DNA of 64,000 bases, taken from NCBI GenBank assembly GCA_032718475.1, contig JAUCBJ010001674.1, positions 1-64,000 of the forward strand, given 5' to 3'. This stretch comes from Nemertoderma westbladi (taxonomy: Eukaryota; Animalia; Xenacoelomorpha). The notes below the pieces were generated by a model. The model was not told where the DNA came from. It did no database searches and saw nothing but the letters and a program-made list of their open reading frames with translations. Of the stretch, positions 1 through 64,000 are shown piece by piece; position 1 is the first letter of the stretch, and each line of letters starts with the position of its first letter. The translations under genes were made by a program, and so were the position numbers.

Positions 1-542
1 TTTGGAGCCTCCGCCTGTTCTAGAATTTTGGAAATTTTTTGTCTTATTACTTCTTTAGAGTCATTCACTTCAAAGGTTAGAAGGGCGAACTTCCAGGTGA
101 GAATTCTAGAATCGGTTTCAAGTTCAGATGAAGCGGCTCGAAGAATACGCAGGTCACGTGTTATACTTAACGGTTCTGTAGAAGGACGACCTTGTCGACG
201 GCCTCCCAACGGAACCCGGATAGTAACTCTCCGTCTAGAACCGCCCGCTGTGCCGGAGCGAGGTACCGAATTCGCAGCAGCGTTAAACATTGTAGGCGAA
301 TTTGCCGGAACTTGAATTCTATAAGGGGAGAAACTAGTCGACAATTCCGCTCGGACAGCTTCCCTTACCGAATCTACTGTAAACGCATTTGGCATAGGTG
401 GTGGCGAGGTCGATGGATTTGTATTCTCGTTTAGATTGCGATTGTGAATGGTGGGAGTATCATCCACTAAAAGAGAACGACCGCAACTAGTACAGAAATT
501 CAGTTAATTTGCTGAACCACATGCTCCACAAAAACGCGGCAT
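1..542 (-). pseudogene. 5' part of a gene encoding an N-terminal double-CxxC zinc-ribbon protein, with one premature stop; probably a transposon accessory gene
   Basis: Manual translation from ATG at 542: MPRFCGACGSAN*LNFCTSCGRSLLVDDTPTIHNRNLNENTNPSTSPPP... TAA at 504-506; the frame is then open to the window edge. Not in the supplied ORF track. Confidence 0.6.
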
Positions 543-800
543 TGCAGTTTATTCTTCCTCAGTTTCTTACACTTAATTAAATATATCACGCTAATACATA
601 ACTAACAACAAACTGTGTAGCCTAGTGTAACTTCATACTGCATAGGCCATACTGCACCGTCGACAGTTTTCGTAAATTAACATTATATATTCTAGAATAT
701 GCCTTTTTTGTGATTGGCCTATTGAATTCAATAGAGAGATAAAGGAATTTATACGGAATTTATTATAACGAGTGATTTTATACTGATGTGCTATGGCAAA

Positions 801-1370
801 TACTGAAAGATAATCACTGAAAGATAAATACGTTACTGAAAGATAATTAAGTATTACTGAAAGATAATCACTGAAAGATAAATACGTTACTGAAAGATAA
901 TTAAGTATTACTGAAAGATAATCACTGAAAGATAAATACGTTACTGAAAGATAATTAAGTATTACTGAAAGATAATCACTGAAAGATAAATACGTTACTG
1001 AAAGATAATTAAGTATTACTGAAAGATAATCCAGTAAATACTGAAAGATAATTCAGTAAATACTGAAAGATAATTCAGTAAATACTGAAAGATAATTCAG
1101 TAAATACTGAAAGATAATTCAGTAAATACTGAAAGATAATTCAGTAAATACTGAAAGATAATTCAGTAAATACTGAAAGATAATTCAGTAAATACTGAAA
1201 GATAATTCAGTAAATACTGAAAGATAATTCAGTAAATACTGAAAGATAATTCAGTATTACTGAACGATAATTTATTAATTACTAAAAGATATTGTAGAAC
1301 ACTGAAAGATATTAATTATTACTGAATGTAAATTTATACTGAATAAAAAATATTAAAACACTGAATATTG
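801..1370. repeat. Tandem array on the core ACTGAAAGATAA: four 54-bp composite units (801-1016), then 22-bp units TACTGAAAGATAATTCAGTAAA, decaying to about 1370
   Basis: Directly visible periodicity. Confidence 0.95.
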
Positions 1371-1371
1371 A

Positions 1372-1389
1372 CCCTAAAGAGACGCCATA
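1372..1389. mobile_element. Probable terminus of an IS3EU-like DNA transposon (reverse complement TATGGCGTCTCTTTAGGG)
   Basis: The array ends next to ...CCCTAAAGAGACGCCATA. TAYGG termini with subterminal repeats are what I recall for IS3EU. The partner end is not in the window. Confidence 0.4.
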
Positions 1390-2439
1390 GTTATATGGTG
1401 AGTTTTTACAATTACAATTACAAATACCACTTTACCACTGTACCAGACGACCTAAATATTAGCACTTTAGCTACTGTGTTATGAGTGGAATGGCAAATAG
1501 AGCAGATTTTTATCAAGATTCCAAATTTGAATACCGTTTAGGAAGATCTGTCCAATGGTTGTCTGCCCGTTTGACTGTCGGTCTGTCTGCCCCCCCCCCC
1601 CCCCCCCCCCCCCCCACCCATTCCTCCCCCCAATATGCAGGTTGGCAAACTGCTGTTCAAAATTTAAGTGTTTATTTTTATGATAGAAATTTAGTTAATG
1701 TTTTCAAATGAGGGAATTTCAAAGTTCTGATTTGGATGAAATAATCACGAAAATTATTAGCTAAACTTATGTAGAGTAATAACGAAGGACCAACTGAGCG
1801 AAGCATAGAACTAACAAAAACTGTGTAATATAGCATCTAACAACATACTAGATTTACTACAATCCGGCTTTCTACCTGGTCACTCGTGCAAACCTGCTTA
1901 ATATATCTGGACAAGCATTCGACATTGTCAACATGTTCGAACATTGTTCGACATTATTGGCCTGGATGAACATAGCTTCAACTGTTTCAATCATAAATAT
2001 CTGGCAGATCCCAGTTTGTCCAGGTAGGAAAACTCTCGTTCTAGAACACTGGGAATAGACTTAAGGGGGGGGGGGGGGTAGCGCATTTTCTGACCAAAAA
2101 GACGAATTTTAGAAACATATCCTATCTGATGCAGAATTTCATGCTGAATCCAAATATGGAAACCGTTTTCCCATATCTTGCTTAGTTTTCGAGATATCTG
2201 GGGTAGAAGATACTGGCCCCGATATATCGCGATATTGGTAAATGCGATGAAGTTTGGGGTTTGCATTCAATTTCTGCAATTTTCTGTGCTCAGTGGTGCC
2301 AATTGGATGTCCCCACGAGAAAGAGTACATAATTTTAATTGAGAAGGTATTTTTTGTATGATTATTGGACCTACTGATCAGTTTATAAGAGAACTTCAAG
2401 TCTCCGGAATAAAGACGGGACTCGAATAAGAGACTCTGC

Positions 2440-3370
2440 GGTCTTTGCAGGATTACAGTATACGGAATAGACTTATCGGTCATTGGAGATGTATAATCTC
2501 CAGTTCTGGTGCTCGTACGAAGTTCGTTTTAGGCTCTTTTCTCAGAGAACAAAGTTATCATTTGATTTAAGATAAAATGGTTGTGAAGCAACATAACATG
2601 AATTTGGCAAAAATATGCCTTGCAAATTTTGTTCAAGTTATGATTGCGCAGGCAGCTTTCAAGAGTTTGCCAAACCAAATTGTAACTTTGGTCTCTGAGA
2701 AAAGAGCTTTGCTAAGCCATCTGGCAGGTATCCAGCCACTACTTCATCATAACGGGATTTTGAGATCCGATTGGGGGCACTCAACCTTCTTAGTATACCT
2801 TTCAGTCGGGTGAGCGCCATGCTAGAATTATTAACCATGACTATCTGTTTGTTTCCATAACATTGTGGATCTCCAATGTCCGTTAATGAATTCAGCCTGG
2901 TCCATAAGTGCTACGCAATACCTATCTTCTTCGGATAAGTTTTCGTCGTTCCCGGCAAACTCTTGGGTTTCAAAATTAAAGTACCTCGTCATCTCTCCGA
3001 CTCTAGGAACGATGTCGGATGTTGATGGGTTCTAGCTACGGAACAATGTCGGATGTTGATGGGTCTAGCTTCAATTTGATATTTAGGAAGGTATGTATAA
3101 GTATCAGTGGTCTCCTCCTTTATGCCACACAAAGTCCAGCCCATAAACGTCCTCTCCACATAGAATCCATCACCAGGTTTTGTTTATCTGGCGATGTTGC
3201 CTGTTGGAAAGTCTGGTGTATCTAGGCCGATTATAGACTGACTTTATTAACATCCAGTTCTGGACAATGGAGATCAACATCTGGTCCGTCCATTTGTATT
3301 AGCAGCGAATAATCCCCTGAATATTGGAATCTTACACATAAGTTGGTGTGTACCAAAGCGTTGTATATTA
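2440..3370 (-). pseudogene. Degenerate BEL/Pao pol fragment (protease C-terminal half and pre-RT region)
   Basis: Frameshifted translations PELDVNKVSL/IIGLD, PGDGFYVERTFMGWTLCG, FINGHWRSTMLWK and NNSSMALTRLKGILRRL..SRYDEVVAGYL match BEL/Pao motifs and parallel VQILIG..YAVRTRVGWYLTG in the intact ORF at 58541-63364. Confidence 0.75.
2533..2707. mobile_element. Small 175-bp MITE-like element with about 32-bp terminal inverted repeats
   Basis: GCTCTTTTCTCAGAGAACAAAGTTATCATTTG at the left versus CAAATTGTAACTTTGGTCTCTGAGAAAAGAGC at the right; no clear TSD. Confidence 0.6.
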
Positions 3371-3649
3371 TGAGGTCTAGTTTATTTTAGTTTAGGTCTA
3401 GATTATGAGTATAGTATGAGGTCTATAGAAGTGTCTTATTATACGCAGCAAAACTCGCAGTGGCTTTGGGGAAGGCAGGATTTTCATATTAGATGGTAAG
3501 GTCTTAGAAGTAGTTCAAAAGTTTAAGTACCTTGGACATATAATAACACGAAGTGGGGCCTTCGCGCAGCACGTGAAATGAGTTAATGCTAAGTATCAAC
3601 TCGAAAGGATTATAAAAACATAGGAGAAGATTTTCCCGGAAAACGTTAA

Positions 3650-4550
3650 CCCTCTAGCGGGAGACTGGGTAACTGAAGAAGGAAGGATTAGTTTCCCTAC
3701 AAAGCCACAGCCTATGGTCTATTACATATCTACCAAGTTTCCGATTGACGGATCATAAATAACGAAATGTTGGAAGGTTTTCACTTTCATACATTTAGCC
3801 CTCTAGCGGCATATTAAAGAACTACGGATCGATCACCTTCCTCACAAAGACGAGGCATGTGGTCTAGTACATACCGGTACTGTATATTCCAAAATTCAGC
3901 TTAAATAGATTAAGATCAAGGAATTCGCAAAGGTTATCACTTTCCTACATTTCGCCCTCTAGCGGCAGACTCGAAAACTCCGGACCGATTACTGTCCACA
4001 CAAAGACTTAGGATGTCTTCTAGTACATATATGACAAGTTTCAGCGTAATCAGATCATAAACAACTAAATGGAAGAATAATTTCACATTCGGGACATTTC
4101 GCCCTCTAGCGGCAGACTGGAGAACTGCAGACAGATTAGCCTCCTTTGAAATTTACAGCTAATGGTCTAGTACATACTTCCCAAGTTTCAGCTTAAACGG
4201 ATTAAAAGCAAAGAAATGGGTGGCCATTTAATGTTTAGACATGTGGCCCTCTAGCGGGAGACTGGAAAACTTCGGACCGATTACAATCCACACAAAGACT
4301 CAGGATGTCATCTAGTACATATATGACAAGTTTCAGCGTAATCAGATCATAAACAACTAAATGGAAGAATAATTTCACATTCGGGACATTTCGCCCTCTA
4401 GCGGCAGACTGGAGAACTGCAGACAGATTAGCCTCCTTTGAAATTTACAGCTAATGGTCTAGTACATACTTCCCAAGTTTCAGCTTAAACGGATTAAAAG
4501 CAAAGAAATGGGTGGCCATTTAATGTTTAGACATGTGGCCCTCTAGCGGG
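3650..4550. repeat. Diverged ~147-bp tandem repeats anchored by CCCTCTAGCGG, including a near-exact 292-bp dimer duplication
   Basis: Anchor motif at 3650, 3799, 3955, 4102, 4247, 4394 and 4539. Confidence 0.9.
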
Positions 4551-4675
4551 AGACCATTGCACTGATGGTGTCTGAAAGTCTCTCAAAAATCTCAACTTTT
4601 GCTTATATTGATACCTACAAATTTTCAACTTGGCAGCTTTAAATCCGACAAAGTTATTAGCATGTCAAAATCGTA

Positions 4676-4742
4676 ACGACGACGACAACGACGACGACGA
4701 CAACGACGACGACGACAACGACGACGACGACGACGACGACAA
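4676..4742. repeat. (ACG/ACA)n microsatellite
   Basis: Directly visible. Confidence 0.95.
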
Positions 4743-6245
4743 CTATTTGCATAAATTGACCCACCCCCTAACAGTGTCAATTCGCTAAGGCTCCGCCAAC
4801 TTCGTGGCTCGCCCCACAAGTGACTTTTGTGATGACGAGGACATCAAGGCCCAGACAAGGAAGTTTTATTCGCGTGCAAACCAATTAATTCGTAAGTTCA
4901 GTGGGTGCTCCGATAATGTAAAAATACAACTCTTTTCTAGTTATTGTTCATCTGTTTATTGTAATGCCCTCTGGGCTGACGGTTACTACACACGTAACGT
5001 GTTTAATAAACTTTGTATAGCACTAAATAAATCGGTTAGGAAGTTATTTGGTTTTAAATTGTATGAGAGTATTACACGTTCGTGGGGCCTTCGCGCAGCA
5101 CGAGGCCCAGTTATGAGATACAAATTAATATCGAGCGACTGTATCACAAAATCAGTATTTAACTTTATAAATTAGTAAAATTTAGAAATTTAACCACACC
5201 GCCAATCAATCAAAAAAAGAGGGACAGTACGTGTTCAGCCCTTTAAATCTGCACCCCCACCCCACCCCACCCCCCCCCCCCCCCCCCGCCCCCGACCCTT
5301 CCCACCCACCAATACATAACCGCGACATCTACCACCCACGGAAGGTAGCACAAACTTATTTCCAATCGCACGTTCAATATGCGAAGCCAGGTGGTTTATA
5401 GGAATATAATCTACGCAGTACTAAATACAGTCGATGCAGTAATGAATGATATTCAAATAATTTATTTAATATACTGTTAATGCCTCTGAAAACTTAGACA
5501 ATTAAAATACACAGAAATCCCATCAAAAAATAATAAGCATAATATTTTGAGAAATAAACAATTTTGGATATAAGCCTTCTGCAGTGGTAATCTTATTGAC
5601 TGACAATCATTAAATGAGATCTGTCTATTACCTGAGACTAAAGAACACAGACTCTATAGTGTAATAGGAGGTAGGGAATGCAGGTTTCAATCTCGTTAGG
5701 TCTAGCTGGCAGCCGTGTGGCTAGTTACATACAACCCCCCTCCACTGGCATTCCCAGCAACTGGCTCCCTTACACACACATCCCCCATCTATGTACCAGC
5801 CAACTTGCAAGTTGGCCAATAAATGATCAGTATTTAATGAGAATCAATTTTTTATGCCGTTTTAATTACTTTAGATCAATTAAAGACACAATTATTAAAG
5901 CAAATCACTTGAACTAATTAAAAACTATAATAGAATGGCGTATGTGGATTACATCTGTATAATTTTTAATTATAATTATTTAAATCTTATACTGTAAAAC
6001 AATTAATTTCCTTTAAAAGGCAGGTTGAAAATGGTGTTTTCACCGTAATCAACTTAATTAACTAATTAACTGCTATTATCTTAGCTTCTCGAAGGCCACA
6101 CGGAAATTCTACTTGGAAAATTTCTAAACTTTTGCCAAACAACATGTGTACCAAGTTTGGATAGATTTCATCAAAGATTGGCCGAGTTATTAACGTTTAA
6201 AATTGAACACGACAGAACGACAGAACGACAGAACGACAGAACGAC

Positions 6246-9200
6246 ACGTTCGTGGGGCCTTCGCGCAGCACGAGGCCCAGTTATTAGATACAAATTAAAA
6301 TTGAGCGACTGTATCACAAAATCAGGTTTTGAGAAATTTACCCACACCACCAATCAATCAAAGAAAGGGGGACAGTACGTGTTCACCCCTTTTAATCCCC
6401 CCCCCCCCCCCCACCACCCTTCCCAACCACCAATACATAACCGCGACATCTACCACCCACGGAAGGGTAGCACGAACTTATTTCCAATCGCACGTTAAAT
6501 ATGCAAAGCCAGGTGGTTTATAGGAATATAATAAACGCAGTACTCGTTTTCATTATAAGCCTCTTTGCGTTCGTCCTGTTTTGTATTTAAATATATTTCT
6601 TAAACGCAGGCTAGGACGATCTTTATAATAATAATAACTAGGGATGCGATCAATATGTGAAGCCAGGTGGTTTATATAATAATTTAGTCAACGCAGTACT
6701 CGTCTTCATTATATGCCTCGTTGCGCTCGTCGCTTGTCCTGTTTTGTCATAAAATATTTTTCCTAAACGCAGACTGACGATCTTTATACAGTTATAACTA
6801 TGCGAAGTTTCGAAACTGTGTGAGTAACTGTTGATACATCTATGTGGAGATGTGTGATATGTGGAGGTGTGTGATACAACGCCAACGCATCTTATGCCGA
6901 TGTAGTAATATGGGTATTGAAATAATATTAAATCAATGTACACTCTTAAAGCTGCAGCGAAAAAATGTAGCTAATTTCCTAGGTTACCTATAAAATAATA
7001 ATATTATTTTTAAGAACATTAATTTTACTACTTTGCAAAAATTCAATTAAAAAATAACCAGACATATACATTGTGGAATAAACTATTTCAGAAGCCTACA
7101 ACAGCCATGCCATGGATAGTATTTATGTTATTATATCTGTCATTTACATGTCTGTCTGGGCTGGAATAGCAATACTGGTTGCCTACAGTATTACAATTCC
7201 TCTCTGGTTAGTCTACAGCCACAACTCCAAGCCAGCTAGCTCCACACCAGCAGAGACTTGACCAATAATCATTCCCAGCAACTGGCTGCCTTACATCCTT
7301 CCATCTATGTACCAGCATGTTAGCCAATAAATGAGCAGTATTTAATGAGAATAAATTTTTTATGACGTTTTAATTACTTTAGATCAATTAAAGACACAAT
7401 TATTAAAGCAAATCACTTGAACTAATTAAAAACTATAATAGAATGGCGTATGTGGATTACATCTGTATAATTTTTAAGTATAATTATTTAAATCTTATAC
7501 TGTAAAACAATTAATTTCCTTTAAAAGGCAGGTTGAAAATGGTGTTTTTACCGTAATCAACTTAATTAACTAATTAACTGCTATTATCTTAGCTTCTCGA
7601 AGGCCACACGGAAATTCTACTTGGAAAATTTCTAAACTTTTGCCAAACAACATGTGTACCAAGTTTGGATAGATTTCATCAAAGATTGGCCGAGTTATTA
7701 ACGTTTAAAATTGAACACGACAGAACGACAGAACGACAGAACGACAGAACGACACGTTCGTGGGGCCTTCGCGCAGCACGAGGCCCAGTTATAAGATACA
7801 AATTAAAATTGAGCGACTGTATCACAAAATCAGGTTTTGAGAAATTTACCCACACCACCAATCAATCAAAGAAAGGGGGACAGTACGTGTTCACCCCTTT
7901 TAATCCCCCCCCCCCCCCACCCTTCCCAACCACCAATACATAACCGCGACATCTACCACCCACGGAAGGGTAGCACGAACTTATTTCCAATCGCACGTTC
8001 AATATGCAAAGCCAGGTGGTTTATAGGAATATAATAAACGCAGTACTCGTACTCATTATAAGCCTCGTTGCGTTCGTCCTGTTTTGTATTTAAATATATT
8101 TCTTAAACGCAGGCTAGGACGTTCTTTATAATAATAATAACTAGGGATGCGATCAATATGTGAAGCCAGGTGGTTTATATAATAATTTAGTCAACGCAGT
8201 ACTCGTCTTCATTATATGCCTCGTTGCGCTCGTCGCTTGTCCTGTTTTGTTATAAAATATTTTTCCTAAACGCAGACTGACGATCTTTATACAGTTATAA
8301 CTATGCGAAGTTTCGAAACTGTGCGAGTAACTGTTGATACATCTATGTGGATATGTGTGATATGTGGAGATGTGTGATACAACGCCAACGCATCTTATGC
8401 CGATGTAGTAATATGGGTATTGAAATAATATTAAATTAATGTACACTCTTAAAGCTGCAGCGAAAAAATGTAGCTAATTTCCTAGGTTACATATAAAATA
8501 ATAATATTATTTTTAAGAACATTAATTTTACTACTTTGCAAAAATTCAATTAAAAAATAACCAGACATATACATTGTGGAATAAACTATTTCAGAAGCCT
8601 ACACAACAGCCATGCCATGGATAGTATTTATGTTATGATATCTGTCATTCACCTGAGATAGCAATACAACATTTATAGTGAATTTAAAGAATGCTGTCTG
8701 GGCTGGAATAGCAATACTGGTTGTCTATTACTATTCCTCTCTGGTTAGTCTTAGCAACAACTCCCAGCCAGCAGCAGAGACTTGACCAATAATCATTCCC
8801 AGCAACTGGGAATGACACACACATCCCATCTATGTACCAGCATGTTGGCCAATAAATGAGCAGTATTTAATGAGAATAAATTTTTTTTGCCGTTTTAATT
8901 ACTTTAGATCAATTAAAGACACAATTATTAAAGCAAATCACTTGAACTAATTAAAAACTATAATAGAATGGCGTATGGGGATTACATCTGTATAATTTTT
9001 AATTATAATTATTTAAATCTTATACTGTAAAACAATTAATTTCCTTTAAAAGGCAGGTTGAAAATGGTGTTTTTACCGTAATAACTTAATTAACTAATTA
9101 ACTGCTATTATCTTAGCTTCTCGAAGGCCACACTGAAATTCTACTTGGAAAATTTCTAAACTTTTGCCAAACAACATGTGTACCAAGTTTGGATATATTT

Positions 9201-9389
9201 CATCAAAGATTGGCCGAGTTATTAACGTTTAAAATTGAACACGACAGAACGACAGAACGACAGAACGACAGGTTGATTAATGGTACCACTACGCTAAGGC
9301 TCACTCACTTCGTGGCTCGCCCCACAGAACGACAGGTTGATTAATGGTACCACTACGCTAAGGCTCACTCACTTCGTGGCTCGCCCCAC
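6246..9389. mobile_element. Second (middle) nested copy of the same family
   Basis: Same termini; inserted in the (GACAGAAC)n microsatellite of the outer copy. Confidence 0.75.
7754..9325. mobile_element. Third (innermost, uninterrupted, 1.57 kb) nested copy
   Basis: Same termini; inserted in the (GACAGAAC)n microsatellite of the middle copy; near-identical to it over the first ~900 bp. Confidence 0.8.
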
Positions 9390-9881
9390 AGGTTGATTAA
9401 TGGTACCACTACGCTAAGGCTCACTCACTTCGTGGCTCGCCCCACAGACACTCATCTCAGTGCCAGTTATATGTTAATGTCACTTAGGATTAATTCAATT
9501 AATCATATTCATCGCTTTGCCTTACATAGTCTGTTTTTTAGAGTCAGGAATTCTAATAACTCAATTTTGTCACTTGTACATTCTGTTTGCGTGCCTCAGT
9601 CAATGCTTTTTAAAACGTATAACCGCCTCCGTCTGTAATTAGTTATTTATTTATTTATTTTTAAACAAATTGACGTATTTTGTTGGATAATATATTTCAC
9701 GTTTTTATTAACAAGTCTATGTGAATTGATGATGATAATATTGTGATTTTATTGACTCTATATATTTTTAAGTAAGCAGTATCAGGTACAACAATATCAA
9801 TTTTTTACTAAATGTGCTATAATTATGTAGGCTATGTCATTTATGATGAATATAAAACGATTATTATTATTATTATTATTA

Positions 9882-10940
9882 CTCTGCCGATCTGCAATTC
9901 TAGTTCACCACATTCATCCTCTTTATGGTCTGGATTGGCCTCTTATACTGTTCGTAGGTTAAGCCAAGTTGTTCGGTTAAGTCTTTATCAATTATCGTGT
10001 CATCCGAACCATTGTTGAGGATTGCCAATATCATCAATGATTTATTCACTCCTTGCATGGGGATGGGCTGGAATCACCTTAAGGATCTTCTATTAATCAT
10101 GTTCACCACATTTGAGATTCTAATAGTATCTCTTCTGGGTCGAGACTGCTCCGGTTGAAATTTGGTTTTAGGGTTATACAGTTTGATGCTCTTTCTTCCA
10201 CCCTCCTTTGTTGCTGAACGATAGGAGGGTTTGCCGGATTTAACATTGTTAGCATTTAACAACCTTGGTATTTTATTATGGCCTCGAAATGCGGCACTAG
10301 TTCGCCATACTTAAACTTCTGTCAGAATTCCACTGTGTGGTTATCTCCGCAGAATATGCAAAGCAATGACTCCAGTACTCCCTTGCGCTTAGAAGCCCAA
10401 TTGGCGAAGAAACAGGCCCGTTCCTTTCCACCGTCACTAAATCATCATCATATTCTTCATTGGTGTCCGAAACTTGGATAGCCATCATGCTGATGGGCTC
10501 ACGGAACATGGGTTTGGGTGTGGGAATTATTGACTTAGTTCCAGACTCCCTCCCATCCAGTCTAGATATACTCTGTTTTGAAAACATGGAACCATTCATC
10601 GCTTCCAACACATCATCTAGGAATCGGACATTTCCAGATATCTCGGATCACTATTCAGATGGTGCCGGCCAGGTCGACACATTTGTATACACATTTATTC
10701 TGTAACCATCCGGGAAACTTTCTGGAAATCTGTCTTAGTTTCCGGATATTGTTCACTTGATCAGGTTTCAGGCTGTAGTATGCCTCTTTCATTGAGTCTG
10801 AAAACTCTTGTATATTCTGGGGATCTCCCATGAACTTGCATCCTGTACCAACTTTTCCAGTGTTTTATTAATGATTGTTCCAGTATTTCCATAGCGCTTA
10901 TTCAAAGCATCCCATTCATCTTTATATGCGCCATCCGGCA
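9882..10940 (-). pseudogene. Degenerate BEL/Pao gag and protease N-terminal fragment
   Basis: GAYKDEWDALNKRYGNTGTIINKTLEKL (DUF1759-like Gag), LCIFCGDNHTVEF*QKF (zinc knuckle) and ILAILNNGSDDTIIDKDLTEQLGL (decayed aspartic protease site), with stops and frameshifts. Confidence 0.75.
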
Positions 10941-10944
10941 TCCG

Positions 10945-11665
10945 CTCTACGTGACGTCCGGTGACGTGCTTTCTCATACGCTGCAAAGTACTACTTTGCA
11001 ACGTTGCGGCCTAGAGGACGGAAAGCTGCAAAGTAATCAATGACATGGAAACAACTTCAATTACCGTATTCCAGAATGTATTATTTCCATTTATGTTAAT
11101 GAGTGCTGCTTTATTATCCAGTTTGCAGTGACGGGACTAGCTACTGTATGTAAATAATTGTTAACGTGTACTGTAATCCATTATGGCGAAACGTCCAATA
11201 GAAGAAACTTTAGAGAAAATGACCAAAGAAAATGGCGACAGTGTTCAGTAAAACTGAACGGACACAGACGGTGACTAAATTTGCATCAGTCGACTATTAT
11301 AGTCAAGATGGATTAATGATTTACCACATTCGTATAGGAGATAACTTCCAATAAACTTTAATTAGATTTAGATGTATAATTAATTATGTTTACCTGTTAA
11401 TACATTTAACTTATATTCGAAATAGTACATGATTAAAATGTATAAATGAGCATCCATAAGATCCTTTCTTCATATGCCGAACGCTGATAAGTTGACATAA
11501 TGTAACAATATTACATACATCATTGCTTGCAAAGGTCACTTTTCAGCGCTAAAGACCCTTGTGCCTTATAATGTAAATCTCACTCGCTGCGCTCGCTCGG
11601 TACATAAATAAACTCGGGTCGTAACGCGCTGCAAAGTGCTACTTTGCACGCAATGATGTAAATAG
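10945..11665. mobile_element. Unclassified non-autonomous element end with an internal inverted repeat (Crypton-like architecture)
   Basis: A ~35-bp inverted repeat 11516-11549 / 11626-11660 flanks CACTCGCTGCGCTCG; the palindrome GCTGCAAAGT..TACTTTGCA occurs near 10980 and near 11628. Confidence 0.35.
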
Positions 11666-12162
11666 TTATTATGTCCGCATTTTTGTGAATAAAAAAGTAA
11701 ATTTTTAAAATAAAAAAAGAAGTGTTATATTTTTTTCAAACTTGTTTACGACTTTGACAAAAAACGTGACTTACAACAAATAAATATTAATTGAATTTAA
11801 AAATATAAAAAAATTTCTAACTCCATCCCATTTATTAAAAATGTATTTGTTACTGTAACAATTACAAGTTCTAGAACTGAATTTAGTAAAGATTCCGCCA
11901 ATTATTTTAAAATAATTCAGATTTGCATTTATATTTGTTATGAATAACATTTCAATGTATGTCTATATCTGATCACCACTAGCTAACTTATTTTAATGGT
12001 TTAAATGTTCAAAATACCTCAGATCTCTCTTACCGTTAAAAATTACTTTCGCGAAATTTATTAAATAAATATTTAGAATTGGAAGCATATTATTCTGGCG
12101 AAATTGTTAGAGACGTGAGACTGCAAAAACAAGTATTGGTATTCTTTCGACAAATAAATTAA

Positions 12163-13341
12163 AGGTAACAGTCCCATATAGCACTACATGTTTATGTAAT
12201 AAATCATTGTTACCATGGCAACATTGTAGAGTTCTAAAACAAAATATTATACACTTTTCTAGAACATAAATAAAATAATAAATATAATGTTCTAGAACAT
12301 GTAGCTAGTTTTTTTTCAAATTTAAACTTGCTAGTAATTAAAAAGATATTCAAAAAATTTGGGGTGCGAAATGCACAAAAGTCAAATTAAGGCAATTAAA
12401 ATACAGCTCAAGAGAAAAATATGCGACGCCCGAGCTTTTGTGTGAGAGGTGCATTAACTACTGTATGAAGATAAATTTACCGAAAAACTGACAGAATGCA
12501 TGTGGAGGCGACAGATAAGAAAAGGAAAATAAAACGGATTCCATGAGATATTAAAGGCCAACAAAAGCCAATACCTGATGGATAAATAAACTAATTAGTT
12601 ACATCGGTATCAAGGCGTAGTACAGTACTATATACGTACAAGGCCGTGCCATCGAGTTAACTGGGGGCGGTGACTGGGGGCAAAATGTTTTTTTACAACA
12701 ATTTGATATTTTGATATGGGGAGAGTTCTATAAATTTTCATTTGCTGCAATTTGGTCAGTGGATGTAATTGAAGCATCCTCGATAAGTAAGATACAACAT
12801 TTTATGGTACACGTAGCTAGTGTTTTAGGTAGGTTTAGCTAGTAATTTCGACACTGGTTCCGACATCCTACTTCCCTCTATAAATATTTTGTAGTAGCTA
12901 GTTCTTGTTACTTTTTGTATAGAAAATGTTCCAGAAGATGTTAGCTATTCATTTTTAAAAAAAATTATGTTCTAGAACAAATATTTTTTGTTCTAGAACA
13001 TTTTAAAAAATCTGGATTCTATTTAAAACGCATGGAATCGTTCTAAAACGTGTTTAAAATCAATAAAAAAATTGTGAAAAAAAAATATTGTGAAAAAATT
13101 TTATGATCAATATTAATTTAAATGTAACCAGAAATTTATTTAAAAATAATTTTTTTTAATTTACTAGCTATTTTAAAATTAAATATACTAGCTATATGTT
13201 CTAGAACATTATATTTTTTATTTTATTTATGTTCTAGAATAGAATATAATACTTTACTATTGTTCTAGAACTCATCAACGTTGCCATAGTAACAATGATA
13301 TATGTTTTCAAAATGTAGTGCTATACGGAACTCCAGCCAAT
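12163..13341. mobile_element. Non-autonomous DNA transposon with ~150-bp imperfect TIRs between TTAA sites (Kolobok-like)
   Basis: Left TTAA|AGGTAACAGTCCCATATAGCACTACAT...ATCATTGTTACCATGGCAAC...TTCTAGAACATAAATAAAATAA is the inverse of the right ...TTATTTTATTTATGTTCTAGAA...GTTGCCATAGTAACAATGAT...ATGTAGTGCTATACGGAACTCCAGCCAAT|TTAA. Confidence 0.7.
13280..13293. promoter_or_regulatory. RFX X-box-like palindrome GTTGCCATAGTAAC inside the TIR, about 80 bp upstream of the FReD ATG (mirror copy GTTACCATGGCAAC at 12209-12222)
   Basis: Matches the X-box consensus GTNRCC-N(0-3)-RGYAAC; function not demonstrable from sequence. Confidence 0.4.
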
Positions 13342-13371
13342 TTAAATAAAGATGGAGACAGCAAGGTGATC

Positions 13372-14424
13372 ATGGCGTCTTTGTTCAATAGAACTAGTAA
13401 ATCTTCTTCACAGAGTTCTTATGCAACGGCTGTGGAAGAAATTGAGTTGGACGAAGTTGAGCGGCCGACGCAAATACAAGAAGAAAACGTTGAGGCCAAC
13501 ATTCCGATCTCACCTCAACAGAACAATGTAGAACAATCAAACTGGCTGTGCAGAATCCTTAAAGATTGTGACAACAAAAGGAAGCTTTTAATCGCGGGAA
13601 TAGTATTACTTCTTCTCTCTATTTCAACAGCAATATTCCTATTTCTCTATTATTTTACTGCTCTGTTACTACCTGGAGCTGTCGAGACAACCACCATTAG
13701 CTCAATAAATATAACGGATGGTCTCCCACTAACAACCACTATCACTGATACCACTCAGATAACATTAGACTCCTTCCCATGTGCCGATATATTGGAGCTG
13801 GGTGAAGTCGTGGACAATGTACCCTTAAAGAAAAAGAAACTGAAATGCTATAACGCGGATGAACTTCTAATACAGGAACATAACAACTTTTATCATAGTT
13901 TCAATTTCAGTAGAGATTGGGATGAATATAAAAAAGGTTTTGGTGACCTCAGTGGGTATGGTTATTGGATTGGTTTGGAGGCGATTCATCTGATAACGAA
14001 AAGATGGAAATGTGATCTAGTTATTAACATAAATGTCCATGAAAAACTACAATCCGGAGCATTAAAGCCTCAATTTCATTCAAGACAAAATTATACTAAT
14101 GTAACGGTCGGATCAGAAGATACAAACTACACCCTTCAATACGAAACATGGGAAAGTGACCGTGATGATTTAGAGAATGGAATGGCCGGAGCGAACGGGA
14201 AACAGTTCTCGACGGAAGATAGAGATAATGATGGTTATGTAATTTCATATGCGGTATTGAGGAAAAGCGGTTGGTGGCACGCCCACCACTCTCTAACGGA
14301 CCTAAATGGACACTTTTTTGTTATTGATAATAGAGGGGATGAAAGGAGTGCAAGCCATTGGGGCAGGAGACTCACAGTTTATAGTAAAATTCGTATCAGC
14401 AACTGCGTTGATAGAAACAAGTAA
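13372..14424 (+). CDS. Intronless type II transmembrane fibrinogen C-terminal domain (FReD, FIBCD1-like topology) protein, 350 aa
   Basis: ATG in ATCATGG context (the track start at 13318 is a GTG inside the TIR). Acidic N-tail, TM helix LLIAGIVLLLLSISTAIFLFLYYFTALLL, Thr-rich stalk, and FBG motifs FSRDWDEYKKGFGD, YWIGLEAIHLIT, NGKQFSTEDRDND, SGWW, DLNG. Confidence 0.88.
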   Translation: MASLFNRTSKSSSQSSYATAVEEIELDEVERPTQIQEENVEANIPISPQQNNVEQSNWLCRILKDCDNKRKLLIAGIVLLLLSISTAIFLFLYYFTALLLPGAVETTTISSINITDGLPLTTTITDTTQITLDSFPCADILELGEVVDNVPLKKKKLKCYNADELLIQEHNNFYHSFNFSRDWDEYKKGFGDLSGYGYWIGLEAIHLITKRWKCDLVININVHEKLQSGALKPQFHSRQNYTNVTVGSEDTNYTLQYETWESDRDDLENGMAGANGKQFSTEDRDNDGYVISYAVLRKSGWWHAHHSLTDLNGHFFVIDNRGDERSASHWGRRLTVYSKIRISNCVDRNK

Positions 14425-14431
14425 CGTTAAA

Positions 14432-14437
14432 AATAAA
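14432..14437 (+). terminator. Candidate polyadenylation signal AATAAA of the FReD gene
   Basis: Canonical hexamer starting 8 nt after the stop codon; AT-rich context lowers specificity. Confidence 0.45.
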
Positions 14438-15050
14438 ACTGAGTTCTGCTGAAACTGAGTTGATGTATGGTTTAATTATTGATGTCTGAGTATTAAATAC
14501 AATATTATAATAATATACTACATAACTAGCAGTAACGTGGCACTATTATGGCCTCGGTGTTTTGTGTCTGTTTTGTGGCACAAAACCCTCAAATTCCTAT
14601 AATATTCCTATATAATGCTCTAGAAGATTATATATTATTTGTATTGTAAATAAATTTTTTAGGTTATCGAAGACTAATTGTAATTCTAGAACATTGTGTA
14701 TTTATTAAATATATAATAAATGGCCTGCAGCTGAAGCAAATACATGCAACATTCGAAGGCCAATGTTGCTAATTTTGCGTTTTAAAATCGCTATAACTCG
14801 GCCAATATTAATTTTTTTTAAGTAAAATTGCTCTCTGGGGTTTTTTCACATGCTCTTTCACATGAAACCAACGAACACTCGAAAAAAAATTCCGAGTCGT
14901 CTACCCCATTCTAATTAGAGTTGATGTTAATTAATCATCTAAATAGCAAAATATTGAAGGAGCAAACAGACTAGGAATATCATTCGTTTCATGTCGTTCA
15001 TACATTATCATTTTAGCTACATTATTTCTTCATCAAATACCGAATATTAA

Positions 15051-16438
15051 CCCTATTACCACTGGGGTGTTTTGACCATTAGCACCACTGGGGGGGGGGG
15101 GGGGGGGGGGGGGGGATTCGGCCCACCCACTATATTTTTGTAGTCGTCTAATGAAATCCTACAAAATTTGGGCTGTTGGTGAAACAACTATAGATGAACA
15201 CTACCAAATCTTAAAAAGTTAAAATTTCATAAGCAGGGTAAACAAAATTACAAAATTTTCTAAAACTAATAGTGTGGCAGTGTTGGGTAGATTTAGTAGG
15301 TATTTCAAAACGCTGAATCGAATGTGATTATATTCCACTTCCAAAAATTGAAGTGGATGCTATTTTTCGTGCACCTAAGAAGTGGGCGTGGCACTTCAAA
15401 TTTTGAAAAATTAGATATTCAGAAAATGCCCCTAATTTTTTTATTTCAACGCATCTTTATGGGTTTTCTGGGCCGCTGAATCGATTGAAAGTAATATAGA
15501 AGCCTGAAGACTGAGTGGTTCGCCATTTTTGGTGCACCAAAATTAGGGCGTGGCACTTCAAATTTTGAAAAATACGAGATTCGGAAAATAAACCAAAATT
15601 GAAATTTTAACGAATTTATATAGGTTTTCCAGACCGCTGAATCGATTGAAAGTAATATAGAAGCCTGAAGACTTAGAAGTTAGCCATTTTTTGAAATCAA
15701 AACTTTAGTGTTTTTTCCGAATAAAGAAATTTTGAAAATTTGAAGTGCCACGCCCTAATTTTGGTGCACCGAAAATTACGTACACAAAGGATTTGAGGCT
15801 TCTATATTACTTTCAATCGATTCAGCGCTCCAGAAAACCTATAAAATTAATTTGAAATCAAAACTTTAGTGAATTTTCCGAATCTCATATTTTTCAAAAA
15901 TTGAAGTGCCACGCCCTAATTTTGGTGCACCAAAAATAGCGAACCACTAAGTCTTCAGGCTTCTATATTACTTTCAATCGATTCAGCGCTCCAGAAAACC
16001 TATAAAAATGCTTTGCAAATCAAAACTTTAGTGTATTTTCCGAATCTCGTATTTTTCAAAATACCACGCCCTAATTTTGGTGCTCCAAAAATGACGTACC
16101 ACTACACTTACATACTTGTATAGAGCATTAGAGTGATCCAAACCAATAAAAATAAATAAAAATAGCCCAAACATAAATAATTACTAAATCACGAATGACT
16201 TTGTAAAATTCGAAAATTTCAAAAAATTTGGTGCTGGAGACCAAATTTTGAGGTGGCACCCACAGCGAAAAGTAGAAATCCAATTGCAACGGCGTTTTTT
16301 GCAAAAGATGCGGCATTAAATTTGGCTAATTCTCACAAAAAATTGGGCCGGTACGTAATGTGGTTGCATAGTTACAGCAACTAAAAACTAGGAAGGGGCC
16401 GATTCGCCCCCCCCCCCCCCCCCGCAGTGGTAATAGGG
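15051..16438. mobile_element. Non-autonomous piggyBac element
   Basis: TTAA|CCCTATTACCACTG ... CAGTGGTAATAGGG|TTAA: perfect 14-bp TIR, TTAA TSD, CCC/GGG ends. Internal ~165-bp repeats run in both orientations. Confidence 0.93.
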
Positions 16439-17365
16439 TTAAATGACGGTTTGGTGTCATATAAAAACGCTTTAGGTACTTTTTATATAAACCAAAACTT
16501 TAACAGGCATTTTGGTTACATTTTACTAAAGCATTTAAACGCAACTTTTTGCCGAAACGCACCTTTTTTGCAGAAAAAGGTCACAGAAGGGCTGAATCTA
16601 ACCAAAACAATAAACGTAGTATATGCACAGGTTATAAGACAGAAATAAGCGCTATAAAACACTTAATAAAGATAAATTAAAAAAAATAAAAAATCTTCAT
16701 ATATAAAATTCCAATAAAAAATCGACCGAAAAGTGAAATCCTGGTATTCTTCACATGGGCGTCTTTTTTTGCCGAAACGCGACGACCTGTCGCGTCAAAA
16801 GGGTAAAATCGATTTTGCCTTCGGCAAAATAGTTGCGTTTCGGCAAAATTATTTCTTTATTGCATGATAATACGGTGTCGTCGCGTTTCGGCAACTGTCG
16901 CGTTTCGAGAAAAAAAGTTGCATTTCGGCAAAAAAGATGCGTTTCGGCAACAGTCGCGATTCGGCAAAAAAAGTTGTGTTTTGATGAAAAGTTGCGTTTC
17001 GATAAAAAGTTGCGTTTCGGCAAAAGATATAAAGATAAATTCCGAGATGCTAGATCGGGCTTAAATTCAATAATTAAAATCGTAGTGGTTAAACTAATAT
17101 TATTTTATTTGATTGATTCATATTAGGGATTCAAATCTGGTGAGATTTAATTTTAAGGCTAGTATTTAGAACTTTCATTTCGATTTCACTTCTTTTCGAA
17201 AGTTTGTATGAGTTTCATAATTTGCAAAAATTAACCATTCGGCATCGTGCTACAAACTTAGTCACATGTCATATGCAAGAGTCCTGCACCTAATAATTTT
17301 ATGCACTATAGAGTCTGACATTCCGTCAGAAATATTTTTCTAAATTATTGTTTTTTTTTCAAACA

Positions 17366-20300
17366 AAATGTTAATGTTGATAGGCTAAATGTTAATGTTG
17401 ATAGGCTAAATGTTAATGTTGATAGGCTAAATGTTAATGTTGATAGGCTAAATGTCAATGTTGATAGGCTAAATGTTAATGTTGATAGGCTAAATGTTAA
17501 TGTTGATAGGCTAAATGTTAATGTTGATAGGCTAAATGTTAATGTTGATGTTATGTTGATAGGCTAAATGTAAATGTTGATAGGCTAAATGTTAATGTTG
17601 ATGTTATGTTGATAGGCTAAATGTAAATGTTGATAGGCTAAATGTTAATGTTGATAGGCTAAATGTTAATGTTGATGTTATGTTGATAGGCTAAATGTAA
17701 ATGTTGATAGGCTAAATGTTAATGTTGATAGGCTAAATGTTAATGTTGATGTTATGTTGATAGGCTAAATGTTAATGTTGATAGGCTAAATGTAAATGTT
17801 GATAGGCTAAGTGTTAATGTTGATAGGCTAAATGTTAATGTTGATAGGATAAATGTAAATGTTGATAGGCTAATGTTAATGTTGATAGGCTAAATGTTAA
17901 TGTTGATAGGCTAAATGTAAATGTTGATAGGCTAAATGTAAATGTTGATAGGCTAAATGTAAATGTTGATAGGCTAAATGTTAATGTTGATAGGCTAAAT
18001 GTTAATGTTGATGTTATGTTGATAGGCTAAATGTTAATGTTGATAGGCTAAATGTAAATGTTGATAGGCTAAATGTTAATGTTGATAGGCTAAATGTTAA
18101 TGTTGATAGGCTAAATGTTAATGTTGATAGGCTAAATGTTAATGTTGATAGGCTAAATGTAAATGTTGATAGGCTAAATGTAAATGTTGATAGGCTAAAT
18201 GTTAATGTTGATAGGCTAAATGTTAATGTTGATAGACTAAATGTAAATGTTGATAGGCTAAATGTTAATGTTGATAGGCTAAATGTAAATGTTGATAGGC
18301 TAAATGTTAATGTTGATAGGCTAAATGTTAATGTTGATGTTATGTTGATAGGCTAAATGTTAATGTTGATAGGCTAAATGTAAATGTTGATAGGCTAAAT
18401 GTTAATGTTGATAGGCTAAATGTAAATGTTGATAGGCTAAATGTTAATGTTGATAGGCTAAATGTTAATGTTGATAGGCTAAATGTAAATGTTGATAGGC
18501 TAAATGTTAATGTTGATAGGCTAAATGTTAATGTTGATAGGCTAAATGTTAATGTTGATAGGCTAAATGTTAATGTTGATAGGCTAAATGTTAATGTTGA
18601 TAGGCTAAATGTAAATGTTGATAGGCCAATGTTAATGTTGATAGGCTAAATGTTAATGTTGATAGGCTAAATGTAAATGTTGATAGGCTAAATGTAAATG
18701 TTGATAGGCTAAATGTTAATATTGATAGGCTAAATGTTAATGTAGATAGGCTAAATGTAAATGTTGATGTTATGTTGATAGGCTAAATGTTAATGTTGAT
18801 AGGCTAAATGTAAATGTTGATAGGCTAAATGTTAATGTTGATGTTATGTTGATAGGCTAAATGTTAATGTTGATAGGCTAAATGTTAATGTTGATAGGCT
18901 AAATGTTAATGTTGATAGGCTATATGTTAATATTGATAGGCTAAATGTAAATGTTGATAGGCTAAATGTAAATGTTGATAGGCTAAATGTTAATGTTGAT
19001 AGGCTAAATGTTAATGTTGATGTTATGTTGATAGGCTAAATGTAAATGTTGATAGGCTAAATGTTAATGTTGATAGGCTAAATGTTAATGTTGATGTTAT
19101 GTTGATAGGCTAAATGTTAATGTTGATAGGCTAAATGTAAATGTTGATAGGCTAAATGTTAATGTTGATAGGCTAAATGTTAATGTTGATAGGCTAAATG
19201 TAAATGTTGATAGGCTAATGTTAATGTTGATAGGCTAAATGTTAATGTTGATAGGCTAAATGTAAATGTTGATAGGCTAAATGTAAATGTTGATAGGCTA
19301 AATGTAAATGTTGATAGGCTAAATGTTAATGTTGATAGGCTAAATGTTAATGTTGATGTTATGTTGATAGGCTAAATGTTAATGTTGATAGGCTAAATGT
19401 AAATGTTGATAGGCTAAATGTTAATGTTGATAGGCTAAATGTTAATGTTGATAGGCTAAATGTTAATGTTGATAGGCTAAATGTTAATGTTGATAGGCTA
19501 AATGTAAATGTTGATAGGCTAAATGTAAATGTTGATAGGCTAAATGTTAATGTTGATAGGCTAAATGTTAATGTTGATAGGCTAAATGTAAATGTTGATA
19601 GGCTAAATGTTAATGTTGATAGGCTAAATGTAAATGTTGATAGGCTAAATGTTAATGTTGATAGGCTAAATGTTAATGTTGATGTTATGTTGATAGGCTA
19701 AATGTTAATGTTGATAGGCTAAATGTAAATGTTGATAGGCTAAATGTTAATGTTGATAGGCTAAATGTAAATGTTGATAGGCTAAATGTTAATGTTGATA
19801 GGCTAAATGTTAATGTTGATAGGCTAAATGTAAATGTTGATAGGCTAAATGTTAATGTTGATAGGCTAAATGTTAATGTTGATAGGCTAAATGTTAATGT
19901 TGATAGGCTAAATGTTAATGTTGATAGGCTAAATGTTAATGTTGATAGGCTAAATGTAAATGTTGATAGGCTAAATGTTAATGTTGATAGGCTAAATGTT
20001 AATGTTGATAGGCCAATGTTAATGTTGATAGGCTAAATGTTAATGTTGATAGGCTAAATGTAAATGTTGATAGGCTAAATGTTAATGTTGATAGGCTAAA
20101 TGTAAATGTTGATAGGCTAAATGTTAATGTTGATAGGCTAAATGTTAATGTTGATGTTATGATGATAGGCTAAATGTTAATGTTGATAGGCTAAATGTAA
20201 ATGTTGATAGGCTAAATGTTAATGTTGATAGGCTAAATGTAAATGTTGATAGGCTAAATGTTAATGTTGATAGGCTAAATGTTTATGTTGATAGGCTAAA

Positions 20301-23300
20301 TGTAAATGTTGATAGGCTAAATGTAAATGTTGATAGGCTAAATGTTAATGTTGATAGGCTAAATGTTAATGTTGATAGGCTAAATGTAAATGTTGATAGG
20401 CTAAATGTAAATGTTGATAGGCTAAATGTTAATATTGATAGGCTAAATGTTAATGTTGATAGGCTAAATGTAAATGTTGATGTTATGTTGATAGGCTAAA
20501 TGTTAATGTTGATAGGCTAAATGTAAATGTTGATAGGCTAAATGTTAATGTTGATGTTATGTTGATAGGCTAAATGTTAATGTTGATAGGCTAAATGTTA
20601 ATGTTGATAGGCTAAATGTTAATGTTGATAGGCTATATGTTAATATTGATAGGCTAAATGTAAATGTTGATAGGCTAAATGTAAATGTTGATAGACTAAA
20701 TGTTAATGTTGATGTTATGTTGATAGGCTAAATGTAAATGTTGATAGGCTAAATGTTAATGTTGATAGGCTAAATGTAAATGTTGATAGGCTAAATGTTA
20801 ATGTTGATAGGCTAAATGTTAATGTTGATAGGCTAAATGTTAATGTTGATAGGCTAAATGTAAATGTTGATAGGCCAATGTTAATGTTGATAGGCTAAAT
20901 GTTAATGTTGATAGGCTAAATGTAAATGTTGATAGGCTAAATGTAAATGTTGATAGGCTAAATGTTAATATTGATAGGCTAAATGTTAATGTTGATAGGC
21001 TAAATGTAAATGTTGATAGGCTAAATGTTAATGTTGATAGGCTAAATGTTAATGTTGATAGGCTAAATGTTAATGTTGATAGGCTAAATGTTAATGTTGA
21101 TAGGCTAAATGTTAATGTTGATAGGCTAAATGTAAATGTTGATAGGCTAAATGTTAATGTTGATAGGCTAAATGTTAATGTTGATAGGCTAAATGTAAAT
21201 GTTGATAGGCTAAATGTAAATGTTGATAGGCTAAATGTTAATGTTGATAGGCTAAATGTTAATGTTGATAGGCTAAATGTAAATGTTGATAGGCTAAATG
21301 TTAATGTTGATAGGCTAAATGTTAATGTTGATAGGCTAAATGTAAATGTTGATAGGCTAAATGTTAATGTTGATAGGCTAAATGTTAATGTTGATAGGCT
21401 AAATGTTAATGTTGATAGGCTAAATGTTAATGTTGATAGGCTAAATGTAAATGTTGATAGGCTCAATGTTAATGTTGATAGGCTAAATGTTAATGTTGAT
21501 AGGCTAAATGTAAATGTTGATAGGCTAAATGTAAATGTTGATAGGCTAAATGTTAATGTTGATAGGCTAAATGTTAATGTTGATAGGCTAAATGTAAATG
21601 TTGATGTTATGTTGATAGGCTAAATGTTAATGTTGATAGGCTAAATGTTAATGTTGATAGGCTAAATGTAAATGTTGATAGGCTAAATGTAAATGTTGAT
21701 AGGCTAAATGTAAATGTTGATAGGCTAAATGTTAATGTTGATGTTATGTTGATAGGCTAAATGTTAATGTTGATAGGCTAAATGTAAATGTTGATAGGCT
21801 AAATGTTAATGTTGATAGGCTAAATGTTAATGTTGATAGGCTAAATGTTAATGTTGATAGGCTAAATGTTAATGTTGATAGGCTAAATGTTAATGTTGAT
21901 AGGCTAAATGTAAATGTTGATAGGCTAAATGTTAATGTTGATAGGCTAAATGTAAATGTTGATAGGCTAAATGTAAATGTTGATAGGCTAAATGTTAATG
22001 TTGATAGGCTAAATGTAAATGTTGATAGGCTAAATGTAAATGTTGATAGGCTAAATGTTAATGTTGATGTTATGTTGATAGGCTAAATGTTAATGTTGAT
22101 AGGCTAAATGTAAATGTTGATAGGCTAAATGTTAATGTTGATAGGCTAAATGTTAATGTTGATAGGCTAAATGTTAATGTTGATAGGCTAAATGTTAATG
22201 TTGATAGGCTAAATGTTAATGTTGATAGGCTAAATGTAAATGTTGATAGGCTAAATGTTAATGTTGATAGGCTAAATGTTAATGTTGATAGGCTAAATGT
22301 AAATGTTGATAGGCTAAATGTTAATGTTGATAGGCTAAATGTAAATGTTGATAGGCTAAATGTTAATGTTGATAGGCTAAATGTTAATGTTGATGTTATG
22401 TTGATAGGCTAAATGTTAATGTTGATAGGCTAAATGTAAATGTTGATAGGCTAAATGTTAATGTTGATAGGCTAAATGTAAATGTTGATAGGCTAAATGT
22501 TAATGTTGATAGGCTAAATGTTAATGTTGATAGGCTAAATGTAAATGTTGATAGGCTAAATGTTAATGTTGATAGGCTAAATGTTAATGTTGATAGGCTA
22601 AATGTTAATGTTGATAGGCTAAATGTTAATGTTGATAGGCTAAATGTTAATGTTGATAGGCTAAATGTAAATGTTGATAGGCTCAATGTTAATGTTGATA
22701 GGCTAAATGTTAATGTTGATAGGCTAAATGTAAATGTTGATAGGCTAAATGTAAATGTTGATAGGCTAAATGTTAATGTTGATAGGCTAAATGTTAATGT
22801 TGATAGGCTAAATGTAAATGTTGATGTTATGTTGATAGGCTAAATGTTAATGTTGATAGGCTAAATGTTAATGTTGATAGGCTAAATGTAAATGTTGATA
22901 GGCTAAATGTAAATGTTGATAGGCTAAATGTAAATGTTGATAGGCTAAATGTTAATGTTGATGTTATGTTGATAGGCTAAATGTTAATGTTGATAGGCTA
23001 AATGTTAATGTTGATAGGCTAAATGTTAATGTTGATAGGCTAAATGTTAATGTTGATAGGCTAAATGTTAATGTTGATAGGCTAAATGTAAATGTTGATA
23101 GGCTAAATGTAAATGTTGATAGGCTAAATGTTAATGTTGATGTTATGTTGATAGGCTAAATGTTAATGTTGATAGGCTAAATGTTAATGTTGATAGGCTA
23201 AATGTAAATGTTGATAGGCTAAATGTTAATGTTGATAGGCTAAATGTTAATGTTGATAGGCTAAATGTTAATGTTGATAGGCTAAATGTAAATGTTGATA

Positions 23301-26300
23301 GGCTAAATGTTAATGTTGATAGGCTAAATGTTAATGTTGATAGGCTAAATGTAAATGTTGATAGGCTAAATGTTAATGTTGATAGGCTAAATGTTAATGT
23401 TGATAGGCTAAATGTAATGTTGATAGGCTAAATGTTAATGTTGATAGGCTAAATGTTAATGTTGATAGGCTAAATGTTAATGTTGATAGGCTAAATGTTA
23501 ATGTTGATAGGCTAAATGTTAATGTTGATAGGCTAAATGTAAATGTTGATAGGCCAATGTTAATGTTGATAGGCTAAATGTTAATGTTGATAGGCTAAAT
23601 GTAAATGTTGATAGGCTAAATGTAAATGTTGATAGGCTAAATGTTAATATTGATAGGCTAAATGTTAATGTTGATAGGCTAAATGTAAATGTTGATAGGC
23701 TAAATGTTAATGTTGATAGGCTAAATGTTAATGTTGATAGGCTAAATGTTAATGTTGATAGGCTAAATGTTAATGTTGATAGGCTAAATGTAAATGTTGA
23801 TAGGCTAAATGTTAATGTTGATAGGCTAAATGTTAATGTTGATAGGCTAAATGTAAATGTTGATAGGCTAAATGTAAATGTTGATAGGCTAAATGTTAAT
23901 GTTGATAGGCTAAATGTTAATGTTGATAGGCTAAATGTAAATGTTGATAGGCTAAATGTTAATGTTGATAGGCTAAATGTTAATGTTGATAGGCTAAATG
24001 TAAATGTTGATAGGCTAAATGTTAATGTTGATAGGCTAAATGTTAATGTTGATAGGCTAAATGTTAATGTTGATAGGCTAAATGTTAATGTTGATAGGCT
24101 AAATGTTAATGTTGATAGGCTAAATGTAAATGTTGATAGGCTAAATGTTAATGTTGATAGGCTAAATGTTAATGTTGATAGGCTAAATGTAAATGTTGAT
24201 AGGCTAAATGTAAATGTTGATAGGCTAAATGTTAATGTTGATAGGCTAAATGTTAATGTTGATAGGCTAAATGTAAATGTTGATGTTATGTTGATAGGCT
24301 AAATGTTAATGTTGATAGGCTAAATGTTAATGTTGATAGGCTAAATGTAAATGTTGATAGGCTAAATGTAAATGTTGATAGGCTAAATGTAAATGTTGAT
24401 AGGCTAAATGTTAATGTTGATGTTATGTTGATAGGCTAAATGTTAATGTTGATAGGCTAAATGTAAATGTTGATAGGCTAAATGTTAATGTTGATAGGCT
24501 AAATGTTAATGTTGATAGGCTAAATGTTAATGTTGATAGGCTAAATGTTAATGTTGATAGGCTAAATGTTAATGTTGATAGGCTAAATGTAAATGTTGAT
24601 AGGCTAAATGTTAATGTTGATAGGCTAAATGTTAATGTTGATAGGCTAAATGTAAATGTTGATAGGCTAAATGTTAATGTTGATAGGCTAAATGTAAATG
24701 TTGATAGGCTAAATGTAAATGTTGATAGGCTAAATGTTAATGTTGATGTTATGTTGATAGGCTAAATGTTAATGTTGATAGGCTAAATGTAAATGTTGAT
24801 AGGCTAAATGTTAATGTTGATAGGCTAAATGTTAATGTTGATAGGCTAAATGTTAATGTTGATAGGCTAAATGTTAATGTTGATAGGCTAAATGTTAATG
24901 TTGATAGGCTAAATGTAAATGTTGATAGGCTAAATGTTAATGTTGATAGGCTAAATGTTAATGTTGATAGGCTAAATGTAAATGTTGATAGGCTAAATGT
25001 TAATGTTGATAGGCTAAATGTTAATGTTGATAGGCTAAATGTTAATGTTGATAGGCTAAATGTTAATGTTGATGTTATGTTGATAGGCTAAATGTTAATG
25101 TTGATAGGCTAAATGTAAATGTTGATAGGCTAAATGTTAATGTTGATAGGCTAAATGTAAATGTTGATAGGCTAAATGTTAATGTTGATAGGCTAAATGT
25201 TAATGTTGATAGGCTAAATGTAAATGTTGATAGGCTAAATGTTAATGTTGATAGGCTAAATGTTAATGTTGATAGGCTAAATGTTAATGTTGATAGGCTA
25301 AATGTTAATGTTGATAGGCTAAATGTTAATGTTGATAGGCTAAATGTAAATGTTGATAGGCTAAATGTTAATGTTGATAGGCTAAATGTTAATGTTGATA
25401 GGCTAAATGTAAATGTTGATAGGCTAAATGTAAATGTTGATAGGCTAAATGTTAATGTTGATAGGCTAAATGTTAATGTTGATAGGCTAAATGTAATGTT
25501 GATGTTATGTTGATAGGCTAAATGTTAATGTTGATAGGCTAAATGTTAATGTTGATAGGCTAAATGTAAATGTTGATAGGCTAAATGTAAATGTTGATAG
25601 GCTAAATGTAAATGTTGATAGGCTAAATGTTAATGTTGATGTTATGTTGATAGGCTAAATGTTAATGTTGATAGGCTAAATGTTAATGTTGATAGGCTAA
25701 ATGTTAATGTTGATAGGCTAAATGTTAATGTTGATAGGCTAAATGTAAATGTTGATAGGCTAAATGTAAATGTTGATAGGCTAAATGTTAATGTTGATGT
25801 TATGTTGATAGGCTAAATGTTAATGTTGATAGGCTAAATGTTAATGTTGATAGGCTAAATGTAAATGTTGATAGGCTAAATGTTAATGTTGATAGGCTAA
25901 ATGTTAATGTTGATAGGCTAAATGTTAATGTTGATAGGCTAAATGTAAATGTTGATAGGCTAAATGTTAATGTTGATAGGCTAAATGTTAATGTTGATAG
26001 GCTAAATGTAAATGTTGATAGGCTAAATGTAAATGTTGATAGGCTAAATGTTAATGTTGATAGGCTAAATGTTAATGTTGATAGGCTAAATGTAATGTTG
26101 ATAGGCTAAATGTTAATGTTGATAGGCTAAATGTTAATGTTGATAGGCTAAATGTTAATGTTGATAGGCTAAATGTTAATGTTGATAGGCTAAATGTTAA
26201 TGTTGATAGGCTAAATGTAAATGTTGATAGGCTAAATGTTAATGTTGATAGGCTAAATGTTAATGTTGATAGGCTAAATGTAAATGTTGATAGGCTAAAT

Positions 26301-29300
26301 GTAAATGTTGATAGGCTAAATGTTAATGTTGATAGGCTAAATGTTAATGTTGATAGGCTAAATGTAAATGTTGATAGGCTAAATGTTAATGTTGATAGGC
26401 TAAATGTTAATGTTGATAGGCTAAATGTTAATGTTGATAGGCTAAATGTTAATGTTGATAGGCTAAATGTTAATGTTGATAGGCTAAATGTTAATGTTGA
26501 TAGGCTAAATGTTAATGTTGATAGGCTAAATGTTAATGTTGATAGGCTAAATGTAAATGTTGATAGGCTAAATGTTAATGTTGATAGGCTAAATGTTAAT
26601 GTTGATAGGCTAAATGTTAATGTTGATAGGCTAAATGTAAATGTTGATAGGCTAAATGTTAATGTTGATAGGCTAAATGTAAATGTTGATAGGCTAAATG
26701 TTAATGTTGATGTTATGTTGATAGGCTAAATGTTAATGTTGATAGGCTAAATGTTAATGTTGATAGGCTAAATGTTAATGTTGATAGGCTAAATGTTAAT
26801 GTTGATAGGCTAAATGTAAATGTTGATAGGCTAAATGTAAATGTTGATAGGCTAAATGTTAATGTTGATGTTATGTTGATAGGCTAAATGTAAATGTTGA
26901 TAGGCTAAATGTTAATGTTGATAGGCTAAATGTAAATGTTGATAGGCTAAATGTTAATGTTGATAGGCTAAATGTTAATGTTGATAGGCTAAATGTTAAT
27001 GTTGATAGGCTAAATGTAAATGTTGATAGGCCAATGTTAATGTTGATAGGCTAAATGTTAATGTTGATAGGCTAAATGTAAATGTTGATAGGCTAAATGT
27101 AAATGTTGATAGGCTAAATGTTAATATTGATAGGCTAAATGTTAATGTTGATAGGCTAAATGTAATGTTGATAGGCTAAATGTTAATGTTGATAGGCTAA
27201 ATGTTAATGTTGATAGGCTAAATGTTAATGTTGATAGGCTAAATGTTAATGTTGATAGGCTAAATGTTAATGTTGATAGGCTAAATGTAAATGTTGATAG
27301 GCTAATGTTAATGTTGATAGGCTAAATGTTAATGTTGATAGGCTAAATGTAAATGTTGATAGGCTAAATGTAAATGTTGATAGGCTAAATGTTAATGTTG
27401 ATAGGCTAAATGTTAATGTTGATAGGCTAAATGTAAATGTTGATAGGCTAAATGTTAATGTTGATAGGCTAAATGTTAATGTTGATAGGCTAAATGTAAA
27501 TGTTGATAGGCTAAATGTTAATGTTGATAGGCTAAATGTTAATGTTGATAGGCTAAATGTTAATGTTGATAGGCTAAATGTTAATGTTGATAGGCTAAAT
27601 GTTAATGTTGATAGGCTAAATGTAAATGTTGATAGGCCAATGTTAATGTTGATAGGCTAAATGTTAATGTTGATAGGCTAAATGTAAATGTTGATAGGCT
27701 AAATGTAAATGTTGATAGGCTAAATGTTAATGTTGATAGGCTAAATGTTAATGTTGATAGGCTAAATGTAAATGTTGATGTTATGTTGATAGGCTAAATG
27801 TTAATGTTGATAGGCTAAATGTTAATGTTGATAGGCTAAATGTAAATGTTGATAGGCTAAATGTAAATGTTGATAGGCTAAATGTAAATGTTGATAGGCT
27901 AAATGTTAATGTTGATGTTATGTTGATAGGCTAAATGTTAATGTTGATGTTATGTTGATAGGCTAAATGTTAATGTTGATAGGCTAAATGTAAATGTTGA
28001 TAGGCTAAATGTTAATGTTGATAGGCTAAATGTTAATGTTGATAGGCTAAATGTTAATGTTGATAGGCTAAATGTTAATGTTGATAGGCTAAATGTTAAT
28101 GTTGATAGGCTAAATGTAAATGTTGATAGGCTAAATGTTAATGTTGATAGGCTAAATGTAAATGTTGATAGGCTAAATGTAAATGTTGATAGGCTAAATG
28201 TTAATGTTGATAGGCTAAATGTAAATGTTGATAGGCTAAATGTAAATGTTGATAGGCTAAATGTTAATGTTGATGTTATGTTGATAGGCTAAATGTTAAT
28301 GTTGATAGGCTAAATGTAAATGTTGATAGGCTAAATGTTAATGTTGATAGGCTAAATGTTAATGTTGATAGGCTAAATGTTAATGTTGATAGGCTAAATG
28401 TTAATGTTGATAGGCTAAATGTTAATGTTGATAGGCTAAATGTAAATGTTGATAGGCTAAATGTTAATGTTGATAGGCTAAATGTTAATGTTGATAGGCT
28501 AAATGTAAATGTTGATAGGCTAAATGTTAATGTTGATAGGCTAAATGTAAATGTTGATAGGCTAAATGTTAATGTTGATAGGCTAAATGTTAATGTTGAT
28601 GTTATGTTGATAGGCTAAATGTTAATGTTGATAGGCTAAATGTAAATGTTGATAGGCTAAATGTTAATGTTGATAGGCTAAATGTAAATGTTGATAGGCT
28701 AAATGTTAATGTTGATAGGCTAAATGTTAATGTTGATAGGCTAAATGTAAATGTTGATAGGCTAAATGTTAATGTTGATAGGCTAAATGTTAATGTTGAT
28801 AGGCTAAATGTTAATGTTGATAGGCTAAATGTTAATGTTGATAGGCTAAATGTTAATGTTGATAGGCTAAATGTAAATGTTGATAGGCTCAATGTTAATG
28901 TTGATAGGCTAAATGTTAATGTTGATAGGCTAAATGTTAATGTTGATAGGCTAAATGTAAATGTTGATAGGCTAAATGTTAATGTTGATAGGCTAAATGT
29001 TAATGTTGATAGGCTAAATGTAAATGTTGATGTTATGTTGATAGGCTAAATGTTAATGTTGATAGGCTAAATGTTAATGTTGATAGGCTAAATGTAAATG
29101 TTGATAGGCTAAATGTAAATGTTGATAGGCTAAATGTAAATGTTGATAGGCTAAATGTTAATGTTGATGTTATGTTGATAGGCTAAATGTTAATGTTGAT
29201 AGGCTAAATGTTAATGTTGATAGGCTAAATGTTAATGTTGATAGGCTAAATGTTAATGTTGATAGGCTAAATGTAAATGTTGATAGGCTAAATGTAAATG

Positions 29301-32300
29301 TTGATAGGCTAAATGTTAATGTTGATAGGCTAAATGTAAATGTTGATAGGCTAAATGTTAATGTTGATAGGCTAAATGTAAATGTTGATAGGCTAAATGT
29401 TAATGTTGATAGGCTAAATGTTAATGTTGATAGGCTAAATGTTAATGTTGATAGGCTAAATGTAAATGTTGATAGGCCAATGTTAATGTTGATAGGCTAA
29501 ATGTTAATGTTGATAGGCTAAATGTAAATGTTGATAGGCTAAATGTAAATGTTGATAGGCTAAATGTTAATATTGATAGGCTAAATGTTAATGTTGATAG
29601 GCTAAATGTAAATGTTGATAGGCTAAATGTTAATGTTGATAGGCTAAATGTTAATGTTGATAGGCTAAATGTTAATGTTGATAGGCTAAATGTTAATGTT
29701 GATAGGCTAAATGTTAATGTTGATAGGCTAAATGTAAATGTTGATAGGCCAATGTTAATGTTGATAGGCTAAATGTTAATGTTGATAGGCTAAATGTAAA
29801 TGTTGATAGGCTAAATGTAAATGTTGATAGGCTAAATGTTAATATTGATAGGCTAAATGTTAATGTTGATAGGCTAAATGTAAATGTTGATGTTATGTTG
29901 ATAGGCTAAATGTTAATGTTGATAGGCTAAATGTTAATGTTGATAGGCTAAATGTAAATGTTGATAGGCTAAATGTAAATGTTGATAGGCTAAATGTAAA
30001 TGTTGATAGGCTAAATGTTAATGTTGATGTTATGTTGATAGGCTAAATGTTAATGTTGATAGGCTAAATGTAAATGTTGATAGGCTAAATGTTAATGTTG
30101 ATAGGCTAAATGTTAATGTTGATAGGCTAAATGTTAATGTTGATAGGCTAAATGTTAATGTTGATAGGCTAAATGTTAATGTTGATAGGCTAAATGTAAA
30201 TGTTGATAGGCTAAATGTTAATGTTGATAGGCTAAATGTAAATGTTGATAGGCTAAATGTAAATGTTGATAGGCTAAATGTTAATGTTGATAGGCTAAAT
30301 GTTAATGTTGATAGGCTAAATGTTAATGTTGATAGGCTAAATGTTAATGTTGATAGGCTAAATGTAAATGTTGATGTTATGTTGATAGGCTAAATGTTAA
30401 TGTTGATGTTATGTTGATAGGCTAAATGTAAATGTTGATAGGCTAAATGTAAATGTTGATAGGCTAAATGTTAATGTTGATAGGCTAAATGTTAATGTTG
30501 ATAGGCTAAATGTTAATGTTGATAGGCTAAATGTAAATGTTGATAGGCTAAATGTAAATGTTGATAGGCTAAATGTTAATGTTGATAGGCTAAATGTTAA
30601 TGTTGATAGGCTAAATGTTAATGTTGATAGGCTAAATGTTAATGTTGATGTTATGTTGATAGGCTAAATGTAATGTTGATAGGCTAAATGTTAATGTTGA
30701 TGTTATGTTGATAGGCTAAATGTAAATGTTGATAGGCTAAATGTTAATGTTGATAGGCTAAATGTTAATGTTGATGTTATGTTGATAGGCTAAATGTTAA
30801 TGTTGATAGGCTAAATGTTAATGTTGATAGGCTAAATGTAAATGTTGATAGGCTAAATGTAAATGTTGATAGACTAAATGTTAATGTTGATGTTATGTTG
30901 ATAGGCTAAATGTTAATGTTGATAGGCTAAATGTTAATGTTGATAGGCTAAATGTTAATGTTGATAGGCTAAATGTTAATGTTGATAGGCTAAATGTTAA
31001 TGTTGATAGGCTAAATGTAAATGTTGATAGGCCAATGTTAATGTTGATAGGCTAAATGTTAATGTTGATAGGCTAAATGTTAATGTTGATAGGCTAAATG
31101 TAAATGTTGATAGGCTAAATGTTAATATTGATAGGCTAAATGTTAATGTTGATAGGCTAAATGTAAATGTTGATGTTATGTTGATAGGCTAAATGTTAAT
31201 GTTGATAGGCTAAATGTTAATGTTGATAGGCTAAATGTAAATGTTGATAGGCTAAATGTAAATGTTGATAGGCTAAATGTAAATGTTGATAGGCTAAATG
31301 TTAATGTTGATGTTATGTTGATAGGCTAAATGTTAATGTTGATAGGCTAAATGTTAATGTTGATAGGCTAAATGTTAATGTTGATAGGCTATATGTTAAT
31401 ATTGATAGGCTAAATGTAAATGTTGATAGGCTAAATGTAAATGTTGATAGACTAAATGTTAATGTTGATGTTATGTTGATAGGCTAAATGTAAATGTTGA
31501 TAGGCTAAATGTTAATGTTGATAGGCTAAATGTAAATGTTGATAGGCTAAATGTTAATGTTGATAGGCTAAATGTTAATGTTGATAGGCTAAATGTTAAT
31601 GTTGATAGGCTAAATGTAAATGTTGATAGGCCAATGTTAATGTTGATAGGCTAAATGTTAATGTTGATAGGCTAAATGTAAATGTTGATAGGCTAAATGT
31701 AAATGTTGATAGGCTAAATGTTAATATTGATAGGCTAAATGTTAATGTTGATAGGCTAAATGTAAATGTTGATAGGCTAAATGTTAATGTTGATAGGCTA
31801 AATGTTAATGTTGATAGGCTAAATGTTAATGTTGATAGGCTAAATGTTAATGTTGATAGGCTAAATGTTAATGTTGATAGGCTAAATGTAAATGTTGATA
31901 GGCCAATGTTAATGTTGATAGGCTAAATGTTAATGTTGATAGGCTAAATGTAAATGTTGATAGGCTAAATGTAAATGTTGATAGGCTAAATGTTAATATT
32001 GATAGGCTAAATGTTAATGTAGATAGGCTAAATGTAAATGTTGATGTTATGTTGATAGGCTAAATGTTAATGTTGATAGGCTAAATGTTAATGTTGATAG
32101 GCTAAATGTAAATGTTGATAGGCTAAATGTAAATGTTGATAGGCTAAATGTAAATGTTGATAGGCTAAATGTTAATGTTGATGTTATGTTGATAGGCTAA
32201 ATGTTAATGTTGATAGGCTAAATGTAAATGTTGATAGGCTAAATGTTAATGTTGATAGGCTAAATGTTAATGTTGATAGGCTAAATGTTAATGTTGATAG

Positions 32301-35300
32301 GCTAAATGTTAATGTTGATAGGCTAAATGTTAATGTTGATAGGCTAAATGTAAATGTTGATAGGCTAAATGTTAATGTTGATAGGCTAAATGTAAATGTT
32401 GATAGGCTAAATGTAAATGATGATAGGCTAAATGTTAATATTGATAGGCTAAATGTTAATGTTGATAGGCTAAATGTTAATGTTGATAGGCTAAATGTTA
32501 ATGTTGATAGGCTAAATGTAAATGTTGATGTTATGTTGATAGGCTAAATGTTAATGTTGATGTTATGTTGATAGGCTAAATGTAAATGTTGATAGGCTAA
32601 ATGTAAATGTTGATAGGCTAAATGTTAATGTTGATAGGCTAAATGTTAATGTTGATAGGCTAAATGTTAATGTTGATAGGCTAAATGTAAATGTTGATAG
32701 GCTAAATGTAAATGTTGATAGGCTAAATGTTAATATTGATAGGCTAAATGTTAATGTTGATAGGCTAAATGTTAATGTTGATAGGCTAAATGTTAATGTT
32801 GATGTTATGTTGATAGGCTAAATGTAATTGTTGATAGGCTAAATGTTAATGTTGATGTTATGTTGATAGGCTAAATGTAAATGTTGATAGGCTAAATGTT
32901 AATGTTGATAGGCTAAATGTTAATGTTGATGTTATGTTGATAGGCTAAATGTTAATGTTGATAGGCTATATGTTAATATTGATAGGCTAAATGTAAATGT
33001 TGATAGGCTAAATGTAAATGTTGATAGACTAAATGTTAATGTTGATGTTATGTTGATAGGCTAAATGTTAATGTTGATAGGCTAAATGTAAATGTTGATA
33101 GGCTAAATGTAAATGTTGATAGACTAAATGTTAATGTTGATGTTATGTTGATAGGCTAAATGTTAATATTGATAGGCTAAATGTTAATGTTGATAGGCTA
33201 AATGTTAATGTTGATAGGCTAAATTTTAATGTTGATGTTATGTTGATAGGCTAAATGTTAATGTTGATGTTATGTTGATAGGCTAAATGTTAATGTTGAT
33301 AGGCTATATGTTAATATTGATAGGCTAAATGTAAATGTTGATAGGCTAAATGTAAATGTTGATAGACTAAATGTTAATGTTGATGTTATGTTGATAGGCT
33401 AAATGTTAATGTTGATAGGCTAAATGTAAATGTTGATAGGCTAAATGTAAATGTTGATAGACTAAATGTTAATGTTGATGTTATGTTGATAGGCTAAATG
33501 TTAATATTGATAGGCTAAATGTTAATGTTGATAGGCTAAATGTTAATGTTGATAGGCTAAATTTTAATGTTGATGTTATGTTGATAGGCTAAATGTAAAT
33601 GTTGATAGGCTAAATGTTAATGTTGATGTTATGTTGATAGGCTAAATGTAAATGTTGATAGGCTGAAGGTTTATGTTGATAGGCTAAATGTTAATGTTGA
33701 TGTTATGTTGATAGGCTAAATGTTAATGTTGATAGGCTATATGTTAATATTGATAGGCTAAATGTAAATGTTGATAGGCTAAATGTAAATGTTGATAGGC
33801 TAAATGTAAATGTTGATAGGCTAAATGTAAATGTTGATAGGCTAAATGTAAATGTTGATAGACTAAATGTTAATGTTGATGTTATGTTGATAGGCTAAAT
33901 GTTAATGTTGATAGGCTAAATGTAAATGTTGATAGGATAAATGTTAATGTTGATAGGCTAAATTTTAATGTTGATAGGCTAAATGTTAATGTTGATAGGC
34001 TAAATGTTAATGTTGAATGTTGATGTTATGTTGATAGGCTAAATGTTAATGTTGATAGGCTAAATGTAAATGTTGATAGGCTAAATGTTAATGTTGATAG
34101 GCTAAATGTAAATGTTGATAGGCTAAATGTTAATGTTGATAGGCTAAATGTTAATGTTGATAGGCTAAATGAAATGTTGAAAGGATAAATGTTAATGTTG
34201 ATAGGCTAAATGTAAATGTTGATGTTATGTTGATAGGCTAAATGTAAATGTTGATAGGCTAAATGTTAATGTTGATAGGCTAAATGTTAATGTTGATGTT
34301 ATGTTGATAGGCTAAATGTTAATGTTGATAGGCTAAATGTAAATGTTGATAGGCTAAATGTTAATGTTGATAGGCTAAATGTTAATGTTGATAGGCTAAA
34401 TGTTAATGTTGATAGGCTAAATGTTAATGTTGATAGGATAAATGTTAATTTTGATAGGCTAAATGTAAATGTTGATAGGCTAAATGTTAATGTTGATAGG
34501 CTAAATGTTAATGTTGATAGGCTAAATGTTAATGTTGATAGGCTAAATGTTAATGTTGATAGGCTAAATGTAAATGTTGAATGTTGATGTTATGGTGATA
34601 GGCTAAATGTTAATGTTGATAGGCTAAATGTAAATGTTGATAGGCTAAATGTTAATGTTGATAGGCTAAATGTAAATGTTGATAGGCTAAATGTTAATGT
34701 TGATAGGCTAAATGTTAATGTTGATAGGCTAAATGTAAATGTTGATAGGCTAAATGTTAATGTTGATAGGCTAAACGTAAATGTTGATGTTATGTTGATA
34801 GGCTAAATGTAAATGTTGATAGGCTAAATGTTAATGTTGATAGGCTAAATTTTAATGTTGATGTTATGTTGATAGGCTAAATGTTAATGTTGATGTTATG
34901 TTGATAGGCTAAATGTTAATGTTGATAGGCTATATGTTAATATTGATAGGCTAAATGTAAATGTTGATAGGCTAAATGTAAATGTTGATAGACTAAATGT
35001 TAATGTTGATGTTATGTTGATAGGCTAAATGTTAATGTTGATAGGCTAAATGTAAATGTTGATAGGCTAAATGTAAATGTTGATAGGCTAAATGTTAATG
35101 TTGATGTTATGTTGATAGGCTAAATGTTAATATTGATAGGCTAAATGTTAATGTTGATAGGCTAAATGTTAATGTTGATAGGCTAAATTTTAATGTTGAT
35201 GTTATGTTGATAGGCTAAATGTAAATGTTGATAGGCTAAATGTTAATGTTGATGTTATGTTGATAGGCTAAATGTAAATGTTGATAGGCTAAATGTTTAT

Positions 35301-38300
35301 GTTGATAGGCTAAATGTTAATGTTGATGTTATGTTGATAGGCTAAATGTTAATGTTGATAGGCTATATGTTAATATTGATAGGCTAAATGTAAATGTTGA
35401 TAGGCTAAATGTAAATGTTGATAGGCTAAATGTAAATGTTGATAGGCTAAATGTAAATGTTGATAGGCTAAATGTTAATGTTGATAGGCTAAATGTTAAT
35501 GTTGATAGGCTAAATGTAAATGTTGATGTTATGTTGATAGGCTAAATGTTAATGTTGATAGGCTAAATGTTAATGTTGATAGGCTAAATGTAAATGTTGA
35601 TAGGCTAAATGTAAATGTTGATAGGCTAAATGTAAATGTTGATAGGCTAAATGTTAATGTTGATGTTATGTTGATAGGCTAAATGTTAATGTTGATAGGC
35701 TAAATGTAAATGTTGATAGGCTAAATGTTAATGTTGATAGGCTAAATGTTAATGTTGATAGGCTAAATGTTAATGTTGATAGGCTAAATGTTAATGTTGA
35801 TAGGCTAAATGTTAATGTTGATGTTATGTTGATAGGCTAAATGTTAATGTTGATAGGCTAAATGTTAATGTTGATAGGCTAAATGTTAATGTTGATAGGC
35901 TAAATGTTAATGTTGATAGGCTAAATGTTAATGTTGATAGGCTAAATGTTAATGTTGATATGTTGAATGTTAATGTTGATAGGCTAAATGTTAATGTTGA
36001 TAGGCTAAATGTAAATGTTGATAGGCTAAATGTTAATGTTGATAGGCTAAATGTAAATGTTGATAGGCTAAATGTTAATGTTGATAGGCTAAATGTTAAT
36101 GTTGATAGGCTAAATGTAAATGTTGATAGGCTAAATGTTAATGTTGATAGGCTAAATGTAAATGTTGATGTTATGTTGATAGGCTAAATGTAAATGTTGA
36201 TAGGCTAAATGTTAATGTTGATGTTATGTTGATAGGCTAAATGTTAATGTTGATAGGCTAAATGTTAATGTTGATAGGCTAAATGTTAATGTTGATAGGC
36301 TAAATGTTAATGTTGATAGGCTAAATGTTAATGTTGATAGGATAAATGTTAATGTTGATAGGCTAAATGTAAATGTTGATAGGCTAAATGTTAATGTTGA
36401 TAGGCTAAATGTTAATGTTGATAGGCTAAATGTTAATGTTGATAGGCTAAATGTTAATGTTGATAGGCTAAATGTTAATGTTGATAGGCTAAATGTTAAT
36501 GTTGATAGGCTAAATGTTAATGTTGATGTTATGTTGATAGGCTAAATGTTAATGTTGATAGGCTAAATGTAAATGTTGATAGGCTAAATGTTAATGTTGA
36601 TAGGCTAAATGTTAATGTTGATAGGCTAAATGTAATGTTGATAGGCTAAATGTTAATGTTGATAGGCTAAATGTAAATGTTGATAGGCTAAATGTTAATG
36701 TTGATAGGCTAAATGTAAATGTTGATGTTATGTTGATAGGCTAAATGTAAATGTTGATAGGCTAAATGTTAATGTTGATAGGCTAAATGTTAATGTTGAT
36801 GTTATGTTGATAGGCTAAATGTTAATGTTGATAGGCTATATGTTAATATTGATAGGCTAAATGTAAATGTTGATAGGCTAAATGTAAATGTTGATAGACT
36901 AAATGTTAATGTTGATGTTATGTTGATAGGCTAAATGTTAATGTTGATAGGCTAAATGTAAATGTTGATAGGCTAAATGTTAATGTTGATAGGCTAAATG
37001 TTAATGTTGATGTTATGTTGATAGGCTAAATGTTAATGTTGATAGGCTAAATGTAAATGTTGATAGGCTAAATGTTAATGTTGATAGGCTAAATGTTAAT
37101 GTTGATAGGCTAAATGTAAATGTTGATAGGCTAAATGTTAATGTTGATAGGCTAAATGTAAATGTTGATGTTATGTTGATAGGCTAAATGTAAATGTTGA
37201 TAGGCTAAATGTTAATGTTGATAGGCTAAATGTTAATGTTGATGTTATGTTGATAGGCTAAATGTTAATGTTGATAGGCTAAATGTAAATGTTGATAGGC
37301 TAAATGTTAATGTTGATAGGCTAAATGTTAATGTTGATAGGCTAAATGTTAATGTTGATAGGCTAAATGTTAATGTTGATAGGCTAAATGTAAATGTTGA
37401 TAGGCTAAATGTTAATGTTGATAGGCTAAATGTAAATGTTGATAGGCTAAATGTTAATGTTGATAGGCTAAATGTTAATGTTGATAGGCTAAATGTTAAT
37501 GTTGATAGGCTAAATGTAAATGTTGCTAGGCTAATGTTAATGTTGATAGGCTAAATGTTAATGTTGATAGGCTAAATGTAAATGTTGATAGGCTAAATGT
37601 AAATGATGATAGGCTAAATGTTAATATTGATAGGCTAAATGTTAATGTTGATAGGCTAAATGTTAATATTGATAGGCTAAATGTTAATATTGATAGACTA
37701 AATGTTAATGTTGATAGGCTAAATGTAAATGTTGATAGGCTAAATGTAAATGTTGATAGGCTAAATGTAAATGTAGATAGGCTAAATGTTAATATTGATA
37801 GGCTAAATGTTAATGTTGATAGGCTAAATGTTAATGTTGATAGGCTAAATGTTAATGTTGATAGGCTAAATGTAAATGTTGATGTTATGTTGATAGGCTA
37901 AATGTAAATGTTGATAGGCTAAATGTAAATGTTGATAGGCTAAATGTAAATGTTGATAGGCTAAATGTAAATGTTGATAGGCTAAATGTAAATGTTGATA
38001 GGCTAAATGTAAATGTTGATAGGCTAAATGTAAATGTTGATAGGCTAAATGTAAATGTTGATAGGCTAAATGTAAATGTTGATAGGCTAAATGTAAATGT
38101 TGATAGGCTAAATGTAAATGTTGATAGGCTAAATGTTAATGTTGATAGGCTAAATGTAAATGTTGATAGGCTAAATGTAAATGTTGATAGGCTAAATGTA
38201 AATGTAGATAGGCTAAATGTTAATATTGATAGGCTAAATGTTAATGTTGATAGGCTAAATGTTAATGTTGATAGGCTAAATGTTAATGTTGATAGGCTAA

Positions 38301-39970
38301 ATGTAAATGTTGATGTTATGTTGATAGGATAAATGTAAATGTTGATAGGCTAAATGTAAATGTTGATAGGCTAAATGTAAATGTTGATAGGCTAAATGTA
38401 AATGTTGATAGGCTAAATGTAAATGTTGATAGGCTAAATGTAAATGTTGATAGGCTAAATGTAAATGTTGATAGGCTAAATGTAAATGTTGATAGGCTAA
38501 ATGTAAATGTTGATAGGCTAAATGTAAATGTTGATAGGCAAATGTAAATGTTGATAGGCTAAATGTAAATGTTGATAGGCTAAATGTTAATGTTGATAGG
38601 CTAAATGTTAATGTTGATAGGCTAAATGTTAATGTTGATAGGCTAAATGTTAATGTTGATAGGCTAAATGTTAATGTTGATAGGCTAAATGTAAATGTTG
38701 ATGTTATGTTGATAGGCTAAATGTTAATGTTGATGTTATGTTGATAGGCTAAATGTAAATGTTGATAGGCTAAATGTAAATGTTGATAGGCTAAATGTTA
38801 ATGTTGATAGGCTAAATGTTAATGTTGATAGGCTAAATGTTAATGTTGATAGGCTAAATGTTAATGTTGATAGGCTAAATGTAAATGTTGATAGGCTAAA
38901 TGTAAATGTTGATAGGCTAAATGTAAATGTTGATAGGCTAAATGTAAATGTTGATAGGCTAAATGTAAATGTTGATAGGCTAAATGTTAATGTTGATAGG
39001 CTAAATGTAAATGTTGATGTTATGTTGATAGGCTAAATGTTAATGTTGATAGGCTAAATGTAAATGTTGATAGGCTAAATGTTAATGTTGATAGGCTAAA
39101 TGTTAATGTTGATAGGCTAAATGTAAATGTTGATAGGCTAAATGTAAATGTTGATAGGCTAAATGTTAATGTTGATAGGCTAAATGTAAATGTTGATAGG
39201 CTAAATGTTAATGTTGATAGGCTAAATGTAAATGTTGATAGGCTAAATGTTAATGTTGATAGGCTAAATGTAAATGTTGATGTTATGTTGATAGGCTAAA
39301 TGTAAATGTTGATAGGCTAAATGTAAATGTTGATAGGCTAAATGTAAATGTTGATAGGCTAAATGTAAATGTTGATAGGCTAAATGTTAATGTTGATAGG
39401 CTAAATGTTAATGTTGATAGGCTAAATGTTAATGTTGATAGGCTAAATGTTAATGTTGATAGGCTAAATGTTAATGTTGATAGGCTAAATGTTAATGTTG
39501 ATAGGCTAAATGTTAATGTTGATAGGCTAAATGTAAATGTTGATGTTATGTTGATAGGCTAAATGTTAATGTTGATGTTATGTTGATAGGCTAAATGTAA
39601 ATGTTGATAGGCTAAATGTAAATGTTGATAGGCTAAATGTTAATGTTGATAGGCTAAATGTTAATTTTGATAGGCTAAATGTTAATGTTGATAGGCTAAA
39701 TGTTAATGTTGATAGGCTAAATGTAAATGTTGATAGGCTAAATGTAAATGTTGATAGGCTAAATGTTAATGTTGATAGGCTAAATGTAAATGTTGATAGG
39801 CTAAATGCAAATGTTGATAGGCTAAATGTAAATGTTGATAGGCTAAATGTTAATGTTGATAGGCTAAATGTTAATGTTGATAGGCTAAATGTAAATGTTG
39901 ATAGGCTAAATATAAATGTTGATAGGCTAAATGTTAATGTTGATGTTATGTTGATAGACTAAATGTTAAT
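17366..39970. repeat. 22.6 kb satellite, 21-bp monomer AAATGT(T/A)AATGTTGATAGGCT with a frequent +11-bp variant (GTTATGTTGAT); roughly 1000 monomers
   Basis: Directly visible. Confidence 0.99.
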
Positions 39971-40000
39971 AATGTTGCTTTGTAAATATTGTGTGATTGT

Positions 40001-40019
40001 CATTTTGTGGGCCACCGTA
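40001..40019. mobile_element. Probable IS3EU-like transposon terminus (reverse complement TACGGTGGCCCACAAAATG)
   Basis: CATTTTGTGGGCCACCGTA begins about 30 bp after the satellite and has a TAYGG-type end. No partner end found in the window. Confidence 0.45.
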
Positions 40020-40439
40020 AAGATTTACTTTGCTAATCAACACAAACGAAAGTAAGTTCTAAACAAAGTACTTACGGTTTATAGAGAAGATAATTAATAA
40101 TTAAAGGAAACATAATATTTGTCACTATATATATTACAGTGTATCATCTTCGCTGAAATTTACACAGAATATATTGTATCTACATCGTCAACTATTGTAA
40201 TTCATTTACTTAAATATAAAAATAATTCCATGAGTTTATAAATAACTATTTCAAAAACGTATTGTATCATTTACTATCCGCATATGCATTGGGCCCCAGG
40301 GAGACTAAACTGTTTGTATATTTCAGTTAATACAATGGCTGAGATAACCGCATTAAAACAAATCACTCAAAATACTACCAAACAATCAATGCACCACTAC
40401 TAAAAATTAGTGAACTAAGTGAAGTTGTCGCTAGTGACG

Positions 40440-40574
40440 TCACAGATCCATTAGCAATATGGTTGGGTCTTCCACTGCAGACTTGATCTTCTTTAGGAAG
40501 GTAACTGCCTCGCGGCCATCTATTAGTCTGTGGTCGTAGGTCAATGCGAGATACATCATTGGGCGAATAACAAC
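40440..40574 (-). CDS. DLST: DLST last coding exon (dihydrolipoyllysine-residue succinyltransferase, OGDH complex E2)
   Basis: Acceptor TTTCTATTAG, then [44 protein letters not shown], which contains the catalytic DHRxxDG motif. Confidence 0.97.
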
Positions 40575-40607
40575 CTAATAGAAACAGCTAGCTGTTAGCG
40601 CTGATAC

Positions 40608-43600
40608 ATAACAGAGGCGCGTATAGATAACAGAGTCGCGTATAGATAACAGAGGCCGTATAGATAACAGAGGCGCGTATAGATAACAGAGGCGGGTATA
40701 GATAACAGAGTCGCGTATAGATAACAGAGGCCGTATAGATAACAGAGGCGCGTATAGATAACAGAGGCGGGTATAGATAACAGAGGCGCGTATAGATAAC
40801 AGAGGGGCGTATAGATAACAGAGGCGGGTATAGATAACAGAGGCGGGTATAGATAACAGAGGGGCGTATAGATAACAGAGGCGGGTATAGATAACAGAGG
40901 CGGGTATAGATAACAGAGGCGGGTATAGATAACAGAGGCGGGTATAGATAACAGAGTCGGGTATAGATAACAGAGGCCGTATAGATAACAGAGGCGGGTA
41001 TAGATAACAGAGGCGCGTATAGATAACAGAGGCGGGTATAGATAACAGAGGCGGGTATAGATAACAGAGGCCGTATAGATAACAGAGGCGGGTATAGATA
41101 ACAGAGGCGGGTATAGATAACAGAGGCGGGTATAGATAACAGAGGCGCGTATAGATAACAGAGGCGGGTATAGATAACAGAGGCGGGTATAGATAACAGA
41201 GGCGGGTATAGATAACAGAGCGGTATAGATAACAGAGGCGTATAGATAACAGAGGCGGCGTATAGATAACAGAGGCGGGTATAGATAACAGAGGCGGGTA
41301 TAGATAACAGAGGGGCGTATAGATAACAGAGGCGGGTATAGATAACAGAGGCGGGTATAGATAACAGAGGCGGCGTATAGATAACAGAGGCGGGTATAGA
41401 TAACAGAGGCGGGTATAGATAACAGAGGCGGGTATAGATAACAGAGGCGGGTATAGATAACAGAGGCGGGTATAGATAACAGAGGCGCGTATAGATAACA
41501 GAGGCGGGTATAGATAACAGAGGCGCGTATAGATAACAGAGGCGCGTATAGATAACAGAGGCGGGTATAGATAACAGAGGCGGGTATAGATAACAGAGGC
41601 GCGTATAGATAACAGAGGCGGGTATAGATAACAGAGGCGGGTATAGATAACAGAGGCGGGTATAGATAACAGAGGCGGGTATAGATAACAGAGGCGGGTA
41701 TAGATAACAGAGGCGGGTATAGATAACAGAGGCGGGTATAGATAACAGAGGCGGGTATAGATAACAGAGGCGGCGTATAGATAACAGAGGCGGGTATAGA
41801 TAACAGAGGCGGGTATAGATAACAGAGGCGGCGTATAGATAACAGAGGCGGGTATAGATAACAGAGGCGGGTATAGATAACAGAGGCGGGTATAGATAAC
41901 AGAGGCGGGTATAGATAACAGAGGCGCGTATAGATAACAGAGGCGCGTATAGATAACAGAGGCGCGTATAGATAACAGAGGCGGGTATAGATAACAGAGG
42001 CGGGTATAGATAACAGAGGCGGGTATAGATAACAGAGGCGGGTATAGATAACAGAGGCGGGTATAGATAACAGAGGCGGGTATAGATAACAGAGGCCGTA
42101 TAGATAACAGAGGCGGGTATAGATAACAGAGGCGCGTATAGATAACAGAGGCGGGTATAGATAACAGAGGCGGGTATAGATAACAGAGGCGGCGTATAGA
42201 TAACAGAGGCGGGTATAGATAACAGAGGCGGGTATAGATAACAGAGGCGGGTATAGATAACAGAGGCGGGTATAGATAACAGAGGCGCGTATAGATAACA
42301 GAGGCGGGTATAGATAACAGAGGCGGGTATAGATAACAGAGGCGGGTATAGATAACAGAGGCGGGTATAGATAACAGAGGCGGGTATAGATAACAGAGGC
42401 GGGTATAGATAACAGAGGCGGGTATAGATAACAGAGGCGGGTATAGATAACAGAGGCGGCGTATAGATAACAGAGGCGGGTATAGATAACAGAGGCGCGT
42501 ATAGATAACAGAGGCGGGTATAGATAACAGAGGCGGGTATAGATAACAGAGGCGCGTATAGATAACAGAGGCGGGTATAGATAACAGAGGCGGGTATAGA
42601 TAACAGAGGCGGGTATAGATAACAGAGGCGGGTATAGATAACAGAGGCGCGTATAGATAACAGAGGGGCGTATAGATAACAGAGGCGGGTATAGATAACA
42701 GAGGCGGGTATAGATAACAGAGGCGGGTATAGATAACAGAGGCGGGTATAGATAACAGAGGCGGGTATAGATAACAGAGGGGCGTATAGATAACAGAGGC
42801 GGGTATAGATAACAGAGGCGCGTATAGATAACAGAGGGGCGTATAGATAACAGAGGCGGGTATAGATAACATAGGCGGGTATAGATAACAGAGGCGGGTA
42901 TAGATAACAGAGGCGGGTATAGATAACAGAGGCGGGTATAGATAACAGAGGCGGGTATAGATAACAGAGGCGGGTATAGATAACAGAGGGGCGTATAGAT
43001 AACAGAGGCGGGTATAGATAACAGAGGCGCGTATAGATAACAGAGGGGCGTATAGATAACAGAGGCGGGTATAGATAACAGAGGCGGGTATAGATAACAG
43101 AGGCGGGTATAGATAACAGAGGCGGGTATAGATAACAGAGGGGCGTATAGATAACAGAGGCGCGTATAGATAACAGAGGCGGGTATAGATAACAGAGGCG
43201 GGTATAGATAACAGAGGCGGGTATAGATAACAGAGGCACGTATAGATAACAGAGGCGGGTATAGATAACAGAGGCGGGTATAGATAACAGAGGCGCGTAT
43301 AGATAACAGAGGCGGGTATAGATAACAGAGGCGCGTATAGATAACAGAGGCGCGTATAGATAACAGATGGGCGTATAGATAACAGAGGCGCGTATAGATA
43401 ACAGAGGCGCGTATGGATAACAGAGGGGCGTATAGATAACAGAGGGGCGTATAGATAACAGAGGCGGGTATAGATAACAGAGGCGGGTATAGATAACAGA
43501 GGCGGGTATAGATAACAGAGGCGGGTATAGATAACAGAGGGGCGTATAGATAACAGAGGCGGGTATAGATAACAGAGGCGGGTATAGATAACAGAGGCGG

Positions 43601-45216
43601 GTATAGATAACAGAGGCGGGTATAGATAACAGAGGGGCGTATAGATAACAGAGGCGGGTATAGATAACAGAGGCGGGTATAGATAACAGAGGCGGGTATA
43701 GATAACAGAGGCGGGTATAGATAACAGAGGCGGGTATAGATAACAGAGGCGGGTATAGATAACAGAGGGGCGTATAGATAACAGAGGCGGGTATAGATAA
43801 CAGAGGCGGGTATAGATAACAGAGGCGGGTATAGATAACAGATGGGCGTATAGATAACAGAGGCGCGTATAGATAACAGAGGCGCGTATAGATAACAGAG
43901 GCGGGTATAGATAACAGAGGCGCGTATAGATAACAGAGGCGCGTATAGATAACAGATGGGCGTATAGATAACAGAGGCGGGTATAGATAACAGAGGCGCG
44001 TATAGATAACAGAGGGGCGTATAGATAACAGAGGCGGGTATAGATAACAGAGGCGGGTATAGATAACAGAGGCGGGTATAGATAACAGAGGCGGGTATAG
44101 ATAACAGAGGCGCGTATAGATAACAGAGGGGCGTATAGATAACAGAGGCGGGTATAGATAACAGAGGCGGGTATAGATAACAGAGGCGGGTATAGATAAC
44201 AGAGGCGGGTATAGATAACAGAGGCGGGTATAGATAACTGAGGCGGGTATAGATAACAGAGGCGGGTATAGATAACAGAGGCGCGTATAGATAACAGAGG
44301 CGCGTATAGATAACAGAGGCGCGTATAGATAACAGAGGCGCGTATAGATAACAGAGGCGGGTATAGATAACAGAGGCGCGTATAACAGAGGCGCGTATAA
44401 CAGAGGCGCGTATAGATAACAGAGGCGGGTATAGATAACAGAGGCGGGTATAGATAACAGAGGCGGGTATAGATAACAGAGGCGGGTATAGATAACAGAG
44501 GCGGGTATAGATAACAGAGGCGGGTATAGATAACAGAGGCGCGTATAGATAACAGAGGCGCGTATAGATAACAGAGGCGCGTATAGATAACAGAGGCGCG
44601 TATAGATAACAGAGGCGGGTATAGATAACAGAGGCGCGTATAACAGAGGCGCGTATAACAGAGGCGCGTATAGATAACAGAGGCGGGTATAGATAACAGA
44701 GGCGGGTATAGATAACAGAGGGGCGTATAGATAACAGAGGCGGGTATAGATAACAGAGGCGGGTGTAGATAACAGAGGCGGGTATAACAGAGGCGCGTAT
44801 AGATAACAGAGGCGCGTATAGATAACAGAGGGGCGTATAGATAACAGAGGCGGGTATAGATAACAGATGGGCGTATAGATAACAGAGGCGCGTATAGATA
44901 ACAGAGGGGCGTATAGATAACAGAGGCGGGTATAGATAACAGAGGCGGGTGTAGATAACAGAGGCGCGTATAACAGAGGCGCGTATAGATAACAGAGGCG
45001 CGTATAGATAACAGAGGCGCGTATAGATAACAGAGGCGCGTATAGATAACAGAGGCGCGTATAGATAACAGAGGCGGGTATAGATAACAGAGGCGCGTAT
45101 AACAGAGGCGCGTATAACAGAGGCGCGTATAGATAACAGAGGCGGGTATAGATAACAGAGGCGGGTGTAGATAACAGAGGCGGGTATAACAGAGGGGCGT
45201 ATAGATAACAGAAGCC
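40608..45216. repeat. 4.6 kb minisatellite, 19-bp monomer GTATAGATAACAGAGGCG(G/C), about 240 copies, filling the last DLST intron (40575-45361)
   Basis: Directly visible. Confidence 0.99.
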
Positions 45217-45361
45217 ACCGTTATAGAACCAGAGATAAAAGATATATCTGAAAATACTATCCTGTATATCTGCAATTTACATTCCCTTCACTCGCCACCA
45301 ATCTATCGTAGATTTATACCATGACCAACAACTGTATATATTAGGTTATGTTTATACTTAC

Positions 45362-45529
45362 ATTCCCTTCTCTCGCTACCGGTCTATCCTGCACTGCATG
45401 CATCCCCAGGATGGCGCTCTGAGGTAGGTTTATTATCGGAGTACCGAACATTGACCCAAACACTCCGCCATTACTGATTGTGAAAGTGCCTCCCTCCATA
45501 TCGTCCACCTCCAATGTGTTGGTTCGCGC
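45362..45529 (-). CDS. DLST: DLST penultimate coding exon (168 bp, phase 0/0)
   Basis: TTTTTAG|[56 protein letters not shown]|GTAAGT. Confidence 0.97.
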
Positions 45530-45600
45530 CTAAAAACAATCGGCATATAAAATTCGTATTGACAATGATACAGGAATAGGAAACCAAACAAAAGCGATTA

Positions 45601-46219
45601 GTGGGCGAGTCACGAAGTGAGCGAAGCCTTAGTATATGGGTGCCATTAACGAGTTGTCTGTCGTCGTCGCCGTAAATTTTTGATCGCTAATAACTCGGTC
45701 ATTTCTAGATGAAAATAAACGAAACTTGGTACGTTTGTAGTCCGGCAAAAGTATAGAAAGAATCGGAAGTTTGGTAAAAACGAACGAACGACGAACGAAC
45801 GAACGCAACGAGTTCACAGTGGATACGAGTATCCATCTGCCATAAATCAGCAGCTACTCTCACAGTTTCGAGACTTTGCACAGTTATAAAGGTCGTTAGT
45901 CTCCGTTTAGGGAAATTATTTTAAGACAAAACAGGACGAGCGCAACGAGGCTAATGAAGGAGAAGAGTATTATAAAACTAAAAATGTCATACTTAACTTA
46001 AATAGCTCTATTTAGAAGGTTTACAAATGACAGTTAAAGTGTGTAAGGGCGGGCAAACTGATATGGATCTTTATTTTTACAACTAGTTTATCACAAACTG
46101 ATAGCATCGCCTTCACTCATATATATTTTGCGATTGACGGCTTTCGTATATCTAATAGGGATGAGTATAATATACTTTCTAATATAGGCTCCAGTGCTGC
46201 ACGAAGGCCTCACGAACGT
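45601..46219. mobile_element. Shorter, diverged Helitron/Helentron-type copy in the opposite orientation, inside a DLST intron
   Basis: Starts GTGGGCGAGTCACGAAGTGAG and ends GTGCTGCACGAAGGCCTCACGAACGT, the reverse complements of the termini at 5076-9445. The block near 45855-45970 is the reverse complement of about 6700-6830. Confidence 0.8.
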
Positions 46220-46672
46220 GTTCTAACAGACAAGAAGTCAAAAACCTTAAAATATTGTCCCAACATATAAATAACAATTCAATGAGACCCATAAAGTGCA
46301 TGCAACAAAAGTTGCCAGTTAAAGACATTCACATGATCGGCAGGTTTCGAAGCAGCTGTGGGTTACATGCTATATGGCACCAGTAGGGAATATATAAGCT
46401 CTAAAGGGAGAAGAAACATGTACCAAGAAAAGAAAGTTAGAAGCATAAGTAACTAACCACTGCACTGGGAAGCAAGACAACATACTTAGTACTTATTACT
46501 TTAATTTAAAATGATAGCAATTATTTAACTCATACCAGAGTGTGTTTGACGAACAACTTATTCAGTTGCGGCTGCGAACCTTACTACTCACTGGTGTATC
46601 ATCATACTCAGTGTTAAAGGATATTAATTGATTGATCCATGTAGGTACCATGGCAACAATAAGGCAACTAAC

Positions 46673-46830
46673 CTTGGCAACCAGGTCAGCGATAGCCTTC
46701 TCTATATTCACGTAGTTCATATTCTCAACATTTCTTACGACCGGAACCACAAGTCCTTTAGGGGCAGCAACAGCCACAGATATATCGATGTAATCCCGGT
46801 ACACAATCTCATTGGAATCGTGGTCAATCA
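46673..46830 (-). CDS. DLST: DLST internal coding exon (158 bp, phase 1/0)
   Basis: TTTTTTTCTATAG|(V)[52 protein letters not shown]|GTTAGT; splices in frame to the next exon. Confidence 0.96.
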
Positions 46831-46851
46831 CTATAGAAAAAAAACGAATAT

Positions 46852-49800
46852 TATTGGTTAATATCCCCTTTGATACTAACCTGCATTTACTATTGGTTAA
46901 TCTTCCCTTTGATACTAATCTGCGTTTACTATTGGTTAATCTTTCCTGTGATACTAACCTGCGTTTACTATTGGTTAATCTTCCCTTTGATACTAATCTG
47001 CGTTTACTATTGGTTAATCTTTCCTGTGATACTAACCTGCGTTTACTATTGGTTAATCTTCCCTTTGATACTAATCTGCGTTTACTATTGGTTAATCTTT
47101 CCTGTGATACTAACCTGCGTTTACTATTGGTTAATCTTCCCTTTGATACTAACCTGCGTTTACTATTGGTTAATATTTCCTTTGATACTAACCTGCGTTT
47201 ACTATTGGTTAATCTTTCCTTTGATACTAACCTGCGTTTACTATTGGTTAATCTCCCCTTTGATACTAACCTGCGTTTACTATTGGTTAATCTTCCCTTT
47301 GATACTAATCTGCGTTTACTATTGGTTAATCTTTCCTGTGATACTAACCTGCGTTTACTATTAGTTAATCTTCCCTTTGATACTAATCTGCGTTTACTAT
47401 TGGTTAATCTTTCCTGTGATACTAACCTGCGTTTACTATTGGTTAATCTTCCCTTTGATACTAATCTGCGTTTACTATTGGTTAATCTTCCCTTTGATAC
47501 TAACCTGCGTTTACTATTGGTTAATCTTCCCTTTGATACTAATCTGCGTTTACTATTGGTTAATCTTTCCTGTGATACTAACCTGCGTTTACTATTGGTT
47601 AATCTTCCCTTTGATACTAATCTGCGTTTACTATTGGTTAATCTTCCCTTTGATACTAACCTGCGTTTACTATTGGTAAATCTTTCCTTTGATACTAACC
47701 TGCGTTTACTATTGGATAATCTTCCCTTTGATACTAATCGGCGTTTACTATTGGTTAATCGTTCCTTTGATACTAACCTGCATTTACTATTGGCTAATCT
47801 TCCCTTTGATACTAACCTGCGTTTACTATTAGTTAATCTTCCCATTGATACTAACCTGCGTTTACTATTGGTTAATCGTTCCTTTGATACTAATCTGCGT
47901 TTACTATTGGTTAATCTTCCCTTTGACACTAACCTGCGTTTGCTATTGGTTAATCGTTCCTTTGATACTAACCTGCGTTTACTATTGGATAATCTTCCCT
48001 TTGATACTAATCGGCGTTTACTATTGGTTAATCGTTCCTTTGATACTAACCTGCATTTACTATTGGCTAATCTTCCCTAAGATACTAACCTGCGTTTACT
48101 ATTAGTTAATCTTCCCATTGATACTAACCTGCGTTTACTATTGGTTAATCGTTCCTTTGATACTAACCTGCGTTTACTATTAGTTAATCTTTCCTTTGAT
48201 ACTAACCTGCGTTTAATATTGGTTAATCGTTCATTTGATACTAACCTGCGTTTACTATTGGTTAATCTTTCCTTTGATACTAACCTGCGTTTACTATTGG
48301 TTAATCTTCCCTTTGATACTAACCTGCGTTTACTATTGGTTAATCTTCCCTTTGATACTAACCTGCGTTTACTATTGGTTAATCTTCCCTTTGATACTAA
48401 CCTGCGTTTACTATTGGTTAATCTTCCCTTTGATACTAACCTACGTTTACTATTGGCTATTCTTCCCTTTGATACTAACCTGCGTTTACTATTGGTTAAT
48501 CTTCCCTTTGATACTAACCTGCGTTTACTATTGGTTAATCTTCCCTTTGATACTAACCTGCGTTTACTATTGGTTAATCTTCCCTTTGATACTAACCTGC
48601 GTTTACTATTGGCTATTCTTCCCTTTGATACTAACCTGCGTTTACTATTGGCTATTCTTCCCTTTGATACTAACCTGCGTTTACTATTGGTTAATCTTCC
48701 CTTTGATACTAACCTGCGTTTACTATTGGCTATTCTTCCCTTTGATACTAACCTGCGTTTACTATTGGTTAATCGTCCCTTTGATACTAACCTGCGTTTA
48801 CTATTGGTTAATCTTTCCTGTGATACTAACCTGCGTTTACTATTGGTTAATCTTCCCTTTGATACTAACCTGCGTTTACTATTGGCTAATCTTCCCTTTG
48901 ATACTAACCTGCGTTTACTATTGGTTAATCTTCCCTTTGATACTAACCTGCGTTTACTATTGGTTAATCGTTCCTTTGATACTAACCTGCGTTTACTATT
49001 GGTTAATCTTCCCTTTGATACTAACCTGCGTTTACTATTGGCTAATCTTCCCTTTGATACTAACCTGAGTTTACTATTGGTTAATCTTCCCCTTGATACT
49101 AACCTGCGTTTACTATTGGTTAATCTTTCCTTTGATACTAACCTGCGTTTACTATTGGTTAATCTTCCCTTTGATACTAACCTGCGTTTACTATTGGCTA
49201 ATCTTCCCTTTGATACTAACCTGCGTTTATTATTGGTTAATCTTCCCTTTGATACTAACCTGCGTTTACTATTGGTTAATCTTCCCTTTGATACTAACCT
49301 GCGTTTACTATTGGTTAATCGTTCCTTTGATACTAACCTGCGTTTACTATTGGTTAATCTCCCCTTTGATACTAACCTGTGTTTACTATTGGTTAATCTT
49401 CCTTTTGATACTAACCTGCGTTTACTATTGGTTAATCTTCCCTTTGATACTAACCTGCGTTTACTATTGGTTAATCTTCCCTTTGATACTAACCTGCGTT
49501 TACTATTGGTTAATCGTTCCTTTGATACTAACCTGCATTTACTATTGGCTAATCTTCCCTTTGATACTAACCTGCGTTTACTATTAGTTAATCTTCCCTT
49601 TGATTCTAACCTGCGTTTACTATTGGTTAATCTTCCCTTTGATACTAACCTGCGTTTACTATTGGTTAATCTTCCCTTTGATACTAACCTGCGTTTACTA
49701 TTGGTTAATCTTTCCTTTGATACTAACCTGCGTTTACTATTGGTTAATCTTCCCTTTGATACTAATCTGCGTTTACTATTGGTTAATCGTTCCTTTGATA

Positions 49801-50567
49801 CTAACCGGCGTTTACTATTGGTTAATCTTCCCTTTGATACTAACCTGCGTTTACTATTGGTTAATCTTCCCTTTGATACTAACCTGCGTTTACTATTGGT
49901 TAATCTTCCCTTTGATACTAACCTGCGTTTACTATTGGTTAATCGTTCATTTGATACTAACCTGCGTTTACTATTGGTTAATCTTTCCTTTGATACAAAC
50001 CTGCGTTTACTAATGGTTAATCTTCCCTTTGATACTAACCTGCGTTTACTATTGGTTAATCTTCCCTTTGATACTAATCTGCGTTTACTATTGGTTAATC
50101 TTTCCTTTGATACTAACCTGCGTTTACTATTAGTTAATCTTTCCTTTGATACTAACCTGCGTTTACTAATGGTTAATCTTCCCTTTGATACTAACCTGCG
50201 TTTACTATTAGTTAATCTTTCCTTTGATACTAACCTGCGTTTACTATTGGTTAATCTTCCCTTTGATACTAACCTGCGTTTACTATTGGTTAATCTTCCC
50301 TTTGATTCTAACCTGCGTTTACTATTGGTTAATCTTCCCTTTGATACTAACCTGCGTTTACTATTGGTTAATCTTCCCTTTGATACTAACCTGCGTTTAC
50401 TATTGGTTAATCTTCCCTTTGATACTAACCTGCGTTTACTATTGGCTATTCTTCCCTTTGATACTAACCTGCGTTTACTATTGGTTAATATTCCCTTTGA
50501 TACTAACCTGCGTTTACTATTGGTTAATCTTCCCTTTGATACTAACCTGCGTTTACTATTAGTTAAT
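46852..50567. repeat. 3.7 kb minisatellite, 39-bp monomer, about 95 copies; on the minus strand ACCAATAGTAAACGCAG|GTTAGTATCAAAGGGAAGATTA
   Basis: Directly visible; the monomer corresponds to a DLST exon end plus splice donor. Confidence 0.98.
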
Positions 50568-52851
50568 AATAATAATAATAATAATACACAATTTCTTATT
50601 ATGCGCCTTTTTCGCAAGGTTCAAAGGCGCAGTAGTAAAAACAGTTAGAAAGTCAGTTGAAGGCCCTATTATATAAACATGTTTTGAGTTGAGATTTGAA
50701 TGATTCTAAATTTGTGCAAGTTCTTAAGCTAAGGGGGAGACTGTTGAAAATAACTGGGGCAGCATGTTTAAATGCACGGGAACCGACCGTCTTTAAGTTG
50801 TATCTTGGGACCGATAAAGTCCACAGTTGTTGGGTTCTAGTTGGGTTGTAGTTTGGAGTCAACAGTTCTAAAATGTAAGACGGGGCGAGACCATTAAGCG
50901 CCTTCCACGTCATGAGTGCAATCTTGTACTCGATACGGAAGGTGACCGGCAACCAGTGAAGAGTTCGTAATGTAGGAGTGATGTGAGACCGAACAGGTTG
51001 ACCGGAAATAAGGCGGGCGCAGCTATTAAGTGCGAGTTGTAGTCTGTTGAGGGACACAGTTGGTAGATTATACAGAAGACTGTTGTTTTGATCGATACGT
51101 GATATTATTAGAGCATTGACAAGCTTCTTCAGATTATCAGAAGACAAGTGTTCTTTTATTCGACGTATGTTCCTGAGGTGAAAGTTAATAGATGCTGTGA
51201 GAGTTTTAATGTGATCATGCATATTTAGCTGACTATCGAAGCGAACTCCAAGGGTTGTTACGGTGGATAGGGATTGAATTATCTTGCCGCCTAGAGAGAC
51301 TGAGAATTCTGATGCAAAGCTCAAGAAATCATTGCCGCGTCCAAGTAGTAGGATGTCTGTCTTGTCATCATTCAAGAACAGGTGAAGTTCATCGAGTTGC
51401 ACTTTGATGGCTTGGATGCAATTTGCTATCGAAGCTTTTAGTGCCAATGAGTCAAGGCAGTCGAAAATTATGAAGATCTGGTTGTCGTCAGCGTAGATGT
51501 GGTAGCCGACTTCAAGATGATCGCATGCTGTAGCAATGGGCAGACAGTATAGATAAGGTACAGGATTGCTCCAAGGACTGAGCCCTGGGGAACTCCACTC
51601 AAAAGGTTTACAACACGAGAAAGTTTCCCATTTATTGAAACTACGAATGATCTATCTGATAGGTATGACTTAAACCACTGATAGACAGTCCCGTCAATGC
51701 CGATATTACGAAGTGTGTCTAGTAATATGTTGTAATCGACAAGGTCGAAAGCAGCCGATTGATCTAAGAGAATGAGAGCTGCGAATTTACCACTATCAAT
51801 AGTTTCGAGTAAGTCACTTTGTAATCTGCACAATAGTGTTTCAACAGAGTGATATTTACGATAACCGGAGACAAACTTTGGAATAATATTATTCTTATCT
51901 AGGTAGTCAATCAGTTGGAGAGCAGCGTGTTTTTCAATGATCTTAGAAAGGAAAGATAAGTTTGAAACTGGTCTGTAGTTTTTCTTGTTTTGATGGTCGA
52001 GTTTAGCTTTCTTTAGTAGTGGACGGAGAATCGCTTGTTTACCATTGGATGGGAATTCACCGCGTTCAAGAGAAGTTGATGTTATTTTATGAACAATCGG
52101 AATCCATTGCTCTGGGACCTTTTTTAGGATTTCAGTTGGGATAGGATCGGAGGAACACGTTGTAGGTTTCATGTTACTAATAATCTGTTTGGTCTCCTGT
52201 GCCGTCGGGATAGTGAATTTTTCCCACTTCGAGTTAAAATCACTAGACGGATGATCTGGTACGGTGGGTGTTGCAGGTGCTGAGTCACGGAATTTATTTA
52301 CCTTTTCCTCAAAGAAATCGGCAAATTCATTGGCTAACATAGAATCATCCTCTGAATCTGGGAGACGCGGGGAGTTGGTTGAGAGAGATTTGACAAAGCT
52401 GAACAGTTCACTAGTGGAGTTCGTTGACAATTTCGAAGAGTAGAATTCTGAAGATATCTCTCCACATCTGGTATAATATTCTTTGCAACTATTTCTGTAT
52501 ACAGTTCGGTTCTCGCTGGTGCGATGTTTCCTGAAACGCCGCTCAAGTTTGCGCTTTTTATTCCGGAGTAGTTTCAACTCAGCAGTAAACCAAGGGGTAG
52601 AGGGTCTAGGTTTGAAAACGGTAGATTTTTCAGGAGAAATAATAGAGGCGATATTAGTTAGATGATCATTGTATTCACTACAAAGTTCAGTGACAGTTAA
52701 ACTGGGATCAAATGTAACATCCAGCATATCACGTAGAAGATCTAAGTTACATTTCTTCCAGGATCGATGCAACACTTTCGTTGACGGCTTTGTAGTATGG
52801 GACACCGGGCGCCGTAGGATATTCAAAGTGAAAGAGACAGGGTAATGGTCT
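50565..52851 (-). mobile_element. L2-clade LINE: end of the endonuclease, RT with one frameshift near 51540, 3' stem-loop and (TTA)n tail
   Basis: Motifs DHYPV, PWFT, KNYRPVSNLSFLSKIIEK, SGYRKYHSVET, LLDQSAAFDLVD, GVPQGSVLG, YADD (shifted frame, near 51490) and HITPTLRTLHWLPV. Hairpin TGCGCCTTT..AAAGGCGCA at 50602-50631; tail at 50565-50586. Confidence 0.93.
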
Positions 52852-54043
52852 TGTTCGCGCTTTCAGACCTTTGGCAGTTTAACCCGCCAAATTAGAATGT
52901 CTTCTAGATAATAAATCGCTTTTTAGCCTATGACAAGTATTTGATTCACTACACTAGTCGAAACCAATCTGTGCGCGATCATTCACCCGCTGGATATTCC
53001 CGGGAGATTGGGTTCGACGGTTTAATTTTATTGCTATGTAAGCCTAATGTATTATTCGACTGACAGTATTATATAATCTCTGACAATATTATTCACCTTC
53101 GGTAATATTAACAGTTCCTTTAGGACGTGGCGCTTTATCTATATAAACAGAGTTATGACTTAAACTACTCACAACGATATGGCTTAATTATAATTCACAT
53201 ATATGGCGCATTCTTTAGGAATGCTTCTTTAACAGACTCACTCATACACAATGCTGCACAATACTGCACACTAATCTGCCGATCTTCACTGATTTTAGTC
53301 ACATATAAAAGGAACACAGACTGACTCATGTAGGGTCTATCAAATAACATTAGATTCACTTCAAACCACTTTAACATAAGTCACAATCGTTTATCTGTAA
53401 CCTTTCTCTCTTACCTTCGGTATATCAAGAATATTGGGTGTCGGGGTTATTTCTCGTTATTCCAATATAATAATTCATCAACAAATATAATGAATAACCG
53501 ACAACAAATAGCAGTATGCAGTATTCACAAAGCCAGTTATTAAAGGCCGTGACTACGGTGTGTCAAATGCGAGTTAAATGCGAGGTGCAGTTAAAGGATA
53601 TATGTCCTTATAATTAAACCTACTAGTGTTGCGCTAAAAAGCAGAAAACATAAAACACTAAAAAGCCGTTCTTTCGTGGCTTTGAAAAACTCGTGACTAC
53701 TGCTCTATACGAGGATACCAACTCCCTTATTCCACGAAGCTCCCGTTCAACACAGAGAAAGAGCAGTGAGATAGGAAATTTTCAGTTCAGCAGCTCTGTG
53801 ATAGGTCAAAATCAAGGCTAACTCAAATTCTATTGGGAGATACAAAAACAAGGCTATGACGCAACCTCCCTAGGCTTGTTGGCCGATTAAACAGAGCCCA
53901 GATGCCTGCGTACAGCAAATCAGCCAATAAGCTGGTAACTTGCACTATTTTTAACTATAGATCACTTTGAGAGTATTCTTAGCGACTGGGGGGGAACTGG
54001 CCAACAAGGCAAACGAATCAGTTATCCCACAAAAGCTTTTACA
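52852..54043 (-). repeat. Probable 3' LTR (1192 bp) of the BEL/Pao element
   Basis: Minus strand reads TGTAAAAGCTTT...AAAGCGCGAACA, is preceded by purine-rich TGGGAGCGG (PPT-like), and begins exactly where LINE coding similarity stops. The second LTR is not in the window. Confidence 0.6.
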
Positions 54044-54121
54044 CCGCTCCCAGAAAATGGGATTTAAGTCTATAAAATATAACAAATCACAGTTTCTAAA
54101 ATATAAAAATACTCTAAACAG

Positions 54122-56950
54122 TTAGTCTTTCTTGCGCGGACGGCGTTTACGCAGTTTCTTGAGGCTAGCAAGAGTCCTTTTCTCTTTGGGGGGAAGCCAC
54201 TTTACTAGGAGGGCCATAACTCCTGGGTGAAGGGTGCAATATGATTGCATCAGAAGGTGTAGGATTATGGTCGAGGTATCTGCCGTTTCGATATGCTTCT
54301 CCTCGAGCTGATTTTCCTCCGCTCGTAGCTGGATACGTTCATCCAAAAACTCTCGCAGAGAATAGGATCGTCCAAGTTCGATAACTTCTTAGAGATTCTG
54401 GATTTCCCAATCGAATTGAGATAAGGCCAATTCGTTTATCGATTGGACTTACTGTTATAACTTACGTTTATATGAACAAACGCAGGTTTCTTTTTTGATC
54501 TTTATAGAATAGCGTTTAACTCGTTTCGTACAACGCTCTCCTTCACCTTGATGAGGGGTTGTATCGCGTTAAACGGGAACGACCATACGGTTGGATAGTG
54601 ATATTAGGTGTCCGCGTCACAATCCGGCTAGGTAAGATGGGCGGCTAGCTAGAAATCACTGTCGGAGTGTTACCGATTAATTGTTAGGGTAGCACTAGAT
54701 CTTTGAACAGTGAATACAGTCCGCGAGGTTCCGCGACACCACCAGGATCGCAGGTCTGAGGTCCAACTAAGGAATGAGGAGGTTTGACCGAGTATTCCGG
54801 GACTCTGATCGTAGGTTTACTCCAGGATCGTTCGAGCCGAGTGAGCATAGGTGATACGTCAACAAGTTTCGGTTTACGTGGATGTTTATGTCTTTCCGTT
54901 TATTAGTTGAGTCTAGGGCATTTATCGTAATAATACCAAAGACGCACGTCTGGTAGGGTAAACGCGGGTGATATTTATTTGTTGTTACAATGCTTCTATC
55001 AAGAATTCCAAATATACGTTGGAGTTACCGCGTCCATTTGTTTCTTTAGTGTCTTTTCTTTCGAGTCAATTTCGAATATAATTTTCGCATTCGAATTTCA
55101 GTTTATGGTTCCGACTCCGCTGGGCAGGATATATAGTCGACATAGTCTGTATTGTGTAAATCGATAGGATGACCAGTAGTTAAGAAGCCCATATACGTAC
55201 CATTACGCCGCGTATATCGAGCAGCGAATTTTCTATAGTCCAACTCGCGCGAGCTGCTCTTGGGACATTGGCGGTTCGATATAACGACCATCGTCCTCCG
55301 CAGCAGTTGGACTAACGTCGCCGCGTATTAAGCTATCAACAAACGCTTGTAAAAGTAGAGTATATCGCTCCCCGATACCAAGACCATCTTCTATCAACTC
55401 CGTCATATCTGCTATATATGAGTTTATCCATATTATAATGAGTCCACATTTAGGCGAGCGGGCGTCGCTGCCTACTAGTGTTGAGAACTGAATCAATTTT
55501 GACTAATTTCAGTTACAGTTACAGTTTCAGTATTCAAAGTTTTGCATTTCAGTTACAGTTTCAGTATTCAAAGTTTTGCATTTCAGTTACAGTTACAGTT
55601 TCAGTATTACAATGTGTAACATTTCAGTTACAGTTACAGTTTCAGTATTACAAAATTGAGCATTTCAGTTTCAGTTACAGTTTCAGTTATAGATTCAATA
55701 TATATGATCTCACGTAGTAAGCAGTCATCTGAAACTAAAAATGAGGCACTTTAATATATTACTGTTATATACGCTAATAATAATGTTCATTACGAAACGT
55801 CCTCTTTGTAGAGCTAATAGGTAGTTGTTGTAGGAAAGTTGGACCCACTCTATGGTAATATTTTGTAACTAATATACTGATAGTATGTAATGAAAGTGGC
55901 ACGTCACAAGACCACACTAAAGGCACCCACATTTTACTGTACATCTTGTTTCAGTGCTTGTACACTTATTGTTATCATTTATTGTTTTGGTTATAAAGCC
56001 ATGCTTCTGAATCCTGCTCATTTTCCTTAATTCGTAATTTGTTTTAGTAATCATATATTTATTGTTTTGGTTAGACCCACCTCGATAAGCTGCTCCTTTC
56101 ACTTTTAAGTTTAATTTTGTAATTTATAATGGTAAACTTGATCAAAATTTAATTTCCAGTGTGCCTCTAGTGTGATTGTGATATTAATAGTACCGGGTAA
56201 CATTAATAATTCATAATGTAAAATATATATCCGTTATTATCCCTCTACCATTAGGCCTAACTTTTCTTTGTTTATCTAAAACATTTACATTTAATATGAA
56301 GCAAAAGTGGTGATAAGGCTGATAATAGTCTAATAGTTGAGTCCGATGAACATAGACTATATGCTAGATCTTCGTTCACTACTTGACTCTCCAAATAAAT
56401 CACATTTGAGCTAAGTGGGCAATGGGTCTTTGATTTTATATTGTGTAATATTATGGTTTTGTTCAGAAGTGGGAAAAACGAGATTGTTTTTTCTTTATAA
56501 CAATGTTTTAAAAATGATACCTATGGTAACCACTGTTATTCATTTATTAAACTATACTCTATACGTTATTACAATGCTGTTTTAAATGCTTATTCATGTT
56601 AATTGTGTGATTGAGAACTGAATCGGATTTTGTTAATTTCAGTTTCAGTTTCAGTTACAGTATTCAAAATTCGTAATTACAGTTTCAGTTACAGTTACAG
56701 TATTCAAAGTTCGCAATTACAGTTACAGTTATAGTTACAGTATCAAAAAAATCATCAAAACCATTCAGTTACAGTTGCAGTTACAGTATAATTACAGTTA
56801 CAGTTCTCAACACTACTGCCTACCCCAATCAACCCCCGGACAGTACGAGATCCTCAGCGCCGATGTGTCGTCGCCGCTGTACTTTCGCCAACGACGTAGC
56901 CGCACAACGACAACGACAACCGGCACAAGTCACTCAACTGTCCGTCCCAA
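54122..56950 (-). pseudogene. Decayed extra ORF between the pol remnant and the PPT (env-position gene), split by a hAT MITE
   Basis: Coding-like fragments (55233-55470 and 54122-54346) with many stops; ends in a moderately hydrophobic stretch plus basic tail about 80 bp before the putative LTR. Confidence 0.3.
55476..56815. mobile_element. Non-autonomous hAT element (1340 bp)
   Basis: Perfect TIR TAGTGTTGAGAACTG / CAGTTCTCAACACTA; 8-bp TSD CTGCCTAC at 55468-55475 and 56816-56823; subterminal (CAGTTA/CAGTTT)n repeats. Confidence 0.95.
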
Positions 56951-58540
56951 AGGCTTAGATGTACTTCAGGTTTTCCTTGGAGAGTTAGGTTACTTTACGA
57001 TTGCGACTGGCTACTGTAAACACACCTTAGTAGTAACATTCGCCTATAAACTCACAAGTACCACACACACAACTTGTCACAAATTACACACACTCGGGTC
57101 ACTTGTCCGTTAGTCAATGCCTTCCAGAATGTCACTGTATTATTATGTATCCTTGGATACTATCAGTGCACTATTTATTCCCTATGCTATTCGATGGGAC
57201 AAGCTTTCTATTGTTCTTTTAACTCAATTCTAATTCTAGCGTGGTTGTTGCTATGGTGACATTATGTAAAGCTAGCGGTAGAATTAGGGTGATTCCAATG
57301 CATACAGATCTGGGATGTTATTTAATAGGAATTCTTTAATAGTCAATGTCCTGTTTATACATGACTTTACGAATTTTATCGGCTATTAACTATGTTTGGG
57401 AGACTTTCGTACACGCATACGCATAATAATATAAATCTCTGCTCCCTTGATCTATTAATTAATGGAATTTTGGGAATGTTATAAATTGCGTAAAAATGGC
57501 AATTTATTAAATTCATTAAAAGGCATGAATTTAAATTTATTCCCTGAAATTTTATTATTTGATAATTAAATGGACATATTTTGATTCTAGAACATGTCTA
57601 GGGACACAAGATCCTTAATTCTATGACAATTGTCTTTTTTAAGAATATCGGTAAATGCTACGATATCTTAATTGACTAGAATTGTTGAAGGATCTGAATT
57701 TTACAGATTTTGATTTATTAGATTTGCAAATATTAAATAATTAATATTTGAGATGGGCACCAATTTATTCCAGAACTTGTCTGGGGACGTTAACCACTGA
57801 TTCTAGAATTTGTCTTTCAAGTATATCGGTGGGTGCCGCGATATCTTAATCGACTAGAATTACAGATGGTCAAAGGGTTTAACAGATTTATTTTGCGTTA
57901 TACGCTACTGTTAAAGGGACATCACGCTACTATATGTATTATTTAATATACGGTATGAGAGCAATATCGCACGAAGCAATGTCAGTGTGAAGAGGCAAGT
58001 CGTTTCCAAGGTCTACCCAGAGCTTGGTTTAGCCGAGACACGAGGATCTGAACTTTGCATTCCTAATACTCTGCCTACCAATAATACTTAAATATAGTAG
58101 TGGCTTTATTGTACTTTAATAAGTACGGACATTTCATCTTACTGTAGTTACGTATTTATAATATAATACGGACAGTAAGGAAAGAGAAAAATAATTATTT
58201 CTCGCCGTTGCACTAAATATAATATAAGTAATTACGTACGTAATAAACACGAATATATATTGCACTAATCTACTAAATAATCGCTAAATTAACATTCTAC
58301 TAAATTAAATAAAACGATTATAATAAAATTACATAGTAATACATACATAAATATAAAAATAATAAAATAATATAAAATAATAGAGTCACACACCCACTCC
58401 ATATGTTATTACGTTATGGAGTCCCTAGATGTTTGAAGGATTAGGGAGGTGGTCGTGGGATGAGAATCTTGCCTTCCACAGTTTCCGGAGAGTCCTCCAT
58501 TCCCTTCCGGTAAACACAAACGACCGACTGGGTGATTGAG

Positions 58541-61500
58541 TCACTGCATCCTGAATACAATTCCAGGTTTCCTCTTCGTCCTGGAATAGTGACGATAGAA
58601 ACATTGCTCAAAGTATATGACGGCGTCACAAAGCCGATTCCAGGAGCTATAGTGGTCCGTCGCTCTCTGCAGGAGAGGTGAGAGTCCCTGCGAGACGTCT
58701 GATGTTCCAGAGCTCCAATCGCTCTCTCTGATCTTCATGAAGGATCCACTCGCGGTGGGGAGGTCCAGATCCACGGCGTCGTCCCTGGCAATATGTACTA
58801 CCGACAGATCTATCCCGGGTTCAAATAACTCCGCTCCACCCGTCCGGGTTTTAGGTTTAACTTTCTCCGCTCCCTTGGCTGGTCTAATCTCAGTCGGAGT
58901 AAGATGGGGAGGCCATTCATCCTCCTTACTCAGGAAGTCGGGTTCACCTAACCGGTCTGTAGTATCTGTCAGTTCTTGAGGAGTTGCTCCTCTGGAAGCG
59001 ATGTCAGTTGTATTCATCGTCTTGGGGCAATATCTCCATTGATCTACATTGGAGTTAAGATTGTCATTATCTGAGGAGTGTGGTGTTCCCTCAGTTGGGT
59101 CGTCTCCCTCACTATTATCATCTTCCCATTCACTTACCTGGCAGACGCGATCTTGAAGCAGTCTTTCCCTGAGCGTTCTACGGGAAGGTCCAGTAAGGTA
59201 CCAACCTACTCTAGTTCTTACCGCATAGGTCTGTAGTGGCTGCGGTTGAGCAGGCCGTTTCTCTAATGTCTCCAGCGCCTCATGCGCGTTTTGGCCGATG
59301 AGTATTTGCACTCCAGGATAATCAGTCTGGAATCGAGGTATGTTAAGATGTTGGATGCTCTCATCCTCGTCCCAATTATAAAGGTCTGCTTGTGTAGTAG
59401 CGAAGTTCTTTATAGCCACCATTTTCACTGACCTGATGCTATGTTCTCCTAGTTCGTCCTGGGGGGTGGACAACTCACCTATATAATAGTCGGCAGCTAC
59501 AGTAGAATTCCAAACCTGCATGATCCCTGACATGTTTAGCTTGGTTCGGAACTTGGGTTGTCCAGCAAAGATGACTTCGGCTAGTTCTTTATCGATGAAT
59601 GTTCCTGTGCTACCGGAGTCCAGGAGGGCGTTCACTATATAGCTCTTCTGAGGTCCGTGGACCCGTAACTGGACTACAGGAAATTCTCGGATTCCTATAT
59701 TGGAAGTTGGCGCTTTCCAAGATGGTTGTTGATCGGAAGTAGTTAAGGTAAGGTCGCTGTCTGTGTCTTTCTCATACACAAATGCTCGATACACTGCGGT
59801 GGTGTTTATTAGGTAACAGGATTCGTTTTGGTCGGAGAACTCGTCCGTATAGAATCCTTCCATCTCAGATTGATCAGTGTCGTTCACATCACTGAATTGG
59901 ACATGTAGTTCGGACTCACTTACCTGACTCGGGCTGTTTCGTTCGAATTCCGTGTGCAACAAGATATGATGTTTTGCGCCGCACTTTGCACACCTTGCGT
60001 CGGAGTTACAGGTTCGCCGTTGGTGTCCTCGTCTGAGGCAATTATAACACAACCGCTTATCCCACATGACTTCACGTCTATCCTTTAGTGATTTCCTCAG
60101 GAATTTATCACACGCATTTAAACGGTGGGGCCCGTCGCACAGCACACATTTGGGCTTGATGTTACTTACTTTAACATGTGCTGTGTGGTGCACACTTGTT
60201 CTTTCCTCGGGCTTTCTCACCTGAATTCTTTTAGGAGACGTAGGAGGGGTTTTTTGTACCGGTTCCCTTCTGTCATTGGGTCGAGACTTGGATTTACTTA
60301 CCTGATCTTTAGGCATTTTATTGACATAAGATCTGTCAGTGTCTTTCCCGCTGTCCTCTCCTTGAGAAGTTTGGCTTTCACCGTCGTCGGTATAACATAC
60401 TGGTGTTACCCTTCTCCTAGAAACGGGTTTCTCACTTACCTTACTTTCCGCTGTCTTCTCTCTGGACTGCTTTATGAGCTGTAATTTCACCTCGCTATCC
60501 AGGAATGACATGAGATCAGCCATGGTAGGGTCTCGTTGTTGTTGTTCCATCATATATAACACCTTCTTGTCCCAGCGTGTACCTACTCCACCCTTGGGCA
60601 AAGTAGATGCTAAGGCTCCTACAACCATAGAATTCTGGTATTCATGAGACTTACCTAACCAATCTAGTTGTCTACAGATCTCCTGAATCTCATCGGAAAA
60701 CTCTATAATCCCGCTGCTAAGAAACTTTCGGGGCGCCATTAATTTCGCATATAAATACCTAGCTATGTTAGTCCTATTACCATACCTGATGTTTAGTGTA
60801 TCCCAAACTTGTCTTAATCCGTCTGGATGTCCAATAAACTTTAACGCCATTAACTTGGGAGATCCTTCCAAGCACTCGATGAGGTATCTAAGTTTTTCTC
60901 CATTAGATAGTACAGAGTTCTGTATGTTATCTTTGTAATATTCATTAAAAGGTAACCATTTCATCTCATCTCCATTGAACTTGACGATCTCTCCAACCTT
61001 TACCGCTTGCCGGGCTTCGGTTCTAGCCATTTGACGCGTAAAACTTTCTTGGGCCATCGTGCTATTTAATATCGAGTTATCGGTATATAAATTTCTAGGA
61101 TTATGATCCGGTCTATAGGGAATATCACTATCAACAGGTCTATAATTACCCTTAATAGGGTTCACTATAGGAGTTTCTACTTCGCTAGCAGTATAGATGC
61201 GTGTAGGCTCCACACCTTGCGCATGAGATACTTCAGACCTAACGGGTTGACACATTGTTACAGAGGGTGGTGGTATACCTCTTTGAGTATTTACTAATTT
61301 ATCGCGCTCTAGCGCGATACTTTGCTGCACTTCTTGCAACTCTAGTCTACTTTCCCTTACTGTGCCCTTGAATTGCTGGACAGTCTCCTGCATCTGCCCG
61401 AGCAGGATATCCATCCCCCGCCGTCTCTCGTCCACCCATTCGACCGCCGAAGCGGGAGTCGCCAACGTTGTAGCGGGCGGATGAGGGACAACGGGCGACA

Positions 61501-63364
61501 AATTATGAATATTTCGCTCGGGGTCCAGGACCTGAACTGTCTCTGGGGCAGTTCTACGGGGCACAGGTAGCTTAGTGCTATGCAGAGGGAATTTAGAAGT
61601 AGTTTCAGGGAGCACAAGTGTATCTATCACCGAAGGGGTGATTTCAAGAACAGGCCTAATTATTTCAGGCTCATCTACTATAGTAGGGAGTCTTTCTATT
61701 TTAATTATTTGGTCTGTGGGCTCTGTACTACCTAAGTTGGTGTTATTTAGTTGCCTTCTAACAGCTGGAGGCAAATCAGGCAATTTCTGACGGTGGAATG
61801 TTCTTTTACGTCTGCTTAGACGAGATCTATTTCCTTTGCCTTCAGTATCGGTGGTATCGCCTTCCTCAGATGATGTATATCCCTGTCTTTTGGGAGTAGA
61901 TCGATTCATCATCTGCATATTGCTAGCCGTTAACTGTTTATTTATGCAGTCTTGATTCTCTTGAATGTTTTCCAATTCTAATTGGTTGGTTTCTTCGGCC
62001 GCTTTTGCCTCTGCCGCTGCCGCTTTTGCCTCTGCCGCTGCCTCTGCCGCTGCCGCCTTTCTTTCAGCTTCGGCCGCCTTTGCCTCTGCCGCTGCCGCTT
62101 TTGCCTCGGCCGCTGCCTCTGCCGCTGCCGCTTTTCTTTCAGCTTCGGCTACTTTCCTTTCCGCTTCGGCAGCTGCTACTGCTGCTTTCTTTCTGTCTTC
62201 TATACGTTTTTTCTTGACTTGTTCTTCTTGGACTCGTGTGATGCGGAGTTGTTCATCAAATTTAGCCTGGTTCGCAGCCCTCATTTCCACATCGATGGCA
62301 TCCAACACAAGCTTGGTTCCTTCACTATTAGGGCTAAGTCCCTCTAACCTTCTCCTCAACTCGTCATCACCTAAAAAACGTTGATAGTCTGACAGATAGA
62401 TGTCAATGGCATCCCTCTTATGCGGTTTCTCTGCCGTCGCTTCACTTTCCACTTGGGAAAAAGTAGCGTCTGTTGATTCTCCATGGGTTGAGCGCTCCTC
62501 TAGCTGAGCTTTCCACTGAGCTGTTCCTTGAACCTGGAGACTCACCCTTTGAAACCAAGTCTTTACGGCAACTTGCAACGACGTGTCTTGCCTTCGTTTT
62601 GAAGCCTCCTCAAAGGCCGATAATATTAGCCTGATCCGCAAAACTCTTTCTCTAACTTGATAAAGCAGCGATCCCTGCTCTTGAGGTCCTTGAGGTTGTT
62701 GAAAAAGTTGCTTTTCTACTCGCTCCATAGAGCTGAAGAATCCCTGTGCGTATCCGGCTGCGGACCTCTTCCACACAGCTGGATCGATGGTTTCCTTGGC
62801 TACTCCCATCCGGTGTATGTCTTCCCAGGCAGCTTCTGATAAATCAAACGGGAGTCCGGGTCCGGGGAAGTTCCATTGCGACTCGACAATAGACTTCAGT
62901 TCTTCACTCGTGTATCCCGCGTAACTATCTCTAGTTGACCGTCGACTTCTCGCCCAATCGATCTGGTGTTCTTCCACCGCGATCAATAACCCAGCGAGCA
63001 CGGCTGCAGGAAGGATGAGAAGGGGATCCGTATAAACCGCATCCGTCATCTCTGCTCCGCGCTCGGGTGTCAGCTCTACAGTATCCTCACTACTGGAGCT
63101 GCTGGGCCGCTGAGGAATAGGTTCTTGACTAGCGGGTTGTTGCTGTTCCGCTGCTTGTTGGTCCCGCTTGACCTGAGCTCGGGTGCCTATGATAGACCTA
63201 CGATGTTGGACTAGCCTAGGTTCTGTTATTACTACTGGAGGGATGACCTTCCTCACAGTGGGAGGTGAACTGAACTTACGACCAGACGGTTGTACGTCTC
63301 GATCTGAGTTGCAGATGGTTACATCTAATAAACTGTCTGACAGGTTCTGCTTAGTATCAGACAT
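58541..63364 (-). CDS. BEL/Pao Gag-protease polyprotein (1607 aa) with a long N-terminal extension and an RNase H C-terminal remnant
   Basis: KFNGDEMKWLPF..LSNGEKLRYLIECLEGSP..WDTLNIRYGN (DUF1759-like); three zinc knuckles CVLCDGPHRLNAC, CYNCLRRGHQRRTC and CAKCGAKHHILLH; protease ALLDSGS; then QWRYCPKTMNTTDIASRG and YSSWNRL. No RT YVDD or integrase core. Confidence 0.9.
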   Translation of the reverse strand: MSDTKQNLSDSLLDVTICNSDRDVQPSGRKFSSPPTVRKVIPPVVITEPRLVQHRRSIIGTRAQVKRDQQAAEQQQPASQEPIPQRPSSSSSEDTVELTPERGAEMTDAVYTDPLLILPAAVLAGLLIAVEEHQIDWARSRRSTRDSYAGYTSEELKSIVESQWNFPGPGLPFDLSEAAWEDIHRMGVAKETIDPAVWKRSAAGYAQGFFSSMERVEKQLFQQPQGPQEQGSLLYQVRERVLRIRLILSAFEEASKRRQDTSLQVAVKTWFQRVSLQVQGTAQWKAQLEERSTHGESTDATFSQVESEATAEKPHKRDAIDIYLSDYQRFLGDDELRRRLEGLSPNSEGTKLVLDAIDVEMRAANQAKFDEQLRITRVQEEQVKKKRIEDRKKAAVAAAEAERKVAEAERKAAAAEAAAEAKAAAAEAKAAEAERKAAAAEAAAEAKAAAAEAKAAEETNQLELENIQENQDCINKQLTASNMQMMNRSTPKRQGYTSSEEGDTTDTEGKGNRSRLSRRKRTFHRQKLPDLPPAVRRQLNNTNLGSTEPTDQIIKIERLPTIVDEPEIIRPVLEITPSVIDTLVLPETTSKFPLHSTKLPVPRRTAPETVQVLDPERNIHNLSPVVPHPPATTLATPASAVEWVDERRRGMDILLGQMQETVQQFKGTVRESRLELQEVQQSIALERDKLVNTQRGIPPPSVTMCQPVRSEVSHAQGVEPTRIYTASEVETPIVNPIKGNYRPVDSDIPYRPDHNPRNLYTDNSILNSTMAQESFTRQMARTEARQAVKVGEIVKFNGDEMKWLPFNEYYKDNIQNSVLSNGEKLRYLIECLEGSPKLMALKFIGHPDGLRQVWDTLNIRYGNRTNIARYLYAKLMAPRKFLSSGIIEFSDEIQEICRQLDWLGKSHEYQNSMVVGALASTLPKGGVGTRWDKKVLYMMEQQQRDPTMADLMSFLDSEVKLQLIKQSREKTAESKVSEKPVSRRRVTPVCYTDDGESQTSQGEDSGKDTDRSYVNKMPKDQVSKSKSRPNDRREPVQKTPPTSPKRIQVRKPEERTSVHHTAHVKVSNIKPKCVLCDGPHRLNACDKFLRKSLKDRREVMWDKRLCYNCLRRGHQRRTCNSDARCAKCGAKHHILLHTEFERNSPSQVSESELHVQFSDVNDTDQSEMEGFYTDEFSDQNESCYLINTTAVYRAFVYEKDTDSDLTLTTSDQQPSWKAPTSNIGIREFPVVQLRVHGPQKSYIVNALLDSGSTGTFIDKELAEVIFAGQPKFRTKLNMSGIMQVWNSTVAADYYIGELSTPQDELGEHSIRSVKMVAIKNFATTQADLYNWDEDESIQHLNIPRFQTDYPGVQILIGQNAHEALETLEKRPAQPQPLQTYAVRTRVGWYLTGPSRRTLRERLLQDRVCQVSEWEDDNSEGDDPTEGTPHSSDNDNLNSNVDQWRYCPKTMNTTDIASRGATPQELTDTTDRLGEPDFLSKEDEWPPHLTPTEIRPAKGAEKVKPKTRTGGAELFEPGIDLSVVHIARDDAVDLDLPTASGSFMKIRESDWSSGTSDVSQGLSPLLQRATDHYSSWNRLCDAVIYFEQCFYRHYSRTKRKPGIVFRMQ

Positions 63365-64000
63365 GACTAGGTATGTACAGTTGAATGCCTACTGCTATAT
63401 TACAGTCTAAGCAAGTCTAGTAACTCAGTATTAACTGCTAGCCTAGTAATTAATTACCGTTACTGCTACTCAGTGTAGCGTGATATATAATATATTATAA
63501 TAGAATACCGGTATGCTTATAGTATATATAAGTATTATTACAGACTAGGTTTATCTCAGAATACCGGTATAATTTTAGCACAAATATATATAAATATATA
63601 ATAGGCCTATCGGGAATACCGGTATATCAATTATTTTAAAATAACTGAATTTCTGAATTTCAAGGGTTACTTGGTTACTTTACTTACTTTATTACCGTTA
63701 TTTGAGCAGTAATCCAACTGATATTGAGACCTAATGGTTGTATGGTAGGCCTACGATTTATAAATCGTTAGATTTGATTTATAATATATATATACCCGTT
63801 TAATGGGTTTTGTCAATGTTGAAATAAATGTTATTATTTCTGGGGTAATCACTACACAAAGCGGTACGCTTTCAGTGAAGTGTTACTTATAGGACACTAA
63901 AACAAATAATTCTAATTTACCTAAGTTACTTAATACTACAAATTACGTACAATTCGGGTGAGATTACAATCTCTAAATAAACACAAAAATTTACAAAAAC

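What the first reader, a model, noticed from the sequence alone, without database searches (positions are those of the whole stretch)
46831..50567. A satellite made of a splice junction: about 95 tandem copies of the DLST exon end plus 5' splice site, each followed by an in-frame stop
Seen: on the DLST strand the 39-bp monomer reads A CCA ATA GTA AAC GCA G|GTTAGT ATCAAAGGGAAGATTA. Known: DLST reads ...P-V-V-N-A-V-I-D at this point, and the exon at 46830 begins TG ATT GAC (phase 1). So CCA ATA GTA AAC GCA G is exactly the expected upstream exon end (PIVNA plus the G of Val), followed by a good donor. Seen: the last copy leaves a compact 50-nt intron (46831-46880) with a TTAAC branch-like motif, a T-tract and TAG, and ACCAATA occurs in both the exon end and that intron. 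Inference: slippage at this 7-nt microhomology amplified the junction and helped turn a 50-nt intron into one over 17 kb. Reading through any donor gives GCA GGT TAG, so only the most upstream donor yields protein and the other ~95 are decoys leading to truncation or NMD. Each unit is also a CAG|GT with a branch-like motif, so it could act as a recursive-splicing ratchet point or a U1 snRNP-loading array.
Basis: partly seen in the sequence, partly recalled or inferred. Interest (0 to 1): 0.88.

Follow-up and report, generated by a model that had tools for sequence, protein, structure and literature searches.

The report
Splice-donor minisatellite in animal DLST intron
The end of one exon of a core metabolic gene, with what is likely its splice signal, has been copied 95 times inside the following intron, yet the assembled transcripts are spliced correctly, so this is likely a harmless, large example of an oddity already known from human and lancelet genes.

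Summary
Window 46852-50567 holds 95 indel-free 39-bp copies. 82 keep a GT donor, and all 95 carry a stop in the DLST frame. Spliced contigs from two runs give the true upstream exon end (…ALKDQPIVNA|V). It matches the monomer at 23 of 24 bases, and no copy carries the exon's C at -19. So the repeat comes from the DLST exon end, the true exon lies outside the window, and the mRNA seen skips all copies. The block is cut off from its exon by at least 13.4 kb of transposons. Read depth suggests about twice as many copies exist. A decayed single duplication of the same kind sits two exons downstream, and two other large arrays lie in or beside the gene, which points to a neutral, repeat-prone locus. 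Decoy/NMD and ratchet roles are unsupported: the copies lack a pyrimidine tract and no RNA evidence backs them. This is a new member of a known kind (human F7, CBS, IFI6 and ABCA7 donor VNTRs; lancelet 'mirages'). The scan has also found such arrays on other DNA (45 findings, at least 19 genomes).

The parts
46852..50567 (-). 39-bp minisatellite, 95 copies. Unit = last ~24-25 nt of the upstream DLST exon + ~14-15 nt that likely were the start of its intron. 82 copies have a GT donor.
46831..46880 (-). Last donor copy to real acceptor: 50 nt holding a partial (possibly decayed) monomer with a TTAAC branch-like motif, a T-tract and TAG
   Evidence: acceptor use shown by spliced contigs
46673..46830 (-). 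DLST exon 'A' (158 nt, phase-1 start, GTTAGT donor)
   Evidence: mRNA contigs with 0 differences
45362..45529 (-). DLST exon 'B' (168 nt, GTAAGT donor)
45277..45307 (-). Single decayed duplicate of the exon B end plus donor (26 of 31 identical to 45358-45388, period 81; donor weakened from 9 to 6 of 11 U1 matches)
   Evidence: 0 of 3000 shuffles reach the score
40440..40574 (-). Last DLST coding exon, to the stop codon
   Evidence: loose end of mRNA contigs matches it
50568..52862 (-). LINE-type retrotransposon fragment: RT frames 51471-52862 and 50656-51651 with a frameshift. Its (TAT)n 3' tail runs directly into the first monomer.
   Evidence: (RVT_1 E 1.6e-15); tail/monomer junction also in run X1
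58544..63388 (-). 1615-codon frame with DUF1759, likely a BEL/Pao-type LTR retrotransposon (family label recalled), inside the same intron
40604..45212 (.). 19-bp minisatellite (~245 copies) filling the last DLST intron
17366..39944 (.). 21-bp satellite (~1056 copies, 22.6 kb) starting about 500 bp past the DLST stop codon

Best explanation
The array is a tandem amplification of the DLST exon end plus what is likely the start of its intron; it likely has no function, and the assembled mRNA joins the authentic exon straight to the real acceptor and skips all 95 copies. Likely history (inferred): a 39-nt duplication across the exon-intron boundary arose by slippage or unequal exchange on an 8-nt exact (about 13-nt imperfect) homology between the exon end and intron sequence 39 nt further on. 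The unit was then amplified and homogenised by unequal exchange. A LINE inserted at an ATTA inside the array, and more transposons piled in, pushing this block at least 13.4 kb from the exon. A second block probably still sits behind the exon. Likely reason for silence (inferred): the authentic donor is transcribed first and is defined with its exon. The copies are strong U1 sites but have no usable acceptor of their own, so they define no exon.
For: Shown. (1) The mRNA exon end matches the monomer at 23 of 24 bases, and 0 of 95 copies have the exon's C at -19, so the authentic exon is the one used. (2) Run X4 (spliced) is the same sample as X1. X1's single genomic contig runs without difference from intron A-B through exon A into the array, so that mRNA comes from an array-bearing locus; X2, from another study, shows the same. 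(3) No sign of constraint on the donors: 13 of 95 lost GT; there are 3 distinct substitutions in 6 donor positions against 10 in 16 exon-derived positions. (4) The same kind of duplication occurred once more at exon B and is decaying. (5) Three arrays fill 30,904 of 64,000 bases. (6) Monomer acceptors have 3 of 10 pyrimidines against 10, 7 and 7 of 10 at the real acceptors. (7) Two consensus contigs in X2 are 2.2-2.4 times deeper than the window's array predicts, which fits a second block. From papers: only the most upstream donor is used in F7, LMNB2 and PDGF (PMC1557585), and lancelet mirages do not disturb splicing (PMC3087553).
Against: The DNA behind the true exon was never seen. Among 70 (X1) and 14 (X2) monomer-bearing contigs, only the acceptor flank and the LINE-tail flank appeared. 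The two further flanks that a split array predicts did not appear. 76 of 95 copies match U1 at 10 of 11 positions, better than the gene's two visible donors (7 and 9 of 11). 11 of the 13 dead donors lie in the 30 copies nearest the acceptor. This is the most clumped of 7 common variants (0 of 2000 random placements) and could reflect selection, although it rides on a local 78-bp dimer. In IFI6, CBS and ABCA7 some pseudo-donors are used. Contigs drop rare isoforms, so low-level use is not excluded.
Confidence: 0.76

Rival explanations
1. Same neutral outcome, different birth: the array was never contiguous with the exon. A transposon insertion or small rearrangement first placed one copy of exon end plus donor on the far side of the insertion, and only that copy amplified next to the acceptor.
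For: The array starts exactly at the LINE tail, inside the exon-derived part of the unit. No monomer remnant lies at the LINE's 5' end or anywhere up to 64000. Only two flanks were seen.
Against: Depth in X2 implies about twice the window's copy number. Copy 1 carries the -15 C>T variant shared with 7 other copies, so it looks like an ordinary array member. Flank detection is incomplete: X2 also lacked the LINE-tail flank.
Confidence: 0.11
2. The array is used for stepwise intron removal. Each unit is CAG|GT. Splicing into it regenerates the donor (5' recursive). Splicing from any copy to exon A leaves branch motif + CAG directly before exon A, regenerating the acceptor (3' recursive). Both routes would end in correct mRNA.
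For: The sequence shows the geometry: a yUnAy motif at -17, then CAG|GT. The intron is at least 17 kb. The last donor is 50 nt from the acceptor. 3' recursive events are described (10.1101/159350).
Against: No pyrimidine tract and a competing AG at -11. 13 donors are dead, mostly near the acceptor. AG|GT follows automatically from copying any junction whose exon ends in AG. The exon junction complex is reported to suppress regenerated sites (PMC8184009).
Confidence: 0.06
3. One reading: the copies (or an unseen block right behind the exon) divert part of the transcripts into stop-containing forms removed by NMD, or load U1 against premature 3' end formation, so that array length tunes DLST output.
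For: All 95 copies carry a stop and 76 are near-perfect U1 sites. ABCA7 uses its second unit's donor, giving an out-of-frame transcript (PMC5954066). The unseen upstream block could behave in the same way.
Against: The stop at +3..+5 is part of the donor motif itself. The visible copies cannot extend the exon. The mRNA contigs seen use the authentic junction. No AATAAA or ATTAAA lies in the 240 nt upstream of the array.
Confidence: 0.05
4. Artefact or dead copy: the array is misassembled, or this DLST piece is a 5'-truncated duplicate and the mRNA comes from another locus.
For: The upstream exons are absent from the window. X1 and X2 may be the source of the window.
Against: Two studies give one contig each over exon A, with 0 differences, running into the array, and no second context for exon A. 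The mRNA contigs match exons A and B with 0 differences.
Confidence: 0.02

Closest known systems
Human F7 IVS7 37-bp VNTR, and the IFI6 (6-16), CBS IVS13, LMNB2 and PDGF cases it cites (Borensztajn et al. 2006, PMC1557585; I read the abstract, Introduction and Discussion)
   Same: The unit spans an exon end and its donor, and has nearly the same length (37 vs 39 bp). Identical pseudo-donors follow, and mRNA uses the most upstream site.
   Different: 5-9 copies (10-25 in the other genes) against 95 or more here. F7's unit holds 4 exon bases, this one about 24. Here the visible block is separated from its exon by at least 13.4 kb of transposons and abuts the acceptor.
Lancelet 'mirage' minisatellites (Adh3, globins BflGb6 and BflGb9; Ebner et al. 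2010 [authors recalled], PMC3087553; I read the 8 passages returned for two terms)
   Same: Invertebrate tandem duplications of exon-intron boundaries that carry long exon parts. They recur within a gene or genome, show concerted evolution with divergent edge copies, and do not disturb splicing in RT-PCR.
   Different: Few copies in the globin cases (3-6 for BflGb6). No transposon-split block is described in the passages read.
Human ABCA7 intron 18 VNTR (PMC5954066; I read 10 passages)
   Same: Each unit starts with the donor GT. Alleles range from about 12 to about 427 units, so 95-200 copies is within the known range.
   Different: The ABCA7 unit has no exon part, it touches its exon, and its second donor is detectably used and length affects splicing. 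None of that is shown here.
Recursive-splicing ratchet points (PMC8605326, 12 of 16 passages; 10.1101/159350, abstract and section 4)
   Same: Juxtaposed AG|GT inside a long intron.
   Different: Ratchet points are single, highly conserved and constitutively used sites. Here there are 95 mutating copies with purine-rich acceptor context and no evidence of use.

Membership tests
Junction-spanning donor minisatellite (F7-type / mirage) | Tandem unit contains the 3' end of the exon | tested here: met
   mRNA exon end equals the monomer at 23 of 24 bases
Junction-spanning donor minisatellite (F7-type / mirage) | Unit reiterates a donor motif inside that exon's intron | tested here: met
   82 of 95 GT, 79 of 95 GTTAGT, all upstream of the acceptor the mRNA uses
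Junction-spanning donor minisatellite (F7-type / mirage) | First unit spans the authentic boundary, so the authentic donor equals the pseudo-donors | tested here: inconclusive
   True exon is outside the window. No contig with its genomic flank was laid. Depth suggests further copies elsewhere.
Junction-spanning donor minisatellite (F7-type / mirage) | Mature mRNA uses the authentic upstream donor | tested here: met
   One contig each in X3 and X4, from two studies, carries the exon-specific C at -19
Junction-spanning donor minisatellite (F7-type / mirage) | Copy number varies between alleles | not testable with these tools
   Short-read contigs break in the array
Recursive-splicing ratchet point | Juxtaposed AG|GT in a long intron | tested here: met
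   Unit reads CAG|GT; intron is at least 17,170 nt
Recursive-splicing ratchet point | Acceptor of normal strength (pyrimidine tract; requirement recalled) | tested here: not met
   3 of 10 pyrimidines against 7-10 of 10 at three real acceptors; extra AG at -11
Recursive-splicing ratchet point | Site conserved between species | not testable with these tools
   No related animal genome is available; the 79 related loci examined were all intronless at this position
Recursive-splicing ratchet point | Splicing intermediates or lariats at the site | not testable with these tools
   Only assembled contigs were served, no raw or nascent reads

The most novel reading that the evidence does not exclude
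Because the copied exon end is branch motif + CAG, every mis-splice from one of the 82 live donors to exon A rebuilds an acceptor exactly at the exon A boundary. The acceptor-side array is therefore a self-repairing 3'-recursive ladder, born from a neutral duplication, that lets a transposon-swollen intron of an essential gene be removed in steps.
Probability: 0.06. Interest if true: 0.72.

Novelty: new member of a known kind. Interest (0 to 1): 0.3.

Why it matters
This is a large, clean natural test of 5' splice-site choice. About 80 near-perfect U1 sites, the last only 50 nt from the acceptor, lose to a donor more than 17 kb away. That fits transcription order and exon definition, not proximity to the acceptor. 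One diagnostic base (C in the exon, T in all 95 copies at -19) lets ordinary RNA reads tell authentic use from decoy use. It is also one more example of junction duplication feeding intron growth. It does not show a new mechanism: the class is described, and the scan has met it many times.

Tried and rejected
No whole genome is held for this window, so the contig could not be extended past 64000. The run search listed 8 runs and none on record as RNA. X3 and X4 proved to hold spliced contigs only when laid. X3 and X4 had no contig on the monomer (0 laid; zero depth in the bins from 46836 to 46930). Contigs drop rare forms, so I do not count this blank as evidence. One search showed only 15 of 23 joints, 24 of 371 loose ends and 32 of 3487 pieces; one search showed 16 of 84 pieces. 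X1 and X2 both have a hole over exon B (45240-45581), so absence of the true-exon flank proves nothing. The homologue search with exon A returned 1 protein among 1074 candidates, an ostracod DLST, and no same-species protein. tblastn with it found no upstream DLST exon in the window. A 24-nt monomer pattern had 0 matches in metagenome contigs. 80 related metagenome loci were fetched; 79 could be examined and all were continuous at this position, so they say nothing on orthologous intron size. Junction-duplication tests were not significant at the exon A donor (155 of 3000 shuffles) or the acceptors of exons B and C (2071 and 993 of 3000). So the 19-bp array is not shown to be junction-derived. 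11 short frames between the LINE and the DUF1759 frame (or overlapping its end) had no Pfam match, nor did a 12th. A paper search for DLST + intron + minisatellite found 0 papers. A search for recursive splicing with tandem repeat, satellite or giant intron listed 5 papers, none evidently on junction-derived arrays; I saw listings only. Scan notes by place and by sequence were empty. No supplements were opened; those of PMC3087553 hold the mirage alignments and could bear on the comparison.

Full report
Observation. Tandem Repeats Finder reports a 39-bp array at 46852-50567: 95.3 copies, 93% matches, no indels. On the minus strand the copies phase perfectly, with donor positions from 50546 down to 46880. 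82 of 95 keep GT, 79 of 95 keep GTTAGT, and 13 of 95 have +1 G>A. In the DLST frame 94 of 95 have TAG at +3..+5, and every copy has at least one stop (91 have two). The last donor lies 50 nt from the AG at 46831. The exons at 46673-46830, 45362-45529 and 40440-40574 encode the DLST catalytic domain (PF00198; PDB succinyltransferase E2 chains rank first). The gene is likely an animal's: the best hits are animal proteins, and the intron positions agree with the human gene as I recall it (not tested).

The key test. No genome is held, but contigs of four public runs could be laid on 45240-46930. X3 and X4, from two studies, each gave one contig that joins exon A to exon B across the 1143-nt intron and matches both with no difference. 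Its loose ends continue into the last exon on one side and an unknown exon on the other. That exon ends in codons for ALKDQPIVNA plus the G of Val. Against 94 of the 95 copies (copy 1 left out because the LINE tail precedes it), the commonest pattern (37 copies) is identity at -18..-1 and -24..-20 with one difference at -19: CAA in the exon, TAA in the copies. Motif searches with two mismatches and tblastn find no such exon in the window, so the intron is at least 17,170 nt.

Is this the working locus? Runs X1 and X2 each gave a single contig (721 and 796 nt, no difference) running from the A-B intron through exon A into the array and stopping there. No second context for exon A appears. Both contigs carry the last copy's T at -5, where the mRNA has C, so no array-free allele is visible. 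X4 is the same sample as X1. I infer that the array-bearing intron is spliced out correctly in vivo. X1 and X2 may be the source of the window and are not independent of it.

Surroundings. Copy 1 runs directly into the (TAT)n tail of a frameshifted LINE RT fragment, and X1 holds that junction too. Further up lie unidentified repeats and a 1615-codon DUF1759 frame, likely a BEL/Pao element (family label recalled). No monomer occurs elsewhere in the window. Of 70 and 14 monomer-bearing contigs in X1 and X2, only the acceptor flank (both runs) and the LINE-tail flank (X1) ran on into other sequence. That argues against a dispersed repeat, but the flank of the true exon also went unseen. Two consensus contigs in X2 have 85 and 73 times the depth of the exon A contig, where the window predicts 36 and 34, a ratio of 2.2-2.4. 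The tool warns that depth is no copy number, so this only suggests about 200 copies. The simplest reading is a second block beyond the window next to the exon.

The locus is repeat-prone. Three arrays fill 30,904 of 64,000 bases. The end of exon B plus its donor has one decayed duplicate 81 nt downstream: 26 of 31 identical, 0 of 3000 shuffles reach the score, and U1 matches fall from 9 to 6 of 11. The same test at three other junctions was not significant. Junction duplication therefore happened at least twice in this gene.

Mechanism. Inferred: a 39-nt duplication across the boundary was helped by homology between the exon end and sequence 39 nt downstream. The terminal segment matches the exon end at 14 of 20 bases, 8 of them in an exact run. 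This is either the original branch-point region of a 50-nt intron or an old edge copy; I cannot tell which. Amplification followed, with local homogenisation and a 78-bp dimer near the acceptor, and then transposon insertion. The copies are strong donors: 76 of 95 match U1 at 10 of 11 positions, against 7 and 9 for the gene's visible donors. They are poor acceptors: 3 of 10 pyrimidines against 10, 7 and 7, with a competing AG at -11. They likely stay silent because the authentic donor is made first and defined with its exon, while the copies define no exon. The stop at +3..+5 is part of the donor motif in a phase-1 intron, not an added feature. One result sits uneasily: 11 of 13 dead donors lie in the 30 copies nearest the acceptor (0 of 2000 random placements, the most clumped of 7 common variants). 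Its partner in the dimer is clumped too (92 of 2000), copies are not independent, and the very last copy keeps GT, so I read it as local amplification.

Because the copied exon end is CAG, splicing from a copy to exon A would rebuild an AG at the exon A boundary, and splicing into a copy would rebuild the donor. Both are formally repairable by a second splice (recursive types as defined in 10.1101/159350, abstract and section 4). The missing pyrimidine tract and the reported suppression of regenerated sites by the exon junction complex (PMC8184009, abstract and section 9) make this unlikely. It remains the most novel reading not excluded.

Comparison with what is known. PMC1557585 (abstract, Introduction and Discussion read) describes the human F7 37-bp VNTR whose first unit spans the exon 7 boundary and where only the first donor is used. 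It lists IFI6 (25 pseudo-sites), CBS (15-20), LMNB2 and PDGF. ABCA7 alleles reach about 427 donor-bearing units, with detectable use of the second (PMC5954066, passages). Lancelet 'mirages' are tandem duplications of exon-intron boundaries that do not interfere with splicing and have divergent edge copies (PMC3087553, passages). This array works like these. Three membership features were met, one was inconclusive and one untestable. What differs is the detachment from the exon and the position against the acceptor. It fails the acceptor criterion for ratchet points. A search for DLST with intron and minisatellite found no paper in the held library. Earlier scan notes list 45 similar findings in at least 19 genomes (8 shown, unchecked).

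Verdict. Real, correctly read as junction-derived, ordinary in kind. New member of a known kind; interest 0.3. The novel case (a self-repairing 3'-recursive ladder) has probability 0.06.

Noticed in passing
window 45277-45307 vs 45358-45388 (minus): A second, single and decayed duplication of an exon end plus donor in the same gene (26 of 31 identical, period 81).
   Followed up: yes
window 46919-48011 (copies 66-94): 11 of the 13 donor-killing +1 G>A variants lie in the 30 copies nearest the acceptor, mostly in alternating copies of a 78-bp dimer.
   Followed up: partly
window 17366-39944: 22.6-kb array of a 21-bp unit (~1056 copies) starting about 500 bp after the DLST stop codon, with strong GC skew (~0.67).
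   Followed up: no
window 40604-45212: 19-bp array (~245 copies, with 12-bp short units) filling the last DLST intron; stop-free in several frames for over 1500 codons, as expected of such a repeat.
   Followed up: partly
window ~45580-46210: Very high-copy interspersed repeat in the exon A-B intron (summed contig depth up to about 100,000 against ~28-31 for unique DNA); related pieces occur near 4970-9450.
   Followed up: no
window 13243-14421 (+): Uninterrupted 393-codon frame with a hydrophobic, membrane-like stretch and a fibrinogen C-terminal domain (PF00147, E 4e-23).
   Followed up: no
window 58544-63388 (minus): 1615-codon retrotransposon-like frame (DUF1759) with an Ala/Glu/Lys-rich 75-bp repeat at 61993-62170; Pfam found no RT or integrase in it, and no matching pair of LTRs was found in 50560-64000.
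   Followed up: partly
window 55481-55698 and 56611-56805: Two direct blocks of 34-46-bp units built on CAGTTA hexamers, about 1.1 kb apart, probably the ends of an unclassified element.
   Followed up: no
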